A stretch of 64,000 nt of DNA. Source: an uncultured candidatus Porisulfidus sp. (lineage in GTDB: Bacteria > Pseudomonadota > Gammaproteobacteria > Poriferisulfidales > Poriferisulfidaceae). Where the stretch lies: NCBI GenBank assembly GCA_965199755.1, contig CBDASZ010000001.1, positions 352,001 to 416,000 of the forward strand, written 5' to 3'. Below, one piece after another: positions 1 to 64,000 of the stretch (position 1 is its first letter; each line of letters opens with the position of its first letter). Made by a program: the position numbers and the translations under genes. A model generated the notes under the pieces. That model worked only from the letters and a program-made list of their open reading frames with translations, was not told where the DNA came from and made no database searches.

Positions 1-149
1 ATTCCTGAGTGTGGTTGTGAGCTGGAAAAGCGCAGATTAGTCAGCCTTCTTGTAGAAGGCATAGATCAGGGTCTTTGTGATAAAGGAACTTAACACAAAC
101 CCCTTTTGTGTCTCATATATCGCCGAATATGATTTACAAAAATGCAGGC

Positions 150-2873
150 TTACTGAGCCAATCCGGCCTCCAGTTGCACGGCGCAGAACTTGAACTCCGG
201 GATCTTCCCAAGCGGATCCAGTTCCTCGTGGGTCAGCAGATTCGCAGCGGCTTCCTGATAACAGAACGGGGTGAACACCTGACCGGGCATCAAACCCGGA
301 TCAACCCGTGTCGCGCATTCAATCGCACCGCGGCGTGAGCGCAAGGTTACAGGGGCACCGTCCTCAAGTCCCAGATCGTCGGCGTCCGTGGGCGACAGGA
401 ATGCGACGGCTTGCGGTTCCAGTGCGTTCAGTGTCTGTGAACGGCGTGTCATGGAGCCGGTATGCCAGTGCTCCAGCAGGCGTCCGGTGATCAGAATGTA
501 TGGGTAGCTCTGATCAGGCAGTTCGGCGGCTTCCCGAAATGCGGCAGGGACCAGATTGGCGCGACCACTGGCAGTGGGGAACTCATCCTGAAAGATCACT
601 TCCTGACCGGGGTCTTCGTCACTCGTACACGGATAGGTGACGGAGCCGTTTTGCTCCAGTCGCTCCCAAGTGATGCCCTGAATCGTATCCATGCACTGGC
701 GCATTTCCTCGAATACATCTTGGGCTTCCATTTCGGGCCAGTCCAGTCCCAGGCGCTGCGCGATTTGCTGAATGATCCACAGGTCTTGGCGGGCATCTCC
801 CGGCGGCGGATGGGCGGGGCGGCCGAGTTGCACACGGCGGTCGGTGTTGGTGTAGGTGCCAGTTTTCTCCATGGCGGCGGAGGCGGGCAGGATGACATCG
901 GCGTAGGCTGCGGTTTCGGTCAGAAACAGGTCTTGCACAACCAGATGGCGCAAGGTGCCGAGTGCAGCGCGTACGTGATGCAGATTGGGGTCGGACATGG
1001 CCGGATTCTCGCCCATGATGTACATCCCTTGGATGTCACCGCGATGTGCGGCCTGCATGATCTCGACTACCGTCAGACCTGGGCGAGAATCGAGGCTCAT
1101 TCCCCACAACTGCTCGAAGCGTTGTTGCGCAGGCGCATGGTCGATGCGCTGGTAGTCGGGATAGACCATCGGGATGAGTCCGGCATCTGAGGCACCTTGT
1201 ACGTTGTTTTGTCCGCGCAAGGGGTGCAGGCCGGTGCCGCGGCGTCCGATCTGGCCGGTGATTAGCGAGAGCGCAATCAGACAGCGCGCGTTATCAGTGC
1301 CGTGCGTGTGTTGTGAGATGCCCATCCCCCAGAAGATCATGGAGGCGGAGGCGGTGGCGAACAGACGCGCGGCTTCTCTGATTTGGGTTGCCTCCACGCC
1401 GCACAGGCTCTGCACACGTTCCGGGGCGTAGTCGCGCACGTGTGCTTTGAGTTCTTCAAAGCCGTCAACACGCGCCTCAATGAAAGAGTGATCAACCCAG
1501 CCTTCTTCAATGATGGTGTGCAGCAGGGCGTTGAGCAGGGCAACATCCGTGTCTGGGTTGAATTGCAGGAACAGGGAGGCTTGTCTTGCCAGATCGGTCT
1601 GGCGCGGGTCCATGACGATCAGATTCTTGCCGTCGCGTGCGGCGTTTTTCATAAAGGTGGCGGCGACCGGATGATTACCGGTCGGATTGGCACCGATGAC
1701 CAGAATGGTCTCCGCGTAGGCGACATCGCTGACCGGGTTGGAGACGGCACCTGAACCGATGTCGGCCAGCAAGGCGGCAACGGAGGAGGCGTGGCACAGT
1801 CGGGTGCAGTGATCGACATGGTTGTTGCGGAATCCGCAACGCACCAGTTTCTGAAACAGATACGCCTCTTCATTGGTGCCTTTGGCGGAACCGAATCCGG
1901 CCAGTGCTTCAGGCCCTTTCTCTTCACGCAACGTAAGCAGGCCCTGCGCTGCCTGATCTAGCGCTTCATCCCAACTCGCGGGGCGAAACCATCCGCGAAT
2001 TTCCTCACTGGAGACTTCGTTCAGGTCGAAGTCTTTGGGTGCGTCGTCGCGGCGTATCAGCGGCTCTAGCAGTCGGTCCGGATGGTAGGCGTAGTCGTAG
2101 CCATAGCGCCCCTTGACGCATAGCCGGCCATGATTGGAGGGGCCGTCGCGGCCATGTACTTCGACAATACGATCATTTTGAACACGCCAGCTCAGCAGAC
2201 AGCCGACACCGCAGTAGGGACAGACGGAATCCACTTCACGCATCGCGTCATCGGCGATAGAGGTGGATTGCAGGGCACCGGTCGGGCAGGCGCTGACGCA
2301 TTCACCGCAGCCGACGCAGGAACTCTTACCCATGGGATCACTCAGATCAAAGGAGATCAGCGCTTTTGCTCCGCGCTGGACGTAAGCAATCACATCATTG
2401 TTCTGAACTTCGCGACACGCACGCACGCAGCGGGTACACTGGATGCAGGCATCCAGTTGTACGCGGATGGCCGGATGAGAGAGATCGGCGGGTGGTTGTT
2501 CGCGGCTAGGAAAGCGCGGTTCAGGGACGTCAAGTTTGCGGGCCCAGCTGTGCAATTCGCAGTCCGAGTCGCGTTGCTCCTGCATATCAGACAGCAGCAA
2601 CTCCAGCACCATCTTCTGTGCGTCTTTCGCGCGTGTGTTTGCACTGCGCACCACCATGTCCGTGGTGGGGACACGGGTGCAAGCGGGTTGCAGGGCGCGT
2701 TCTCCTTCGATTTCGACCATGCAGGCGCGGCAATTGCCATCGGCGCGCAAGTCGTCGGTGTAGCACAGATGCGGGATCTCAATCTGGTGTCGCTGCGCGG
2801 CTTGCAGGATGGTTTCTCCTTCCTGTGCTTCAATGCGGGTGTCGTTGAGCAGAAATGAGGTGGCGCCCATCAT
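150..2873 (-). CDS. fdhF: NAD-dependent formate dehydrogenase alpha subunit (Mo/W-bis-PGD, FdhF/Fdh1A type)
   Basis: N-terminal [2Fe-2S] (HLC..GNCRAC), two CxxCxxC ferredoxin motifs, CPYCGVGC, catalytic RLCHAS (Cys, not Sec), RGQNNVQG. No Tat signal. Start set at the ATG overlapping the upstream TGA (ATGA). Confidence 0.93.
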   Translation of the reverse strand: MMGATSFLLNDTRIEAQEGETILQAAQRHQIEIPHLCYTDDLRADGNCRACMVEIEGERALQPACTRVPTTDMVVRSANTRAKDAQKMVLELLLSDMQEQRDSDCELHSWARKLDVPEPRFPSREQPPADLSHPAIRVQLDACIQCTRCVRACREVQNNDVIAYVQRGAKALISFDLSDPMGKSSCVGCGECVSACPTGALQSTSIADDAMREVDSVCPYCGVGCLLSWRVQNDRIVEVHGRDGPSNHGRLCVKGRYGYDYAYHPDRLLEPLIRRDDAPKDFDLNEVSSEEIRGWFRPASWDEALDQAAQGLLTLREEKGPEALAGFGSAKGTNEEAYLFQKLVRCGFRNNHVDHCTRLCHASSVAALLADIGSGAVSNPVSDVAYAETILVIGANPTGNHPVAATFMKNAARDGKNLIVMDPRQTDLARQASLFLQFNPDTDVALLNALLHTIIEEGWVDHSFIEARVDGFEELKAHVRDYAPERVQSLCGVEATQIREAARLFATASASMIFWGMGISQHTHGTDNARCLIALSLITGQIGRRGTGLHPLRGQNNVQGASDAGLIPMVYPDYQRIDHAPAQQRFEQLWGMSLDSRPGLTVVEIMQAAHRGDIQGMYIMGENPAMSDPNLHHVRAALGTLRHLVVQDLFLTETAAYADVILPASAAMEKTGTYTNTDRRVQLGRPAHPPPGDARQDLWIIQQIAQRLGLDWPEMEAQDVFEEMRQCMDTIQGITWERLEQNGSVTYPCTSDEDPGQEVIFQDEFPTASGRANLVPAAFREAAELPDQSYPYILITGRLLEHWHTGSMTRRSQTLNALEPQAVAFLSPTDADDLGLEDGAPVTLRSRRGAIECATRVDPGLMPGQVFTPFCYQEAAANLLTHEELDPLGKIPEFKFCAVQLEAGLAQ

Positions 2874-4519
2874 TGCACCTCTTCGGGGAAGTGGCGCAAG
2901 ACCGACTGCAGCGGATTCGGAGCCGCTTGCCCCAGTCCACAGATCGAAGCGTCGCGCATGGTTTGGGACAACTCGTTGAGCAGGTCGGTATCCCAATGTT
3001 TCTCGCGCATCAGTGCGCTGGCCTTGCTGGTGCCGACGCGACAAGGGGTGCATTTGCCGCAGGATTCGCGGGCGAAGAAGGCCATGGCGTTACGTGCCGC
3101 ATCGCTGGCGCGATCGGCGTCGGACAGCACGATGACCGCACCGGAACCGAGAAAGCAGTTGTGTTGCATCATGGTGTCGAAGTCCAGAGGCAGGTCACCG
3201 AGATACGCGGGCAGGATACCACCACTGGCTCCGCCGGGGAAATAGCCGTAGAACTCGTGGCCTGGCAGCATGCCGCCACCGTACTCATCAATCAGTTCGC
3301 GTACGCTGATGCCGGCGGGGGCGAGGTGAACTCCGGGGATTTGGATGCGACCGCTGAGCGAGTATGAGCGCAGTCCGTGGCGTCCGCGGCGTCCGTGGTT
3401 GCGGTACCAGTCGGCACCATGCTCCAGAATCTTCGGAATCCACATCAGGGTTTCCATATTGTGTTCCAGAGTTGGCTGTCCGAACAGGCCGATTTCGGCA
3501 ATGAATGGGGGACGCAGGCGCGGCATGCCGCGGCGACCTTCAATGGATTCGATCATGGCGGATTCCTCGCCGCAGATATAGGCACCGGCACCACGGCGTA
3601 ACTCGATTGCCGGTAAGTCTGAATCAGACTCGCGCAGTTCTTGCAGCAGGGTCTCCAGCATCAGACGCACTCCGGTGTATTCGTCACGAATGTAGATGTA
3701 AACTGCTTGTGCCTCGATTAGATGAGCGGCCATCAGCATACCTTCGAGAAACGCATGCGGCTCGCGCTCTAGCCAGTAACGGTCCTTGAAGGTTCCCGGT
3801 TCGCCCTCGTCGATATTGACAGCGAGTAGGCGAGGGGGAGGGTAACTGCGCACGATTTGCCACTTGCGTGCGGCAGGGAAACCAGCACCTCCCAGACCGC
3901 GCAAGGTGGCGTACTCCATTGTGTCGATCAGTTGTTGGGGGTCCAGTTCCTTGCGCCGCAGGCGCATATAGTGGGCATAGGCTCCAGCCTCCTGAGCTTC
4001 GGCGCAACTTGGGACTGCTGGCGGCGTGTCTCCCAAAGCCCGTTCGCTCAAGGCCTGTGTGACCTCCTTAAGGTTGGCGTGTCCGATTGGGTGCTGTCCC
4101 GCCACGGCTACAGGGGCGGTATCGCAACGACCGACGCAAGAGACCGCTTGAATGCGCACATCGGGGAAGTTTGCGCGTAACTCATCAGCCAGTTCCAAAC
4201 CGCCCGCCATCGCGCAACTGATGGAGTCGCAAACGCGAACCGTGATCTCAGGAGGGTGGGTCTGGCCGTCCGTAATGTCGAAGTGATGATAGAAGGAAGC
4301 GACTTCGTGGACTTCTGCCACCGAAAGTTTCAGCCAGTCGGCTAGTGCAACTAGATGTTCCGGCGACAGGAAGCCGAAATGATCCTGCAACACGTGCAGA
4401 TGCTCCAGTAGCAGGTCGCGTCTTGCGGGTATGGGCTCCAATAGGTGCACGATGTCTTCACGGGCAACTGTAGAGACAGGTCGACCGCGTGGTTTGCGGG
4501 ATGCTTGGGACGGTGGCAT
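2870..4519 (-). CDS. formate dehydrogenase beta (diaphorase) subunit, NuoE-NuoF fusion
   Basis: CDSISC/CVGRC 2Fe-2S region, LRGLGGAGFP, NIDEGEPGTFKD, GAGAYICGEES, SCGKCTPCR and SICGLG motifs. Confidence 0.92.
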   Translation of the reverse strand: MPPSQASRKPRGRPVSTVAREDIVHLLEPIPARRDLLLEHLHVLQDHFGFLSPEHLVALADWLKLSVAEVHEVASFYHHFDITDGQTHPPEITVRVCDSISCAMAGGLELADELRANFPDVRIQAVSCVGRCDTAPVAVAGQHPIGHANLKEVTQALSERALGDTPPAVPSCAEAQEAGAYAHYMRLRRKELDPQQLIDTMEYATLRGLGGAGFPAARKWQIVRSYPPPRLLAVNIDEGEPGTFKDRYWLEREPHAFLEGMLMAAHLIEAQAVYIYIRDEYTGVRLMLETLLQELRESDSDLPAIELRRGAGAYICGEESAMIESIEGRRGMPRLRPPFIAEIGLFGQPTLEHNMETLMWIPKILEHGADWYRNHGRRGRHGLRSYSLSGRIQIPGVHLAPAGISVRELIDEYGGGMLPGHEFYGYFPGGASGGILPAYLGDLPLDFDTMMQHNCFLGSGAVIVLSDADRASDAARNAMAFFARESCGKCTPCRVGTSKASALMREKHWDTDLLNELSQTMRDASICGLGQAAPNPLQSVLRHFPEEVQ

Positions 4520-4523
4520 GGAA

Positions 4524-5069
4524 TCAGCGCAACAGGGCAGTGAAGAACTCTATAGATTCAGAAGAGTCCCACTCGCGAATGCCGCTGACCCAATAGAGTG
4601 CGTGGCCGTCTTGATCAAGTAGGAAGGTGGTCGGCAGAGCACGGATTCGCCAGTCGCTCAGGGCTAAATTCGCATCCACTAGAATCGGGAAATTGACCGG
4701 TGTTTCGCTCAGAAATTCCTGCATTTCTGGCGAGGGTCCAGAGTGAATTCCGATAATTTGGAGGCGCTCTGGGTCCATCGCCTGTTGCAGGCGGTTTAGT
4801 GCCGGCATCTCTTCACGACAGGGGGTGCACCACGTCGCCCAGAAGTTGATCAGCAGCATTTGCCCTCGTTCCTGACTCAATTGCCAGTGGTTGCCGTCGA
4901 GATCCGGCAAGGTGAAGTCTGGAGCCAGCCGGCCGGAGGCCGGATTCATGAACTTTCCAGTTGTGTCAGGTTTCAACTCTTCGGTTGTTTTAGTTTCCAG
5001 GAGGTATAGATAGCTTGAAATACCAAGGGCAAAGGCGCCGACCGCGGCGATGATCAGCAGTTGCTTCAT
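4524..5069 (-). CDS. membrane-anchored TlpA/ResA-family thioredoxin
   Basis: N-terminal hydrophobic anchor, APDFTL, NFWATWCTPC, LPTTFLLD. Confidence 0.9.
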   Translation of the reverse strand: MKQLLIIAAVGAFALGISSYLYLLETKTTEELKPDTTGKFMNPASGRLAPDFTLPDLDGNHWQLSQERGQMLLINFWATWCTPCREEMPALNRLQQAMDPERLQIIGIHSGPSPEMQEFLSETPVNFPILVDANLALSDWRIRALPTTFLLDQDGHALYWVSGIREWDSSESIEFFTALLR

Positions 5070-6439
5070 GGTTCGATTCCCAGTGTGTTGTCGTGGGCCC
5101 AGTTAGGGTCTTCCGCGCTCAGATCTCCGATGGGCGCGGCGAAGGCGTCAGCGACGATTTCCGGGATGTTGGCACCGGTGAGGGAGCGCAAGAAGGCTTC
5201 GAGATCCTGCTTTTCCTGCTCGCTCAGGCTCAGGGGGAAGATAAGGGGCGAGAGCAGTTCGTTCGGGATGCCGCCCTGATCGTAGAACTCAATCACTTCG
5301 CGTAAGGTGCTGAGTTGGCCGTTGTGCATGTATGGGGCGCTGAGTGCGATGTTGCGCAGGCTCTGGGTGCGGAACTTCCAGCGGTCGTTGGGGTTTTCAG
5401 TGACGCGATAGAGGCCGAGATCATTGGGCAGTTTCTGTTGCGTTACGGCGGCGATTTTCTCGTTGTCTACATCCACGAAAACACCCGGGGCGAGTTGTAC
5501 GCGGGTGGTTTCTGATTCATTGCCAACCTTTTTGCCGAATGAGACGGCATAGCCGAGACCGGTATTGTGAAACTGCTGATCGGTGAACAGGGCGTGTTCC
5601 TTGTTGATGGTGTGACAGGCGATGCAGTTCGCCTTGCCGGAGAAGACCGAGAAGCCGCGTTTGACGGATTCGTCCACGGCATCAGGCTGATTGCTGAAAT
5701 GCCAGCGATCGAAAGGGGAGTCCCCGGTGAGCAGGGTGCGCTGATAACTGGCTAGCGCTTGTCCGATGGTCACAATGCTTGGTGTGGCACCGTCGAAGGC
5801 GCGTTCGAACAGGCCGTCGTAATCTTTCATGCGCTGAATCTTGTTAATCACCCAGCCGATCGAGGGCGCGGCCATTTCATTGTGCGCGGTGATGGGCTGC
5901 CAGACTTGGTTCTCCAGACTGAACTCGCGACCGTCCAGAAACAGTCGGATCAAATAAGCGCTGTTGTATAGGCTTGGTGAGTTGCGCAGCACGGAGCGGC
6001 CTTCGACACCGACGGCAGTACGCATTTCATTATTGGTGAAGCCCTGTTCCGGGACATGGCAGGTGGCGCAGGAGAAGGTGTCATTGATCGACAGGCGGCG
6101 ATCGAAGAACAGCTTGCGACCCAGATCAATTTTGGTTCGGGTTAGCGGATTGTCAGTCGGGATGGGGACTGCGGGCAGTCCCAGAGGCGGGTTTTGCACA
6201 TAGCGGATCAGATCTTTCTTGACCCCACGGCGCTTTTCCAGACTGCGAGAGCGTGTCGTATAGTCATCGCTTTCGTAGCCTTCCTTGACGTCTCCCGGAC
6301 CTTGCGTGTGGGTGGCGTCAAACTGATCGGAGGCGTCGACCTCACCACTGGTTTGCGCCCAGACCGAAACGGACAGGGCACTGCCGCATGCGATGCCGAG
6401 GACGGCACAGAGAGTATCGGGCGAACGGCGCATGGCCAC
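5066..6439 (-). CDS. di-haem cytochrome c peroxidase/MauG-family protein (candidate MtoX maturase)
   Basis: Signal peptide, LGRKLFFD, CATCH and CIACH haem motifs, RNSPSL, LRNIALSAPYMHNG. Lies downstream of mtoX and SCO. Start GTG 6439 or ATG 6433. Confidence 0.88.
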   Translation of the reverse strand: MAMRRSPDTLCAVLGIACGSALSVSVWAQTSGEVDASDQFDATHTQGPGDVKEGYESDDYTTRSRSLEKRRGVKKDLIRYVQNPPLGLPAVPIPTDNPLTRTKIDLGRKLFFDRRLSINDTFSCATCHVPEQGFTNNEMRTAVGVEGRSVLRNSPSLYNSAYLIRLFLDGREFSLENQVWQPITAHNEMAAPSIGWVINKIQRMKDYDGLFERAFDGATPSIVTIGQALASYQRTLLTGDSPFDRWHFSNQPDAVDESVKRGFSVFSGKANCIACHTINKEHALFTDQQFHNTGLGYAVSFGKKVGNESETTRVQLAPGVFVDVDNEKIAAVTQQKLPNDLGLYRVTENPNDRWKFRTQSLRNIALSAPYMHNGQLSTLREVIEFYDQGGIPNELLSPLIFPLSLSEQEKQDLEAFLRSLTGANIPEIVADAFAAPIGDLSAEDPNWAHDNTLGIEP

Positions 6440-6441
6440 GC

Positions 6442-7134
6442 TCAGCCGGATGAAGCCTCCATCAGGAGCGTTTCCAGGTCCGCAATCAGGATGTCGGCAT
6501 GCAAGAACGAAACACTGTATATGTTGCGCACGCGCAAGTCCTGATCAATCAGATAGACCCGAAGCATGTGTGCGAAGTCGCCGGTGTAGTTGCCTTCCTC
6601 ATCGTATTCGCGCAGGGTGTATTGCCCGTAGTCCTCCAAAATGGGTTCCAGAGTTTCGCGATCCTTGGTGGTCAGGAACTGCCAGTCCACGCCTTCGCCA
6701 CCGAGTCCCTTGCCAAACTTGCGCATGGTTTCAGGGCTGTCGCGTTCGGGATCGAAGGATATGGAGAGCAGCCGGGAGGCTTGCGCCAGTTCCGGGCGCG
6801 CTTTCAGTTTGGCGTGCAACTTGTGGAATACGGCGTTGGCCAGCGGGCAGCCGTTGAGGTCAGAGCACTTGGTGTAGATGAAACTAAACAGTACCAGACG
6901 GTCACCCATCAGATCGAACAACTGGGTGGATTGCCCGTCTTCTTTCAGCACACTGCCGTCTGCGGCCTGCATGATGGGCGGCAACTGGTAGGTGCCTGGG
7001 GCGGGTGGCTCGTAGCTGAGTGTGCGCCATCCGGGCGCGAGAATTTCGTCGCGGCGATCAGAGGCGACCGCGGTGAGGCTCAGGCATAGCAAGAGCACAG
7101 GGGCGAGGATTCGCGAGCGGGGGCAGTGTGTCAT
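6442..7134 (-). CDS. SCO1/SenC-family copper chaperone
   Basis: Signal peptide, FIYTKCSDLNGCP, SISFDPERD, conserved His in AHMLRVYLID. Start moved to ATG 7134 because the longer ORF overlaps mtoX and a terminator. Confidence 0.88.
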   Translation of the reverse strand: MTHCPRSRILAPVLLLCLSLTAVASDRRDEILAPGWRTLSYEPPAPGTYQLPPIMQAADGSVLKEDGQSTQLFDLMGDRLVLFSFIYTKCSDLNGCPLANAVFHKLHAKLKARPELAQASRLLSISFDPERDSPETMRKFGKGLGGEGVDWQFLTTKDRETLEPILEDYGQYTLREYDEEGNYTGDFAHMLRVYLIDQDLRVRNIYSVSFLHADILIADLETLLMEASSG

Positions 7135-7182
7135 GGTCGGGAAAGTGGTATGTGTTTGACTATTGTATGTTGCGGTAGTTCC

Positions 7183-7213
7183 AAAAACAAAAGCCGCCCC
7201 TCGCGGGGCGGCT
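7183..7213 (-). terminator. intrinsic terminator downstream of mtoX
   Basis: Minus strand AGCCGCCCC-GCGA-GGGGCGGCT followed by TTTGTTTTT. Confidence 0.85.
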
Positions 7214-7255
7214 CTGTAGTGCCAGAGTCGAAGTCGTGAGACTTCGACGGAATCT

Positions 7256-8596
7256 TTATTCCGCGCTGGCGACGCGGTTGTCGTCAGGACGTTTGCCGTA
7301 CAGGGAGTAGGCACCAAAACGCATCTGATGCGACCGTCCGAGTTTCTCGGCATAGAAGTCAATCGTCCACTGATGGGCTAGTGCCTCGCCGTCCCAGTGG
7401 TACAGCTTGACGTACTGCTCATCCGCTTCTCCGGCCTTGTCCCAATTGCCTAGCAGGGAACTGGAGAAATAGACACGCTCACCGTCCCAGCTTTGCGAGA
7501 CCATGTTGACTTGTGAGCCGATCGCTTCCTCAAACACCTGATGCGGTGCATGCGGATCAGAGATGTCGAAGAAACGGGTCTTGCCGTCCATGAACGTGTT
7601 GATCCACAGGCCGTTGTCGTCCGCGGTGATGGAGATGTCTACCGGCAGAGGCACAGCGGAAGGCTCTCCGACGGAAGCAACAGCTTTGCCTTGCCATTCG
7701 CCGCTCTCATCTTCGTACAGCAGCCAGAGCTGAGAGGTCAGCGCGGTGGTGGTGAAGCAGTAGCGGTGATTCGGATCCCAGGCACAACGAATTTCGAGCG
7801 GGGCACCGGGCACGTCGAGTACCTTTATCGGGTTGCGCGTGTGCATGTCCCAGACCACCATGGTGTTGCCGAAACGCTGCATGGCTTCGCTGTCCTGCAG
7901 CATCTGGCCGAAGTCCATCATGTAGTTGGACCAGCCGGTGAAGGATGAGGTGAGCATGACATTGCTTTCCGCCTTCACGCGCACATCGTAGCCATAGCCG
8001 TCGGCGTGCTGGCCAGTTTTGACAGCGCCGCGCAGGTCTTCATCAGTCGGCATCCAGTGTGATGCGACAAACTCGCCGGCGTTGTTGTATTCCGCCAGTC
8101 CAGTGCGTCCGCCGTGATCAGCGTTGTTGGACAGTGCCGAGATCATGACTCGGCCGGGCAGAGCGTAGAAGGTGTGCGGGCCAACCATGCCGCCGGTTTT
8201 CTCGACGAAGTCGGTGATGACCTTGTGCAGGCTCGGCTGACGCGGGTTGCTGTGAATGTCAAACACGAAAATCTTGTTTGAGTCCAGACCGCCGGCCCAC
8301 AGATATTTGCGGTCATCGGATAGTCCAGAGTGATGTGCCTCGTTACGGCCACCGACTGACAGCACGCTGACAATGGAGCCATAAGTAGCGGAGTCGGGGT
8401 TGGTGTCGATGGTGACCAGTTTGTCCTGCTCGTCACCGATTCCTTCAACACCCAGCGTCCAGACATAAACGTAGTCTTCCTGGCCTTGAATCTTGGCGAT
8501 GTAGGGGGACATGCAGGTCTCATCCGCGTGTGCTGGCATTGTCCAGACCATTGCGGCCGCCATCACCAGGCCCGTGCTAAATAGAGTTTTCTTCAT
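7256..8596 (-). CDS. mtoX: methanethiol oxidase (SBP56/selenium-binding protein family)
   Basis: Sec signal then DETCMSPY, GQEDYVYVWTLG, EAHH, GPHT, GYGYD, SSFTGW and SSLLGNWDK (the two conserved Trp). GAGGA RBS before ATG 8596. Classic SCO/MauG neighbourhood. Confidence 0.92.
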   Translation of the reverse strand: MKKTLFSTGLVMAAAMVWTMPAHADETCMSPYIAKIQGQEDYVYVWTLGVEGIGDEQDKLVTIDTNPDSATYGSIVSVLSVGGRNEAHHSGLSDDRKYLWAGGLDSNKIFVFDIHSNPRQPSLHKVITDFVEKTGGMVGPHTFYALPGRVMISALSNNADHGGRTGLAEYNNAGEFVASHWMPTDEDLRGAVKTGQHADGYGYDVRVKAESNVMLTSSFTGWSNYMMDFGQMLQDSEAMQRFGNTMVVWDMHTRNPIKVLDVPGAPLEIRCAWDPNHRYCFTTTALTSQLWLLYEDESGEWQGKAVASVGEPSAVPLPVDISITADDNGLWINTFMDGKTRFFDISDPHAPHQVFEEAIGSQVNMVSQSWDGERVYFSSSLLGNWDKAGEADEQYVKLYHWDGEALAHQWTIDFYAEKLGRSHQMRFGAYSLYGKRPDDNRVASAE

Positions 8597-8685
8597 GAGT
8601 TTCCTCGTAGGTTGTGCGTTGTTATCCTGGCGATTGGGACCGTGCCACGAGCGACGCACGCAGCCTCCCGAATTGCCTGCCCCCC

Positions 8686-8713
8686 ATTATGGCGTAATCT
8701 GGGCGGGCGTCAA
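8686..8713 (-). promoter_or_regulatory. putative sigma70 promoter for mtoX
   Basis: TTGACG-16 nt-CATAAT on the minus strand, about 90 nt upstream of the start codon. Confidence 0.6.
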
Positions 8714-8783
8714 GTGCGGGCGCGAAAGGCAATGTGATAGTATCGGGTGGCGAAACCCAAGGGTGCCCACATCAGGCGAAATA

Positions 8784-9512
8784 ATGCACGAAGGAGCCGT
8801 ATCCGTTCATTCCGAATTTCGGAAATCGAGAAAGCGTCGAGTTCGCCGTGGCGAAGCCACGAACGATCTGGTAGTCAGCGCAAGCGCGGAGGGGAATGAG
8901 CAAGTATTTCCACGCATTCTTGATCTTTATGTGGGTTCGGGGAGCGTGGTCGCTGACGTGACTTATGGCAAGGGAGTCTTCTGGCGTCACGTGCCTGACG
9001 ACAAGTACACACTTCTGCCGAGTGACATTCAGGACGGGGTCGATTGCCGCAAACTGCCGTATAGAGACGGGGAGATTGACTGTGTGATTTTTGATCCGCC
9101 TTATATGCACTCACCAGGCGGGACCGCCCACGAGGGCCATACCCCGTTCGAAGAGCACTACCGCAATAACGGCACGGGCAATCAGACGGCCAGCAAGTAT
9201 CACGAGGCTGTGCTCGACTTGTATCAGGATGGTGGGAGTGAGGCGTGGCGCGTTTTGCGGGAGCGGGGTGTGCTGATCGTCAAGTGTCAGGACGAGGTGT
9301 GTTCCAATCGCCAGCGATTCACGCATGTCGAGATCATGCAGATGTATGAAGAGATGGGTTTTGTGGCCGAAGATTTGTTCGTCGTGATGCGCAAAAATCG
9401 CCCAGGAGTGAGTCGTGCTGTTCGGCAGGTGCACGCGCGCAAGAATCACTCTTACTTTCTGGTGTTTTGGAAGCGTGATGCGACGAAGCGGCGCTGGAAT
9501 CCTCCGAAATGA
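8784..9512 (+). CDS. amino (N6-A/N4-C) DNA methyltransferase
   Basis: SAM-binding-like ADVTYGKGVFW, catalytic FDPPY, LIVKCQD, HARKNHSYFLVF. Start uncertain. Confidence 0.8.
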   Translation: MHEGAVSVHSEFRKSRKRRVRRGEATNDLVVSASAEGNEQVFPRILDLYVGSGSVVADVTYGKGVFWRHVPDDKYTLLPSDIQDGVDCRKLPYRDGEIDCVIFDPPYMHSPGGTAHEGHTPFEEHYRNNGTGNQTASKYHEAVLDLYQDGGSEAWRVLRERGVLIVKCQDEVCSNRQRFTHVEIMQMYEEMGFVAEDLFVVMRKNRPGVSRAVRQVHARKNHSYFLVFWKRDATKRRWNPPK

Positions 9513-10003
9513 ATTCCGTTGAACTGCTGGTCGAGATAATCAAGGAGCATGCACCGGAAGACATTTGGCAAGCCTCTCCGCTCATAGGGTATCGTTTGCT
9601 CGGCAACACAAACAGGGGCGAGATCGGAGAGGAGTTTATCTGCAGGTATTTGCGTGCCGCTGGGATTGAAGCCACGGGCGGTGGACGGGTGGCTGCAACT
9701 GATATGACCATTGGAGAATTTAGATTTGAAGTGAAAACAGCCTCTCTCGGAGCAAAAGGAGGCTTCCAGTTCAATCATGTGCGGCTGGATCGTCGCTACG
9801 ACTATCTGCTTTGCCTTGGGATCTGTCCGCAGGAAATTGTGTTCAACATGTGGAGGAAAGGAGAGGTTGCAGAAGAACGCGCAGGGCGGCTTGTGAGGAT
9901 GGCAGAAGGACAGGCCGTCACCTACAAGCTCACCAAGAAGTTGGCAGATATGCAAGCCATAGAGGAGCTGCCTAATGTTTTGCGTGATGCACTGGAGTTG
10001 TGA
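9509..10003 (+). CDS. putative PD-(D/E)xK restriction-type endonuclease
   Basis: GEIGEE...TD-x8-EVK catalytic pattern. ATGA overlap with the methyltransferase. Confidence 0.65.
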   Translation: MNSVELLVEIIKEHAPEDIWQASPLIGYRLLGNTNRGEIGEEFICRYLRAAGIEATGGGRVAATDMTIGEFRFEVKTASLGAKGGFQFNHVRLDRRYDYLLCLGICPQEIVFNMWRKGEVAEERAGRLVRMAEGQAVTYKLTKKLADMQAIEELPNVLRDALEL

Positions 10004-10422
10004 TGGGAAATATGAATAAAAGAGTGCGGTCAGTGAGTACTGCGTTTCGCTCTTACTTGCGCGAAGTCTCGCAGGTACGGTTAACTGGTCAGGCGACTGA
10101 GAACAGTTATCAATCGGCGTTGAAAGTGCTTGTTGAAGTGTTAGGTGGGAATGGCGTACGTGCCCTAAATGAACCGGCACAAGTTGCTTGTGGAGCACCG
10201 GATTTGGTTGTTAGTCGTAATGATGTGCCAATCGGACACATCGAATGCAAAGATGTCGGAATTGATCTTGATCGGGTTGAAGATACTGAACAGTTGAAGC
10301 GCTATCATCAAGGACTTCCCAATCTTGTGCTGACAAACTATCTGGAATTCCGCTGGTATGCCGATGGCGAACTGCGTGAGGTGGAGTGCCTTGGACACAT
10401 AAGAAAAAAATTGTTGCGATAA
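10000..10422 (+). pseudogene. N-terminal fragment of a large single-polypeptide (type IIG/ISP-like) restriction-modification enzyme
   Basis: ATENSY, GAPD, GHIECKD, QLKRY, LTNYLEF match the N-terminal nuclease domain. Only 140 aa, with no methyltransferase motifs. Confidence 0.7.
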
Positions 10423-10631
10423 TGTGTTCTCAAATCTCACCCTCAATATGGTCAGACTCTAAAGCAGACATTTTGAAGGCAAGGGCAGAGGCATTTTCAG
10501 TACTACGGGAACACTCTATGGAAGAAGTTCGCGATTTAGTTGAAGAAAAACTGGCTTTAATAAGACGCGACATCCATAAGATTCGGGAACAAGAAGCCAA
10601 AGAGCATGAAGGCGAACAACGCTTCGAATAA
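10386..10631 (+). pseudogene. probable C-terminal remnant of a large (STAND/ATPase-like) protein
   Basis: PSIWSDSKADIL..R..H..VR..EQRFE resembles the PxSWSGS...RFE C-terminus of large putative defence ATPases. Recognised from memory only. Confidence 0.4.
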
Positions 10632-10645
10632 GTTCGGGGGTACAC

Positions 10646-10969
10646 ATGGCCAATCAGTTCGTGACATTAACGGAACGTGCGGCGGAGCAGATCCGTCCGC
10701 AGCTACCGGAAGGCGAGGAAGGAGTCGCTTTGCGCTTGGCGGTGCGCAAACTCGAAGACGGCAGTTTCCACTACGCAATGGGATTTGATGTGGCCAATCG
10801 TGAGGGGGACCAGACTTTCATGGCGCACAAGATACCGTTGGTGGTCGGCGCGGACTCTCTGGCGCTGGTGCGAGGGATGACCGTGGAGTATGCGGAGCTG
10901 AAACCTGGCGAGCATCGGTTTATTTTCCTCAACCCCAACGATCCGAACTATGTTCCGCCCGAAGACTGA
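10646..10969 (+). CDS. dsrR: DsrR, IscA/HesB-like protein lacking cluster cysteines
   Basis: LTERAAEQI, LRLA, DGSFHYAMGFD and FIFLNPNDPNYVPP, with no Cys. Matches the DsrR pattern rather than IscA/ErpA (CGCG absent). Confidence 0.8.
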   Translation: MANQFVTLTERAAEQIRPQLPEGEEGVALRLAVRKLEDGSFHYAMGFDVANREGDQTFMAHKIPLVVGADSLALVRGMTVEYAELKPGEHRFIFLNPNDPNYVPPED

Positions 10970-10987
10970 TCTCATTGAGACGGACTG

Positions 10988-11905
10988 ATGATGACAGGAC
11001 AGGTCGGGTCATTGCTGGGCGCGGCAGTCCTATTGCTGGTACTGGGGCTCGGTGCGTGGGCGTACAGATGTCGTCTTCGGCCTTATACGGCGATTCGACA
11101 TTGGGCGGACCGGATGCGCGGCGGGGATCTTTCCGCGCGGCTGGCTGTCCCGAGACGGGGCGGGTTCGCGGAACTGGCAAAAGACATTAATGTGCTGGCG
11201 GAAATGGTCCAGACCTTGTCGCGCACGACGGAAGAGCAGCTGCAGGAGTTCACCGACTACGCTGCGATGAAGGAACGCACCCGAATCTCCGGGGAGTTGC
11301 ATGATTCACTGGCGCAAACCTTGGCCAGCATCAAAATTCAGGTGCGAGTGTTGGACGAGACCTTGCATCAGGGCGACGAGGAGCGCGTATGGCAGGAGTT
11401 GGAGCAGGTCGAGAACAGTCTGGAAGAAGCGAACATTGAGTTGCGTGAATTAATTGCTCATTTCCGCGCACCGGTCGGGGAGGCCGGGCTGGTGCCGTCC
11501 GTTGAGCGGGCGGTGGAGCGGTTTCGTAGAGAGTGCCCTGGGGTGCGGGTGTTTTTGCAGAACCGGTGGGAGGAGTTGCATCTGCCGCTCGACCATGAAG
11601 TGGAGATCGTGCGCATCGTGCAGGAAGCGCTGGCTAACGTGCGCAAGCACTCTCACGCTAATACTGTGCGCATCATGATTGACGCGGATGCGGCTCGTGG
11701 ACAGGGGCGGGTGTTGGTCGAGGATGACGGAGTGGGTTTTGCGCATGCACCAGTGGAAGATGACACTGGAGCTCATGTTGGGCTGAATTTGTTGCGAGAC
11801 CGTGCCAGTCGTCTGGGCGGGAGCTTGCGGGTCGAGAGTGAACTTGGAGAAGGGGTGAGAATTGCGCTGGAATTTGAGACGATGGCGCAAGAGGTGGCAG
11901 CATGA
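10988..11905 (+). CDS. NarX-like (HisKA_3) sensor histidine kinase
   Basis: Single TM helix, HAMP, ELHDSLAQ H-box, QEALANVRKH, VEDDGVGF, HVGL. Confidence 0.9.
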   Translation: MMTGQVGSLLGAAVLLLVLGLGAWAYRCRLRPYTAIRHWADRMRGGDLSARLAVPRRGGFAELAKDINVLAEMVQTLSRTTEEQLQEFTDYAAMKERTRISGELHDSLAQTLASIKIQVRVLDETLHQGDEERVWQELEQVENSLEEANIELRELIAHFRAPVGEAGLVPSVERAVERFRRECPGVRVFLQNRWEELHLPLDHEVEIVRIVQEALANVRKHSHANTVRIMIDADAARGQGRVLVEDDGVGFAHAPVEDDTGAHVGLNLLRDRASRLGGSLRVESELGEGVRIALEFETMAQEVAA

Positions 11906-12600
11906 GCGTTCTGAAAGTCACCGTGATTGATGATCACACGCTGTTTAGGGAAGGCTTGCAGGGTTTGCTGGAGCGTCATGGTCTCAAGGTACTGGACTCG
12001 GTGGGTGATTCGGAGTCCGGGTACGCAGCGGTGCAGGCACGGCAACCGGATGTGGTGCTTTTGGATTTGCGATTGCCGCAGACTGATGGTCTGGAGATAT
12101 TGCGTACGATGAAGGCGGACAAGGAGTGTCCGCCGATTGTGATGCTGACTACCAGTGATCATGAACAGGATCTGGTGGAGGCCTTGCGCGCGGGCGCAAG
12201 TGGCTACCTGCTGAAGGATATGGAACCAGATGATTTGGTGGCCGCGCTGCGCGCCATTGTGTCAGGAGAGACTGTGGTGGCACCGAGTTTGGCACCGGCG
12301 CTGGCGCGGGTGGTGCAGGGACACGAGCCAGCACCCGCACCGAAAGACGAAGAAGGGCTGTTTGATGCGCTGACTCCGCGCGAGCGGGAGATATTGATTC
12401 TGTTAGCGGAAGGATTGAGCAACCGTGGGATTGGCAATAGTTTGGGAATTTCCGAAGGGACGGTGAAAGCCCATGTCAAGGCGATCTTGCGCAAACTTGA
12501 TGTGGCGTCGCGCGTGGTGGCGGCCGTGCTCGCGGTTGAGCACGGACTGGCCGCACCGAAAGCGATTGGTGAGATGCAGGTAGGGCGGGATAATTTTTAG
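11902..12600 (+). CDS. NarL/LuxR-family response regulator
   Basis: IDDH, VLLDLRLP, GYLLK, LTPREREIL..TVKAHV HTH. ATGA overlap with the kinase. Confidence 0.93.
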   Translation: MSVLKVTVIDDHTLFREGLQGLLERHGLKVLDSVGDSESGYAAVQARQPDVVLLDLRLPQTDGLEILRTMKADKECPPIVMLTTSDHEQDLVEALRAGASGYLLKDMEPDDLVAALRAIVSGETVVAPSLAPALARVVQGHEPAPAPKDEEGLFDALTPREREILILLAEGLSNRGIGNSLGISEGTVKAHVKAILRKLDVASRVVAAVLAVEHGLAAPKAIGEMQVGRDNF

Positions 12601-13251
12601 GTGTTGGGTGTAGCCGCTAGAGCTTGAATCTGGTTTGGGTTTTAGAGTTGTTATGAAACTTGTTTTTTGGTTATTGACCGGACAAAGCTTTTCGAGACCA
12701 CATCTTGCTGCAGCTTGTGCCAACGCATTACGATCAGGTCGGGCCATGACTGACCAAAACAAAACCACGCAGCTGATTGTGCAACTCACTATAGACATCT
12801 GGGAAGAGATAACCATGCCCCCGGCTGGGTAGGCTTTGCTGCTTTCTGGGTCCACTGGAGTTTGTGATCCACCTACGATTGCTCCACTTTCTGATACGAA
12901 CAAGCTCAAGATTGATGTCGTTGACAAGCGGAAGGAACTTGATTCTTTTGATCCAGAAGGAGGTTTCCGAAAAATTGGTGTCACTGCACGCTCATGGGAA
13001 CAGAGAGACAAGTCACCTCCTTCTCAAACTTCGAGAGACATGTTGAGAGATATGATTAAAAACAAAACTACAAGTTCAGTTCCTGCTTCAGATGTTTCCC
13101 TTCTAGCGCTAGACAAGCCGATAAAAGACAGTAGAGAATAAGTCTGCAACAAAGAGGCTTTGGCCTATTGCCCGCTACCAATCACATGTCTCTAGGTGGT
13201 ACACAGACCGTAGGTGTGCCAGTGGGAGTTAGGGTCTTCACCCGCAAATAA

Positions 13252-13285
13252 AAGTCATAAATTTGTAACTCTCGCTCTATACGAT
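13252..13285 (+). promoter_or_regulatory. Pho box plus -10 element
   Basis: AAGTCAT-AAAT-TTGTAAC (PhoB consensus CTGTCAT-N4-CTGTCAY), then 10 nt, then TACGAT, upstream of a phosphate porin. Confidence 0.75.
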
Positions 13286-13350
13286 GCGTCACCAGCACCT
13301 GCTTGCAGGTCTGGTCTATCTTAAATTTGCACACTCACGAGGGTTTATCC

Positions 13351-14898
13351 ATGAGTAGCTACTCACGCCACGTTGCTGCGTCAGTTGTTTTTTTCTTCGC
13401 GCTTTCGCCCCCAGCCATCGGACTTGCCTTCGCGGATGAGCTCGAACAGTTAAAGCGTGAAAACGTACAGATGAAGGAGATGCTCATGCAGATGCAGGAG
13501 CAGCTTCAGAGCGTTATCGCCAAGACCAATGCAATGGAAAGTCAGGTTGAGGCTAATAAGGAAGACATCACGATTAAGACCACAGGTGGTGGGATTCAGG
13601 TGAAATCCAGCAACGGCGACACGTTTAAGGTTGGCGGTCGATTGATGCTCGATCATGACTCCTATGATTCATTCTGGAACGGAGGCGATGGTTCTGCGGA
13701 GGAGAACGAAATTCGCCGTTCACGGATCACCTTCAGCGGCAATTCAGGCAAGAACTGGGCGTACAAGTTAACCGTTGATATTGACCACGAAGACGAAAAC
13801 GCTTCCATAGATACGGGTTGGTTGCAATATTCCGAGGGCGGTGTTGGCGTAAAAGTGGGTAAGTTCGGGCGTCCCGGCATGATCGAGGAGCGCACCAGTT
13901 CCAAGTGGATTTCCACGATTGAACGTTCCATCATCAATGAATTGGCTGGCGCGACCATCAGCAAACCCAATTTTGGCGGTGTGGCACTGAGCTATAAGAC
14001 CGAGGGTGATCTGCCGATGAGTGCCGAGTTCGGTGTGTATGACGACGAGATCGACGAGGACGATGGTTCAGATATCTACGGGATTGGTTACCGCTTGGCC
14101 ATCTCGCCGGAATTTGGCGACAACTCCTTCGCACATTTGGGTGCTTCCGGGTATTCTGTAGATTACAAGGGTCAGGATCTGCGCATGCGCTCACGTATGG
14201 GTGTTCACACCGCAGGCCGTCCGTTCGAGACCCGGAAAATGGCGACGGATGATATTACGCAGGTGGGTGTTGAACTGGCGTATGTTCGCGGACCTTTCTC
14301 GCTGCAGGCTGAATACATGAATGTGGAGTCAGACGGGACCGATAACGGAGCATGCGTGCCCCCTGAGGTGGCGATCAAACGCAATGACGGTGGGTCGGCA
14401 GTCCGAGATGATGATGGCAAAGTCCAGTTGGATTCATCAGCCAGCAATACCTGTGATATGGAGATGGATGGTTTCTACTTGCAGGCTGCTTATACGCTGA
14501 CTGGAGAGACCCGTGGCTACAAAGCCGGTTCAGGTGCCTTCGCCGCGATCAAGCCGAAAAGCGCAAGCGGTGCTTGGGAGTTGGTCGCGCGTTATGAAGA
14601 TGCGGAAGTCGACGTTGATGCACAAGGTTTGAATTCTGAGTTGAACCGCATGGTGCTGGGCCTCAACTGGTACGCCAACAAGAACCTCAAGTTCATGTTG
14701 AACTATGTCGATTCGGAAATAGATGGCTGCTATGGCAATATGTGGATGGTCGACAGGGATGTGTCATTTGAGAGTGTTCCCTCGGACAATGTAGACCACG
14801 CCAGCGGTGATGGTATGTTCGTGCATAAAGCTTGTGGAAATGGCATGGATAAAGATGACGGCAATGCCATTTCACTGCGAGCCCAGTACGTGTTCTGA
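13351..14898 (+). CDS. OprO/OprP-family phosphate-selective porin
   Basis: Signal peptide, coiled coil, GGRLMLD, EIRRSRI, TSSKWISTIERS, LTGETRGY, GAWELVARY, LGLNWY, C-terminal RAQYVF. Confidence 0.9.
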   Translation: MSSYSRHVAASVVFFFALSPPAIGLAFADELEQLKRENVQMKEMLMQMQEQLQSVIAKTNAMESQVEANKEDITIKTTGGGIQVKSSNGDTFKVGGRLMLDHDSYDSFWNGGDGSAEENEIRRSRITFSGNSGKNWAYKLTVDIDHEDENASIDTGWLQYSEGGVGVKVGKFGRPGMIEERTSSKWISTIERSIINELAGATISKPNFGGVALSYKTEGDLPMSAEFGVYDDEIDEDDGSDIYGIGYRLAISPEFGDNSFAHLGASGYSVDYKGQDLRMRSRMGVHTAGRPFETRKMATDDITQVGVELAYVRGPFSLQAEYMNVESDGTDNGACVPPEVAIKRNDGGSAVRDDDGKVQLDSSASNTCDMEMDGFYLQAAYTLTGETRGYKAGSGAFAAIKPKSASGAWELVARYEDAEVDVDAQGLNSELNRMVLGLNWYANKNLKFMLNYVDSEIDGCYGNMWMVDRDVSFESVPSDNVDHASGDGMFVHKACGNGMDKDDGNAISLRAQYVF

Positions 14899-15073
14899 CC
14901 CCGACAAGAAACAATCAGGCGTGTTCGCAATGTCTGAGGGCCAACTACAGAAACCCACTGCTTAGGGAAACTGAGTGCGGATTTTTATCGCATTTCCCTT
15001 CAATATGTTAAACTCCAAGTCCATGATTCTTGCCGAATTCCCATCTGTTGCGGATTCGGGCCGGAGCGATCCG

Positions 15074-16156
15074 ATGCCATTTCCTCTCTGGTCGATGCGA
15101 CCGATCTCCCTTTACCGACTGCGTTGCCTGTCTCTGGCGATGCTGTGCGCCTTGTTCGGGACTGCTCCTGTGCATGCGCTGTCAGACGGGGAAGTCGACA
15201 GTCTGCTCGATGAGGGAGAGAGAATGCAGGCGCTGATGGTGCGCATGCAAACACAACTGGGACAACCCGCCTTGGCGGGTGCTCTCAGGCCCACAAATTC
15301 CGCACGTCGCACCAGAATACAGAGTCTCTCGCCATGGGCACCCATGTCCGCCATGCTGGAAAGCTCGCTGCGCGAGCGCTGGTTCCAGTCGATTGAGCGT
15401 GGCGTGTTAGGTGTGTTCTCTCAAGTGCCGAGTGCTTGGGAAAACGAAGGCCAAACCACCGTACCGGTGGGTTTCGTCAGAGGTGAAGAGTCGCCCTGGT
15501 ACGGAGCCTTGCAGGTGCACAGCCCCACCTCAGGGTCTGGGGTGGCTTCCGCTTCCGGGATCGCCGGGGTTCGGGCCAGACTGGCAGTAGCACCGACGTT
15601 TGAAGACGGCAGTTTCCTGCATTTCGGCGTCTCCTTCCATTCGATGGACACCACGATGCGACGCCCGGAACTGGCTATCCAGGACCCGGAGCACACAGGC
15701 GTGAAGAACTTCAGCCGCGCCCTTGGCGTTGACCTCGGATACGTGCAGGGAGATTACGCGGTGCAAGCGCAGTATCTCACCTCAACCGGACGCGACCCGG
15801 AACAGCTGTACTGGGGCTCATCCTCCGATCGCAAACGCTCGCGTGACGGGTTTTACATCAGCGGTGCCTGGAGACTGAGTGGTGAACAGACACCGGATCG
15901 TTATGCGCCCGGCCTGCTGACGCACCTGCAGCCACGCGACGAGGAAGGTGTCTGGGATGTCGTGGTGCGTTATGCCAATCTCGGCGAATCTCCCAGCGAC
16001 TCAAGACGCAACCCTTCGGGTTCCATGGCTCTGGGTGTGCACTGGCGCGCCAATCCGACCTTCGCACTGGAGTTGGATTTTGTAGAGGGAAGTGGCGAGA
16101 GTCTGGACTTGCCGTTTGGCAGCGATCTGAGCCTGCGCGGCGTTTTCTCCTTCTGA
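15074..16156 (+). CDS. divergent, internally shortened OprO/P porin paralogue
   Basis: WFQSIERG, RLAVAP..HFG, QAQY, DGFYISGAWRLSGE, GVWDVVVRY, LGVHW and terminal F. Lacks the N-terminal barrel strands. Start uncertain. Confidence 0.65.
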   Translation: MPFPLWSMRPISLYRLRCLSLAMLCALFGTAPVHALSDGEVDSLLDEGERMQALMVRMQTQLGQPALAGALRPTNSARRTRIQSLSPWAPMSAMLESSLRERWFQSIERGVLGVFSQVPSAWENEGQTTVPVGFVRGEESPWYGALQVHSPTSGSGVASASGIAGVRARLAVAPTFEDGSFLHFGVSFHSMDTTMRRPELAIQDPEHTGVKNFSRALGVDLGYVQGDYAVQAQYLTSTGRDPEQLYWGSSSDRKRSRDGFYISGAWRLSGEQTPDRYAPGLLTHLQPRDEEGVWDVVVRYANLGESPSDSRRNPSGSMALGVHWRANPTFALELDFVEGSGESLDLPFGSDLSLRGVFSF

Positions 16157-16295
16157 TCTAATGCTTGTTGTGCTTGAGTGCAAACGGGAACGTTTGCTCT
16201 CCTTGCTGTGCTTGGTGTTTGCTGGGCAGGCTTCCGGTGCGAAGGCAACGTACAGGCAGGAACCGTCAGTTTCGTAAGTGTGATGATGAAATGAT

Positions 16296-16412
16296 CCCCG
16301 GCTGACAGGAGGACAAAATTATCAGCCGGGGCTCAAAAGGGGCCGACATCCGTGTCAGCCATAAAGCCGGTTCATCCTGTCCGGCCGCTAACCTCACTGG
16401 GAGGAGTGAGTT
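16296..16412 (-). ncRNA. putative structured 3' RNA (four hairpins) downstream of a small ORF
   Basis: Stems with loops CCUCCC, ACAGGAUGAA, ACGGAU and AUUUUGUCCUCC. G-U wobbles form only on the minus strand. Confidence 0.5.
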
Positions 16413-16414
16413 TT

Positions 16415-16492
16415 TTAGTCGAGGTAGCCCCGCCGTGCCACGGCGTAGACCATTGCCCAGACAATTACTGCAAGTGCGATTTCAATTCCCAT
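16415..16492 (-). CDS. 25-aa single-pass membrane peptide MGIEIALAVIVWAMVYAVARRGYLD
   Basis: ATG..TAA read directly, AGAGGT RBS 7 nt upstream, own promoter. Too short for the ORF track. Confidence 0.6.
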   Translation of the reverse strand: MGIEIALAVIVWAMVYAVARRGYLD

Positions 16493-16547
16493 GTTTTAGA
16501 CCTCTTTGGTTGTTGGAAAGTTCCTTATCAGAACTTGTATGAATACT

Positions 16548-16575
16548 AATATAAGGAAATTTTTATATAAGTCAA
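16548..16575 (-). promoter_or_regulatory. putative sigma70 promoter overlapped by a palindromic operator
   Basis: TTGACT-16 nt-TATATT, with ATATAA-N8-TTATAT at 16549-16568. Confidence 0.6.
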
Positions 16576-16709
16576 GTCCCGCATGTGTCATAAAAACAAC
16601 ACAGGCCCGTCTGCTATTTGGAAAGTTTCGGAATCTTGGGCCGGAAACAAGACTGGTTCGCGGTCTTATGCCTTATCTCATGCCTATTCTGTGTGAGGCA
16701 TGACTTACT

Positions 16710-17333
16710 TCACTGTCGTCCTTCCAAATCCCTCAAATGCGGCGCGAGATAGACAAGTTGCGCTGCCAAAAACACCACTGGCAGCCCAAGCGCCAGCCCG
16801 TACAGTTTGAACTGCACCCAGAAATCCTCAGGGAACTCATAAGCGACATACAGATTGAGTGCGCCGCCCAGCACAAAAAACCCCATCCAGATCACATTCA
16901 GGTTCCGCCACAGCCGCGCGTCTTCAAGCGGCAGACTGCGCGACAGCATGCGCTCCACCAGGGTTTTCGCTCCGATCCAGTGCGAAGCCATAAATCCAAG
17001 CGCCAGTGCCCAGTAGAATACGGTCGGCTTCCACTTGATGAACAGAGGATCCTTTAGCAACAGTGTGAGTCCGCCTGCGACCCAGACCACCAGCAACGCC
17101 GCCAGGTGCGTAGTGTTCAGATGGCCAATCCCCTTTAGAATGACACATTGCACCAGCATGGCCAGCATCAGGACCGCCGTCGCGAAATAAATGCGATCAA
17201 CAGCCGCACCTGCGGTGAGTTCAACTTGCGATAATTCGCTGAACGATTCCACCCAAAGTGGCGGCACGTCAGAATAGAAGAAGTAGGCCACCACAAACAG
17301 CGCGACCGGGATGACTTCGAGGAACAGCTTCAT
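16710..17333 (-). CDS. yciB: inner membrane protein YciB (septation protein A)
   Basis: Multi-TM, IYFATAVLM, FIKWKPT, WVQFKLYG. Confidence 0.9.
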   Translation of the reverse strand: MKLFLEVIPVALFVVAYFFYSDVPPLWVESFSELSQVELTAGAAVDRIYFATAVLMLAMLVQCVILKGIGHLNTTHLAALLVVWVAGGLTLLLKDPLFIKWKPTVFYWALALGFMASHWIGAKTLVERMLSRSLPLEDARLWRNLNVIWMGFFVLGGALNLYVAYEFPEDFWVQFKLYGLALGLPVVFLAAQLVYLAPHLRDLEGRQ

Positions 17334-17366
17334 GCGCCGGAATTATAGGGGACAGGACTCAGGATC

Positions 17367-17978
17367 ATGACGCGCCGACTGGAAATCCACCCCGAAAATC
17401 CCCAGCGTCGCCAGCTCCGCCAAGCTGCTGAGTTGTTGCATTCTGGCGGGTTGATTGTCTACCCGACCGATTCCTGTTACGCCTTCGGCTGCGCCGTCGG
17501 CGACAAGGCTTCCATGGAGGCGATCCGAAGACTACGCAGGGCAGGTCCAGGGCACAACTTCACGCTGGTCTGCCGGGACTTGTCAGAACTGTCCATATAC
17601 GCCCGTGTTGACAATACCGCGTATCGTTTGCTGAAAGCGTATACGCCAGGACCCTACACCTTCATTTTGGAGGCCACACGAGAAGTGCCGCGCCGATTAA
17701 TGGAGCCGAAGCGTCGCACCATCGGCCTGCGCATCCCGGACCATCGCGTTGTCCAGGCGTTACTGGAAGAATATGGCGCACCGCTGATGAGTTGCACTTT
17801 GATGCTGCCGGAACTGGAAGAGCCGCCAGTCGAGCCTTATGACTTGCAGGACCGACTGCGTGGTCGCGTGGCGATGATCATTGACAGCGGGTTTTGCCAC
17901 AATGTGCCGACCACCGTGTTGGACCTGACCGAATCCATACCGCAGGTGCGCCGAGAAGGAGGCGGGACGTACCCGTGA
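17367..17978 (+). CDS. yciO: YciO (Sua5/YrdC family)
   Basis: IHPENPQ, YPTDSCY, HNFTLVC, PGPYTFIL, TIGLRIP. Confidence 0.9.
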   Translation: MTRRLEIHPENPQRRQLRQAAELLHSGGLIVYPTDSCYAFGCAVGDKASMEAIRRLRRAGPGHNFTLVCRDLSELSIYARVDNTAYRLLKAYTPGPYTFILEATREVPRRLMEPKRRTIGLRIPDHRVVQALLEEYGAPLMSCTLMLPELEEPPVEPYDLQDRLRGRVAMIIDSGFCHNVPTTVLDLTESIPQVRREGGGTYP

Positions 17979-18144
17979 TCACAGCGATCAATTCCGACCG
18001 CCCTTACTATATAATTTCTGCCGTGTTCGCACCTGCCTCTTTTGTCGGTCGGCACACGCCCCAAATCTGCCATGTCGACTCCGCAGCTACTTCTGATCCG
18101 GGCTGCTGCAATATGCTGTGCGCTACAGCCCAGTGCCTTCTGAC

Positions 18145-19359
18145 ATGAGTGGTGATCTCCCATCAAACTCGCGCGTGGTTTCCGGCATGCGCCCAACCGG
18201 GCGTTTGCACCTCGGCCACTACCACGGCGTCATCCAAAACTGGACCGAACTCCAACACCAGCACGAATGCTTTTTCTTCGTCGCTGACTGGCATGCGCTG
18301 ACCACCCACTACGAAGAGACGCAACCGATAAGCGAGCATGTGTTCGACATGGTGGTCGATTGGCTGGCGTGCGGCCTCAGTCCCGGCGCGTGCGTCCTGT
18401 TTGTGCAGTCACGGGTGCCAGAACACGCAGAATTGCATCTGCTGCTATCCATGATCACACCGCTGAGTTGGCTGGAACGCGTCCCCAGTTACAAGGACAC
18501 TCAGGAGCAAAGCGACCGGGATCTTTCGACCTACGGGTTTCTGGGCTACCCGCTGCTGCAGGCCGCCGATATTCTCATATACAAGGCGCGTGCTGTGCCG
18601 GTTGGTGAGGATCAACGCGCGCATATTGAGTTCACGCGCGAAGTCGCGCGACGCTTCAACCATCTGTATGGCAGTGAACCGGACTTTGCCAAGCATGCGG
18701 AGCGCGCATTGGAGCGCCTGAACAAAACCGAAGCACGTCTGTACCGCCAGTGGCGGCGAGAGTTTCAGGAGCAGGGCAATATCGAATCCCTCGGTGCGGC
18801 CAGAGAGTTGCTGCGCTCAATGCAAAATCTGCCCATCGGAGAACTGGAACGGTTGGATGGCTATCTGGAAGGGGAGTGCCGGGTGATTCTCCCGGAACCA
18901 CAGGAATATCTGACCAAAGCGGCGAAAGTGCCCGGACTCGACGGGCGCAAGATGTCCAAGTCCTACCAGAACACGATCGAGTTGCGTGAAGAGCCGGATA
19001 CCCTTAAGAGAAAACTCATGGGAATGATGACGGACCCGGCGCGTAAGCGCCGCACCGATCCCGGTGACCCGGAGAAATGCCCGGTCTGGGATCTGCACCA
19101 GATCTATTCCGACGAGGACACGCGCACATGGGTGCAGCAGGGTTGCCGCAGCGCTGACATCGGTTGTATTGATTGTAAGGGTCGGGTTCTGGAACGTCTG
19201 GTCGAGGAGCTGCGCCCGATCCGTGAAGACGCCCGGAAATATCTGTCGGACAAAGCCAGTGTCATGGACATGATTCACGAAGGCTGTGAAGCCGCCCGCG
19301 ATGCGGCGCGCGATACGCTCGAAGACGTCAGCGCGGCGATGAGGCTGATCGATGACTGA
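18145..19359 (+). CDS. trpS: tryptophan--tRNA ligase
   Basis: SGMRPTGRLHLGH, YPLLQAADIL, VPVGEDQ, KMSKS. Confidence 0.96.
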   Translation: MSGDLPSNSRVVSGMRPTGRLHLGHYHGVIQNWTELQHQHECFFFVADWHALTTHYEETQPISEHVFDMVVDWLACGLSPGACVLFVQSRVPEHAELHLLLSMITPLSWLERVPSYKDTQEQSDRDLSTYGFLGYPLLQAADILIYKARAVPVGEDQRAHIEFTREVARRFNHLYGSEPDFAKHAERALERLNKTEARLYRQWRREFQEQGNIESLGAARELLRSMQNLPIGELERLDGYLEGECRVILPEPQEYLTKAAKVPGLDGRKMSKSYQNTIELREEPDTLKRKLMGMMTDPARKRRTDPGDPEKCPVWDLHQIYSDEDTRTWVQQGCRSADIGCIDCKGRVLERLVEELRPIREDARKYLSDKASVMDMIHEGCEAARDAARDTLEDVSAAMRLIDD

Positions 19360-20188
19360 AGCAGTCCCAACTCCGGCCCAGCGTGAAATTCCGCTGGCCA
19401 TGCTCAACGGTGAGGAAATCACGCAGTTGCCTGATGGGCTGTACATCCCGCCTGACGCACTGGAAGTGTTTCTGGATGAGTTCGAGGGGCCGCTCGACCT
19501 CTTGCTGTATCTGATCCGGCGACAAAACCTCGACATTCTGGATCTGCCGGTCGCCAAAATCACCGATCAGTACCTGCAGTACATCGCCTTGATGAACGAA
19601 CTGCAACTGGAACTGGCTTCTGAATATCTGGTGATGGCGGCCTTGCTGGCCGAGATCAAGTCCCGCTCCCTGTTGCCGCTGCCGCCAAGTGATGATGACG
19701 AAGAGGATTTGCGCGAGGAACTGATTCGCCGCCTGCAGGAATACGAGCGCTTCAAGAACGCGGCTAACGAACTCGATCAAGTGCCCAGACTGGAGCGCGA
19801 CATGTTCGACTTCACTCTGGAGGCCGCGGAGCTGGAAATTCCTCGTCCGCTGCCGCGTGTTGACGTGCACGAATTGCTCATGGCGCTGCAGTCCATGGAA
19901 CTGCGCGTGCAATTCAATCAAGCGCACCAGATTGAGACGGAGACCTTGTCGGTGCGGGATCGTATGTCCCAGGTTATGGAGCGTGTCACTCAGGACTCCG
20001 ACTGCGCCTTCCACCAGTTATACAGCTTGGAGGAAGGAAATATGGGAGTGGGCGTCACGCTGCTGGCGCTGCTCGAACTGCTGGCGCTGAACCTGATCGT
20101 GTGTGAACAGGAAGAAAATTACGGCCCGATCCGCATCCGCCGACAGGTCGGGGCAGAACCCCCGCAGGAAGTTGCAAGCCATGTCTGA
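19352..20188 (+). CDS. scpA: segregation and condensation protein A
   Basis: FEGPLDLLLYLI, IKSRSLLP. Confidence 0.95.
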   Translation: MTEAVPTPAQREIPLAMLNGEEITQLPDGLYIPPDALEVFLDEFEGPLDLLLYLIRRQNLDILDLPVAKITDQYLQYIALMNELQLELASEYLVMAALLAEIKSRSLLPLPPSDDDEEDLREELIRRLQEYERFKNAANELDQVPRLERDMFDFTLEAAELEIPRPLPRVDVHELLMALQSMELRVQFNQAHQIETETLSVRDRMSQVMERVTQDSDCAFHQLYSLEEGNMGVGVTLLALLELLALNLIVCEQEENYGPIRIRRQVGAEPPQEVASHV

Positions 20189-20795
20189 GTTCACCATCAA
20201 GGGAGCGGTGCAGGCCGCATTGCTGGTGGCGGACGCACCATTGTCGCTGGATGATTTGCGCAAGTTGTTCTCCGCATCGGAAGGCCCAGACACGGAGGAG
20301 TTGAAGGCCGCGCTTGCGGAACTGGAATCTGAATGCGCGTCATGCAGTTTCTCGCTGGTGCGCGTCGCCAGCGGTTGGCGTTATCAGGTGGATGCCGGAT
20401 ACGCGCAGATCATAGGACGTCTTTGGGAACGTCGCCCGCCGCGCTACTCAGCCGCCTTGCTGGAGACACTGGCCCTGATTGCATACCGTCAGCCGATTAC
20501 GCGCGGTGAGATTGAGCGTGTGCGCGGTGTGGCCTCCAGCACGCAGATCATGCAAACTTTGACCGAGCGCAACTGGGTGCGTATCGCTGGCTACAAGCAA
20601 ACCCCGGGACGCCCGGCACTGTACGCGACGACCAAGGACTTCCTTGATTATTTTGGCCTGAAAAACCTCAAAGAATTGCCGGCGCTGCCGGAGTTGCCGT
20701 CCCCGGAAGAAGCCGATCCGCAGTTGCCGATGCCAGGAATGGCTCCGCCACCGGATGTCGAGACGCCGGAGTCTGATACTGACGATGCCGCCTGA
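20181..20795 (+). CDS. scpB: SMC-Scp complex subunit ScpB
   Basis: LETLALIAYRQPITRGEIE, PGRPALY, FLDYFGL. Confidence 0.95.
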   Translation: MSEFTIKGAVQAALLVADAPLSLDDLRKLFSASEGPDTEELKAALAELESECASCSFSLVRVASGWRYQVDAGYAQIIGRLWERRPPRYSAALLETLALIAYRQPITRGEIERVRGVASSTQIMQTLTERNWVRIAGYKQTPGRPALYATTKDFLDYFGLKNLKELPALPELPSPEEADPQLPMPGMAPPPDVETPESDTDDAA

Positions 20796-21534
20796 GCCGG
20801 CCGACGCGCCGACGCGCATCCAAAAACTTGTTGCCGATGCCGGTCTGGCTTCGCGCCGTCAGGCGGAAGCCTGGATCGTGGCTGGTCGCGTGCTGTTAAA
20901 CGGCAAACCCGCCCGACCCGGCGATCGAGCCGGTGCGCAGGATGTAGTCACCGTTGACGGACAGCCGCTCCAGATTGCTGCCGCCGCATCCCGCCAGGTC
21001 GCGGCCTATCACAAGCCCCGCGGCCAGGTGACGACGCGCTCTGATGAGCAGGGCCGCCCCACGGTGTTCTCCGCCTTGCCGTCGGTCGCACAAGGCCGCT
21101 GGATCAGCGTCGGCCGTCTGGACTTGCAGACTTCAGGATTGTTGCTGATGACCACGGACGGTGCGTTGGCCAACCGTCTGATGCACCCAAGCAGTCAGAT
21201 TCAGCGCCGCTATCAGGTACGTGTGCGCGGTGTGGCGAGTCGGGAGCAATTGCAGCGTCTGGAGCTTGGGGTGCGACTCGACGATGGCAAAGCCTGTTTT
21301 GAGTACGTGCGTCCCGGCTCAGGTCAGGGGGTGAATCGCTGGTATGAAGTGGCGTTGCGCGAGGGGCGCAATCGAGAAGTGCGCCGCCTGTGGCAGGCGG
21401 TCGGACTTGAAGTCAGCCGTCTGATCCGAATCGGCTACGGTCCGATAGCACTGGACCGCACACAACGTGCGGGAGAATTGCGTTGGCTGTCGGATCGAGA
21501 GATTCGCGCGCTTGAGCGCGCCTGCGCGGCGTGA
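20785..21534 (+). CDS. rluB: 23S rRNA pseudouridine synthase RluB
   Basis: S4 domain, VGRLD, EGRNREVRRL. Follows scpAB. Confidence 0.88.
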   Translation: MPPEPADAPTRIQKLVADAGLASRRQAEAWIVAGRVLLNGKPARPGDRAGAQDVVTVDGQPLQIAAAASRQVAAYHKPRGQVTTRSDEQGRPTVFSALPSVAQGRWISVGRLDLQTSGLLLMTTDGALANRLMHPSSQIQRRYQVRVRGVASREQLQRLELGVRLDDGKACFEYVRPGSGQGVNRWYEVALREGRNREVRRLWQAVGLEVSRLIRIGYGPIALDRTQRAGELRWLSDREIRALERACAA

Positions 21535-21538
21535 CGAC

Positions 21539-24500
21539 TTAAAAACTCCACGTCATGCCGAGTTTGAAGCGCCGTCCTTTGGGATCATGCGTGAGGCCGT
21601 CATAGCCGCTCTCCAGATTGATCCGTGGCGGTCTCTCATCGGTCACATTCAACAGACTCAGGACCAAGGCGATATCTTGTTCCGGCATGCGCCACATAAA
21701 CGTCGCATCCCACGTGATGTGACTTTCAATATGCGGAGCGTACTGGCCGCCGGGTTCGTCATACGATGAAATGTAATTGAAGTGGTTCGACAGGATATAG
21801 TTGCCCCAGCCATAACTCAGTCCCAGCGACCCCTTCCATTCGGGGAGGGCGACGGCCAGAGGGTGGCCGAAATTCAAGCGGCCAGCACCGTCGCGCGCAG
21901 GCTCCATCTCAATGCCATTGAGGGAGAACGCCTTGACGTCATAGTCGATGGTATAGGTGAAATCCAAAGTCGCATTCAACGTGCCGGGCTCAATGTCAAA
22001 CGCCCCGGTCCAGCGAAAATCCACACCGGAAGTCTCCAGTCCCGGCCAGTTGACCAGCGGCACCACCATGCGCGTCATGTCTACAGCCGCGCAGGGTTCC
22101 TCACCTCGCGCCACAATGTCCGATCCCCGCCCGCCCGGACACACCACGTATTCGGCGACTGAATTGCGGACGGCGGCATCGCGGCTGGCGTAGATTCCGG
22201 CGATGCTGGCGTAGGGTGCTGAGGCGATCACATCGTCAAATTCGTATTTCCAGTAATCCACTGTGATATTGTGTCCGTCCTCGGTCTCCACGATCAGCCC
22301 GAAGTTGTAGGTCAACGCTTCTTCAGGCTCCAGACCGCTGCTGCCAATCCGATCCACCGCGATGTAGCCGCCGGTCGGGGCCACCCACTCCAGAGTCGTC
22401 AGCGGATTTTCGTTGATATCGTCCACCGACGGGGTGCGGAAGGTGGTCTGCACCGAGCCGCGCAGTGTCAGCGCGTCGGTGGCACGCCACAGCACCGCCA
22501 GCCGCGGATCAAAACTGCTGTTCTCCTTGTAGTCTTCATAGTTCGCGGCCAACTGGATGTCCCAGTCCTCCCCCCAGCTGAACGCCACCTCGCCGTAGGC
22601 GCGGTTGGCCGTATGGTGGACATCGTAACCCGCGTACAGACTGCTGAAAATGTATGGTCCTATCTGATCCTTTTGGAACCCTTCCTGATAGCCATCCTCG
22701 CCGGGTATGCAGCTGCGGTCGAAGCGCACCGGGCAGGGGTGCACCTCAATATTGCCTTCGGTATTGGGTGTTGCGCGCGCTTCAAAGCGACGCCATTGAT
22801 AACCCAGAGCATAACTGGCGATGCCAGGAATCCATTCTTCACTGAGCGTGAAGTCAAACACCAGCAGATCTGCTTCGCTCTCCAGATTTGCCAATCCGCT
22901 ATTCAGCCAGTTGAGCATCTCCGGCGAGTTCGCCAGTTCCGGGCGGAAGGTCGGATTCGCATTGTTTCTGAACTCCGCACCGGGCTGTGCTGAAAACTGT
23001 GAAGAATTGCTAAACGGGTTGTAATACTCACAGTTGCCTTCCCCCGGCCTCAAGCCCATCGGATTGTCCACGCGCATCTTGGCCGCTAGACCGTAGTCGG
23101 CCGTCACCCCTACGCCACAGTCCGGCCCGCCGAAGCCGCGATAGGCGAGAAACAGCCTCTCGGTGTACACGCCCGGTGAATTGATGTTGCCGCGCGAGTG
23201 CGAGTAATTCAGGCCTAGGTCGTATTGGTATTCGGAATCTCCGAGTTCAAATATCCCATCCAGTGATCCAGCCAGCCGCCAAGTGCGCATCTCACGCTCG
23301 GCTGTAGTGCCGGTGCCCTGATTGCCAACCGGGCGACCGCGGAAATACCAGGGATGGGCTTCAGCGCAATCGGCAACATCAGGATAGTCCGCGCAAAAGG
23401 CCAGTCTTCCCGGATGGTCCGCGCCGACCTCCATGACGTTGGAGGACAGCAGTACGAAGGGCGGAAAGGTCGGGCTGGTCAGATACTTCGGCACCTCGGA
23501 GCGAGCCCACAAGGCTTCCAGATGCCAGGTGCCCGAATCGCCCCAGTCACCGTTGAGTTCTCCGAATAGCCGCGTATAGCGGGTGTCAGGGATCACGTTG
23601 TCAAATGGCTGATACCGGAACCGGCAGGTCCAGGGTTCCTGGTAGCCGCCAAACTCTTCGCATAACGGGTCCTGAATGATGACGCCGGGTTTTCGTGCGC
23701 CCATGCTGTCCGTAGGATAAAACACGCCGGGGTTGCCGACACTCGACCAGCCGCCGCGCTGATCCCCACCTTCCCAAGGCATCAAAAGATGACCGCGCTC
23801 TTCCATGGACAATTGTGTGCGGTGTTCGTACTCTGCGCTCAGTACGGCATGCGCCTCGCCGAGGCTGCCGCCCCAAATGCCGCCCAGAATGGTGTTGCCG
23901 GCACCCGATATCGCATCGTGTGATGCCGACAGATCGAATCCTTCAAAGTCGTCGCGCGTGACGAAATTGACCACGCCGCTGACCGCGTCCGAGCCGTAAA
24001 TCGCCGCGGCTCCCTCCTTGAGAATATCCACCTGCTTGATCGCCGTGGTCGGAATATGGTTGGTGTCGACAAAGCGCCCGCCGATCAGACGCGCCGGCAG
24101 ATACACTTGCCGCCGGCCGTTCAAAAGCACCAGCGTTCGGGACGCCCCGAGCCCGCGCAGATTGACATTACCGACGCTGGTTCCAATCGTATTGGCCTGA
24201 CCTGAGTTGAAATAACTGTTGACATCGCCGACCACGCCATGACTGGCCCCGATGCTCTTGAATAAATCGTTGAGCACCGGAAACCCCCGATCCTCCAGCG
24301 AGGAGCGGTTCATGGAGGTCAAGGCGTACGCGGAGTCAATCGGTGTCCCCTTGATGGAGGTGCCGGTCACCGTGATCTCTTCGGTAGCCTCTTGTTCTGA
24401 TAGGGCCAGATTCGGGAGCATCAGTCCCAGCACTGCTGACAACAGCAGGGTTGCGGGTACTTTCTGGCGGCGGATTTGCGCACCTCTTGGCGACGCAGCG

Positions 24501-24544
24501 AGTGGGTGCCGTATGTTCAAAAATTTGAGCGATTTATGCTGCAT
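21539..24544 (-). CDS. TonB-dependent outer membrane receptor
   Basis: TonB box EEITVTG, NLRGLG..RTLVLLNGRR, YGSDAVSGVVNF, C-terminal F. Confidence 0.93.
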   Translation of the reverse strand: MQHKSLKFLNIRHPLAASPRGAQIRRQKVPATLLLSAVLGLMLPNLALSEQEATEEITVTGTSIKGTPIDSAYALTSMNRSSLEDRGFPVLNDLFKSIGASHGVVGDVNSYFNSGQANTIGTSVGNVNLRGLGASRTLVLLNGRRQVYLPARLIGGRFVDTNHIPTTAIKQVDILKEGAAAIYGSDAVSGVVNFVTRDDFEGFDLSASHDAISGAGNTILGGIWGGSLGEAHAVLSAEYEHRTQLSMEERGHLLMPWEGGDQRGGWSSVGNPGVFYPTDSMGARKPGVIIQDPLCEEFGGYQEPWTCRFRYQPFDNVIPDTRYTRLFGELNGDWGDSGTWHLEALWARSEVPKYLTSPTFPPFVLLSSNVMEVGADHPGRLAFCADYPDVADCAEAHPWYFRGRPVGNQGTGTTAEREMRTWRLAGSLDGIFELGDSEYQYDLGLNYSHSRGNINSPGVYTERLFLAYRGFGGPDCGVGVTADYGLAAKMRVDNPMGLRPGEGNCEYYNPFSNSSQFSAQPGAEFRNNANPTFRPELANSPEMLNWLNSGLANLESEADLLVFDFTLSEEWIPGIASYALGYQWRRFEARATPNTEGNIEVHPCPVRFDRSCIPGEDGYQEGFQKDQIGPYIFSSLYAGYDVHHTANRAYGEVAFSWGEDWDIQLAANYEDYKENSSFDPRLAVLWRATDALTLRGSVQTTFRTPSVDDINENPLTTLEWVAPTGGYIAVDRIGSSGLEPEEALTYNFGLIVETEDGHNITVDYWKYEFDDVIASAPYASIAGIYASRDAAVRNSVAEYVVCPGGRGSDIVARGEEPCAAVDMTRMVVPLVNWPGLETSGVDFRWTGAFDIEPGTLNATLDFTYTIDYDVKAFSLNGIEMEPARDGAGRLNFGHPLAVALPEWKGSLGLSYGWGNYILSNHFNYISSYDEPGGQYAPHIESHITWDATFMWRMPEQDIALVLSLLNVTDERPPRINLESGYDGLTHDPKGRRFKLGMTWSF

Positions 24545-24589
24545 CTCGACTGTGCCAGCATGGATTTTATACTAGTCCGTCCAGCCGCC

Positions 24590-25201
24590 TTACATTCCGT
24601 GCACTTGCGCATGACAGGGTCGCGCCTCCGTGTACGGCTCCACCTGCTCAGGATTCTCTAAAATCCGCTGCAACTGCGCTGCGGCCGCCTCAAAATCATC
24701 GTTCATCACACAGTGCTCGAAGTCGCCGCAATGCCGGATCTCATCGCGCGCCTCACCCAGACGCCGTTGAATTACCTCCGAACTGTCGGTGCCGCGCCCA
24801 CGCAGGCGCTGCTCCAGCGTGTCAATTGAGGGCGGCAGGATAAAGATACTGATCGCCTCCGGCATTTGTGCGCGCACCAACTGCGCGCCTTGCCAGTCAA
24901 TTTCCAGAATCACGCTGCGCCCGGCCTCGGTATGCCGCGCCACTTCCGTACGAGAAGTTCCGTAGTGGTATCCAAACACTTCCGCGTGCTCCCAAAACGC
25001 ATCGCGCGCAATCAGATCCGCGAATTCCTCTCGCGACACAAAGTAATAGTCCACGCCTTCCTCATCGCCCGGACGCTTCGTCCGCGTGGTGTGCGAGACA
25101 CTCACCGCCAGTTGCGCATTGCGCCGCAGCATCTCTCGTACCAGCGAGGTCTTGCCGGCACCCGAAGGTGCCGTGATGATGAATAGACGGCCCTCAGGCA
25201 T
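24590..25201 (-). CDS. gmk: guanylate kinase
   Basis: APSGAGKTS, SHTTR, YGT, LEIDWQGA. Confidence 0.96.
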   Translation of the reverse strand: MPEGRLFIITAPSGAGKTSLVREMLRRNAQLAVSVSHTTRTKRPGDEEGVDYYFVSREEFADLIARDAFWEHAEVFGYHYGTSRTEVARHTEAGRSVILEIDWQGAQLVRAQMPEAISIFILPPSIDTLEQRLRGRGTDSSEVIQRRLGEARDEIRHCGDFEHCVMNDDFEAAAAQLQRILENPEQVEPYTEARPCHAQVHGM

Positions 25202-26066
25202 CCCGCTTGGGCTCCTGATCCGTGCGTTCCTCGTCCTCAATGGCGTCCAGCTCCTGATCCATTTCTTCCGCTGACATGGGCCGAAAGCGCGCTTCCTCGG
25301 TCTCTTCTTCTGTCTGCTCCTGCACGCGCATCCGCACCAGCGTGGAGAACACAATGCCCGCTTCATACAGCAGCCAGACCGGCACGGCGAGCAGCGTTTG
25401 TGAGATCACGTCCGGTGGCGTCAGCAGCATGCCGATGACGAACGCGGCGACGATCACGTAAGGGCGAATTTCACGCAGACGCTTCGGTGTAGTGGTGCCC
25501 GTCACCACCAGCGCGACGGTGACAATTGGTACCTCAAAAGCCAGCCCAAACGCGATGAACAACTTCACCACAAAATCCAGAAAGCGATTGATGTCGGTCA
25601 TCACAGCGACGCCTTCCGGAGCGGTACTGACAAAAAACCCGAACACCAGCGGAAACACTACTGCGTAGGCGAACACCATGCCCAGATAAAACAGCACAAT
25701 GCTGGAGAACAGCACCGGTGCTGCGAGACGCTTCTCATGGCGATACAGTCCCGGCGCGGCGAATGACCACAACTGATACAGGGTATACGGGATGGTCAGC
25801 ACAATCGCCGCAAGCAGCGTCAGTTTGAACGGCGCGAGAAACGGGGAGGCGACATCGATCGCTACCATCGAATGACCCTCAGGCAGGCTGTCGAGCAGCG
25901 GCGTGGCGAGCCACGAATACAACTCATTGGCGAACGGCAAAAGGCACCCCAGCGCGATGCCGATCACCAGCACTGCCCGCAACAGCCGGTCGCGCAACTC
26001 GACCAGATGACTCAGAAAAGAGCTCTCCGGCTCAGTCGGATTGCGATCGGGTGCGTCCGTGCTCAT
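25194..26066 (-). CDS. tatC: Tat translocase TatC
   Basis: HLVELRDRL, PGLYRHE, FEVP, TPPD. Confidence 0.96.
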   Translation of the reverse strand: MSTDAPDRNPTEPESSFLSHLVELRDRLLRAVLVIGIALGCLLPFANELYSWLATPLLDSLPEGHSMVAIDVASPFLAPFKLTLLAAIVLTIPYTLYQLWSFAAPGLYRHEKRLAAPVLFSSIVLFYLGMVFAYAVVFPLVFGFFVSTAPEGVAVMTDINRFLDFVVKLFIAFGLAFEVPIVTVALVVTGTTTPKRLREIRPYVIVAAFVIGMLLTPPDVISQTLLAVPVWLLYEAGIVFSTLVRMRVQEQTEEETEEARFRPMSAEEMDQELDAIEDEERTDQEPKRDA

Positions 26067-26388
26067 CTTCAGGTGTGGCGCCTGTGTCCGTCTGCGCGCT
26101 TTCTTCCAGTTGTCGTTCAATCGCACCGACCACCGGATCGGAGGCCCCGGATTCCTGCACGATGTCGCGCAACTCCTCGATTTGATTCTGCTGCTCGCGC
26201 AGCACTTCGCGCAATTCCTCGGTTTGTGCTTCCTGCTCGATGTTCTGGCGCAGCTGGTGGATCATGGAGCGCATCTTGCCAATCCAGGAGCCGACTTGAG
26301 AGGCTAGGCGTGGCAAGCGCTGCGGGCCGACCACGACAAGCGCGACCAGCATCACCAGGATCAATTCCCAGAAGCCGAAGTCGAACAT
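26032..26388 (-). CDS. tatB: Tat translocase TatB
   Basis: MFDFGFWEL..GPQRLP. Confidence 0.95.
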   Translation of the reverse strand: MFDFGFWELILVMLVALVVVGPQRLPRLASQVGSWIGKMRSMIHQLRQNIEQEAQTEELREVLREQQNQIEELRDIVQESGASDPVVGAIERQLEESAQTDTGATPEDEHGRTRSQSD

Positions 26389-26412
26389 AACGCAATGCCC
26401 GAGGGCAGGGGG

Positions 26413-26622
26413 TCAGGAATCGGTAGAACTCTTCGGAGTCTTGGATTCGGATTCGTCTTGCGCTTCCGGCTCCGATTCGGATTGCTCGGAACGCTGCATG
26501 GACTGCTTGAAATTGCGGATCGCGCCGCCGAGATCACCGCCAAGACTGCGCAGCCGCTTGGTGCCAAACAGCAACAGCACAATGGCCAGCACAATCAGGA
26601 GTTGCCAGATACTAATGCCCAT
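26413..26622 (-). CDS. tatA: Tat translocase TatA
   Basis: [20 protein letters not shown]. Confidence 0.95.
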
Positions 26623-26671
26623 AAGAGGTGGCTCCGATGCAATCCATTAGAGTTCGCATTGTACCGCAGGG

Positions 26672-26998
26672 CTACTCGCCGCGCCGTGCCTTTTCTTCCA
26701 GCCCGGAGGTGCCGAAGCGCTGCTGCAGCTCCGCCGCGATGTCTTCCACTGTCAATCCGCGATGCGCCAGCAGCACCAAAGTGTGAAACCACAGGTCGGC
26801 GACTTCATGGCGCAACTGTGCCGCATCACTATCTGCCGCCTGCACCACTTCTTCGGCTTCCTCGAGAATTTTGGCATTGATCGCGGGCAGGCCGTCGCGG
26901 TGCAGCCGCGCCACGTAAGACTGCTCCGGGTCCGCATCACGGCGCTCGCGAAGCACCGTCATCAACTGCTCTAGGATCTCGGTGGTGGATATGCTCAT
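26672..26998 (-). CDS. hisE: phosphoribosyl-ATP diphosphatase
   Basis: [30 protein letters not shown]. Confidence 0.94.
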
Positions 26999-27774
26999 GA
27001 GTCCAGCCTCATTTCAATGCCGCAGCCGTGCAGGTGTTCCTTGGCCTCGCGGATGGTGTGTTCCTGAAAATGAAAGATACTCGCCGCCAGCACCGCGTCC
27101 GCGCCGCCTTCCGTCACCCCGTCGGCCAGATGCTGCAGGGTGCCGACTCCGCCGGAAGCAATCACTGGAATGCGCACCGCCTCGCTGATGGTGCGCGTCA
27201 ATTCCAGATCAAAGCCCTCGCGGGTGCCATCTCGATCCATGCTGGTCAGCAGGATTTCGCCGGCCCCGTAGGCTTCCATGCGCTCGGCCCATTCCAGCGC
27301 ATCCAGTCCGGTGTCCTTGCGCCCGCCATGTGTGAAAATGTCCCAGCGCGCAGGTTCTCCCGGCTTGCTGACCCGCTTGGCGTCAATCGCGACCACGATG
27401 CACTGGTTGCCGACCGCGTCACTGGCCTCGCGCACAAACTCCGGGTGCGCCACCGCCGCGGTGTTGATCCCGACCTTGTCAGCGCCGGCGCGCAGCAGGG
27501 TGCGAATGTTGTCTACGGTGCGCACGCCGCCGCCTACCGTGAGCGGTATAAATACCTGTTCAGCCACCTGTTCGACCATGCGCAGCGTGGTGTTGCGCTC
27601 GTGGTGGCTGGCGGTGATGTCAAGAAACGTGATTTCATCCGCGCCTTCGAGATCGTAGCGCCGCGCGATCTCCACCGGATCACCGGCATCGCGGATGTCA
27701 ACGAACTTGACGCCCTTGACGACCCGGCCCGCATCGACGTCCAGACAGGGGATGATGCGTTTGGCCAGACCCAT
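26995..27774 (-). CDS. hisF: imidazole glycerol phosphate synthase cyclase subunit
   Basis: [21 protein letters not shown]. Confidence 0.97.
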
Positions 27775-28502
27775 CAGTCTTGTGTCAGGGCGATCGCCTC
27801 GCGCAAATCAATACGCTGCTCATACAGAGCACGCCCAATAATGGCACCGCTGATGCCTTCATCAGAGACCCGCTGCAGCGCTTCGATATCCTGCAACTCG
27901 GTGATGCCGCCAGAGGCGATGACCGGCACCGGAATCGCGCGCGCCAGTTCCGCTGTGGAATCGACATTGCTGCCCTGCATCATGCCATCGCGGCTGATGT
28001 CGGTGTAGACAATAGCCGCCACGCCTTCTTGCGCCAACTGTTCCGCCAGATCAATGACGTTGTGGTGCGACAACTTGGACCAGCCGTCAGTGGCGACCTT
28101 GCCGTCCTTCGCGTCCAGCCCAATGATGATGTGGCCGGGGAACTCCAGACACAACTCCTCGACATAGTGCGGCTCGCGCACCGCGCGGGTGCCCATCACG
28201 GCGTAGTGCACGCCGATGTCGAGGTAGGTCTGAATGGCGTCATCGGTGCGGATGCCGCCGCCGACTTGAATGTCAATGTTGGGCTGGCTGTTGACGATTT
28301 GCGCGATGATCCGCTGATTGACCGGAGTGCCGGCGGCGGCACCGTCAAGATCGACCAGATGCAGGCGCTTCGCGCCCTGACTGACCCAGTGATCGGCCAT
28401 GCCGACCGGGTCGTCAGAGAACACGGTCTCATCGTCCATACGGCCCTGGCGCAGGCGTACGCACAGGCCGTTCTTGATATCGATGGCGGGGATGATTTGC
28501 AT
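27774..28502 (-). CDS. hisA: ProFAR isomerase
   Basis: [23 protein letters not shown]. Confidence 0.97.
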
Positions 28503-28522
28503 GTGGGTCTCGCAATGCATGA

Positions 28523-29161
28523 CTAGTGCTGCCCGTCCCAGTTGAGGAAGTTGCGCATCAGGCGCAGTCCGTGCTGACCGCTTTTCTCCGGGTGCGCCTG
28601 AATGGCGAACGCCGGGCCGCGCGCCAGCGCGGCAGTGAAGGGTACCGCATAGTCGCTCTGCCCGATCGTGATGTCATCGTCCTTGGGCGCGGTGTAGTAA
28701 CTGTGCACAAAGTAGAAGCGGCTGCCGTCAGGGATGCCTTCCCAAAGCGGGTGCGGGCGCTGGCGGATGCCGTTCCAGCCCATGTGTGGAATCTTCACAG
28801 AGGCGTCATCTTGCACGTGCGGCGCGAACGCGCGGACCTCGCCAGCGAACAGCCCAAGGCCGTCGACGCCGTCATTTTCCTCGCTGCGTTCCATCAGCAC
28901 TTGCATGCCCATGCAGATGCCCAGAAACGGGCGCTCACGCGCCGCATCCGCAACCGCGCCAAGCAAATTCTTGTCTCGCAGAGATTGCATGCAGTGTCGC
29001 GCCGCGCCTTGTCCGGGAAACACCACGCGATCGGCGTCTTCCACCATCTGCGGCTCGGTGGCAATTCGAATGTCAAGTTCCGGGCTCGCCAGTGAGTGCA
29101 GTGCGTTATGCACGGAGCGTAAATTGCCGAAATTGAAGTCGACAATGGCAACAGTCTGCAT
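28523..29161 (-). CDS. hisH: imidazole glycerol phosphate synthase glutaminase subunit
   Basis: GNLRSV, PGQG, GICMGMQ, FVHSY, HPEKS. Confidence 0.96.
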   Translation of the reverse strand: MQTVAIVDFNFGNLRSVHNALHSLASPELDIRIATEPQMVEDADRVVFPGQGAARHCMQSLRDKNLLGAVADAARERPFLGICMGMQVLMERSEENDGVDGLGLFAGEVRAFAPHVQDDASVKIPHMGWNGIRQRPHPLWEGIPDGSRFYFVHSYYTAPKDDDITIGQSDYAVPFTAALARGPAFAIQAHPEKSGQHGLRLMRNFLNWDGQH

Positions 29162-29176
29162 GGTCCACCCGACGTG

Positions 29177-29767
29177 CTAGAGCACGCCTTTCGTGGATGG
29201 TGTACCGCTTTCCTTCGAGTCGAGCTCGGCGGCCATGCGAAGTGCGCGTCCAAACGCCTTGAAGATGGTCTCGGCGATGTGATGCGCGTTGCTGCCGCGC
29301 AGGGCATCAATATGCAGGGTCGTCATGGCATGGTTGGAGAAGCCCTGAAAGAACTCGTGCACCAGATCCACATCAAAGTCATGGATGCGCGCGCGTGGGT
29401 ACTGCGCGTGGTACTCCAGGCCGGGACGGCCGGAGAAATCAAGCACCACACGGGACAGTGCTTCATCAAGCGGCACGTAGGCGTGGCCGTAGCGGCGGAT
29501 CGCGGTCTTGTCGCCGAGCGCCTGACGCACGGCTTGCCCGAGCACAATACCAATGTCTTCGACCGTGTGGTGGGCGTCCACAGACAAGTCGCCTTCGGCC
29601 TCCAGCGTCAGGTCCAGCATGCCGTGGCGGCTGACCTGTTCGAGCATGTGCTCCAGAAACGGTAGTCCGGTCTTCAGTTTCGAGACGCCACTGCCGTCCA
29701 GATTGATTTCCAGATCAATCCGGGTTTCACGGGTTTCGCGTTGAATACGGGCGGTGCGGGCACTCAT
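29177..29767 (-). CDS. hisB: imidazoleglycerol-phosphate dehydratase
   Basis: [22 protein letters not shown]. Confidence 0.97.
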
Positions 29768-29814
29768 GGCGTGAGTGGCGGTGGGCGTGTGCGTCTATTG
29801 TACCGTCTGAGGTC

Positions 29815-30252
29815 TCAACTGCTCAACACAAAACTGACTGGCCCGTCGTTGACGAGATGAACGTGCATGTCGGAGCCGAATTGTCCGGCAGCGACCTCCT
29901 TGTGCTGATCGCGGCATTCTGAAAGCAGTTCCATGAATAACAACTTGGCCTCATCAGGCGGTGCCGCGCTGCTGAAACTTGCGCGCAGGCCGCGATTGGT
30001 ATCGGCGGCCAGCGTAAACTGTGGCACCAGCAGCAAGCCGCCGCCGGTGTCAAGTAGCGACAGGTTCATGCGATTCTTGGAGTCGCCGAACAGGCGATAG
30101 TTGAGCAGCCGCATGCACATGCGCTGGATATCCTCTGAAGTATCTTCCCGATGAAAGCCGACCAGTGCCAGAATACCGGCATCAATAGTGGCGATGGTGT
30201 GATCGTCAACGGTCACGCGCGCTTTGGTCACGCGCTGCAGCAGGGCAAGCAT
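29815..30252 (-). CDS. dtd: D-aminoacyl-tRNA deacylase
   Basis: LQRV, PQFTL, NDGPV. Confidence 0.95.
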   Translation of the reverse strand: MLALLQRVTKARVTVDDHTIATIDAGILALVGFHREDTSEDIQRMCMRLLNYRLFGDSKNRMNLSLLDTGGGLLLVPQFTLAADTNRGLRASFSSAAPPDEAKLLFMELLSECRDQHKEVAAGQFGSDMHVHLVNDGPVSFVLSS

Positions 30253-30299
30253 AGGCGATAAATCGTTGTAATAGGCATTGACTATAATGCCAGAGTCGC

Positions 30300-30375
30300 G
30301 CGCCCGTGGCTCAGTGGATAGAGCACTGGCCTCCGGAGCCAGGGGTCGCAGGTTCGAATCCTGCCGGGCGCGCCA
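30300..30375 (+). tRNA. tRNA-Arg (CCG)
   Basis: Acceptor GCGCCCG/CGGGCGC, D-loop, anticodon stem CTGGC-CTCCGGA-GCCAG, GGTTCGAATCC, encoded CCA. TATAAT upstream. Confidence 0.97.
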
Positions 30376-30412
30376 CTACGCACATTCAGATATTTTTACC
30401 GGTTCCTTCATC

Positions 30413-31072
30413 ATGTGGTTGCACGTCCCGAAAGTACTTTCACCGGAGCAGTTGCAGCAGGTTCAGGCTTGCGCGCAAGAAGGGGATTACGCGGACGGAC
30501 GCAGCAGCGCCGGTCTGCTGGCCGGTGCCGTCAAGCATAACGAGGAACTGCAGCCGTCAAGCGCCAGAGTGACCGAAGCGGAACAATGCGTCGCGCAGGC
30601 GGTACAGCGTCATGTCGCAGTGCAGCGCAGCGCATTGCCGCTGCGCATCAGCCATCCGGTCTTTGCTCGCTACGGCGAGGGCATGGGCTATGGCTGGCAT
30701 ACGGATGATGCGATTATGGGCCATGGCGGCTACCGCGCGGATCTGGCGATGACCGTGTTTCTGAATGACCCGGAGGAATATGACGGCGGCGATCTGGTGG
30801 TGCGCATGCCTCATGGGGAATGCCATGCGCGGCACCCGGCAGGCGACGCGGTACTGTATTCGGCCAGCTGCCTGCATCGCGTCGAACTGGTCAGTCGCGG
30901 TGAGCGCCGTGTCGCCGTGCTGTGGATTCAGAGTCAGGTCCGAGACGAACAACAGCGCGAAGTGCTGCAGGAAATTGATGCGCTGCGTACACAGCAATTA
31001 CAAGACAATCAGAATGCGACTCAACTGGACTGGGTATACTCGCGTCTGTTGCGGATGTGGGCCGATGTCTAA
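30413..31072 (+). CDS. PKHD-type Fe(II)/2-oxoglutarate dioxygenase (PiuC/YbiX)
   Basis: DGRSSAG, KHN, WHTD, DLAMTVFL, YDGGDL, LHRV, LLRMW. Confidence 0.9.
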   Translation: MWLHVPKVLSPEQLQQVQACAQEGDYADGRSSAGLLAGAVKHNEELQPSSARVTEAEQCVAQAVQRHVAVQRSALPLRISHPVFARYGEGMGYGWHTDDAIMGHGGYRADLAMTVFLNDPEEYDGGDLVVRMPHGECHARHPAGDAVLYSASCLHRVELVSRGERRVAVLWIQSQVRDEQQREVLQEIDALRTQQLQDNQNATQLDWVYSRLLRMWADV

Positions 31073-31868
31073 GAAGCCGGTACGTCTGAAAGGCCGTAAA
31101 GGCTACAATGAGGAATTGCGCCGCCTGCAGGTGGAGCTGGTCAAGTTGCAGTACTGGGTGCAGCATCAGCGCGCGCGCGTGGTGGTGGTGTTCGAGGGCC
31201 GGGACGCGGCCGGCAAAGGCGGTGTCATCCGCCGCATCGTGCGACATACCAGTCCACGCATTGTGCACGTGGTCGCCTTGCCGAAACCATCAGAAGAAGA
31301 ATGCGGGCAATGGTATTTTCAGCGCTATGTTCCGCACCTGCCGCAGCGCGGACAAATTGTGCTGTTTGATCGCAGTTGGTACAACCGCGCCGGGGTGGAA
31401 CGGGTGATGGGATTCTGCTCCGAGCAGGAAGTGGAGGATTTCTTCGTCAGCTGCCCGCAGTTCGAGGATATGCTGATTCGGGAGGGCATCCACCTGATCA
31501 AATACTGGTTCACCGTGAGTCGGGAAGAGCAGGAGCAGCGCTTTCAGGCGCGCGGCTCGGATCCGCTTAAGCGCTGGAAACTCAGTCCAATGGATCTGGA
31601 ATCACGCCGCCTTTGGGCCGAATACACGAAAGCGCGTGACGATATGTTCGCGCACTGCCATACGCCGCAGGCACCGTGGCACGTGATCGATACCAACAGC
31701 AAACTGGAAGGACGCTTGAATTGCATCCACCATTTGTTGTCGCAATTTGACTATCAGGACATGATGCCGCCGGAAATCGAGTTCCGGCCGCTGTCGGAAC
31801 AGGAATATTCGGCGCGTGGGACCATGCCGGAACCCGCTCCGCCCGCGTATCGCGTGGACGAAAAGTAG
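31065..31868 (+). CDS. ppk2: polyphosphate kinase 2
   Basis: FEGRDAAGKGG, WYFQRY, FDRSWYNRAGVERVMGF, WKLSPMD. Confidence 0.96.
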   Translation: MSKKPVRLKGRKGYNEELRRLQVELVKLQYWVQHQRARVVVVFEGRDAAGKGGVIRRIVRHTSPRIVHVVALPKPSEEECGQWYFQRYVPHLPQRGQIVLFDRSWYNRAGVERVMGFCSEQEVEDFFVSCPQFEDMLIREGIHLIKYWFTVSREEQEQRFQARGSDPLKRWKLSPMDLESRRLWAEYTKARDDMFAHCHTPQAPWHVIDTNSKLEGRLNCIHHLLSQFDYQDMMPPEIEFRPLSEQEYSARGTMPEPAPPAYRVDEK

Positions 31869-31887
31869 CGCGGTCGCTTCGGGCCGC

Positions 31888-32091
31888 TCAGTTGTGTGAG
31901 CCTTTCTCTTCGTGGGCCAAAGCCACCACTTTCATGGCTTGGTCCCGGTATTCCTGCCGGTAGTTATGCAACGGTGAGTCTTCATCAGGCGTGAAGTATT
32001 CTGCCATTCCGAGGCCGCGCTCGCGGTCTTCCGCAATAAAGCGGCGCTGCATTTCCAGCATTTTCTCAATCAGTTCGCGTTTTTCGCTCAT
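31888..32091 (-). CDS. small conserved hypothetical protein
   Basis: 67-aa helical ORF (MLEMQRRFI..YRQEY..LAHEEKGS) filling the intergenic space. Confidence 0.65.
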   Translation of the reverse strand: MSEKRELIEKMLEMQRRFIAEDRERGLGMAEYFTPDEDSPLHNYRQEYRDQAMKVVALAHEEKGSHN

Positions 32092-32299
32092 CAGAAATGT
32101 TGTTCCGGTTGATGTGTATCCATTATACAGTCTTGTCTCACACAGAATGAGCATGAAATGAAGGACGGACTGATGCTATGGTGTGTCAAATCCGCACCAC
32201 CAAGAGTTGCTTTTTTCAGAGCCTTCTGTAGAATACATGATTGAGATTAGACCCTTATGGGTGTTGGGCTGCCTAGGCTAGGTTCAGCATAATCTCTCG

Positions 32300-32419
32300 C
32301 CCCCCCCGGTTGCTTCGACTCCGGGGCCGGGGCCTCCTAGGAAGGCCCCGGATACCTTTATCTTCTTGGGGCCTGCCAGTGCTCAGGCTTTCCTCAGGGC
32401 CTTTGTACTGAGGACGCTC
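32300..32419 (+). promoter_or_regulatory. structured 5' leader of the NYN gene
   Basis: Four consecutive stems, the last (TCCTCAG/CTGAGGA) covering the RBS. CATAAT at 32288-32293. Confidence 0.5.
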
Positions 32420-33049
32420 ATGCGTACTATCGTCTACACAGACGGATTTAATCTGTACTATGGTGCCCTCCAAGGCACGCCTTGGAAGTGGGTAGATATT
32501 CCATTACTTTTCTCAAATCTGTTGGAGCCGCACCACGAAATTTCAGCGGTTAAGTACTTCATCACAAGAATTTATGGCGACTTTGGGGATCCCGATAAAT
32601 TGCGAAGACAGGAAATATTTTTTCGTGCATTGCAGGCATATCGGCCTGAGTTGGAAATTTATTACGGGCATTTTCATCGCCATGATGTCATGATGCCGCT
32701 TGCCAAACCCACCAAAGCTCGTCGCTTTGCCAAAGTGATCAAAGTTGAAGAAAAGGGGTCCGATGTCAATCTGGCGGTTCATTTGCTGAATGATGCGTGG
32801 CTGGATGCTTACGACTGTGCTGTGGTTGTTACGAATGACAGTGATCTTGCCGAAGCATTAAATCTGGTTAAACAGCACCCCGGTTCTAAACGTATTGGGT
32901 TAGTGCCTCCAAGGAAAGGTCAAGCTTCGCAGCGGTTGCTGAAATATGCCGATTTCACAAGACGTATACGACCTCATATTTTGGAGGCATCACAATTGCC
33001 TGATCCTATACCGGGAACCTCCCTTCATAAACCCGACGCCTGGAAGTGA
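32420..33049 (+). CDS. NYN-domain (LabA/DUF88, PIN-like) ribonuclease
   Basis: VYTDGFNLYYG, EEKGSDVNLA, TNDSDL. AT-richer than the flanks. Confidence 0.9.
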   Translation: MRTIVYTDGFNLYYGALQGTPWKWVDIPLLFSNLLEPHHEISAVKYFITRIYGDFGDPDKLRRQEIFFRALQAYRPELEIYYGHFHRHDVMMPLAKPTKARRFAKVIKVEEKGSDVNLAVHLLNDAWLDAYDCAVVVTNDSDLAEALNLVKQHPGSKRIGLVPPRKGQASQRLLKYADFTRRIRPHILEASQLPDPIPGTSLHKPDAWK

Positions 33050-33156
33050 CCTGCAATACGGTTGTTGCCAAGTTCTCTTTCATCGCGCGGTTTTCAGGTT
33101 GCTGCACTTGTTATACTTTGGCTCAATGAGTCACCACGTCAGGGAGACCCGCCACA

Positions 33157-33345
33157 GTGAATGAGTGGCTATCCAAACTGCTGAAAACTCCAGTGTTCTG
33201 GCGCGCCGTTTTCATGGGCGCGATGACACTGTGGGCCCTGACCATCACGCTGTTCGCAGTAGGCTTCTCCGCTTATCCGGTCGGATGGTTGTTGCTGTTG
33301 GTGGTGGCGGCATGGGCATGGTACGCCGGACGCAGAATTAACTGA
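33157..33345 (+). CDS. small two-TM membrane protein
   Basis: Two hydrophobic segments, GGGAG RBS, fills the gap. Confidence 0.5.
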   Translation: MNEWLSKLLKTPVFWRAVFMGAMTLWALTITLFAVGFSAYPVGWLLLLVVAAWAWYAGRRIN

Positions 33346-33347
33346 CC

Positions 33348-34025
33348 TCAGCGCGCTTCGCGCCGCAAGGCCCATTCCCGAACTTGGTGTCCCAGACGCT
33401 TCGCGCGCAATTCGTAATGCGTTTCGGGTCGCTTTGGCAGTTCTGCCAGTTGCGTCCAGTCTGAATTGTCGGCCAACAACGAGTCAATATGTTCAGCGTA
33501 GTCGTTCCAGTCGGTGGCCAGATGCAGGATGCCGTCAGTGCTCACCACTCGCGCGCATTCACGCAGAAAGGGTTCTTGCAGCAAGCGTCGTTTCCAGTGC
33601 CGCTTCTTCGGCCAGGGATCCGGGAACAGGATGCGCAGCTGCTCAATACAACCGGACGCAAATCGAGGCAGCAAGGCCGCGGCATCGCCGCGAATAACCC
33701 GCAGATTCTCAAGTTTCAAGTGCTGGATCTGGTGCAAAACGCGCGCCAGAGAAGGTTGATAGACTTCGATTCCGATGAAGATATGCCGAGGACAGATTCG
33801 TGCTTCCTCCAGAAGGATTTCGGCGTGGCCGAAGCCGATCTCCAGAACCATTTTGCCCGGCCTTTGAAAGGGTAAAGCCGGGTTAAATCCGTCTTCCGCA
33901 ACCACGAACTGGTATTTTTCCAGCAATCGTTCGTAGTTCGCCTGCTTTTTGTCGGGCAGACGACGTGCACGATGCACGAAAGAGCGAATAGTGCGTGGGG
34001 CGGGCGCATTGTAGTTAAAGTTCAT
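33348..34025 (-). CDS. trmB: tRNA (guanine-N7)-methyltransferase
   Basis: [25 protein letters not shown]. Confidence 0.95.
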
Positions 34026-34804
34026 TCAAGCATATCTTCAAGTGGGCTTGATGCGTGCGCGATCTCATGTCGCGGCATGCGCCCAGCGCGCCAAGCCAGA
34101 CGTCCGGCTTCCACGGCCAGACGCATGGCGTGCGCCATGCGCACCGGCTCCTTCGCCGCAGCAATAGCGGTGTTCATCAGTACGCCGTCGCAGCCCAACT
34201 CCATGGCAATGGCCGCATCTGAGGCGGTGCCGACGCCAGCATCAACCAAAATGGGTGTTGTGGCCTGTTCCAGAATGATGCGCAGGTTGTCAGGGTTGCG
34301 GATGCCGCGCCCGGAACCGATTGGCGCGGCCAGCGGCATGACAGCGATACAGCCGGCTTCCGCCAGTTGTCGCGCGATGACCGGATCGTCATTGGTGTAA
34401 GCCATCACCTCGAAGCCTTCCGCGACCAGCACTTCCGCAGCGCTCAAGGTCTGCGCGACATCGGGATACAGCAGCCGCTCATCGCCCAGCACTTCAAGCT
34501 TGACCAGCGTATGGTCGTCCAGCAATTCCCGGGCCAGACGGCAGACGCGCAAGGCATCTTCGGCGCTGTAGCAGCCGGCGGTGTTCGGCAATATGGTGTA
34601 TTCCTGCGGAGGAATCACATCCAGCAGATTGGGCGCATCGGGGTCTTGGCCGATGTTGGTGCGGCGCAAGGCGACCGTCACGATTTCAGCGCCGGAGGCT
34701 TCAATCGCTTCGCGCGTCTGCTCCAGATCCCGATACTTGCCGGTGCCGACCAGCAATCGTGAGCGATAGTCGCGCCCGGCGAGGCGTAAGACGTCGTCAG
34801 TCAT
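34022..34804 (-). CDS. thiG: thiazole synthase
   Basis: [27 protein letters not shown]. Confidence 0.97.
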
Positions 34805-34806
34805 GT

Positions 34807-35004
34807 TCAGCCGCCACCGATGGCGCGCACCACTTCTACGCGATCGCCATCCTGCAACTGATGTTCCGACCAGCGCGAGCGCGGGATGACGCGGCGGTTG
34901 ACTTCCACCGCCAGACGTCCTTGCAGTTTCAGGCAGTCGACCATCTGCGGAATCGTCGCGGCATCAGGCAACGTCTGGAGTTGGCCGTTGACGGTCAGTT
35001 GCAT
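34807..35004 (-). CDS. thiS: sulfur carrier protein ThiS
   Basis: 65 aa, AVEVN, C-terminal GG, adjacent to thiG. Confidence 0.95.
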
Positions 35005-35010
35005 GGGTCT

Positions 35011-35406
35011 TCAGCTCAACTGCTCCATGAGTTTCTCGACGCTAAAGGTGCCGTACACCATCTTCAGATTGCCGCCTTCGACCACGATGTAATCGCACCC
35101 GCGCACGACCACGGGCTTGCCGGTCGCGGCCATCTCTCCCAACGGTCCTTGATGTGTGCCGAACAGCAACCACGGCACCGCGATCTGTCCAATGCTGGTG
35201 GGGGACTGGGAGATCAATTCCAGTTTGAGATCGGGGAAGGCACCAAACAGACCCTCCGCATACTCACCAATGGCCGCACCTGTCAGCGGGCCGCCGGTGA
35301 CCGGATCTTCGTAACTGCCGTCCTCGGCGTAGACGTCCATAACCGCCTGAGGGTCATGCGCATCCCAAGCGTCGAAATAGGCTCGGATAACTTCTTCAGG
35401 GTTCAT
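35011..35406 (-). CDS. SnoaL/NTF2-like (ester cyclase family) protein
   Basis: YFDAWDAHD, YEDP, AFPDL, GTHQG..ATGK. Confidence 0.8.
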   Translation of the reverse strand: MNPEEVIRAYFDAWDAHDPQAVMDVYAEDGSYEDPVTGGPLTGAAIGEYAEGLFGAFPDLKLELISQSPTSIGQIAVPWLLFGTHQGPLGEMAATGKPVVVRGCDYIVVEGGNLKMVYGTFSVEKLMEQLS

Positions 35407-35415
35407 GCTGTGACC

Positions 35416-36705
35416 TCACGTTGCGATGTTTAATGCTTGGTCAAGATCGGCAATGATGTCATTGATATCTTCAATGCCGACAGATAACCGGATGACTTCT
35501 GGGCCTGCGCCAGCGGCGATTTTTTGCTCATCGCTGAGCTGTCGATGTGTGGTGGAGGCAGGATGCACGATAAGCGAGCGAGTATCGCCAATGTTGGCGA
35601 GGTGCGAGAACAAGGCCACATTTTCCACCACTTTGACGCCGGCCTCATAACCGCCGTCGACGCCGAACGTGAATACTGCGCCGGCTCCCTCAGGGCAGTA
35701 GCGCTGCGCCCGCTCATAGTAGGGGTCTTGCGGCAAGCCAGCGTAGGATACCCAGGCGACCTTCTCGTGCTGCTGCAGCCATTCGGCGGTGGCTTGCGCG
35801 TTGGCGCAATGCTGACGCACACGCAAGGGTAGCGTTTCCAGCCCCGTCATGGTGAGCGCCGCGTTCATGGGCGACATGGTAGGACCAAGATCGCGCAGGC
35901 TCACGGCAATGGAGTAGAAGGTATAGGCGAGTGGGCCGAACTTGTCGGTGAAAGAGTCGCCGTGGTAGGCCGGGTTGGGGTCGGTCAGATGCGGGAATTT
36001 ACCGCTGGCGTCCCAATCGAACGTCCCGGAGTCAATCACCACGCCACCGACGGCATTGCCGTGCCCGGACAGAAACTTGGTGGTGGAGTGCACCACCAGA
36101 TCAGCACCATGCTCAATCGGCCGGCACAGCACCGGGGTCGCTAGCGTGTTGTCGATAATCAGCGGAATATCGTGGTCGTGCGCAATATCTGCCAGCGCTT
36201 GAATGTCGCACATAATGCCGCCAGGATTGGCCAGACTTTCGCTGAAAATCGCACGGGTGCGCTCATTGCACGCATCCCGCACCGCATCCAGATCATCCGG
36301 GTCCACAAAGCGCACGGTCCAGCCGAAGCGCGCGAAGGCATGGCCGAATTGGGTGATGGAGCCGCCGTACAGTTTGTTGGAGGCGACGAACTCATCGCCG
36401 GTGCGCATCAAACCGAACAGAGTCAGCATTTGCGCGGCATGGCCGGAGGCGGAGCAGACCGCGCCGACACCGCCTTCCAGATCCGCCAGTCGGCTTTGCA
36501 GGGTATGGACGGTGGGATTGGTGAGGCGCGAGTAGATAAACCCGGTCTCATCAAGATTAAACAGATTGGCGGCGTGTTCGACGTCGCGAAACACAAACGC
36601 TACCGACTGATGAATCGGCGGTATGCGCGCCCCCGTAGTCGGATCCGGCTCGGTGCCGGCGTGAATGGCGCGGGTGCTGAGTCTTTGGGCTTTGGATTCG
36701 CTCAC
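35416..36705 (-). CDS. metY: O-acetylhomoserine sulfhydrylase (MetY family), copy 1
   Basis: YSRLTNPT, DNT, HSTTKF (PLP Lys), HLANIGD, HPASTTHRQL. GTG start with AAGGA RBS. Confidence 0.88.
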   Translation of the reverse strand: MSESKAQRLSTRAIHAGTEPDPTTGARIPPIHQSVAFVFRDVEHAANLFNLDETGFIYSRLTNPTVHTLQSRLADLEGGVGAVCSASGHAAQMLTLFGLMRTGDEFVASNKLYGGSITQFGHAFARFGWTVRFVDPDDLDAVRDACNERTRAIFSESLANPGGIMCDIQALADIAHDHDIPLIIDNTLATPVLCRPIEHGADLVVHSTTKFLSGHGNAVGGVVIDSGTFDWDASGKFPHLTDPNPAYHGDSFTDKFGPLAYTFYSIAVSLRDLGPTMSPMNAALTMTGLETLPLRVRQHCANAQATAEWLQQHEKVAWVSYAGLPQDPYYERAQRYCPEGAGAVFTFGVDGGYEAGVKVVENVALFSHLANIGDTRSLIVHPASTTHRQLSDEQKIAAGAGPEVIRLSVGIEDINDIIADLDQALNIAT

Positions 36706-36718
36706 GGGGGTGTCCTTA

Positions 36719-37255
36719 TTATGTATATTCGCTTTGGAAGCGATTTTTGTTATCGACGTAATGCGCTGCCGAATACCGCAGGTATTCCAGTTCTGCATCG
36801 TTAAGTTCACGGAGTTTGCGGGCCGGACTGCCGACCCACAGGCAGCCGCCGTCGAGGGTTTTCCCGGGCGGCACCAGACAACCGGCACCGATGATGGTGT
36901 CCGCGCTGATGACCGAGCCGTCCAGCACAATCGCGCCCATGCCGATCAGGCAGCGGTCGCCGATCTCGCAGGCATGAATGACGGCGCTATGACCGACCGT
37001 GACCTCATCGCCAATGGTGGTGCCGAAACCGCCGGGGGTATAGTCGCAGTCGTGGGTGACATGCACCACGCTGCCGTCCTGAATATTGGTGCGCGCACCG
37101 ATGCGGATCAAATGCACGTCGCCGCGAATGACCGTCATTGGCCAGACCGAACTGTCTTCACCGAGGTGCACATCGCCGAGTACCAGTGCCTGATCGTCAA
37201 CGTAGGCGGAGTCGGCGATGACGGGTGTATGCCCTTCAAACGTACGAACAGCCAT
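36719..37255 (-). CDS. gamma carbonic anhydrase family protein (YrdA-like)
   Basis: Hexapeptide repeats, IRGD, NIQD..H, VGH..H. Confidence 0.92.
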   Translation of the reverse strand: MAVRTFEGHTPVIADSAYVDDQALVLGDVHLGEDSSVWPMTVIRGDVHLIRIGARTNIQDGSVVHVTHDCDYTPGGFGTTIGDEVTVGHSAVIHACEIGDRCLIGMGAIVLDGSVISADTIIGAGCLVPPGKTLDGGCLWVGSPARKLRELNDAELEYLRYSAAHYVDNKNRFQSEYT

Positions 37256-37288
37256 GGTGTTAGTGCAGGGCGATCGAGGCGGGTGGTG

Positions 37289-38530
37289 TTACGCGGCGTT
37301 TTGGCCGTAATGTTCTTGCACGTAGTCGTCGAGCATCTGGCGGAAATCCTCGGCGATAGTGTCGCCGCGCAAGGTGCGCACGCGTTCGCCGTCAACATAC
37401 ACTGGGGCACCCGGATTCTCGCGCGAGCCTGGCAGGCTGATGCCAATGTTGGCGTGTCGGCTTTCGCCCGGTCCGTTGACCACGCAGCCCATCACCGCGA
37501 CAGTCATATTGGCGACGCCCGGATACTGCTTGCGCCACTGCGGCATGTCGTCGGCAATGGCCTGTTCAATATCCCGCGCCAGTCGGCGGAAGAAATCGCT
37601 GCTGGTACGCCCACAGCCCGGACAAGCCGTGACAGAAGGCGTGAAATGCCGCAGATTCAAGCTTTGCAGCAGATCACACAGCACCCGGACTTCATCGGCG
37701 CGATCGCCTCCGGGCAGTGGTGTGAGCGAGGCGCGCAGCGTGTCGCCGACGCCCTGTTGCAACAGCAAAGTTAAGGCGCTGGTGGTGGCCACGATCGCAC
37801 GTCGGCCCATGCCGGCTTCAGTCAGGCCCAGATGCAGGGGATAGTCGCATAATCTGGCCAGTTCCAGATAGGTGTTGACCAAAGGCTCGATGCGGCTGAG
37901 TTTGACCGACAGGATGATGGCGTCATGCGGCAGTCCGATCTGCTCCGCCATTTCCGCGCTGCGTAAGGCGGATTGCACCATCGCCTCTTGCTGGACCTGC
38001 ATTGAATCGAGCGGGTTCTCGCGCTTGGCGTTCTCATCCATCAGTTCGGCCAGAAGCACCGGGTCAAGACTGCCCCAGTTGACGCCGATGCGCACGGGTT
38101 TCTCGTGCTCGCAGGCCAGTTCAATGAACTGGGTGAAGTGCGGGTCGCGCGCCTTGCCGCGCCCGACATTGCCCGGATTGACGCGGAACTTGTCCAGCGC
38201 CTTCGCGCATTCAGGATATTTGGACAGCAACTCGTGGCCGTTGAAATGAAAGTCCCCAATTAGCGGCACCGTGATGTCTTCGGCGTGCAGTTGATCGCGA
38301 ATTTCAGGCACCGCTTGCGCCGCGTCATGGTCGTTGACCGTGATGCGCACTAACTCCGAGCCGGCGCGGGCCAAATCCTTGACCTGTTTGACGGTGCGTT
38401 CCACGTCCGCAGTGGGCGTGTCGGTCATGGATTGTACAACGATCGGCGCGTTGCCGCCGACCGTGACTTCGCCAATGCGTACAGGGATGCTTTGGCGGCG
38501 AGAGTGCAACATGGAATCAGTTTCGTCCAT
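37289..38530 (-). CDS. ispG: (E)-4-hydroxy-3-methylbut-2-enyl-diphosphate synthase
   Basis: [42 protein letters not shown]. Confidence 0.97.
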
Positions 38531-38577
38531 GGTCGGTGTATGCTAAACGAGTGGAGCGATTGCAATAGCAAACTATT

Positions 38578-39279
38578 ATGCCTGTTTCTGATTTGGGGTG
38601 TGGAATTTTTATCACCGGAACCGACACTGGCGTGGGCAAAACCTGGGTCGCCGTGCAACTGATTCAGGCGCTGCGTCGCCGTGGATGGGCAGTGCGCCCG
38701 ATCAAGCCCGTGGAGTCCGGCTGCGCCGAAGCGCATACGCTGTCGGATGCGGAGCGCTTGCGCGCCGCGGCCGATTTGAACACCATGGAGACCATCACTC
38801 GCTACAGCCTCGATGCGGCGCTGGCCCCGGCACTGGCGGCGCAGCGCGAGGGCATATCGTTCTCACTGCGCGAGCTGGTCGAATTTTGTCATCAAGACGG
38901 GGTGCGAATTGTGGAAGGCGCGGGAGGCTGGCGGGTGCCGTTGGCGGCCGATGGCGAGGTGCAGGATCTGGCCGCCGCGCTTGGCTTACCTGTTCTGGTG
39001 GTGGCGGAGGATCGACTGGGCGCGACCAATCAGGTGCTGCTGACTTGCGACGCCATCGCACAGACGCCCAACTGTCATTTGGGCGGGGTGTTGCTGAATG
39101 CGCAAGCCGTGGAATTTGAAGATGTAGGAAACGCAGAAATGTTAACCGAGAGGTTGGGCGCGGTGCCGCTGTGGCGTACGTGCCATGAGTGCTGGCTTGA
39201 TGAGGTTCACGAGGAGGCGTTGCTGGGCGCTTACGGACTATTGGAGGAGGGCGCTGATGCCCGAATTGCCGGAGGTTGA
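38578..39279 (+). CDS. bioD: dethiobiotin synthase
   Basis: FITGTDTGVGKT, KPVESG, VEGAGG. Confidence 0.93.
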   Translation: MPVSDLGCGIFITGTDTGVGKTWVAVQLIQALRRRGWAVRPIKPVESGCAEAHTLSDAERLRAAADLNTMETITRYSLDAALAPALAAQREGISFSLRELVEFCHQDGVRIVEGAGGWRVPLAADGEVQDLAAALGLPVLVVAEDRLGATNQVLLTCDAIAQTPNCHLGGVLLNAQAVEFEDVGNAEMLTERLGAVPLWRTCHECWLDEVHEEALLGAYGLLEEGADARIAGG

Positions 39280-40072
39280 AACGACCCGGCGCGGAATCGC
39301 GCCGCATCTGGAAGGCCAGACTATTGACTGCATGCGCATTCGCCAGCGGCGACTGCGCTGGCCGATTTCTCGGGCGTTGCCGGAGGTGGTGTCCGGGTGT
39401 TCGATCCGCGCGGTGAAACGGCGCGGCAAGTATCTGCTGATTGACGCCGAGGCCGGGCATCTGATCTGGCATCTGGGCATGTCCGGCTCGTTTCGCGTGC
39501 TGCAGGAGCCGCCGGATCCGGGAGTACACGATCATGTGGATGTACATTTGCGCGGCGGGGCTACCTTGCGGTTTCGAGATCCGCGCCGTTTCGGCTCCCT
39601 GCACTGGACCACGCGCGATCCGTTGTGCCATCGCCTGCTGGTTGATCTCGGACCGGAACCCCTGGATGAGAAATTTGATGGGGCGTGGCTGTATGCGCGT
39701 TCGCGCGGGCGCAAGGGGGCGGTGAAGAATTTTCTGATGGATGCGGCCACCGTGGTCGGAGTGGGCAACATCTATGCCAGCGAGGCCCTGTATTTGGCCG
39801 GGATCTCACCGCAGCGCGCTGCTGGCAGAGTCGGACTGGCGCGTTATCAGCGTCTGGCGGAGTCCGTGCGCACCGTGCTTGAGAAAGCCATCAAGGCGGG
39901 CGGCACCAGTTTGCGGGATTTCACCGTGGTGACGGGTGAACCAGGATACTTTGCACAGGAACTGCAAGTGTACGGGCGTGACAAGCAGCCGTGCAAACAT
40001 TGCGACGCACCAATCGTGTGCCGTGTCATCGGCCAGCGTTCTTCGTTTTATTGTCCGCGCTGTCAGCGCTGA
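39257..40072 (+). CDS. mutM: formamidopyrimidine-DNA glycosylase
   Basis: MPELPEVE, RRGKY, HLGMSG, GNIY, C4 zinc finger. Confidence 0.97.
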   Translation: MPELPEVETTRRGIAPHLEGQTIDCMRIRQRRLRWPISRALPEVVSGCSIRAVKRRGKYLLIDAEAGHLIWHLGMSGSFRVLQEPPDPGVHDHVDVHLRGGATLRFRDPRRFGSLHWTTRDPLCHRLLVDLGPEPLDEKFDGAWLYARSRGRKGAVKNFLMDAATVVGVGNIYASEALYLAGISPQRAAGRVGLARYQRLAESVRTVLEKAIKAGGTSLRDFTVVTGEPGYFAQELQVYGRDKQPCKHCDAPIVCRVIGQRSSFYCPRCQR

Positions 40073-41688
40073 AGCGCGCCGGTGCGGGCCGTGCCGACAC
40101 CACGGGGATCAGAGGCCGCGCCAAGCTGTCCGTCGGCTTCCCGAATGACCACCTGCATGTTGCTCCAGGCACCCCCCGTCTCCACCGTATGGCCGAGCGC
40201 ATTCAGAGGCGTGGGATCTGAAAGCGCGCCGTCTTCCGCATAGATCACATCCGGCACTGCCTGAAAGTGCAGGCGAGGGGCCGAGACCATGGTTTCGGCA
40301 TCCGCGCCACTGATAAAGCGCAGGATTCCGCCGAGCACCGTGGTGGTAATGCGGCTGCCGCCCGGAGAGCCAAGCAGCGCCAGGCGCCCGTCAGCGGTGA
40401 CTGCGCTTGGCGCCATTGAGGACAGCATGCGTTTTCCCGGCGCGATGGCATTGGCCTCGCTGCCGATCAGGCCGTAAAGATTGAGCGCGCCCGGCTTGGC
40501 GGAGAAATCGTCCATCTCATTGTTTAGCACCACGCCGGTGCCCGGTGCCACGAAAGAAGAGCCGAACAGGCCGTTGATGGACAAAGTGGCGCTGACCCAG
40601 TTGCCGTGCGCGTCCAGAATGCTGAAGTGCGTGGTATGTCCGTCTTTGGGGGCTTCGGTCGGTACGCTTAATGCGTGGCTGGCGCGTTCCGGGTCAAAGT
40701 TCTGCATCAACTCCGCGGCATACTCTGGGCTGGTCAGACGGTCGATGGGGACGTCGTGATGATCGGCATCGCCAAGCGTGTGCGCGCGGCTGAGATACAC
40801 CCGTCGCAGGATCTCAATCAGCCGATGCGTGTCCGCCATGCTGTTCGGTTGCGCGCCCCAGTCCGTATCCAGCAGATGAAAGACCTGTGTCAGCATGATG
40901 CCGCTTGCAGAAGGCAGCGGTGCGCTGATAATGTGTGCGTCGCGCCAGTTAATCTCGATCGGTTTGCGCTCCACCACGCGATAGTCTTTGAGATCCTCAA
41001 GCGACCAGATGCCGCCCGCGGCACGTACGCCGTCAACCAGAGACTCGGCCAATGCGCCGCTATAGAAAGATCGCGCGCCGTGTTGCGCGAGGTGCTCCAG
41101 TGTGTCGGCCAGATCAGTTTGCATCAGTGTGTCGGCCGCCAGAAACACGTGTGAGGCCGGGTAACGCTCCAGTATCTCACGCTGGCGTTCCACAAATTCC
41201 GCCATTCGCGCGTCGACCGGGACGCCGTCACGCGCCTGCTGTAGTGCGCCGCTCAGCGACTGCGCCAGTGGCAGTGCCGCGTAGTGCTCGGCCAGGTGCG
41301 CCCACGCTGCGGCGATACCCGGAATGCCGGCCGCCAGCGGGCCATTGAGAGCGGCATCCCGATTCACAGCGCCTTCGGCATCCAGATACATATCCCGATG
41401 CGCGGCACCGGGGGCACGTTCACGGGCGTCCAGAAAAATTGTGTGATTGCGTTCGGCATCGTGCAGCAGAAAGAATCCGCCGCCGCCGAGCCCGGAGGAG
41501 TAAGGCTCGACCACGCTGAGTGAGGCGCTGACCGCGATGGCCGCGTCAAAGGCGTTGCCGCCAGCTTCCAGAACCTGTGCTCCGGCTTCGGTGGCTAACG
41601 GATGTGCGGTGGCCAGTGCGTACTCTTCGGAGGCTGCCTGCGCGGTGCCGAGCAGGGCCAGAGACAGCGCGAGGATGCGACAGGGCAT
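40063..41688 (-). CDS. ggt: gamma-glutamyltransferase
   Basis: GGNAFDAA, SGLGGG, HTTHFS (nucleophile Thr), NNEMDDF, SSMAP, GSPGGSRI. Confidence 0.95.
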   Translation of the reverse strand: MPCRILALSLALLGTAQAASEEYALATAHPLATEAGAQVLEAGGNAFDAAIAVSASLSVVEPYSSGLGGGGFFLLHDAERNHTIFLDARERAPGAAHRDMYLDAEGAVNRDAALNGPLAAGIPGIAAAWAHLAEHYAALPLAQSLSGALQQARDGVPVDARMAEFVERQREILERYPASHVFLAADTLMQTDLADTLEHLAQHGARSFYSGALAESLVDGVRAAGGIWSLEDLKDYRVVERKPIEINWRDAHIISAPLPSASGIMLTQVFHLLDTDWGAQPNSMADTHRLIEILRRVYLSRAHTLGDADHHDVPIDRLTSPEYAAELMQNFDPERASHALSVPTEAPKDGHTTHFSILDAHGNWVSATLSINGLFGSSFVAPGTGVVLNNEMDDFSAKPGALNLYGLIGSEANAIAPGKRMLSSMAPSAVTADGRLALLGSPGGSRITTTVLGGILRFISGADAETMVSAPRLHFQAVPDVIYAEDGALSDPTPLNALGHTVETGGAWSNMQVVIREADGQLGAASDPRGVGTARTGALQR

Positions 41689-42176
41689 CAGTCGCGGTGG
41701 AACTTGTCGGTCAGCATCTGGTGGATGGCCTCCGGCACAAAATGTCCGACGTCGCCGCCCAAAAGTGCGACTTCCTTGACCAGCGACGAGGACACGAAGG
41801 CGTATTCCTTCGCTGGCGTGAGGAACAGGGACTCCAGATCCGGTGCCAGTTGGCGATTCATGCTGGCCAGTTGAAACTCGTATTCAAAGTCGGAGACGGC
41901 GCGCAGTCCGCGAATGATCGCTTGCGCCCCCTGATCGCGCGCGAAATCCACCAGCAATCCGTCAAACGCGCTGACGGTCACCGCCTCGCCCAGATCCTCC
42001 AGTGCCAGATGCGCCATACGCAGCCGTTCGTCAACATTAAACGTGGTCTCCTTGCCGGTGTCAGCGGCGATCGCCACAATCAGGCGATCGAACAAACTCA
42101 AGGCCCGCCGCGCCAGGTCTACATGGCCGAATGTGATAGGGTCGAAGGTTCCCGGATAAATGGCGCAGCGGGGCAT
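41688..42176 (-). CDS. coaD: pantetheine-phosphate adenylyltransferase
   Basis: YPGTFDPITFGH, RGLRAVSDFEYE, SSSLVKE. Confidence 0.97.
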   Translation of the reverse strand: MPRCAIYPGTFDPITFGHVDLARRALSLFDRLIVAIAADTGKETTFNVDERLRMAHLALEDLGEAVTVSAFDGLLVDFARDQGAQAIIRGLRAVSDFEYEFQLASMNRQLAPDLESLFLTPAKEYAFVSSSLVKEVALLGGDVGHFVPEAIHQMLTDKFHRD

Positions 42177-42224
42177 GAGGACTTGGCGGCGGTGATGTCG
42201 GGATTTTAACACCGCGCGGCAGTG

Positions 42225-45065
42225 TCAGGCCGCCGTGTCGAAGGTTTTATCCCACAGGCTGCGCAGTCGCGCCCGTGCATCCTGCATTTCCTCATCCGCC
42301 ACCACCAGCGGGTGTTCCTGCAGGCTCAATTCGTGCAGGCGGTCGCGATACAGGAAGTAGCAGTCGCGCATAAACACCGCGGTTTCCGTATCCAGCAGCG
42401 CGGCCGCCTCCAGTTGCTCCAGAATCTGCACGGTCGCGGTCACGTCAAGGATTTTCGGGTGTTCGGCGGCGTGCATCAAGGTCTCGAACTGCACCAGAAA
42501 TTCCAGATCCGTGATGCCTCCGGGATCCGACTTGAGATTGAAGTATCCGGCCTTGGACGGGGCCGCATCGTACATTTTCTGGCGCATTCCGGTGAATTCC
42601 TGCTGCATCTCGCCGCGGTCACGGGGCACACGCAAAATCTGCGTGCGAATGGCCGTGCAGGCTTGCTGTATCGAGGGTTCACCGGCCACCGGGCGGGCCC
42701 GCACCAGCGCCTGATGCTCCCAGGTCCAGGCTTTCTCACGCAGGTATTTTTCGTAGTACTGCAGGCTGCACACAGTGAGGCCGTACTTGCCGGCGGGCCG
42801 CAGTTGCGGGTCCACTTCGTAGAGCACGCCGTCCGCGGTCAGGGTCTCCATGATATGAATGAAACGCTGCGTGACCCGTGTGAAGAAATACTCATTGTCG
42901 ACCGGCTTGTCGCCGTCGGTGCGTTGCTCCTCACCGTGGCTGTCATGGACAAACACCAGATCAAGGTCGGAGGTGTAGCCGAGTTCCAGACCGCCGAACT
43001 TGCCGTAGGCCAGTACCGCGCCATACGCCTCATGCGGCTCGCCGTCGTGTCTGTAGCATGGCCGGCCATGTCGGGCGATCTGTTCGCGTGTGGCCATCTC
43101 CCATGCGCAGCGTGTCACCGCCTCGGCAATCCAGGTCAACTCATCGCTGACATCGGAAATCGGTCGCACCCCCATGACATCGCAAACCGCGACGCGAAAC
43201 ATCTGCGCTTGGCGAAAGCGCCGCAGCACCTGCATCTCCAGTTCCAGATCCCCCTCAGTGTGGCGCATGGCGTAATCGAGTATCTGCTGCGCGGCGTGCT
43301 CATCAGGCTCGGCGAACAGCGCCTCCGCGTCCAGCAACTCGTCAACCAGATCCGGCGAGCGCAGCAGTTGCGTCAGCAACAGGGAACTGTTGCTGATGAT
43401 GCGCGTCAGCAACTCCAGTATCTTGAGGTTTTCCAGCAACATGGACAGATGACTGGGCTGATGCAGCAGCGTCTCAAGCAGTCGAAACAGGCGCGCGGCG
43501 GTGCTGTCGGGATCCTCCTGCGTACACGCCGCGTCAATCATATGAGGAATCAGGGCGAGAGTGAGGCGCTGCGTATCGTCGCTTTGCATGCGCCACAAGG
43601 CGTGGCTGAAAATGCCCCGCAGATGCTGCGCCGGCTGCTGTGGATTGCGCAGGCCCAGTTCGCGCAGGGCGTCACTCAGATCAACTTTCTCATCAGGCTG
43701 TGCCTCAATCGCGCGCAGCTGATGCTCCAGTGCCGCTTCCGCGGCGCGCGGTTGCGGGCTGTCTTGCGGCACGTGCATCAGTCGGGTGTATTCCTCATGC
43801 AGATACTCGCGGTGCGTGTTGAGGGCACCGACAAAGTCTTCCCAACTCTCGAAGCCCATCGCGAAGCGCAGACGCTCGCGGTGCAGTTCCTCTTCCGGCA
43901 GCAGATGTACCTGCTGGTCTTCCATCATCTGCACGGCATTTTCCACGCGGCGCAGAAACCGGTAGGCACCGCGCAACGGGTCGGCGTCTTCCGTAGGAAT
44001 CTTGTGCGCGCGCTCCAGAGCATCCAGCGCCTCATGCCAGCAACTCAACCGCAACTCCTCCTCGCGCCCGCCGAAAACCAACTGACTGGCCTGCACGATG
44101 AACTCTGCTTCCCGGATCCCGCCGGGACCATGCTTGAGGTCATCTTCGATGTTTTCGTGCTGGCTGTGCTGCGCGTGTTGCTCCATTTTGGTTTTCATCT
44201 CGCGCAATTCGTCCATCACGCGAAAATCCAGAAACTTGCGATAAATAAACGGCTGCAGCAGTGCCGTGAGTTCTTTCCCTTCAGGTGTGGGCGGGCCCAG
44301 CACCCGCGCCTTGAGCATGGCGTAGCGTTCCCATTCGCGACCATGGTGCTGGTAGTAGTTCTTTACTGAGGAGAACGGCAGCGCCAGTGCGCCGGAGGAG
44401 CCGAACGGCCGCAGCCGCATATCGACCCGAAACACAAAACCTTCAGCCGTGACATCATCCAGCGCCCGAATCAGACGCTGGCCCAGCAGAATGAAATACT
44501 CCTGGGCTTTTTCCCGATCAGAGGCCGGGTCGGGATAGCTGAAGATCAGATCAATGTCGGATGAGAAATTCAATTCGGCACCGCCGAGCTTCCCCATTCC
44601 CTGAATCTGCATGGGCACCGGCTCTCCGGCAGCGTCAAGCGGGGGATCTTTACGCATATGGTCGCGGTGCCAGTCGCGGGCGGCGAGCACGGCGGTATCC
44701 GCGAAGGCGGTCAGGTCGCGCAAGGTCTCCATCACGGATGCCTGTCCGTTGAGATCATGATGTGCGATGCGCATCATCTCGCGCGCCCGCGCGCGGCGCA
44801 GTTGCCGTGCGAAGTCGTTGGCGTCCTCGCAATCGTTCAGTTCCTGCGCTGGAAATCGGGCTTCAGGATCCTCCAGATACGAGGCTGTCAGGTCGGGATG
44901 GGTGCGCGCCAGCATGGCGCAAAACGGACTGACTGCGTACAGGCGCAGCAGCGCCTCGCGGTGTTCGTCAAACAGCGGTGAGGCCTGGGCCTCCTTGAGC
45001 GTGGTGAGCGCATCTTCCGCCTCGTCACGCAGCGCGTCAGGGAGGGCGAGGGCGGGAGGATTCAT
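42225..45065 (-). CDS. glnE: glutamine synthetase adenylyltransferase/deadenylase
   Basis: Two NT domains: GKLGGAELNFSSDIDL/RVDMRLRP and YGKFGGLELGYTSDLDL. Confidence 0.96.
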   Translation of the reverse strand: MNPPALALPDALRDEAEDALTTLKEAQASPLFDEHREALLRLYAVSPFCAMLARTHPDLTASYLEDPEARFPAQELNDCEDANDFARQLRRARAREMMRIAHHDLNGQASVMETLRDLTAFADTAVLAARDWHRDHMRKDPPLDAAGEPVPMQIQGMGKLGGAELNFSSDIDLIFSYPDPASDREKAQEYFILLGQRLIRALDDVTAEGFVFRVDMRLRPFGSSGALALPFSSVKNYYQHHGREWERYAMLKARVLGPPTPEGKELTALLQPFIYRKFLDFRVMDELREMKTKMEQHAQHSQHENIEDDLKHGPGGIREAEFIVQASQLVFGGREEELRLSCWHEALDALERAHKIPTEDADPLRGAYRFLRRVENAVQMMEDQQVHLLPEEELHRERLRFAMGFESWEDFVGALNTHREYLHEEYTRLMHVPQDSPQPRAAEAALEHQLRAIEAQPDEKVDLSDALRELGLRNPQQPAQHLRGIFSHALWRMQSDDTQRLTLALIPHMIDAACTQEDPDSTAARLFRLLETLLHQPSHLSMLLENLKILELLTRIISNSSLLLTQLLRSPDLVDELLDAEALFAEPDEHAAQQILDYAMRHTEGDLELEMQVLRRFRQAQMFRVAVCDVMGVRPISDVSDELTWIAEAVTRCAWEMATREQIARHGRPCYRHDGEPHEAYGAVLAYGKFGGLELGYTSDLDLVFVHDSHGEEQRTDGDKPVDNEYFFTRVTQRFIHIMETLTADGVLYEVDPQLRPAGKYGLTVCSLQYYEKYLREKAWTWEHQALVRARPVAGEPSIQQACTAIRTQILRVPRDRGEMQQEFTGMRQKMYDAAPSKAGYFNLKSDPGGITDLEFLVQFETLMHAAEHPKILDVTATVQILEQLEAAALLDTETAVFMRDCYFLYRDRLHELSLQEHPLVVADEEMQDARARLRSLWDKTFDTAA

Positions 45066-45131
45066 GCGCGGGACGTTGCTTATCGGTTACAGTATGTGTC
45101 TTGCCAAATTATATTGATAGGAGGGTTTTCT

Positions 45132-45482
45132 ATGGCAATGCGACACTTTCAAGGCGCACGCGGACAAGATATCGCTTCCTTGGGGCTTGAGGACATCAAG
45201 GCTTATCTCTCGGATGTGGCCATGTCCAACAGCGAACAGGCACCGATCACAGCCGGGTTCTTTCGAATGGAGGCTGGCGCGCCTCTCGAATACACCTACA
45301 GTTACGACGAATGCAAGTTGATGCTGGAGGGAGAGATGACCTTGACTGATAAAGACGGCGCGACCGTTACGCTGCAGCCCGGAGATGTGGTGTTCTTTGA
45401 CGTCGGCACGACGATCACGTTTTCTTCGGCGTCATCCGGCACTGCCTTTTATGTCGGACAGCGCAAGGAAGGAGTGCTGTAA
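45132..45482 (+). CDS. EutQ-like cupin
   Basis: YTYSYDECKLMLEG, PGDVVF. GAGGG RBS. Confidence 0.75.
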   Translation: MAMRHFQGARGQDIASLGLEDIKAYLSDVAMSNSEQAPITAGFFRMEAGAPLEYTYSYDECKLMLEGEMTLTDKDGATVTLQPGDVVFFDVGTTITFSSASSGTAFYVGQRKEGVL

Positions 45483-45486
45483 GACC

Positions 45487-46176
45487 TCAGTTCTCGAGCG
45501 GGCCGCTCGTGTAGTCGGTGAGTTCAAGGCGAACTTTCTCCGAGCTTTCTTCCATACGCAGGGTCTTGACCATCCAGAAGTCCCGCTGCGGGTCATGCCA
45601 GGTATAGATGCGCGTGTCGCGGGCATCGCCGCGACGGCGTTCGACCTTCCAGACGCTGCGCGCCTCACCGTCGACTTCCAGCGTGTCCGGTTCCGGCGGA
45701 CGGTATCGGTAGACTTGCAGTTTGCCTTGTGACAGCACGCTGTAGTTTGGCGCGATGTTGGGCAGATCGCGCAACAGGAGCATGGCCATGGAGACCGGAT
45801 CCTGTATGCCCTCGGACAGTGCGCGCGTGACCTGCTCGGTGTGGGTGGTCACCACGACCTTGCCATGCGCCCAATCGTAAACATATTTGTAGGATTTTTC
45901 ACGCCCGGTGTCGTGATAGAAGTACTCCAGCGGACGCAGGTCTTCCTTGTCGACCGTGCCGCGCTCAATGATGACCCCTTGGCCGAACACCCTCGCAAGC
46001 AGGCCCGGAGTGGCCTTGGCTTCGTAATAAATTCGCGCTGTCTCACGTGACACGGTGACAGTGACGGTGCCCGCCGGCGCGCCCCGGTAGTACAGATCGT
46101 AATCGGCCTGTATGTGCGCTTCGAGCGCGGATGCGCCACTGCTGAGCGCGAGCAGAAACAGGCTAATCCAGCGCAT
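45487..46176 (-). CDS. exported DUF3108-like protein
   Basis: Signal peptide, beta-rich, QDPVS. Usual position after purN. Confidence 0.7.
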   Translation of the reverse strand: MRWISLFLLALSSGASALEAHIQADYDLYYRGAPAGTVTVTVSRETARIYYEAKATPGLLARVFGQGVIIERGTVDKEDLRPLEYFYHDTGREKSYKYVYDWAHGKVVVTTHTEQVTRALSEGIQDPVSMAMLLLRDLPNIAPNYSVLSQGKLQVYRYRPPEPDTLEVDGEARSVWKVERRRGDARDTRIYTWHDPQRDFWMVKTLRMEESSEKVRLELTDYTSGPLEN

Positions 46177-46792
46177 GAATCACCGGTTCATCGAGAGGTT
46201 TGCCGTGCAGCCAGACGGTGTTTTCAGACAACAGCAATTCGCCGCGGCAAAACCAGTCCACAACAAGGGGATAAACCTGATGCTCCCGCTCCAGCACCCG
46301 CGCTGCCAGACTGTTTTCGTCATCTTCCGGCAGCACCGGCACCCGCGCCTGAATAATTCGCGGCCCGCTGTCGAGTTGCTCGGTGGCGAAATGCACCGTG
46401 CAGCCATGTTCGGCGTCGCCGGCCTCAAGCGCACGCTGGTGGGGGTGCAAGCCCTGATGACGAGGCAGCAGCGACGGGTGAATGTTGAGGATCAGCCCCG
46501 CGTAAGGCGCGGTCACCGTGTCGGACAGGATGTGCATGTAGCCCGCCATGCAGACTAGTGCGATGTCCCATGTTTGCAGAATTTCCAGAATCTGCTCGTC
46601 GCGCGTTTTCGCCTTCGCGCACACATAGGTCTCCACACCGGCGTCGCGCGCGTAATCCAGCGCCGCGGCCTGCGCTGAGGAACTGATCACGCAGCGGACG
46701 TAGCCGTCGATGCGGCCGTCGCGCTCAGCCTCCATCAGCGCGCGCATATTGCTGCCGCGCCCGGACACCAGAATGGCAATGGGCAGGCTCAC
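46163..46792 (-). CDS. purN: phosphoribosylglycinamide formyltransferase
   Basis: SGRGSN, NIHPSLLP, GCTVH. Confidence 0.96.
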   Translation of the reverse strand: MSLPIAILVSGRGSNMRALMEAERDGRIDGYVRCVISSSAQAAALDYARDAGVETYVCAKAKTRDEQILEILQTWDIALVCMAGYMHILSDTVTAPYAGLILNIHPSLLPRHQGLHPHQRALEAGDAEHGCTVHFATEQLDSGPRIIQARVPVLPEDDENSLAARVLEREHQVYPLVVDWFCRGELLLSENTVWLHGKPLDEPVIHALD

Positions 46793-47823
46793 GGCGCATC
46801 CTGATAGCGGAGGCGTTCTGCACCATCCTGCGCGATGACGCGACCGATGATCCGGGCACCGATGGCGGTCGCTTCGACCTGCGCGATGATATGCTCGGCG
46901 TCTGTCTCACGCGCCAGCAGCACCATGCCGATGCCGCAGTTGTACACTTGACGCATTTCCTCCTCAGTGACCTTCCCCTGAGTCTGAATCCAGTTGAAAA
47001 TTTCCGGGCGCTCCCAACTGTCCATGTCAATCTCGCCACCCAGCCCGTCGGGCAAGACGCGCGGCACATTGTCTGTCAGTCCACCGCCGGTGATATGCGC
47101 CATGCCGAGCAACTTCCCGGCCTCCAGCAGCGCGCGCACGTGAGGTTCATAAATCCGCGTCGGCGTAAGCAGCGTGTTGAGGCGCGCCTCATCCACCGCC
47201 TCAGAATCGCGGTCGAGAATGGCGTTGATCAACGAGAAGCCGTTGGCGTGCACACCGCTGGAGTCCAGACCAATCAGATAGTCTCCTTCGGCAATATCCG
47301 CGGCGGGCAGCAGGCGCGCGCGTTCCGCGATGCCGACACAAAAACCCGCCAGATCGTAATCACCCTCGGCATACAGTCCCGGCATTTCGGCGGTCTCGCC
47401 GCCGAGCAGGGCGCAGCCGGCCTCAGTGCAGCCCTGCGCGATGCCGCGTACCACGGCTTCGGCCTCGTCCACGTTTAGACGGCTGCAGGCGTAGTAGTCC
47501 AGAAACAGCAGTGCACGCGCCCCCTGAGTCAGGATGTCATTCGCGCACATCGCGACCAGATCCACGCCGATGGTGTCGCAACGATCAAGCCGGCGCGTCA
47601 GGCGCAATTTGGTGCCAACGCCGTCGGTGCCGCACACCAGTACTGGTTCCTGATAGCCTGTGGGAAGTTGGTACAGTCCGCCGAAGCCGCCGAGTCCGCT
47701 CAGCACCTGGGCGTTACAGGTACGCCGCGCCAGCGCGCTGATGCGTTGTACCAGTTGTTCTCCGGCGTCAATGTCAACACCGGCTTCGCGATAGCGCGAC
47801 TCAGAGGAGGGGGGCTGGGGCAT
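46789..47823 (-). CDS. purM: phosphoribosylformylglycinamidine cyclo-ligase
   Basis: AGVDIDAG, TDGVGTK, GGETAEMP, HITGGG. Alternative start 47847. Confidence 0.96.
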   Translation of the reverse strand: MPQPPSSESRYREAGVDIDAGEQLVQRISALARRTCNAQVLSGLGGFGGLYQLPTGYQEPVLVCGTDGVGTKLRLTRRLDRCDTIGVDLVAMCANDILTQGARALLFLDYYACSRLNVDEAEAVVRGIAQGCTEAGCALLGGETAEMPGLYAEGDYDLAGFCVGIAERARLLPAADIAEGDYLIGLDSSGVHANGFSLINAILDRDSEAVDEARLNTLLTPTRIYEPHVRALLEAGKLLGMAHITGGGLTDNVPRVLPDGLGGEIDMDSWERPEIFNWIQTQGKVTEEEMRQVYNCGIGMVLLARETDAEHIIAQVEATAIGARIIGRVIAQDGAERLRYQDAP

Positions 47824-47876
47824 GAGGGGCGCGACAGTCAGGCTCATTATAAAATGTGCCGGCTTCCCAAGTATTC

Positions 47877-48428
47877 ATGGTTGCGCAAATCCCGAATTTG
47901 TTAAGTGCGCTGCGGCTGCTGCTGGTGCCGTGGTTCGCCATGCTGTTGCTGGAGCGGCAGTTTGATTTGGCGCTGTTGCTGTTTGCGCTGATGGGGATCT
48001 CTGATGGTCTGGACGGTTATCTGGCGCGCCGGTTCAATGCGATCAGCCAGTTCGGCGCGCGGATCGACCCGCTGGCCGACAAGGTGCTGTTGATCGCCTC
48101 CTTCGTGATTCTGGGCCATATCAATTTACTGGAGGCTTGGCTGGTGCTGTTGGTGGTCGGTCGCGATGTGCTCATCGTGGGCGGTGCGCTGGCGGGACAC
48201 TTGTTCTTTCCGGCTCGCGAGTTGACGGTGCTCAAAATCGGCAAGCTCAACACCTTCGCGCAGATCGTATTGGTGCTGCTGGTGCTGCTTGGTCAATTGT
48301 GGCCGCTGCCGATGCTCTGGCTGGAGGGAATGATCTGGGGAGTGGTGGTGACCACGGTGGCGAGCGCGCTGTGGTACGGACAAGCGTGGATTCGGGTGTT
48401 GCGGCACCATGCCGAGGCGCGGCCGTGA
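47877..48428 (+). CDS. CDP-alcohol phosphatidyltransferase family protein
   Basis: PNLLS, DGLDGYLAR..G..DPLADK. Confidence 0.92.
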   Translation: MVAQIPNLLSALRLLLVPWFAMLLLERQFDLALLLFALMGISDGLDGYLARRFNAISQFGARIDPLADKVLLIASFVILGHINLLEAWLVLLVVGRDVLIVGGALAGHLFFPARELTVLKIGKLNTFAQIVLVLLVLLGQLWPLPMLWLEGMIWGVVVTTVASALWYGQAWIRVLRHHAEARP

Positions 48429-49123
48429 GCCAACTGAGCCTGTTTCGGCCCAATCCCCGGCACACGTTTGACAGTTTCTACAGCCCTACAGGGTCACCGG
48501 CGTCTTCGGTACTGACCGCATCAGAAGAACGCGCCTGCCAACTCTGGGTGCACGGCCCGTCAGGCTGCGGCAAAACCCACCTGCTGCAAGCCGTGTGCCA
48601 GCGCGCTGAACAACACGGCCATGCGGCCGCCTACGTGCCACTGTCGCAGTTGCGCGAACTGGGTCCGTCAGCGTTGCAAGGTCTGGAGCAGTGCCAGTGG
48701 ATCTGTCTGGACGAGGTCACCGAAGTGTTGTGTGATGCGGTCTGGGAACAGGCGTTGTTCGCGCTGTTCAATCAGGCGCACGATCATGGCACCCGACTGT
48801 TGTTTGCGGCGCAGGTGCCGCCGTTGCAGACGCAATCGGCGCTACCGGATCTGGCATCAAGACTGCGCGGCATGCTGACCGTGGCGCTGGGCTTGCTCGA
48901 TGATGAGCAGCAGATTGCCGCGCTGCAGTTGCGGGCGCGGCAGCAGGGCTATGAATTATCCGCCGAGGTGGTGCGTTATCTGCAGCGCCACCGCACGCGC
49001 GGGATGGCTGAGCTGAGCGTGTTGTGGGATTGTCTGGAGGCGCAGGCGACCGCCGCGCAACGCCGGATCACCATTCCGCTGGTGCGGAAGTTTTTCGAGC
49101 AGGATGCGCAGCCGGAAGGCTGA
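48425..49123 (+). CDS. hda: DnaA regulatory inactivator Hda
   Basis: N-terminal clamp motif QLSLF, GCGKTHLL, LFALFN, DLASRL, ITIPLV. GTG start. Confidence 0.92.
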   Translation: MSQLSLFRPNPRHTFDSFYSPTGSPASSVLTASEERACQLWVHGPSGCGKTHLLQAVCQRAEQHGHAAAYVPLSQLRELGPSALQGLEQCQWICLDEVTEVLCDAVWEQALFALFNQAHDHGTRLLFAAQVPPLQTQSALPDLASRLRGMLTVALGLLDDEQQIAALQLRARQQGYELSAEVVRYLQRHRTRGMAELSVLWDCLEAQATAAQRRITIPLVRKFFEQDAQPEG

Positions 49124-49127
49124 AGGC

Positions 49128-49345
49128 TTACAAGGATAGCGAGACGGCCAGATACCAGTATTGCCCCAGCACATCATAGGAACAAGGGGAAGGTATTGCC
49201 GTTGCCTCCGTTGAAAGGTTCGGCGACGCTCGCCGGCCATGGGCGGCTCCTTGTCGAGGAAGTTGTTGACACCGAGGCGGATTTTTGATTCGTCGCTGAT
49301 AGCCAGCGCCAGGTCCAGATAGTTGCGCTCATTCAACTGCACCAC
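49128..49345 (-). pseudogene. frameshifted C-terminal remnant of a TonB-dependent receptor
   Basis: NYLDLA..RLGVNNFLDKEPP, then GNGNTFP and YDVLGQYWYLAVSLSL* in other frames. Confidence 0.7.
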
Positions 49346-49477
49346 GCTGCGCGCCCCCCAAGTGTTGATGTGTGTCCGGTTGAATAGTCAGAGTAGCGGT
49401 AGGAGAGGCCCATCGACCATTCCTGCAAATTTCACCCAAAAGTTTCTCCTTAAATTCCCAGATCAGGACTTTCGCCT

Positions 49478-50854
49478 TCAGTTCAGAAACCGGTTGATCC
49501 ACTCGACATCTTCGGTGCCGAGCTGACCGGAGGCGTGGCGCAGGTGCAGCGTGTCCATCAGATAGTCGTATCGAGCCTGCAGCAGGTCGCGTTCGGCGGC
49601 ATACAGGCGACTGGCGGCGTCCACCACATCCACCGTATCGCGGGTGCCGGCATCCAGTCCGGCCTGATTGGCCTGCAGGTTGGTTTGCGCCGAGTCCCAG
49701 GCCCGTTCAAACGCGCGAATGCGCGCCACACCCAGCGTCACGCTGCGGTAGGCGGTACGCGCCAGTTGCTCCGTCTCGCGCCGTGAGTTCAGCAGTTCGG
49801 CGGCGGCCGCTTCGCGATCAAACGCCGCCTGTTCGGTGCGATAGTAGGTCTCACCGCCGCGAAACAAAGGCACTTCCAGACGCAATTCAATTTGTTCGGA
49901 GTTGAGGCGGCTCCCGCGCCCGTTGGAGACCAGACCACCGGTGTCTTTAGTGTCAGTCCAGTTGGCGTCCAGTTTCAGGCTTGGCCAATGCTTGGAGCGT
50001 TCGTAATCCACCGAATGCTCCGCCATTTCAAATTCGCGGCGATGAATCAGATGCTCCAGATTGTGTTCCAGCGCCGTAGTCGCCCACTGATCAATGTCGG
50101 CGGGCTCCGGCAGCACCGGACTCAGATCCTCTGACAACGCGGCTAGCAGACGGTGCGGGTGTCCGGTGATGACGGCGAGGGCGGCCAGACGATCTTCCCG
50201 CAGATTGTCCGCTTCGATTTCCCGCGCCACCGCCAGATCGTAGGAGGCTTGCGTTTGCTTGACTTCGACAATGTCGGCCAGACCCACCTCAAAGCGTACT
50301 TCAGCCTGTTTCAGTTGCAATGCAATGGCGGCCTTTTCCTGCGCGGAAGAGCGCTTCAGATCCTGCGCTGCCAGAATGTCGAAATATGCCTGCGCCAGAC
50401 GAATGATCAGACGCTGGCGAACTGCTTCGCGCTGCGCCAGCGCACGCGCTTCGTTGGTACCGGCGCTTTCCAGTGCGACCCACAACTCATGTAGGTAGAG
50501 GTTCTGGGAGATTTTGAGCAGATTCACCTTGCTGGTGTAGCGATCCTGATTCTGCAGCCGGACCAGATTGGATTCGCCGAACAGATGCTGCCGCGTCTCG
50601 GCCAGGTTGTATTCATAGGTGATGCTTGGCATCAGGTCAGCGCGGGTGATGCCGGTTCTCATGCGGGCACTTTGATAGCGGGCTTCCGCGGCCTGCAGGT
50701 CGGGATTGTTTTTGTGCGCAAGCAGATAGACGTGCAGCAGATCCTCGTGCTTCTGCGCCGCCCCTCGCTCTGGCATGGACGGAGCGTCCGCAAGCAGTGG
50801 GACGCTGCAGGCGGCGAGGCCAAGAAAAACAACAAGACGCGGGATTGGGGGCAT
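49478..50854 (-). CDS. tolC: TolC-family outer membrane channel
   Basis: Signal peptide, NNPDL, AQAYF, RFEVGL, VPLFRGG, AGTR..VDV, ARYDY. Confidence 0.9.
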   Translation of the reverse strand: MPPIPRLVVFLGLAACSVPLLADAPSMPERGAAQKHEDLLHVYLLAHKNNPDLQAAEARYQSARMRTGITRADLMPSITYEYNLAETRQHLFGESNLVRLQNQDRYTSKVNLLKISQNLYLHELWVALESAGTNEARALAQREAVRQRLIIRLAQAYFDILAAQDLKRSSAQEKAAIALQLKQAEVRFEVGLADIVEVKQTQASYDLAVAREIEADNLREDRLAALAVITGHPHRLLAALSEDLSPVLPEPADIDQWATTALEHNLEHLIHRREFEMAEHSVDYERSKHWPSLKLDANWTDTKDTGGLVSNGRGSRLNSEQIELRLEVPLFRGGETYYRTEQAAFDREAAAAELLNSRRETEQLARTAYRSVTLGVARIRAFERAWDSAQTNLQANQAGLDAGTRDTVDVVDAASRLYAAERDLLQARYDYLMDTLHLRHASGQLGTEDVEWINRFLN

Positions 50855-50973
50855 GGTTTGCGGGTGGTGATGCGTGCCTTTCAGGTACGATTCCCCGAAA
50901 ATGGTGATAACATTATTTTATGCCTTTGGGAATGTGACAAAATTCAATTCAGATGCGCAGTCTCTGATCCCGC

Positions 50974-51996
50974 ATGAAAGTCTATTTCGAGAAACTGGAT
51001 GAGCACCTGGAAGGGGCGCTGGCCCCCATCTATGTGGTGAGCGGAGACGAGCCGATCCAGATCCGTGATGCGTGCAAGAAAATTCGCCAGCGCGCCATGC
51101 GAGAAGGCTTTGATCGCCGCGAACTCCGGGTTCTGGAGCGCGGCTTTGACTGGGATGCTTTATTGACCTTGTGCGGGCCGTCGCTGTTTGGAGAACAGCC
51201 CATGTTGGACTTGCGTCTGCTGAGCGGCAAACTCGACGCCCCCGCCAAAACGCAGTTGAAGGAGTGGTGCGCGATGCCCCCGTCGGGCAGCCTGCTAGTG
51301 CTGCAGATGCCGCGTCTTGACAATCGTGCGCTAAATGAGGCTTGGGCCAGCGCGGTGGACAAGGTGGGCGTGATCGTGCGCATCATGCCGCTGGATGAAC
51401 GCGACACGCGGCGCTGGCTGAGCCGCATATTGAGTGATCGGCAATTGCAGTTGGGTGAGGCGGAACTGGCGTATTTTCTGGAGCATGTGGAGGGCAATCT
51501 TCTGGCAGCCGAGCAGGAAGCGGACAAGTTGCACATTCTGGCCGGCCCCGGTGTCGTGCCGATGGCGCGCCTGGAGGAATTACTGGGTCGGGATGCGCGC
51601 TATGCTGGCTCCGACTTGGCTTTGGCCATGTTGCAGGGACGCACGCGGCGCATTGTGGAGGTGGCGCGCAACCTGCGCGATGAAGGCGTCGAGCCAATGG
51701 CTGTGCATGGGATGTTGTTGCGCGAGTTGCGCCAGTTGCTGAATCTGAAACGTGAGCCGAAAGCGGTGGAGCGGGTGTTTCCGTTTTCCCGCCGGGATGT
51801 ATTGCGCCGGGTTATGGAGAGCCATAGCGAATCCCAGTTGCGTAATGTTCTGTATCGGTTTGTGCGCATGGAACGGATCTTGAAAGGTAACAGTTGGGAG
51901 GTGCCCTGGGAGGCATTGCAGAATGCCTGTCTGGCGTTTTCCGGCAAGGATCGCCTGACTCCCAAAGGAGGTTTTGCGCTGCGCGCACCGCGTTAG
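50974..51996 (+). CDS. holA: DNA polymerase III delta subunit
   Basis: YVVSGDEP, SLF, EGNLLAAEQE. Confidence 0.92.
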   Translation: MKVYFEKLDEHLEGALAPIYVVSGDEPIQIRDACKKIRQRAMREGFDRRELRVLERGFDWDALLTLCGPSLFGEQPMLDLRLLSGKLDAPAKTQLKEWCAMPPSGSLLVLQMPRLDNRALNEAWASAVDKVGVIVRIMPLDERDTRRWLSRILSDRQLQLGEAELAYFLEHVEGNLLAAEQEADKLHILAGPGVVPMARLEELLGRDARYAGSDLALAMLQGRTRRIVEVARNLRDEGVEPMAVHGMLLRELRQLLNLKREPKAVERVFPFSRRDVLRRVMESHSESQLRNVLYRFVRMERILKGNSWEVPWEALQNACLAFSGKDRLTPKGGFALRAPR

Positions 51997-52096
51997 GCAT
52001 AGGGCGGAGAAAGTATAATTTGTGCTGAATCCCCTCGCACACGGGGATCTTCCTGAAGTGCACGCACTTTGAGGGATCACCGCAGGTCGCACAGTT

Positions 52097-53359
52097 ATGA
52101 ATACGGAATCTCTGGACAGCCGGATGGAATCGCTTGCGCGCGATGCGCGCGCGGCATCTCGGCAGTTGGCCGCGTCGGATGCGGCCGCACGCAACCGGGT
52201 TTTGACCGGCGCGGCGGCGTTGCTGCGCGAACGCGCCGCGGGGGTGCTTGAGGCCAATGCCGAAGATGTGACTGAAGCGAGGCAAAGCCGCAATGATGCC
52301 TTCGTGGACCGTCTGGCGCTGAATGAGGCGCGTGTCGAAGCGCTAGCGGTGGAACTTGAACATATTGCGGTGCTGCCGGATCTGCTGGGACAGGTGAGTG
52401 ACATGCACACCCGGCCCAACGGTCTGAAAATTGGCCGCATGCGTGTCCCGATCGGCGTGATCGCGATGATTTATGAAGCGCGCCCCGGAGTGACCATCGA
52501 GGCTGGAGGCTTGTGCATGAAATCCGGCAATGCCGTGATCTTGCGCGGCGGCTCCGAGTCGGTGCGCTCCAACACAGTGCTGCTGTCCTGTCTGCAGGAT
52601 GCGCTGGCACAGGCCGGTCTGCCAACCACGGGCGCGCAGTTGATACCGGTGGTGGATCGCGAGGCCATCGACGCGTTGCTGAAAATGGATCGCTGGATTG
52701 ATCTGATCATTCCGCGCGGCGGCACCGAGTTGATCGAACGGGTGCGCGCACACACGCATATTCCGATCCTGAAGCATCTGCACGGCGTCTGCCACGTCTA
52801 CATTGATGATGCCGCGGACACCGAGCAGGCCATCAATATTGCGGTCAACGCCAAGACGCAGCGCTACGGTGTCTGCAATGCCATGGAGACGCTGCTGGTT
52901 GCGCGCTCGCGCGCCGAGGAATTACTGCCGCAACTCGGTGCCATTTATGCCGAGCATCAGGTGGAATTGCGCGGCTGCCCGGAGACCTGCCGGATTCTGC
53001 CGCAGGCACGCGCCGCGGCTGAGGAGGACTGGATGGAAGAGTATCTCTCACCGGTGTTGGCGGTGCGCGTGGTGGCGGATCTGGACGAGGCGCTTGATCA
53101 TGTGGCGCATTACGGTTCGCAGCATACCGACACCATCGTCACACAAAATGAGGTGGCGGCGCAGCGCTTTGTGCGCGAGGTGGATTCCAGTTCGGTGATG
53201 GTCAATGCCTCAACCCGCTTCGCGGACGGTTTTGAATATGGTCTCGGCTCGGAAATTGGTATCAGCACCGACAAGTTGCACGCCCGCGGCCCGGTCGGTT
53301 TGGAAGGCCTCACCAGTCAGAAATTCGTGGTCTATGGCGACGGTCAAGTCCGCACCTGA
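52097..53359 (+). CDS. proA: gamma-glutamyl phosphate reductase
   Basis: IYEARP, KSGNAVILRGG, CNAMETLLV, NASTRFADG, HARGPVGL. Confidence 0.97.
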   Translation: MNTESLDSRMESLARDARAASRQLAASDAAARNRVLTGAAALLRERAAGVLEANAEDVTEARQSRNDAFVDRLALNEARVEALAVELEHIAVLPDLLGQVSDMHTRPNGLKIGRMRVPIGVIAMIYEARPGVTIEAGGLCMKSGNAVILRGGSESVRSNTVLLSCLQDALAQAGLPTTGAQLIPVVDREAIDALLKMDRWIDLIIPRGGTELIERVRAHTHIPILKHLHGVCHVYIDDAADTEQAINIAVNAKTQRYGVCNAMETLLVARSRAEELLPQLGAIYAEHQVELRGCPETCRILPQARAAAEEDWMEEYLSPVLAVRVVADLDEALDHVAHYGSQHTDTIVTQNEVAAQRFVREVDSSSVMVNASTRFADGFEYGLGSEIGISTDKLHARGPVGLEGLTSQKFVVYGDGQVRT

Positions 53360-53391
53360 ATGCTTATAATGCCGGCGCACCGGAGCGCGCC

Positions 53392-54490
53392 ATGCTGGAA
53401 GACATTTCCCTCCCTGAACAATTGCAGGATCTGAGTCGTCGTCTTGAGGCGCTCAGGGGGTATCTTTGACTGCGAGAGCAAGCGCGAGCGCTTGAGCGAC
53501 ATCCGCCAACAATTGGAACAGCCGGATGCGTGGCAGGACCCGCAGCGTGCGCGCGAACTCAATCAGGAGCGAGCCCAACTGGAGTCTGTGGTGCTAACCT
53601 TGGACGAACTCGGCGTGTCGTTGCAAGACGCTGGCGAATTACTGGAGCTGGCGCTTGAGGAAGACGATCAGGCGATCACTGATGAATTGGCGCGGGAGCT
53701 GCACGACTATGCCCGACAGGTCTCCACGCTTGAGTTTCGGCGCATGTTTTCAGGACGCTTCGATGCCGGCGATGCGTTTTTGGACATTCAGGCCGGTTCC
53801 GGCGGCACTGAGGCGCAGGACTGGGCCGAGATGCTGTTGCGCATGTATTTACGCTGGGGCGAGAAGCGCGGCTACAAGACTGAGTTGATGGCGGCCTCCG
53901 CCGGTGAAGTGGCCGGCATCAAAAGCGCCACGATTCGTTATTCCGGTGACTATTGCTACGGCTGGCTGCGCACCGAGACCGGAGTGCATCGGCTGGTGCG
54001 CAAGTCCCCCTTCGATTCCGGCAATCGCCGGCACACGTCGTTCGCCTCGGTGGTGGTGTCACCGGCGGTCACCGATGAGATTGAGATCGAGATCGATCCT
54101 TCCGAAGTTCGGGTGGATGTCTATCGCGCCTCAGGAGCCGGTGGGCAGCATGTAAACAAGACCGAATCGGCGGTGCGCCTGACGCATTTGCCAAGCGGAG
54201 TGGTCACGCAGTGTCAGAACAGCCGCTCGCAGCACAAGAACAAGGAGATGGCCATGCGCCAGTTGCGTGCCAAGTTGTACCAACTGGAAGAGCAGAAGCG
54301 CCGGGAGGAAGAGCAGCGCGCGGCCGGCGAGAAGGCCGACATCGGCTGGGGCAGTCAGATTCGTTCGTATGTGCTTGACCAGTCCCGCATCAAGGATCTG
54401 CGCACCCGCGTTGAAGTCAATGCGCCGCAGGCGGTGCTGGACGGGGACCTGGATGCGTTTTTGGAAGCCAGCCTGAAGGAAGGGCTGTAG
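53392..54490 (+). CDS. prfB: peptide chain release factor 2 (programmed +1 frameshift)
   Basis: ATG 53392 runs to AGGGGG-TAT-CTT-TGA-C (53455-53470). SPF and GGQ motifs follow in the +1 frame. Confidence 0.97.
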
Positions 54491-54492
54491 CG

Positions 54493-55992
54493 ATGGCGGC
54501 AAAGAGTGGCGAAGAGCGCCTGCTGGCGCAGCGCGAGGCCAAACTGCAGGAGTTGCGTGATTCGGGCTGGGCCTACCCGAATGACTTTCGCCCCAGCGAT
54601 ACCGCAGCGGCCTTGCAGGGTCTGTACGCCGAGTTCTCGGCGGAAGAATTGAAGGAGGCTGACGTGGCTGTGGCTCTGGGCGGCCGCATGATGAGCAGGC
54701 GGGTGATGGGCAAGACCACCTTCGCGCACTTGCAAGATGGCAGCGGCCAGATTCAATTGATGCTCAGTCGGGAGCGGCTCGGCGATAAGGCGTACACCGC
54801 GTTCAAGAGTTACGACATTGGTGACATTCTGGCGGTTCGCGGCACCTTGGTGAAGACCCGGACCGGTGAGTTGTCGGTCGCGGCGGAAGAACTGCGCGTC
54901 CTCAGCAAGTCACTGCGTCCGCTGCCGGAGAAGTTCCATGGCCTGACCGACATTGAGCAACGCTATCGACAGCGCCACCTGGACCTGATCATGAATGAGA
55001 CCGCGCGCGAGATGTTTCTGCGACGCGGGCAGTTGCTCAGCGGCATGCGGCGTTATCTGCAGGAAGCGGGGTTTCTGGAAGTGGAGACGCCGATGATGCA
55101 CCCGATCGCCGGCGGCGCGGCGGCGCGTCCGTTCGTCACGCATCACAATGTGCTGCATCAGGATCTGTACCTTCGGGTGGCACCGGAGTTGTATCTGAAG
55201 CGTCTGGTGGTGGGTGGCTTTGACCGGGTGTTCGAGATCAATCGCAGTTTCCGCAACGAGGGGGTATCCTCCCGCCACAACCCGGAATTTACCATGCTGG
55301 AGTTGTATCAGGCATATGCCGGCTATGAGGATCTGATGAATCTGACGGAGGATCTGATGCGGCAACTGGCGCAAGAGATCACGGGGGAGAGCGTCACCAC
55401 CTATCAGGGCGATGACTATGATCTGAGCCAGCCGTTTACGCGCATGACCATGTCCGAGGCGGTTCTGGCGCAGCACTCCGGGTTGCAAGAAGACGATCTC
55501 GCCAATCGCGAATTGTTGGCGGGCCTGTGTCGGGATTGCGGTGTGGAGGTCGAGTCAAGTCGCGGTGTGGGAGGGCTGATTTTTGATCTGTTCGAGGCCT
55601 CGGTGGAGGAGACGCTCAAGCAGCCTACATTTGTCACGCAGTATCCTCTGGAAGTCTCACCGCTGGCGCGGCGCTGTGACGACAACCCGGAGTTCGTCGA
55701 CCGCTTTGAGCTGTTTGTGGCCGGGCGGGAGTTGGCGAACGGCTTCTCGGAGTTAAATGACCCGCAAGATCAGGCGGAGCGCTTCCGCGCCCAGGCCGCC
55801 AAGCGCGATGCTGGCGACCCGGAGGCGATGCACTATGACGCCGACTACATTCAGGCACTGGAATACGGGATGCCGCCTACTGCCGGCATTGGCATCGGCA
55901 TTGATCGGTTGGTGATGTTCTTCTGTAATGCCGCGTCGATACGCGACGTGTTGCTGTTTCCGCACATGCGCCCGAAATCAGACGCGGCCTAA
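54493..55992 (+). CDS. lysS: lysine--tRNA ligase (class II)
   Basis: [29 protein letters not shown]. Confidence 0.98.
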
Positions 55993-56144
55993 ACTATTTC
56001 CAAAAATCCAATCAAGGCCAGACCGGCCGCGACCGCGCTCAGGATATAGAGCAAAATGGCAATCTGCCGGGCGTGGTGGAACAGGATATAGCCGCCGATC
56101 AGAAACAGGATCGACGCATACAGGATCAGCATGAGGCGGGACAT
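55989..56144 (-). CDS. 51-aa two-TM membrane protein
   Basis: [51 protein letters not shown] read directly. GAGGA RBS in the end of ygfZ. Confidence 0.6.
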
Positions 56145-56150
56145 AAGACG

Positions 56151-57143
56151 TTATTCCTCTGTCGGTTCGATTAGTGCGTACGGTAGGGGAAGCGGCGTGA
56201 GCGCGGTACCGTCCGCACTATGCGCGTGCAGTTCGCGCTCGGCATCGGCGATGCGCAGGCAGGCGAGGGCCTGACTGCCTCCATTGGTGTCGGACCAGGT
56301 CGAGACGATGTGCCCGCAAGGGCGCGAGTCACCGGCCGGCCAGACTTCCGCTCCAGCTTCCAGATCCGCCGCGTCGCTGCTGAAGCGATAGACGCGATGC
56401 TTGATGCGCCCTCGGTAGTGCATGCGGGCGACCACTTCCTGTCCGGGATAGCAGCCTTTGGAGAAGCTGATGGCGTCAAGCAGGTCCAGGTTGATGTGTT
56501 GTGGCACGAACTGCTCGCAACTCGCGCCGCGCAAAAACGAAAGCCCGTCTTCAATGTCCCATCGCTGCCAGTTCAACTCGGTGTCGCGCGGCACGAAGTT
56601 GGGGTCTTTTGCGGGCGGACAGAGCTTGGAATGGATCAGGTCCCGTTGCGACGGGTCGATGAGGTGTATCGGGACCGGGTTGGCTTTGGTGTTTTGCAAG
56701 GTGACCCAGCGCTGCTGGGTTCCCGGCCACCGCAGTATCGTGCATTCCAGCGCGCGTATCAAAGGCAGAGGCTGTTCGTACTGAATGCTGCTCAGCAGGG
56801 GGGGCTCTCCGTATTGCCCGAAAAACACCCAGTCATTCGTGACATCCTGCACCTCCACGTCGGCCTGCAAGCGAAACATTAAAAGGCGTTTGGTGACGCG
56901 CTCACACACTTCCGTCGGCAACAGCATCCGGTAGTGGTCAGCGGTTTCCCGCCAGATCAGAAAGCAGGCGATGGTCTGGCCCTTCGGCAAGCAATACGCC
57001 GAGAACTGCGCCTGATCGTCCGGCAAAGACTCCAGATCGTTGGTGAATTGCCCGTGCAGAAACGTACCGGCGTCCGCGCCTTGGATCTCAAGCAGATTCC
57101 AGCCACACAGACGCAACAGGACGGGATCGGAATAGGCTGGCAT
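56151..57143 (-). CDS. ygfZ: folate-binding protein YgfZ
   Basis: FLHGQFTND, SFSKGCYPGQEVVAR. Confidence 0.93.
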   Translation of the reverse strand: MPAYSDPVLLRLCGWNLLEIQGADAGTFLHGQFTNDLESLPDDQAQFSAYCLPKGQTIACFLIWRETADHYRMLLPTEVCERVTKRLLMFRLQADVEVQDVTNDWVFFGQYGEPPLLSSIQYEQPLPLIRALECTILRWPGTQQRWVTLQNTKANPVPIHLIDPSQRDLIHSKLCPPAKDPNFVPRDTELNWQRWDIEDGLSFLRGASCEQFVPQHINLDLLDAISFSKGCYPGQEVVARMHYRGRIKHRVYRFSSDAADLEAGAEVWPAGDSRPCGHIVSTWSDTNGGSQALACLRIADAERELHAHSADGTALTPLPLPYALIEPTEE

Positions 57144-57245
57144 AATGCGCTTGAGAGTAAGCGGATTTCGTCATTGTACCCGCGCCTGAATGGGGGTGGC
57201 GAATGACGCGCCCAAAATTACCGAACACCACCATAGAAAACACCG

Positions 57246-57524
57246 ATGAGCGAAGACAAGACTTCTGAGGCGTCCGTACAGGACGCGCCTTCTTTTGAGC
57301 AATCCTTGAGCGAATTGGAAGAACTGGTGACTCGTCTTGAATGTGGCGAGGTGTCGCTGGAGGAGTCCTTGCGCGATTTCGAGCGCGGCACCGAACTGGC
57401 GTGCGCTTTGCGTGAACGTCTGGACGCTGCGCAGCAGCGGGTTGAGAAGGTGATGCAAAAAGAGGGCGGAAAGATCCAGACGCAGCCGGTCGATCTGGAT
57501 GACGAAGATGACGTGACCATCTAG
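57246..57524 (+). CDS. xseB: exodeoxyribonuclease VII small subunit
   Basis: FEQSLSELE..LE.G..SLEESL..FERG. Confidence 0.93.
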   Translation: MSEDKTSEASVQDAPSFEQSLSELEELVTRLECGEVSLEESLRDFERGTELACALRERLDAAQQRVEKVMQKEGGKIQTQPVDLDDEDDVTI

Positions 57525-57532
57525 GGGTCGCG

Positions 57533-58306
57533 CTAGCGCCCCAGAATCACCTCCAGCACTAGTTTGGTGCCGAGAAAGCCCAGAATCAGCAGTACCATCG
57601 CTGTCAGCGTCATGCCGGCGGCCAGTTTGCCACGCCAGCCGAGACGCCACCGCCCCCACAGCAACGCGACCAGAGTCAGCCACGCCAGCGATGAGAACAC
57701 AGTCTTGTGCAACAGGCCGGGCGCGAACAAGTCGGTGAGTGCGGCACCGCCGATGGCGAGGCCGACCGACAGCAGGATCAAGCCGATGGCGATCAATTCC
57801 ATGAGCATGGAATCCATGCGATTTAGAGCCGGCAGTACGGCGCTGGCGCTGGGGTTGAGGTGGCGGGGCCCTAGATAGTGTTCCTTAAGCAGCAGCATCA
57901 GCGCCTGAGCGCCGGCCAGCATCAGCGCGCCGTAGGCGAGCAGTGAGATCAGAATGTGCGCCAGAAGATCCCAGGAAGCGGAGATCGGACGGCTGGCGGC
58001 GGCCGGCTCAATCCAGATCGCGGCCAGTGCGCAGGGCAGTGTGACCAGCCCCAGGTGCATGGAGGGCCGCACCGTGGCCCACAGCAGCACCAGCGTGTTG
58101 ATGAGCCACGCTGTCAATGTCATCGCATTGAAGAAACTGAACGCGAAGGTCCCTTCCATCCACGCCGGCGCGAACAGGGTCCAGGCATGCACCGCGCAGC
58201 CAAGCAGCCAGATCGCCGTGGTGATGCGGCGATAGGCCAGGCCGGCCAGAATGCCGACAAATGCGCCGAGGTACAGCGCAAACGCGGCGAGATGCAGAAA
58301 AGACAC
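57533..58306 (-). CDS. YpjD/CcsA-family inner membrane protein
   Basis: Multi-TM, AHILISLLAY, HKTVFS, GWRG, GTKLVLE. Confidence 0.85.
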   Translation of the reverse strand: MSFLHLAAFALYLGAFVGILAGLAYRRITTAIWLLGCAVHAWTLFAPAWMEGTFAFSFFNAMTLTAWLINTLVLLWATVRPSMHLGLVTLPCALAAIWIEPAAASRPISASWDLLAHILISLLAYGALMLAGAQALMLLLKEHYLGPRHLNPSASAVLPALNRMDSMLMELIAIGLILLSVGLAIGGAALTDLFAPGLLHKTVFSSLAWLTLVALLWGRWRLGWRGKLAAGMTLTAMVLLILGFLGTKLVLEVILGR

Positions 58307-58380
58307 GAATCACTTGATTGGGTGAGTGCCTATATTCTATATACTTACACTTCACCCAAGACTTTGTCCCAGGAACGTTG

Positions 58381-58704
58381 ATGATTCGCGCGAGAAATAT
58401 GCAGGAATACCGCGAGATGGTACGTCAGGCCTTGCAGGAAGTGCAGGAATTGGAGCAAACCGCGGAGTTCGATGGCCTGATTGAGGTGGCGGAGTGGGCT
58501 GTGCCCCTGCGCGCCAGTCTGGAGGCTCTGGCCGCGTCTATGGACGCCGGTGAGTACGCATTCGACGCGAGTCCGCTGGATTTTATGCCGCTGGTGGAAG
58601 CGCATGACATGGACGTGCTGCCGTTTCGGCATTTGCTGCAATGTCTGAACTGGACGCATACAGAAGGTCTGGATGAGACCGAGCTCAAGGAGGCTCACGC
58701 ATGA
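58381..58704 (+). CDS. conserved hypothetical protein
   Basis: Coding-like acidic ORF (LPF..LL..N.TH..GL), ATGA overlap with metY copy 2. Confidence 0.7.
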   Translation: MIRARNMQEYREMVRQALQEVQELEQTAEFDGLIEVAEWAVPLRASLEALAASMDAGEYAFDASPLDFMPLVEAHDMDVLPFRHLLQCLNWTHTEGLDETELKEAHA

Positions 58705-59975
58705 AACTGGAAACTCTGGCGGTACACGGCGGCTACAGCCCGGAGCCGACCACGCACGCGGTCGCGGTGCCGATCTATCAGACCACGTCCTATGCGTTTG
58801 ATGACACCCAGCACGGCGCGGATCTGTTTGACCTCAAGGTCGAGGGCAACATCTACACGCGCATCATGAATCCCACCACAGCGGTGCTGGAGGGACGGGT
58901 GACGGCGATGGAAGGCGGCGTCGGCGCGCTCGGTCTGTCGTCCGGCATGGCGGCGATCACCAGCGCCATTTTCACCATCGCCGGCAGTGGCGACAACATT
59001 GTGTCGACGCATACGCTGTACGGTGGCACCTACAATCTGTTCGCGCACGCCCTGCCGCACCTGGGCATTGACGTGCGTTTCGTGGACGCGGATGACGCGG
59101 ACGAGATCGCGGCAAACATTGATGCGCGCACCCGCGCGGTGTTTTGTGAGACGATCGGCAATCCCAAGGGCAATATCGCCGACTTGTCGATGTTGTCAGA
59201 TTTGGCGCACGCGCATGGGGTGCCGCTGATCGTGGATAACACGGTTCCGTCGCCGGCACTGTGTCGCCCGATTGAATACGGGGCCGATGTGGTGATTCAT
59301 TCGTTGACCAAGTACATGGGCGGTCATGGCACTTCGGTGGGCGGCATCGTCGTGGACTCCGGCAAGTTTCCCTGGAAGGAGCACGCGGATCGTTTCGCGG
59401 TGCTGTGCGAGCCGGACCCGTCATATCATGGCATCTCCTACACTGATCTGGGAGAGGCGGCGTACATCACACGGGTGCGGATCATTCCCCTGCGCAACAT
59501 GGGTTCGGCACTGTCGCCGTTCAATAGTTTTCTGATCCTGCAGGGTTTGGAGACGCTGCCGCTGCGCATGCGTCGCCATTGCGACAACGCCATGGCGGTC
59601 GCGCAGTTTTTGCAAGAACACGAGCAGGTTGACTGGGTGACCTACGCGGGTCTGCCCGACCACCCCCACCACGATCGGGTCAAGCATTATCTGGGAGGAG
59701 ATGCGTCGTCGGTGCTTAGTTTCGGCATCAAAGGCGGCGCGGATACCGGCGCCCGATTTATCGATGCGCTGAACTTAATCGTCAGACTGGTGAACATCGG
59801 TGACGCCAAGTCTCTGGCATGCCACCCGGCATCGACCACGCACCGTCAGCTAAGCCCGGAAGATCTGGAGAAAGCGGGCGTGTCCCAGGACATGGTGCGC
59901 CTGTCGATCGGCATCGAGCATATTGACGACATTTGTGAGGATGTTGCGCAGGCGTTGCACGCCGCGCGCGGGTGA
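58701..59975 (+). CDS. metY: O-acetylhomoserine sulfhydrylase (MetY family), copy 2
   Basis: PIYQTTSY, YTRIMNPT, HSLTKY (PLP Lys), LVNIGDAKS, HPASTTHRQL. Confidence 0.92.
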   Translation: MKLETLAVHGGYSPEPTTHAVAVPIYQTTSYAFDDTQHGADLFDLKVEGNIYTRIMNPTTAVLEGRVTAMEGGVGALGLSSGMAAITSAIFTIAGSGDNIVSTHTLYGGTYNLFAHALPHLGIDVRFVDADDADEIAANIDARTRAVFCETIGNPKGNIADLSMLSDLAHAHGVPLIVDNTVPSPALCRPIEYGADVVIHSLTKYMGGHGTSVGGIVVDSGKFPWKEHADRFAVLCEPDPSYHGISYTDLGEAAYITRVRIIPLRNMGSALSPFNSFLILQGLETLPLRMRRHCDNAMAVAQFLQEHEQVDWVTYAGLPDHPHHDRVKHYLGGDASSVLSFGIKGGADTGARFIDALNLIVRLVNIGDAKSLACHPASTTHRQLSPEDLEKAGVSQDMVRLSIGIEHIDDICEDVAQALHAARG

Positions 59976-59987
59976 CGCAAGCGTATT

Positions 59988-62006
59988 TCAGCGAGGGTGG
60001 CGGATCGGGTTAATGCTCGGCCAGAGCGGCTGCACCGGCTTCTCTGCCAACAGTCGGTAGACGGCCGCATACTCCAGCACCGTTCGAACGTACTTGCGAG
60101 TTTCATGATACGGGATGGTGTCGATCCAGATATCCGCTTCCATACGCTCTTTGGGCAGCCATCGCTGCACCGCGGCCGGTCCTGCGTTATACGCCGCAAG
60201 CGCCATGGCTGGGTTGCCACCGAATTTTTCAAGCATGCGCCTGAAGTAGTGTGTGCCGAGACGGATGTTCAGAGTTGGATCGCGCAAGGATCGGGTGTTG
60301 GGTCGCTTCAGGCCTAGCTGGCGGGCAACCTGCCGTGCGGTTCCGGGCATTAGTTGCATGACGCCGACGGCCCCGGCAGATGAGCGCGTATCGGCGGCGA
60401 AGTTGCTTTCACGACGCGCCAGCGCAAAAGTGAGCGCCACATCGACTTCATTGCGCCCGGCATAATCAACAAACACATCGGCGTAGCGCTGCGGGAAACG
60501 GCGCGTCAGATCATCAAAGGCGCGGGCCTTGCCGAAGGCGCGAATAACACCTTCCGCCCAGCCCCAGTCATGCGCCAGTACCGCGGCATGCGACAGGGTA
60601 ATGGCGTCGGCGTAGTGAAGCAAATCATCCCATTCCTCCCGCGCATTGTGAATGTCGCCGTGGTACAGGAATTCACGTGCTCGCGCGACCGTTGGAGAAA
60701 AGGCCACGGCGCGGAGTTTCTCTTCACTGACGGGATAGGGATGGTGGTTGAAGGCGTACGGTTGCTGTAGCCGCTCAGCCGCCAGAAACCCATAAAAACT
60801 GCGCTGTTTCGCCACATCCTGATAATGCTTCTGACTTTCTTCAAGACGGCCTGTCTGTTCCAGTGCGCGGGCGCGCCAGTACGCGCCCATCTGTTGCATG
60901 GTCGCCGTATTCGGCAGTGCGGTTGCCGCCCGCAGAATGCGGTGCCAGTTGCTGTTGCGCAAAGTGAGCCGCAGTCGCACCTCATGCCATTGCGCATCGC
61001 GCTGCGCTGCCGGGATGGCATCCAGCAGGGTATAAGCTTCCGTCAAGCCATCACTGGCGGCAGAAACAGCAACGTGGTAGCGCAGTGTGTCGATCTGTTT
61101 CGCATGCAGCACCCCGGCTTCAATAAAGCGCTCCAGACGCGCCTGAGCACGCAAGGGATGTCCGCGCGCCAGGAGTTTGATCCCGTGTTCGATCAGATCT
61201 GTGGCGTAGGCGTGACCTGACACAAGACGCTTGTCCCTGAGGTACTTGTTGGGATTGCGGTGGACCTGAATCCAGAGATCAACCCAGCGCCGACTGTCGG
61301 CCGGCAAAAAGCGCTTGAGATAGCGCGCCAGACGGGTATTCCCCACCTGCAGCACCAGTTTGGTGCGTTGCCAGACCAGTTCTTCGTTGAGACCGTTGTT
61401 GCGAAACCAGTCAAGCAGCGGATCGCAGATCTTTGGCCGGGATTTGCCATGCAGCCAGATTGAATTCAACAGCGGGCGCAAGCTGTCGTCGAATTTGCCG
61501 ATCCGAATATGCGCGCGGACATACAGGCATTGCAAGGAGACGTCATCGCGCGGGAAATAGGAGTCGATCAGAGTCTGGTAGCGCTTGCGGCGAAACAGCG
61601 ACGGCAACCAAGCCCGGTGTAGGCGCAGTCCCAGATGTGTGTTGCGGTACGTCACAATGAAATTGGCAATGGCCGACTCGTTCTTGCGCGTCATGCGCGC
61701 GATCAAGTAACGGTACTCCAGATAAGGCTTCAGGGGATAGTCGCCGAGTTTGGGAAGAAGTTCGCGATAGCGCGTGACTTGTCGTTTGCGCAAAGCCTTG
61801 CGCGCGGCGCTGTAAACATCGTGTTGTGCGTTCAGTTGGGCCTGCGCGGCGGCTTCGGTTTCAGGTGAGGCCAAGGCTTGCGGTGCTGCGGGGTTAGCCC
61901 AGGTTTGGGAGGCAAGCAGGCACAGTAAAACCCCGCAAGCCAGCGTATACTGACGGCGAGAGTTACGGGTTTGGGGGAGTGTGGCGATGGACTTGACGTG
62001 GGTCAC
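59988..62006 (-). CDS. slt: soluble lytic murein transglycosylase (Slt70-like)
   Basis: YPLKPYL, FYGFLAA, RRESNF, GAVGVMQLMP, AYNAGP, ETRKYV. Start uncertain. Confidence 0.93.
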   Translation of the reverse strand: MTHVKSIATLPQTRNSRRQYTLACGVLLCLLASQTWANPAAPQALASPETEAAAQAQLNAQHDVYSAARKALRKRQVTRYRELLPKLGDYPLKPYLEYRYLIARMTRKNESAIANFIVTYRNTHLGLRLHRAWLPSLFRRKRYQTLIDSYFPRDDVSLQCLYVRAHIRIGKFDDSLRPLLNSIWLHGKSRPKICDPLLDWFRNNGLNEELVWQRTKLVLQVGNTRLARYLKRFLPADSRRWVDLWIQVHRNPNKYLRDKRLVSGHAYATDLIEHGIKLLARGHPLRAQARLERFIEAGVLHAKQIDTLRYHVAVSAASDGLTEAYTLLDAIPAAQRDAQWHEVRLRLTLRNSNWHRILRAATALPNTATMQQMGAYWRARALEQTGRLEESQKHYQDVAKQRSFYGFLAAERLQQPYAFNHHPYPVSEEKLRAVAFSPTVARAREFLYHGDIHNAREEWDDLLHYADAITLSHAAVLAHDWGWAEGVIRAFGKARAFDDLTRRFPQRYADVFVDYAGRNEVDVALTFALARRESNFAADTRSSAGAVGVMQLMPGTARQVARQLGLKRPNTRSLRDPTLNIRLGTHYFRRMLEKFGGNPAMALAAYNAGPAAVQRWLPKERMEADIWIDTIPYHETRKYVRTVLEYAAVYRLLAEKPVQPLWPSINPIRHPR

Positions 62007-62211
62007 AGAGTTACCACACTATCGTTACGGCTTGACGCTGTTTGCTGCGCTAGCTATTCTTCCCGCGTTGGTCAGCGGCAATATGTTGGTTCACGAACTG
62101 GACCAGTGGAGACGTCGGCGTACGCTTGACATCCGTGCATTGGCCATGAATGCGGCTATTCTAGCAGTAAGTCTGGCGTTAATAGCAGGTGCGATTTTAG
62201 AATGGCGTTGA
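61987..62211 (+). CDS. possible small two-TM membrane protein
   Basis: Two hydrophobic segments and a GGGGAG RBS, but overlaps the putative slt start. Confidence 0.35.
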   Translation: MDLTWVTELPHYRYGLTLFAALAILPALVSGNMLVHELDQWRRRRTLDIRALAMNAAILAVSLALIAGAILEWR

Positions 62212-62354
62212 GTTACGTTTGCTGAGTATGATGTCAGGCACCTACTTGTTATACTAACCTAAAATTAGGTTGGAATGATGGCATGGTATGGCAGGTTTTC
62301 GGCACTGCGAATTTTGGTGTTCGAACCAATTCGTGGTGGTCTGGCCATCCCTAA

Positions 62355-62499
62355 GTCTTTAGCCGCATGCCATGCTTGTATTCTTGTTCCAGAGACTTCT
62401 TGCGAGCAGTACAATCGGTTTTTGGAAAGGGCCATGATCGTAGGACATCCAGATGCGCCTGAGGTAGGGTTCTTCTCACCACTCATACGGAGCAAATGA
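62355..62499 (+). pseudogene. C-terminal remnant of a DUF1998/DrmB-like Zn-binding protein
   Basis: LAACHACILVPETSCEQYNRFLERA is the DUF1998 C-terminal signature. No upstream body of the gene. Confidence 0.7.
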
Positions 62500-62500
62500 T

Positions 62501-64000
62501 ATGGCGGTCATGTGGCCTAGGAAACTACCGCATGATGTTAAATGCAACCCGCTTCGGAGCACGGAGTGTGAGGTGTTCCAGCAGCTGGAAACCTCGCTAG
62601 ATGATTCCTACGTAGTATTTTATTCACGACCATGGCTTGGTTTGAAATCGAATGGAGAAGAAATTGATGGTGAGTGTGATTTTGTAGTGGCACATTCCGA
62701 GTTGGGAATACTGATACTTGAAGTGAAAGGTGGTGCGGTGGGGTATGACCCACACAAGGATCAATGGACAAGTCGTGACCGTTGGGGCGTGACACATAAA
62801 ATCAAAAACCCAGCCCAGCAAGCTGTAGGGTCAAAGCATGTGTTAATAGGGAAGATTAGGGAGTCTGCTGGTTTTAAGAACCGATACATTAAGGCGCAGC
62901 ATGGGGTTGTTATGCCTCATTCTACAACTCCAGATGGTGATCTAGGGCCAAATATGCCGCTCAGTATATGCTGTTTCTGTGAGAGGTTCCGTGATGATTT
63001 CCAAGGTTGGATTCTAGGGCGATTTGGAAATACTAAATTGGATAGGGAGCATCATAAAGGACGTACTGGGTGGTTGGGGAAAGACAACCTTCAGGTATTG
63101 AGAAACAAAGGCCTAAAAGGTTCTACAGCCGAGGGGTTTGGGCAAGACGGTTTGGAGGTGTTGGTAAACATTTTGGCGAAACCTTTTCAGTTGCGCATCC
63201 CGCTTGGTGTCGTACTATCCCAAGATGATGCAGTCTTAAGGACGTTAACTCAGCAGCAGTTTCATATTCTGCGTGCGATAGAAGAGGTGCGGCGAGCCGC
63301 AGTTAGTGGTGGGGCAGGTACCGGAAAGACAGTGCTGGCAGTGGAAGAGGCTTTGCGCCATGCAGAGAATGGCAATCGTACTTTGTTTCTATGTTACAAC
63401 CGTGGCCTAGCTCAAGAGATACAACGTGCCTTGAAAGACAACCTGCTGATAGAGGTGATGACTTTTCATGTAATGTGCCGAGAGTTGCTTAAACGTGCAG
63501 GTTTATTGGAGCAGGTTGATATGAAGACGAAAGAAGCTTATCAGGAAATTATGCCTAGACTTGCGATACAGGCGCTGGAGTGTTTGGCAGATTTTAGATA
63601 TGATGCAATCATTGTAGATGAGGGACAAGACTTCCATCCCCTGTGGTGGAAAACCCTAGAGACAGCGCTCGCCCCCAATGGTGCAGGGCGGTTCCGCGTT
63701 TTCTATGACAACAATCAGCGTATATATTCAGGTGCCAGTAACCTTCCCAAGAATATTGATTTGATCCCTATCCGTCTTAGTCTGAACCTGCGTAACACGA
63801 AGCGCATACATGAACTTGTGCGCCAGCATTACACAGGCCACGAAATTGACCCTATTGGGCCAGAGGGTGTAGAGGTTAAGTGGATCGAAGCGAGCTCATT
63901 TGTCGAACAGGAGAAGAAAATTTTGGAGCATGTGATTCTTTTGGTTAAAGACGGGATTAAACTTGGTGATATTGCAGTTCTTGTCGAAACCGAAGTAACA
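62501..64000 (+). CDS. NERD nuclease fused to a superfamily-1 helicase (partial, runs off the window)
   Basis: Translated by hand: GECDFVV..LEVKGG, Walker A GGAGTGKT, CYN, Walker B IIVDEGQD, NQRIY, NLRNT. AT-richer than the core. Confidence 0.88.
   Translation, partial: MAVMWPRKLPHDVKCNPLRSTECEVFQQLETSLDDSYVVFYSRPWLGLKSNGEEIDGECDFVVAHSELGILILEVKGGAVGYDPHKDQWTSRDRWGVTHKIKNPAQQAVGSKHVLIGKIRESAGFKNRYIKAQHGVVMPHSTTPDGDLGPNMPLSICCFCERFRDDFQGWILGRFGNTKLDREHHKGRTGWLGKDNLQVLRNKGLKGSTAEGFGQDGLEVLVNILAKPFQLRIPLGVVLSQDDAVLRTLTQQQFHILRAIEEVRRAAVSGGAGTGKTVLAVEEALRHAENGNRTLFLCYNRGLAQEIQRALKDNLLIEVMTFHVMCRELLKRAGLLEQVDMKTKEAYQEIMPRLAIQALECLADFRYDAIIVDEGQDFHPLWWKTLETALAPNGAGRFRVFYDNNQRIYSGASNLPKNIDLIPIRLSLNLRNTKRIHELVRQHYTGHEIDPIGPEGVEVKWIEASSFVEQEKKILEHVILLVKDGIKLGDIAVLVETEVT

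Follow-up and report, generated by a model that had tools for sequence, protein, structure and literature searches.

The locus described here lies in a window of 64,000 nucleotides (the whole stretch of DNA that was analysed), i.e., positions 352,001 to 416,000 of contig CBDASZ010000001.1 from an uncultured candidatus Porisulfidus sp. Between 16575 and 16296, the minus strand of this window carries a compact cassette which agrees with its preliminary description: a promoter, a 5′ hairpin, a ribosome-binding site, a 25-aa ORF and, after it, the four hairpins bearing the loops reported there are all present (Table 1). The 130 nt past the stop codon constitute a conserved RNA module. With an RNA start predicted near 16541 on the minus strand, this arrangement is best explained as an independent transcript of some 250 nt under a strong promoter.

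Table 1. Features of the minus-strand cassette, with positions counted in the window.
Feature	Position	Strand	Details
Sigma-70-type promoter	16575-16548	minus	−35 TTGACT 16575-16570; 16-nt A/T-rich spacer; −10 TATATT 16553-16548
5′-terminal hairpin	16536-16518	minus	AAGUUCU / GGAACUU, loop GAUAA
Shine-Dalgarno GAGG	16504-16501	minus	read from sequence; ATG 8 nt further on
25-aa ORF	16492-16415	minus	MGIEIALAVIVWAMVYAVARRGYLD + TAA; ATG 16492 to TAA 16415; from ORF list
Hairpin 1	16410-16393	minus	fold: CUCACU / AGUGAG, loop CCUCCC (anti-SD-like)
Hairpin 2	16386-16365	minus	fold: loop ACAGGAUGAA, includes CAGGAUG; GGA 16377-16375
Hairpin 3	16360-16341	minus	fold: GGCUGAC-ACGGAU-GUCGGCC; GGA 16351-16349
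Hairpin 4	16331-16296	minus	fold: CCCCGGCUGA / UCAGCCGGGG, loop AUUUUGUCCUCC; CCUCC 16312-16308 in loop

A promoter scan matched 10 of 12 consensus positions of the promoter. This match is not significant when taken alone, with 1 promoter-like match found in 1.1 kb vs. 0.7 expected; the promoter gains its weight because its 30-mer is unique in the 1.39-Mb own genome, because this segment has the highest mean pairwise identity of all segments (86.9% across 16 species), and because the cassette is not a repeat. A search of the own genome for a regulon of this promoter found no second copy of the box. The −10 box and the ATGA that follows it are also common to a second genus of the order. Downstream, a local hairpin forms at the same 5′ position in 15 of 16 minimum-free-energy (MFE) folds of the 5′UTR, with stem sequences that differ widely between species, and a long-range helix proposed by RNAalifold from the full alignment was set aside as conflicting with this better-supported local hairpin. 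A Shine-Dalgarno sequence stands in the same place in the relatives, reading GGAG(A) in most of them and AGGAG in the second genus.

The minus-strand orientation, for which G-U pairs had been cited earlier, is borne out by the relatives, in which G-U pairs occur that are compatible with the minus strand alone. The minus-strand fold is more stable than its shuffles (z of −2.77, with 1 of 200 shuffles equally good), vs. a z of −1.86 for the plus strand. Read on the plus strand, hairpin 1 resembles a terminator, i.e., a hairpin followed by a T-run. RNA contigs of 159-205 nt with 100% identity, obtained from four libraries of a single study that carry neither strand nor end information and may include DNA carry-over, cover 16264-16526, one of them extending past hairpin 4 to 16264. 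Outside the cassette, only a single contig end touches 16000-16032, and flanking stretches devoid of such contigs are no evidence of silence.

The peptide ORF is retained in all 16 genomes of the own genus and in all six copies of the second genus, with a length of 23-28 residues and a hydrophobic core. All indels in the ORF are in frame, a W, a V and the C-terminal GYLD are invariant, and variable columns fall on codon positions 1, 2 and 3 in 14, 13 and 21 of 24 cases, respectively, i.e., with a third-position bias. Judged by this comparison, the ORF evolves like a protein, and selection at the protein level is clear. From an acidic N-terminus, the chain runs through a hydrophobic helix holding the invariant W and V to a basic residue and then to the invariant GYLD, a layout that we read as a probable single-pass membrane peptide; such a precise invariant motif suggests a specific partner. 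Searches of Pfam and NCBIfam with the peptide gave no family match, even at E up to 10, and the sole row in a protein-family search, Nic96 (E = 0.21), was noise. Only three unnamed predicted proteins match the peptide in a collection of 5.8 billion proteins.

The cassette is present in 16/16 genomes of the own genus and, in a diverged form, in 5/5 genomes of the second genus. It is single-copy in the own genome, and the RNA model R1 finds one match per genome throughout the genus and none in the 37 genomes elsewhere in the order. BLASTN located the cassette in 13 of 61 relatives' genomes, and the sole match outside the genus (22 nt, AT-rich) did not align. The peptide profile matches 21 of 53 genomes of the order, namely all those of the two genera and none of the other 32, and a model built from the second-genus 3′ module (R2) matches in the same five genomes, with six copies in total; in one of them (G044), two copies lie in tandem, 399 bp apart. 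No cassette was found in the remaining 32 genomes of this order or in some 400 genomes sampled from the class. Among 400 scored class genomes, the peptide profile gave three weak matches outside the genus (E 0.002-0.009), two of which sit within 554-aa frames; on reading, the weak match in G440 lacks an ORF end and hairpins. A pattern scan of all species genomes returned 29 loci, 11 of which have no matching ORF and were judged to be chance.

Peptide and RNA module always occur together, although their genomic neighbours differ between the genera: yciB and a convergent gene in the own genus, dnaX and queA in the second. The own genome and 7 of 10 relatives tested have yciB upstream of the cassette. 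On the other side, the own genus has the terminator and then the convergent gene, which the same terminator also serves in relatives. The preliminary description had named missing transcription, missing conservation and membership of a dispersed repeat as findings that would speak against the cassette; instead, it is conserved and covered by RNA-library contigs, and a dispersed repeat or REP element is ruled out by its single occurrence in the own genome and in each genome of the genus. Thus, the observation is confirmed to exceed chance, and the evidence supports a real, independent minus-strand transcription unit in which a genuine small ORF is followed by a conserved structured RNA. Both the gene and the RNA family are so far unannotated, and they belong to the core of a lineage of small-genome sponge symbionts.

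Compensatory changes are present in three hairpins of the 3′ module, i.e., 2, 3 and 4. Overall, 9 of 26 pairs changed on both sides while 95% of the alignment cells remain paired, a result reached by 0 of 500 shuffles; slid controls of the same test gave 21.6-47.3% paired. In hairpin 2, two pairs changed on both sides, and a GGA stands in the loop in 16/16 species with an unpaired probability of 1.00 in the own RNA. Hairpin 3 has three such pairs and 99.1% of cells paired, and its loop, CGGA (or ACGGAU once an A-U pair opens), retains GGA in 14/16 species, with GAA in G007 and no motif in G015. Hairpin 4 has four such pairs. In the own strain, it is followed by a degenerate U-run (GGGGAUCAUUUCAUC), whereas in relatives it is an intrinsic terminator; hairpin and U-run are found in 14 of the 15 other genus members, and the exception (G014), like the own strain, has no U-run. 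No compensatory changes were found in the helix of hairpin 1, for which sequence conservation alone is established, and most relatives have a shorter CCUC / GAGG hairpin at its position. The first 3′ hairpin follows the stop codon at a distance of 7-12 nt. Hairpins 2 and 3, with identities of 82.7% and 85.1%, respectively, are both more conserved than the ORF (71.1%). In the second genus, GAC-AGGA(A/U)-GUC recurs in six of six copies, and about 30 nt spanning GACAGGAAGUCAAACCCUCCUUAGA have a single variable column over those copies, in contrast to the ORF, which varies at many positions.

The GGA loops had been described as CsrA-type sites, and their sequences fit the published consensus. According to a review, the CsrB repeat is CAGGA(U/A/C)G and the SELEX consensus is RUACARGGAUGU, with hexaloops closed by AC/GU and with bridging of two sites over 10-63 nt. 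The hairpin 2 loop ACAGGAUGAA contains the CsrB-type repeat CAGGAUG, and in hairpin 3 ACACGGAUGU fits ACANGGANGU and agrees with the SELEX core ACARGGAUGU at 9 of 10 positions, the site reading AC-ACGGAU-GU, i.e., in the context of the CsrA consensus. Such loop-exposed motifs are retained in both genera. The two GGAs are separated by 26 nt in the own RNA and by 24-25 nt in relatives that keep both in loops, which is within the bridging range given in that review. The combination of ACANGGANGU and CAGGA[UAC]G at 10-63 nt occurs at only two places genome-wide, and the cassette is one of them. From this motif fit and conservation, the GGA hairpins would be expected to bind CsrA. With two sites per RNA, the cassette falls below the 5-22 of classical Csr/Rsm sponges, and in the second genus just one GGA hairpin is clear. 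A csrA gene (PF02599 above cut-off) is present in the own genome and in all 21 of 21 cassette-bearing genomes; this co-occurrence does not discriminate, since 22 of the 32 cassette-less genomes of the order carry csrA as well.

Other RNAs of the Csr type were also sought in the own genome. Rfam models for RsmY and CsrB reached 17.2 of 57 bits and 10.9 of 71 bits, respectively, both elsewhere in the genome, and RsmZ gave no match. A GGA-density scan yielded one further, non-coding-looking candidate (C1:617435-617564), which was rejected: it partly overlaps an ORF on the opposite strand and is found in only 2 of 16 genus genomes, one of these being a 19-nt match. A loose scan for GGA-loop hairpins counted 217 in the own genome, a number which marks them as common by chance and the scan as too noisy for use. 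Neither Hfq nor ProQ was found in the own genome.

The CCUCC-type elements of the preliminary description also stand: they flank the GGA hairpins and are retained in both genera. The element of hairpin 1 is present in 15/16 species. In the second genus, an unpaired CCCUCCUUA between hairpins is invariant in 6/6 copies. Since the own 16S rRNA ends in CACCUCCUA, the CCUCC element mimics the anti-Shine-Dalgarno sequence, and it would be expected to base-pair with Shine-Dalgarno sequences. Occlusion of the cassette's own Shine-Dalgarno sequence was set aside, as full-length MFE folds have no consistent pairing of this kind. In most genus members, the CCUC of the hairpin 1 region is able to pair locally with GAGG. 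Kissing between the GGA loops and the CCUCC elements was also dismissed, with merely 3-5 nt of complementarity and no covariation that convinced by eye.

Taken together, we propose, at a probability of roughly one half, that the cassette specifies a dual-function RNA, i.e., the mRNA of a membrane peptide joined to a CsrA-binding 3′ module with anti-Shine-Dalgarno elements. Selection acts on the ORF at the protein level and, separately, on the non-coding part through covarying hairpins and conserved loops, as expected of a dual-function RNA. Comparison among the genomes establishes the mRNA role for a predicted single-pass membrane peptide of 23-28 residues. It likewise establishes the conservation of the 3′ module, for which we infer the following regulatory mechanism. 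One CsrA dimer would bridge the two GGA hairpins, and the RNA, if abundant, would titrate CsrA, or else would itself be stabilised and controlled by CsrA. The CCUCC elements would pair with the Shine-Dalgarno sequence of this RNA or with those of other mRNAs. By terminating 7-12 nt upstream of the module, a ribosome would reshape hairpin 1 and thereby couple both functions. The interpretation in the preliminary description is partly supported; the CsrA sponging, the targeting of ribosome-binding sites and the processing to a 3′UTR-derived sRNA that it put forward are putative. Counting against the proposed reading are the small number of sites, the single clear GGA hairpin of the second genus, the loss of the hairpin 3 GGA in two species, the chance frequency of GGA-loop hairpins, the presence of csrA in cassette-less genomes, the lack of covariation in hairpin 1, a terminator-loop CCUCC in just half of the species and the inconsistent pairing of CCUCC with the own Shine-Dalgarno sequence.

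One alternative is an ordinary mRNA for a small membrane protein, whose 5′ and 3′ hairpins only stabilise or terminate it and whose GGA and CCUCC have no function in trans. The protein-level selection on the ORF is in keeping with this, a 5′ hairpin and a terminator are normal mRNA features (the latter, as noted, being shared with the convergent gene in relatives), and GGA-loop hairpins are frequent by chance in the loose scan. However, stabilising stems should accept any loop, whereas here the GGA is kept in 16/16 and 14/16 species while the stems around it change, and hairpins 2 and 3 surpass the ORF itself in conservation. The same holds in the second genus, where the GGA hairpin and CCCUCCUUA fall in the nearly invariant 30 nt next to a varying ORF. 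In addition, the same set of motifs recurs in two 3′ modules which neither RNA model links. We consider an ordinary mRNA unlikely, though the likeliest of the alternatives. A rather unlikely alternative, in our estimate, is a dual-function RNA that acts by base pairing alone, with CCUCC seeds occluding the Shine-Dalgarno sequences of other mRNAs, as the seeds of S. aureus RNAIII and the CcsR/cuckoo RNAs do, and with GGA serving structure or a partner other than CsrA. The persistence of CCUCC past the stop codon in 15/16 species and of CCCUCCUUA in all six second-genus copies, together with the matching 16S rRNA end, favours it, and C-rich seeds need no Hfq, which is compatible with the failure to find Hfq here. 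Even the only Rfam family with any resemblance, ar14, points the same way, but its score is at noise level (14.1 vs. 58.8 bits). Moreover, the local CCUC-GAGG pairing is possible in most genus members, a bare anti-Shine-Dalgarno sequence has no obvious target specificity, and the better-conserved GGA hairpins would be left unexplained.

Two further readings place the weight on the peptide. In a type I toxin-antitoxin locus, which had been offered earlier as an alternative and which found little support, the peptide would be a membrane toxin whose structured mRNA is silenced by the anti-Shine-Dalgarno elements and an antisense RNA. The peptide is indeed small and hydrophobic, as in this class, its mRNA is strongly promoted and highly structured with anti-Shine-Dalgarno-like sequences aboard, and the tandem pair in G044 fits as well. 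However, a consensus scan, which may miss an antitoxin, found no antisense promoter-like site in the GC-rich G012, and the one weak antisense site in the AT-rich G024 is within chance (4 found vs. 2.5 expected). Type I toxin loci are typically patchy and multi-copy; the cassette, in contrast, is single-copy in 16/16 genus genomes, including the most reduced (1.39 Mb), and syntenic, with yciB upstream in the own genome and most relatives tested. The folds show no consistent sequestration of the Shine-Dalgarno sequence, and the invariant peptide motif suggests a specific partner. We consider such a locus very unlikely. Least credible, and hardly to be expected at all, is a regulatory nascent peptide, i.e., a ribosome-arrest or leader peptide whose translation would determine how the RNA further downstream folds. 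Its invariant W lies 13 residues ahead of the last codon, as in TnaC, and this W and the invariant C-terminal residues keep a fixed spacing; the stop codon is so close to the first 3′ hairpin (7-12 nt) that a terminating ribosome must open it. However, in the own genus the unit contains no downstream gene, only a terminator and then the convergent gene, and the helix is a typical transmembrane one.

Returning to the dual-function RNA with a CsrA-binding module, a bolder extension, which we regard as doubtful, is that the main CsrA antagonist in these reduced sponge-associated sulfur oxidisers might be a translated RNA rather than a non-coding Csr/Rsm RNA, a single abundant transcript combining a membrane peptide, capture of a CsrA dimer on the two GGA hairpins and mimics of the 16S anti-Shine-Dalgarno tail, with translation setting the exposure of these RNA elements through the ribosome that terminates a few nucleotides before them. 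If this extension holds, the cassette would be the first known instance of a conserved small ORF within a CsrA-binding regulatory RNA and might be at the core of post-transcriptional control in the own, Hfq-less lineage. Few dual-function RNAs are known, and this one is a clean candidate, being short, self-contained and supported by covariation. Its peptide motif is sharp and invariant, its RNA motifs can be tested in vitro with purified CsrA so that no symbiont culture is needed, and in small symbiont genomes each retained regulator is likely to matter. A 2025 review counts small ORFs within CsrA-binding sRNAs among the features yet to be sought.

With respect to known RNA families, the window has no Rfam match at the gathering score, and a permissive search returned only seven snoRNA models and ar14 at E 0.86-9.2, i.e., noise. 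Membership of the alphaproteobacterial cuckoo/ar14 family, to whose loops the preliminary description had pointed, is not supported, as RF02344 reaches 14.1 of the 58.8 bits required at gathering (E = 2, 16290-16395, minus strand). The CCUCC of the terminator loop is found in 8/16 species only. The cassette likewise matches RF00018, RF00166 and RF00195 in neither sequence nor structure. The review that gives the CsrA consensus also names McaS, a base-pairing sRNA, as a reported CsrA antagonist. In its loop GGA motifs, with CsrB-type (CAGGAUG) and SELEX-type (ACANGGAUGU) contexts, the cassette resembles CsrB, CsrC, RsmX/Y/Z and McaS, and like the Csr/Rsm sRNAs and McaS it combines a strong promoter of its own with a terminator hairpin. 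It differs from the Csr/Rsm sRNAs in having two loop sites (not 5-22), a conserved translated ORF and C-rich elements; by eye, no GacA/UvrY-type box was noticed upstream. Few GGA sites are used in McaS.

The cuckoo/CcsR RNAs, whose hairpins carry CCUCC-type anti-Shine-Dalgarno loops, are similar in plan, with a small-protein gene and then such hairpins on one transcript. CcsR (ar14, RF02344) derives from the 3′UTR of ccaF1, a gene for a small DUF1127 protein. However, the cassette peptide is a membrane helix of 23-28 aa and not a DUF1127 protein, GGA hairpins are added, and the host is a gammaproteobacterium. The flaA mRNA of C. jejuni is another coding RNA reported to titrate CsrA, and it has been proposed to modulate CsrA activity in a setting that lacks classical antagonist sRNAs. 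The cassette shares with it the pairing of a coding message with a proposed action on CsrA, whereas flaA is a long message specifying an abundant structural protein, and the antagonist FliW belongs to its circuit. Like the cassette, RNAIII, SgrS/SgrT, Spot 42/SpfP and AzuCR combine on one short transcript a small ORF with a conserved part that regulates as RNA. In the RNAIII of S. aureus, an ORF for a 26-aa hydrophobic peptide (delta-hemolysin) precedes hairpins whose C-rich loops base-pair with Shine-Dalgarno sequences. For Spot 42, the 2025 review records a single GGA site bound by CsrA. None of these RNAs is homologous to the cassette, and it differs from the known dual-function RNAs in that its RNA part looks CsrA-binding as well as base-pairing.

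The cassette is enclosed by two convergent genes, yciB/IspA on the minus strand (ending at 16710) and the second of two tandem Porin_O_P-like genes on the plus strand. The promoter, RBS, 25-aa ORF, four hairpins and loops of the preliminary description were confirmed by the sequence and by the minus-strand fold, which is better than shuffles (z -2.77; plus strand, z -1.86). The minus strand is fixed because the G-U pairs would read A-C on the other strand. Beyond that description, the transcript contains a 5' hairpin, and the strain's own last hairpin has no U-run after it.

Features of the cassette and of its surroundings (window positions)
Feature	Positions	Strand	Basis or remark
Promoter (TTGACT, 16 nt, TATATT)	16575-16548	-	10/12 consensus positions
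5' hairpin	16536-16518	-	sequence reading
GAGG	16504-16501	-	sequence reading
25-aa ORF	16492-16415	-	sequence reading
Hairpin 1	16410-16393	-	fold
Hairpin 2	16386-16365	-	fold
Hairpin 3	16360-16341	-	fold
Hairpin 4 (terminator hairpin)	16331-16296	-	fold
Terminator-like hairpin with T-run	16393-16416	+	hairpin 1 plus A-run
First Porin_O_P-like gene	13303-14898	+	Porin_O_P, E 2.9e-45
Second Porin_O_P-like gene	14975-16156	+	Porin_O_P, weak, E 7e-08
38-aa frame	16178-16294	+	8/19 identical, E 0.006
tRNA gene	30300-30372	+	the window's only match to Rfam at gathering score

Hairpin 1 and the A-run 3' of the peptide stop codon form, on the plus strand, a terminator-like hairpin facing the porin gene; since only this strain has the A-run, the element may now also end plus-strand transcripts. 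In relatives a convergent choice-of-anchor-I gene ends at the cassette terminator, and the 38-aa frame shows a weak likeness to the exact C-terminus of that gene, being probably a remnant of a gene lost from the strain's reduced genome.

Conservation among relatives, on which the preliminary description had staked its claim, was found in two genera of the order: the strain's own (g1, 16 genomes including its own) and a second one from another family (g7, five genomes). BLASTN gave matches in 13 of 61 related genomes, including 11 of the 15 other g1 genomes, where the identity falls into two blocks, one at the promoter and one over the end of the ORF and the hairpins. With a covariance model of the g1 3' part (R1), each of the 16 g1 genomes gave exactly one copy, and the 37 remaining genomes of the order gave no match. 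A degenerate pattern, W-x2-V-(F/Y)-x5-GYLD-stop, applied to a single genome for each prokaryotic species, returned 29 loci, namely the 15 other g1 members, three in larger, more AT-rich genomes with a 23-aa ORF, ME(F/L)L..LVWSTVFFCMRKGYLD, and 11 judged to be chance matches. Over the order, a peptide profile matched 21 of 53 genomes (g1 16/16, g7 5/5, the rest 0/32), and a model of the g7 3' module (R2) recovered the same five g7 genomes and no others, so that peptide and RNA tail always co-occur. Among 400 scored genomes of the class, no credible profile match was seen outside g1. In g1 the upstream neighbour is yciB, both in the strain and in 7 of the 10 frames tested from relatives (the choice of frame may explain the three misses), and downstream there is either the convergent choice-of-anchor-I gene or a porin gene. 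In g7 the upstream gene is dnaX or a LysR gene, and the downstream gene is queA. With neighbours that change from one genus to the other, the cassette is a self-contained unit. In one g7 genome, G044, the whole cassette is present twice in tandem at a distance of 399 bp (loci L078, C1:2249288-2249356, and L096, C1:2249687-2249755), and the second copy lacks the -35 region and has V changed to A in the peptide.

An alignment of 17 peptide sequences shows no change in W, V or the C-terminal GYLD, and no length difference breaks the reading frame. The variable columns at codon positions 1, 2 and 3 number 14, 13 and 21 (counted over the 24 codons shared by all 16 g1 species), and between g1 and g7 the codons shift to another base composition with the motif kept. 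An acidic start, about 17-20 hydrophobic residues and then R/K/H-x-GYLD can be read as a single-pass membrane peptide, one that may have a specific partner. Judged by this comparison, the ORF is a real small-protein gene.

The four 3' hairpins were assessed by counting pairs in the 16-species g1 alignment. Pairing is kept in 95.0% of cells and both sides change in 9 of 26 pairs, neither value being matched by any of 500 shuffles, and sliding the partner by 1-3 columns lowers pairing to 21.6-47.3%. The compensatory changes lie in hairpins 2, 3 and 4; hairpin 1 (CCUC/GAGG) is almost invariant, so that its support is sequence conservation only. Mean pairwise identity by segment is 86.9% in the promoter, 85.1% in hairpin 3, 82.7% in hairpin 2, 71.7% from stop codon to hairpin 1, 71.1% in the ORF, 68.4% in the terminator, 59.5% in the 5'UTR and 55.8% in the linker. 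The 5' hairpin is predicted in 15 of 16 5'UTRs with quite different stem sequences. In g7, about 30 nt around GACAGGAAGUCAAACCCUCCUUAGA contain one variable column in six copies, and the ORF varies at many positions. Such comparisons show an RNA module separately constrained on the peptide's transcript, and a small-protein gene with such a module on one transcript is, by definition, a dual-function RNA candidate.

Contigs of 159-205 nt from four metatranscriptome runs of one study, 100% identical to the window, jointly cover 16264-16526, which speaks against a silent region; they are strandless and possibly derived from library DNA. The only other contig in the 901 nt compared ends at 16032, inside the porin gene. 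The contigs, which leave the RNA's ends undefined, fit a short abundant RNA from about 16541 (the predicted start) to somewhat past the last hairpin. Some 50 nt upstream of the -35, most g1 members, though not this strain, carry an A/T-rich box, AAAAATATTTCCTTATTTATC (e.g., locus L029, around 1290-1315), which resembles the promoter spacer AAAAATATCCTTATATTA; box and spacer may be a repeated binding site of a regulator. In g7 an 8-bp palindrome, AAGTATAT N4 ATATACTT, spans the -10.

The cassette is real, conserved and previously unannotated, and it belongs to none of the curated families tested. Rfam at the gathering score gave no match in the cassette, and a permissive search of the region gave eight rows, all at noise level. 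Kinship with the cuckoo RNAs did not hold up, as ar14 reached 14.1 bits (E = 2), below its threshold of 58.8. Models of RsmY, RsmZ and CsrB gave no match near threshold in the strain's genome, and Pfam and NCBIfam none to the peptide; among 5.8 billion predicted proteins, a relative's longest open frame matched three unnamed ones. The 1.39-Mb genome has a single copy of the 553-nt spacer, which is thus no dispersed repeat there. The alternative of a type I toxin locus is unlikely, being weakened by a universal, single-copy and syntenic distribution, by the sharp peptide motif, and by a scan of one GC-rich relative (G012) that found no promoter-like site in antisense orientation.

With a probability of about 0.5, CsrA would bind both GGA hairpins. 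The loop GGA is kept in g1 in hairpin 2 of 16/16 species and in hairpin 3 of 14/16 (GAA replaces it in G007, and the motif is gone from G015). The strain's sites, CAGGAUG and AC-ACGGAU-GU, can be set beside passages of a 2020 review (PMC7652899) that give CsrB repeats as CAGGA(U/A/C)G, a SELEX consensus RUACARGGAUGU with invariant ACA and GGA, hexaloops closed by AC and GU residues in most ligands, and sites 10-63 nt apart as bridgeable by one CsrA dimer. The two GGAs are 26 nt apart in the strain and 24-25 nt in relatives with both loop GGAs, and the g7 hairpin GAC-AGGAA-GUC also contains CAGGAAG. The strain's genome has 34 occurrences of ACANGGANGU and 968 of CAGGA[UAC]G, and the two lie 10-63 nt apart on one strand at only two places, one being the cassette. 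csrA is present in the strain and in 21/21 cassette-bearing genomes; 22 of the 32 others have it too. Searches of the strain's genome (98.9% complete) found neither Hfq nor ProQ. Of the 15 other g1 genomes 13 have Hfq, the exceptions being G014 (76% complete) and G010, and so do 5/5 g7 genomes. The strain and G014, both without Hfq found, are also the two without a terminator U-run in the cassette. Outside the window, the strain's genome has a GGA-rich stretch, G000:C1:617435-617564 (minus strand; 10 GGA in 130 nt), that no open frame spans. Part of it is overlapped by an ORF for a His/Cys-rich protein on the opposite strand, and it shows no conservation in g1. Passages of a 2025 review of dual-function RNAs (PMC12612679) note one GGA site in Spot 42 and mention small ORFs within CsrA-binding sRNAs as a possibility to come, not as an established case. 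Judging from titles and abstract openings, RNA regulation is apparently not a subject of four papers mentioning Porisulfidus.

The second RNA element is C-rich. CCUCC lies 3' of the stop codon in 15 of 16 g1 species, and 8 of 16 have it in the loop of the terminator. In g7 there is a loop rich in C, and an invariant CCCUCCUUA lies unpaired between hairpins. The strain's 16S rRNA ends ...GGAUCACCUCCUA. Weaker grounds hold for pairing of the CCUCC elements with Shine-Dalgarno sequences, which we regard as doubtful in trans and improbable in cis; full-length folds gave no consistent CCUCC-SD helix. Of the dual-function transcript proposed at the outset, the conserved ORF and the separately constrained RNA module stand, through in-frame indels and covariation. 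That interpretation, whose mechanistic core we infer, is plausible and partly supported.

C-rich loop motifs are found in RNAIII and CcsR. By its proposed mode of action the cassette comes closest to systems of two kinds, small CsrA-binding RNAs on the one hand and, on the other, dual-function RNAs of the RNAIII or CcsR type with their C-rich loops.
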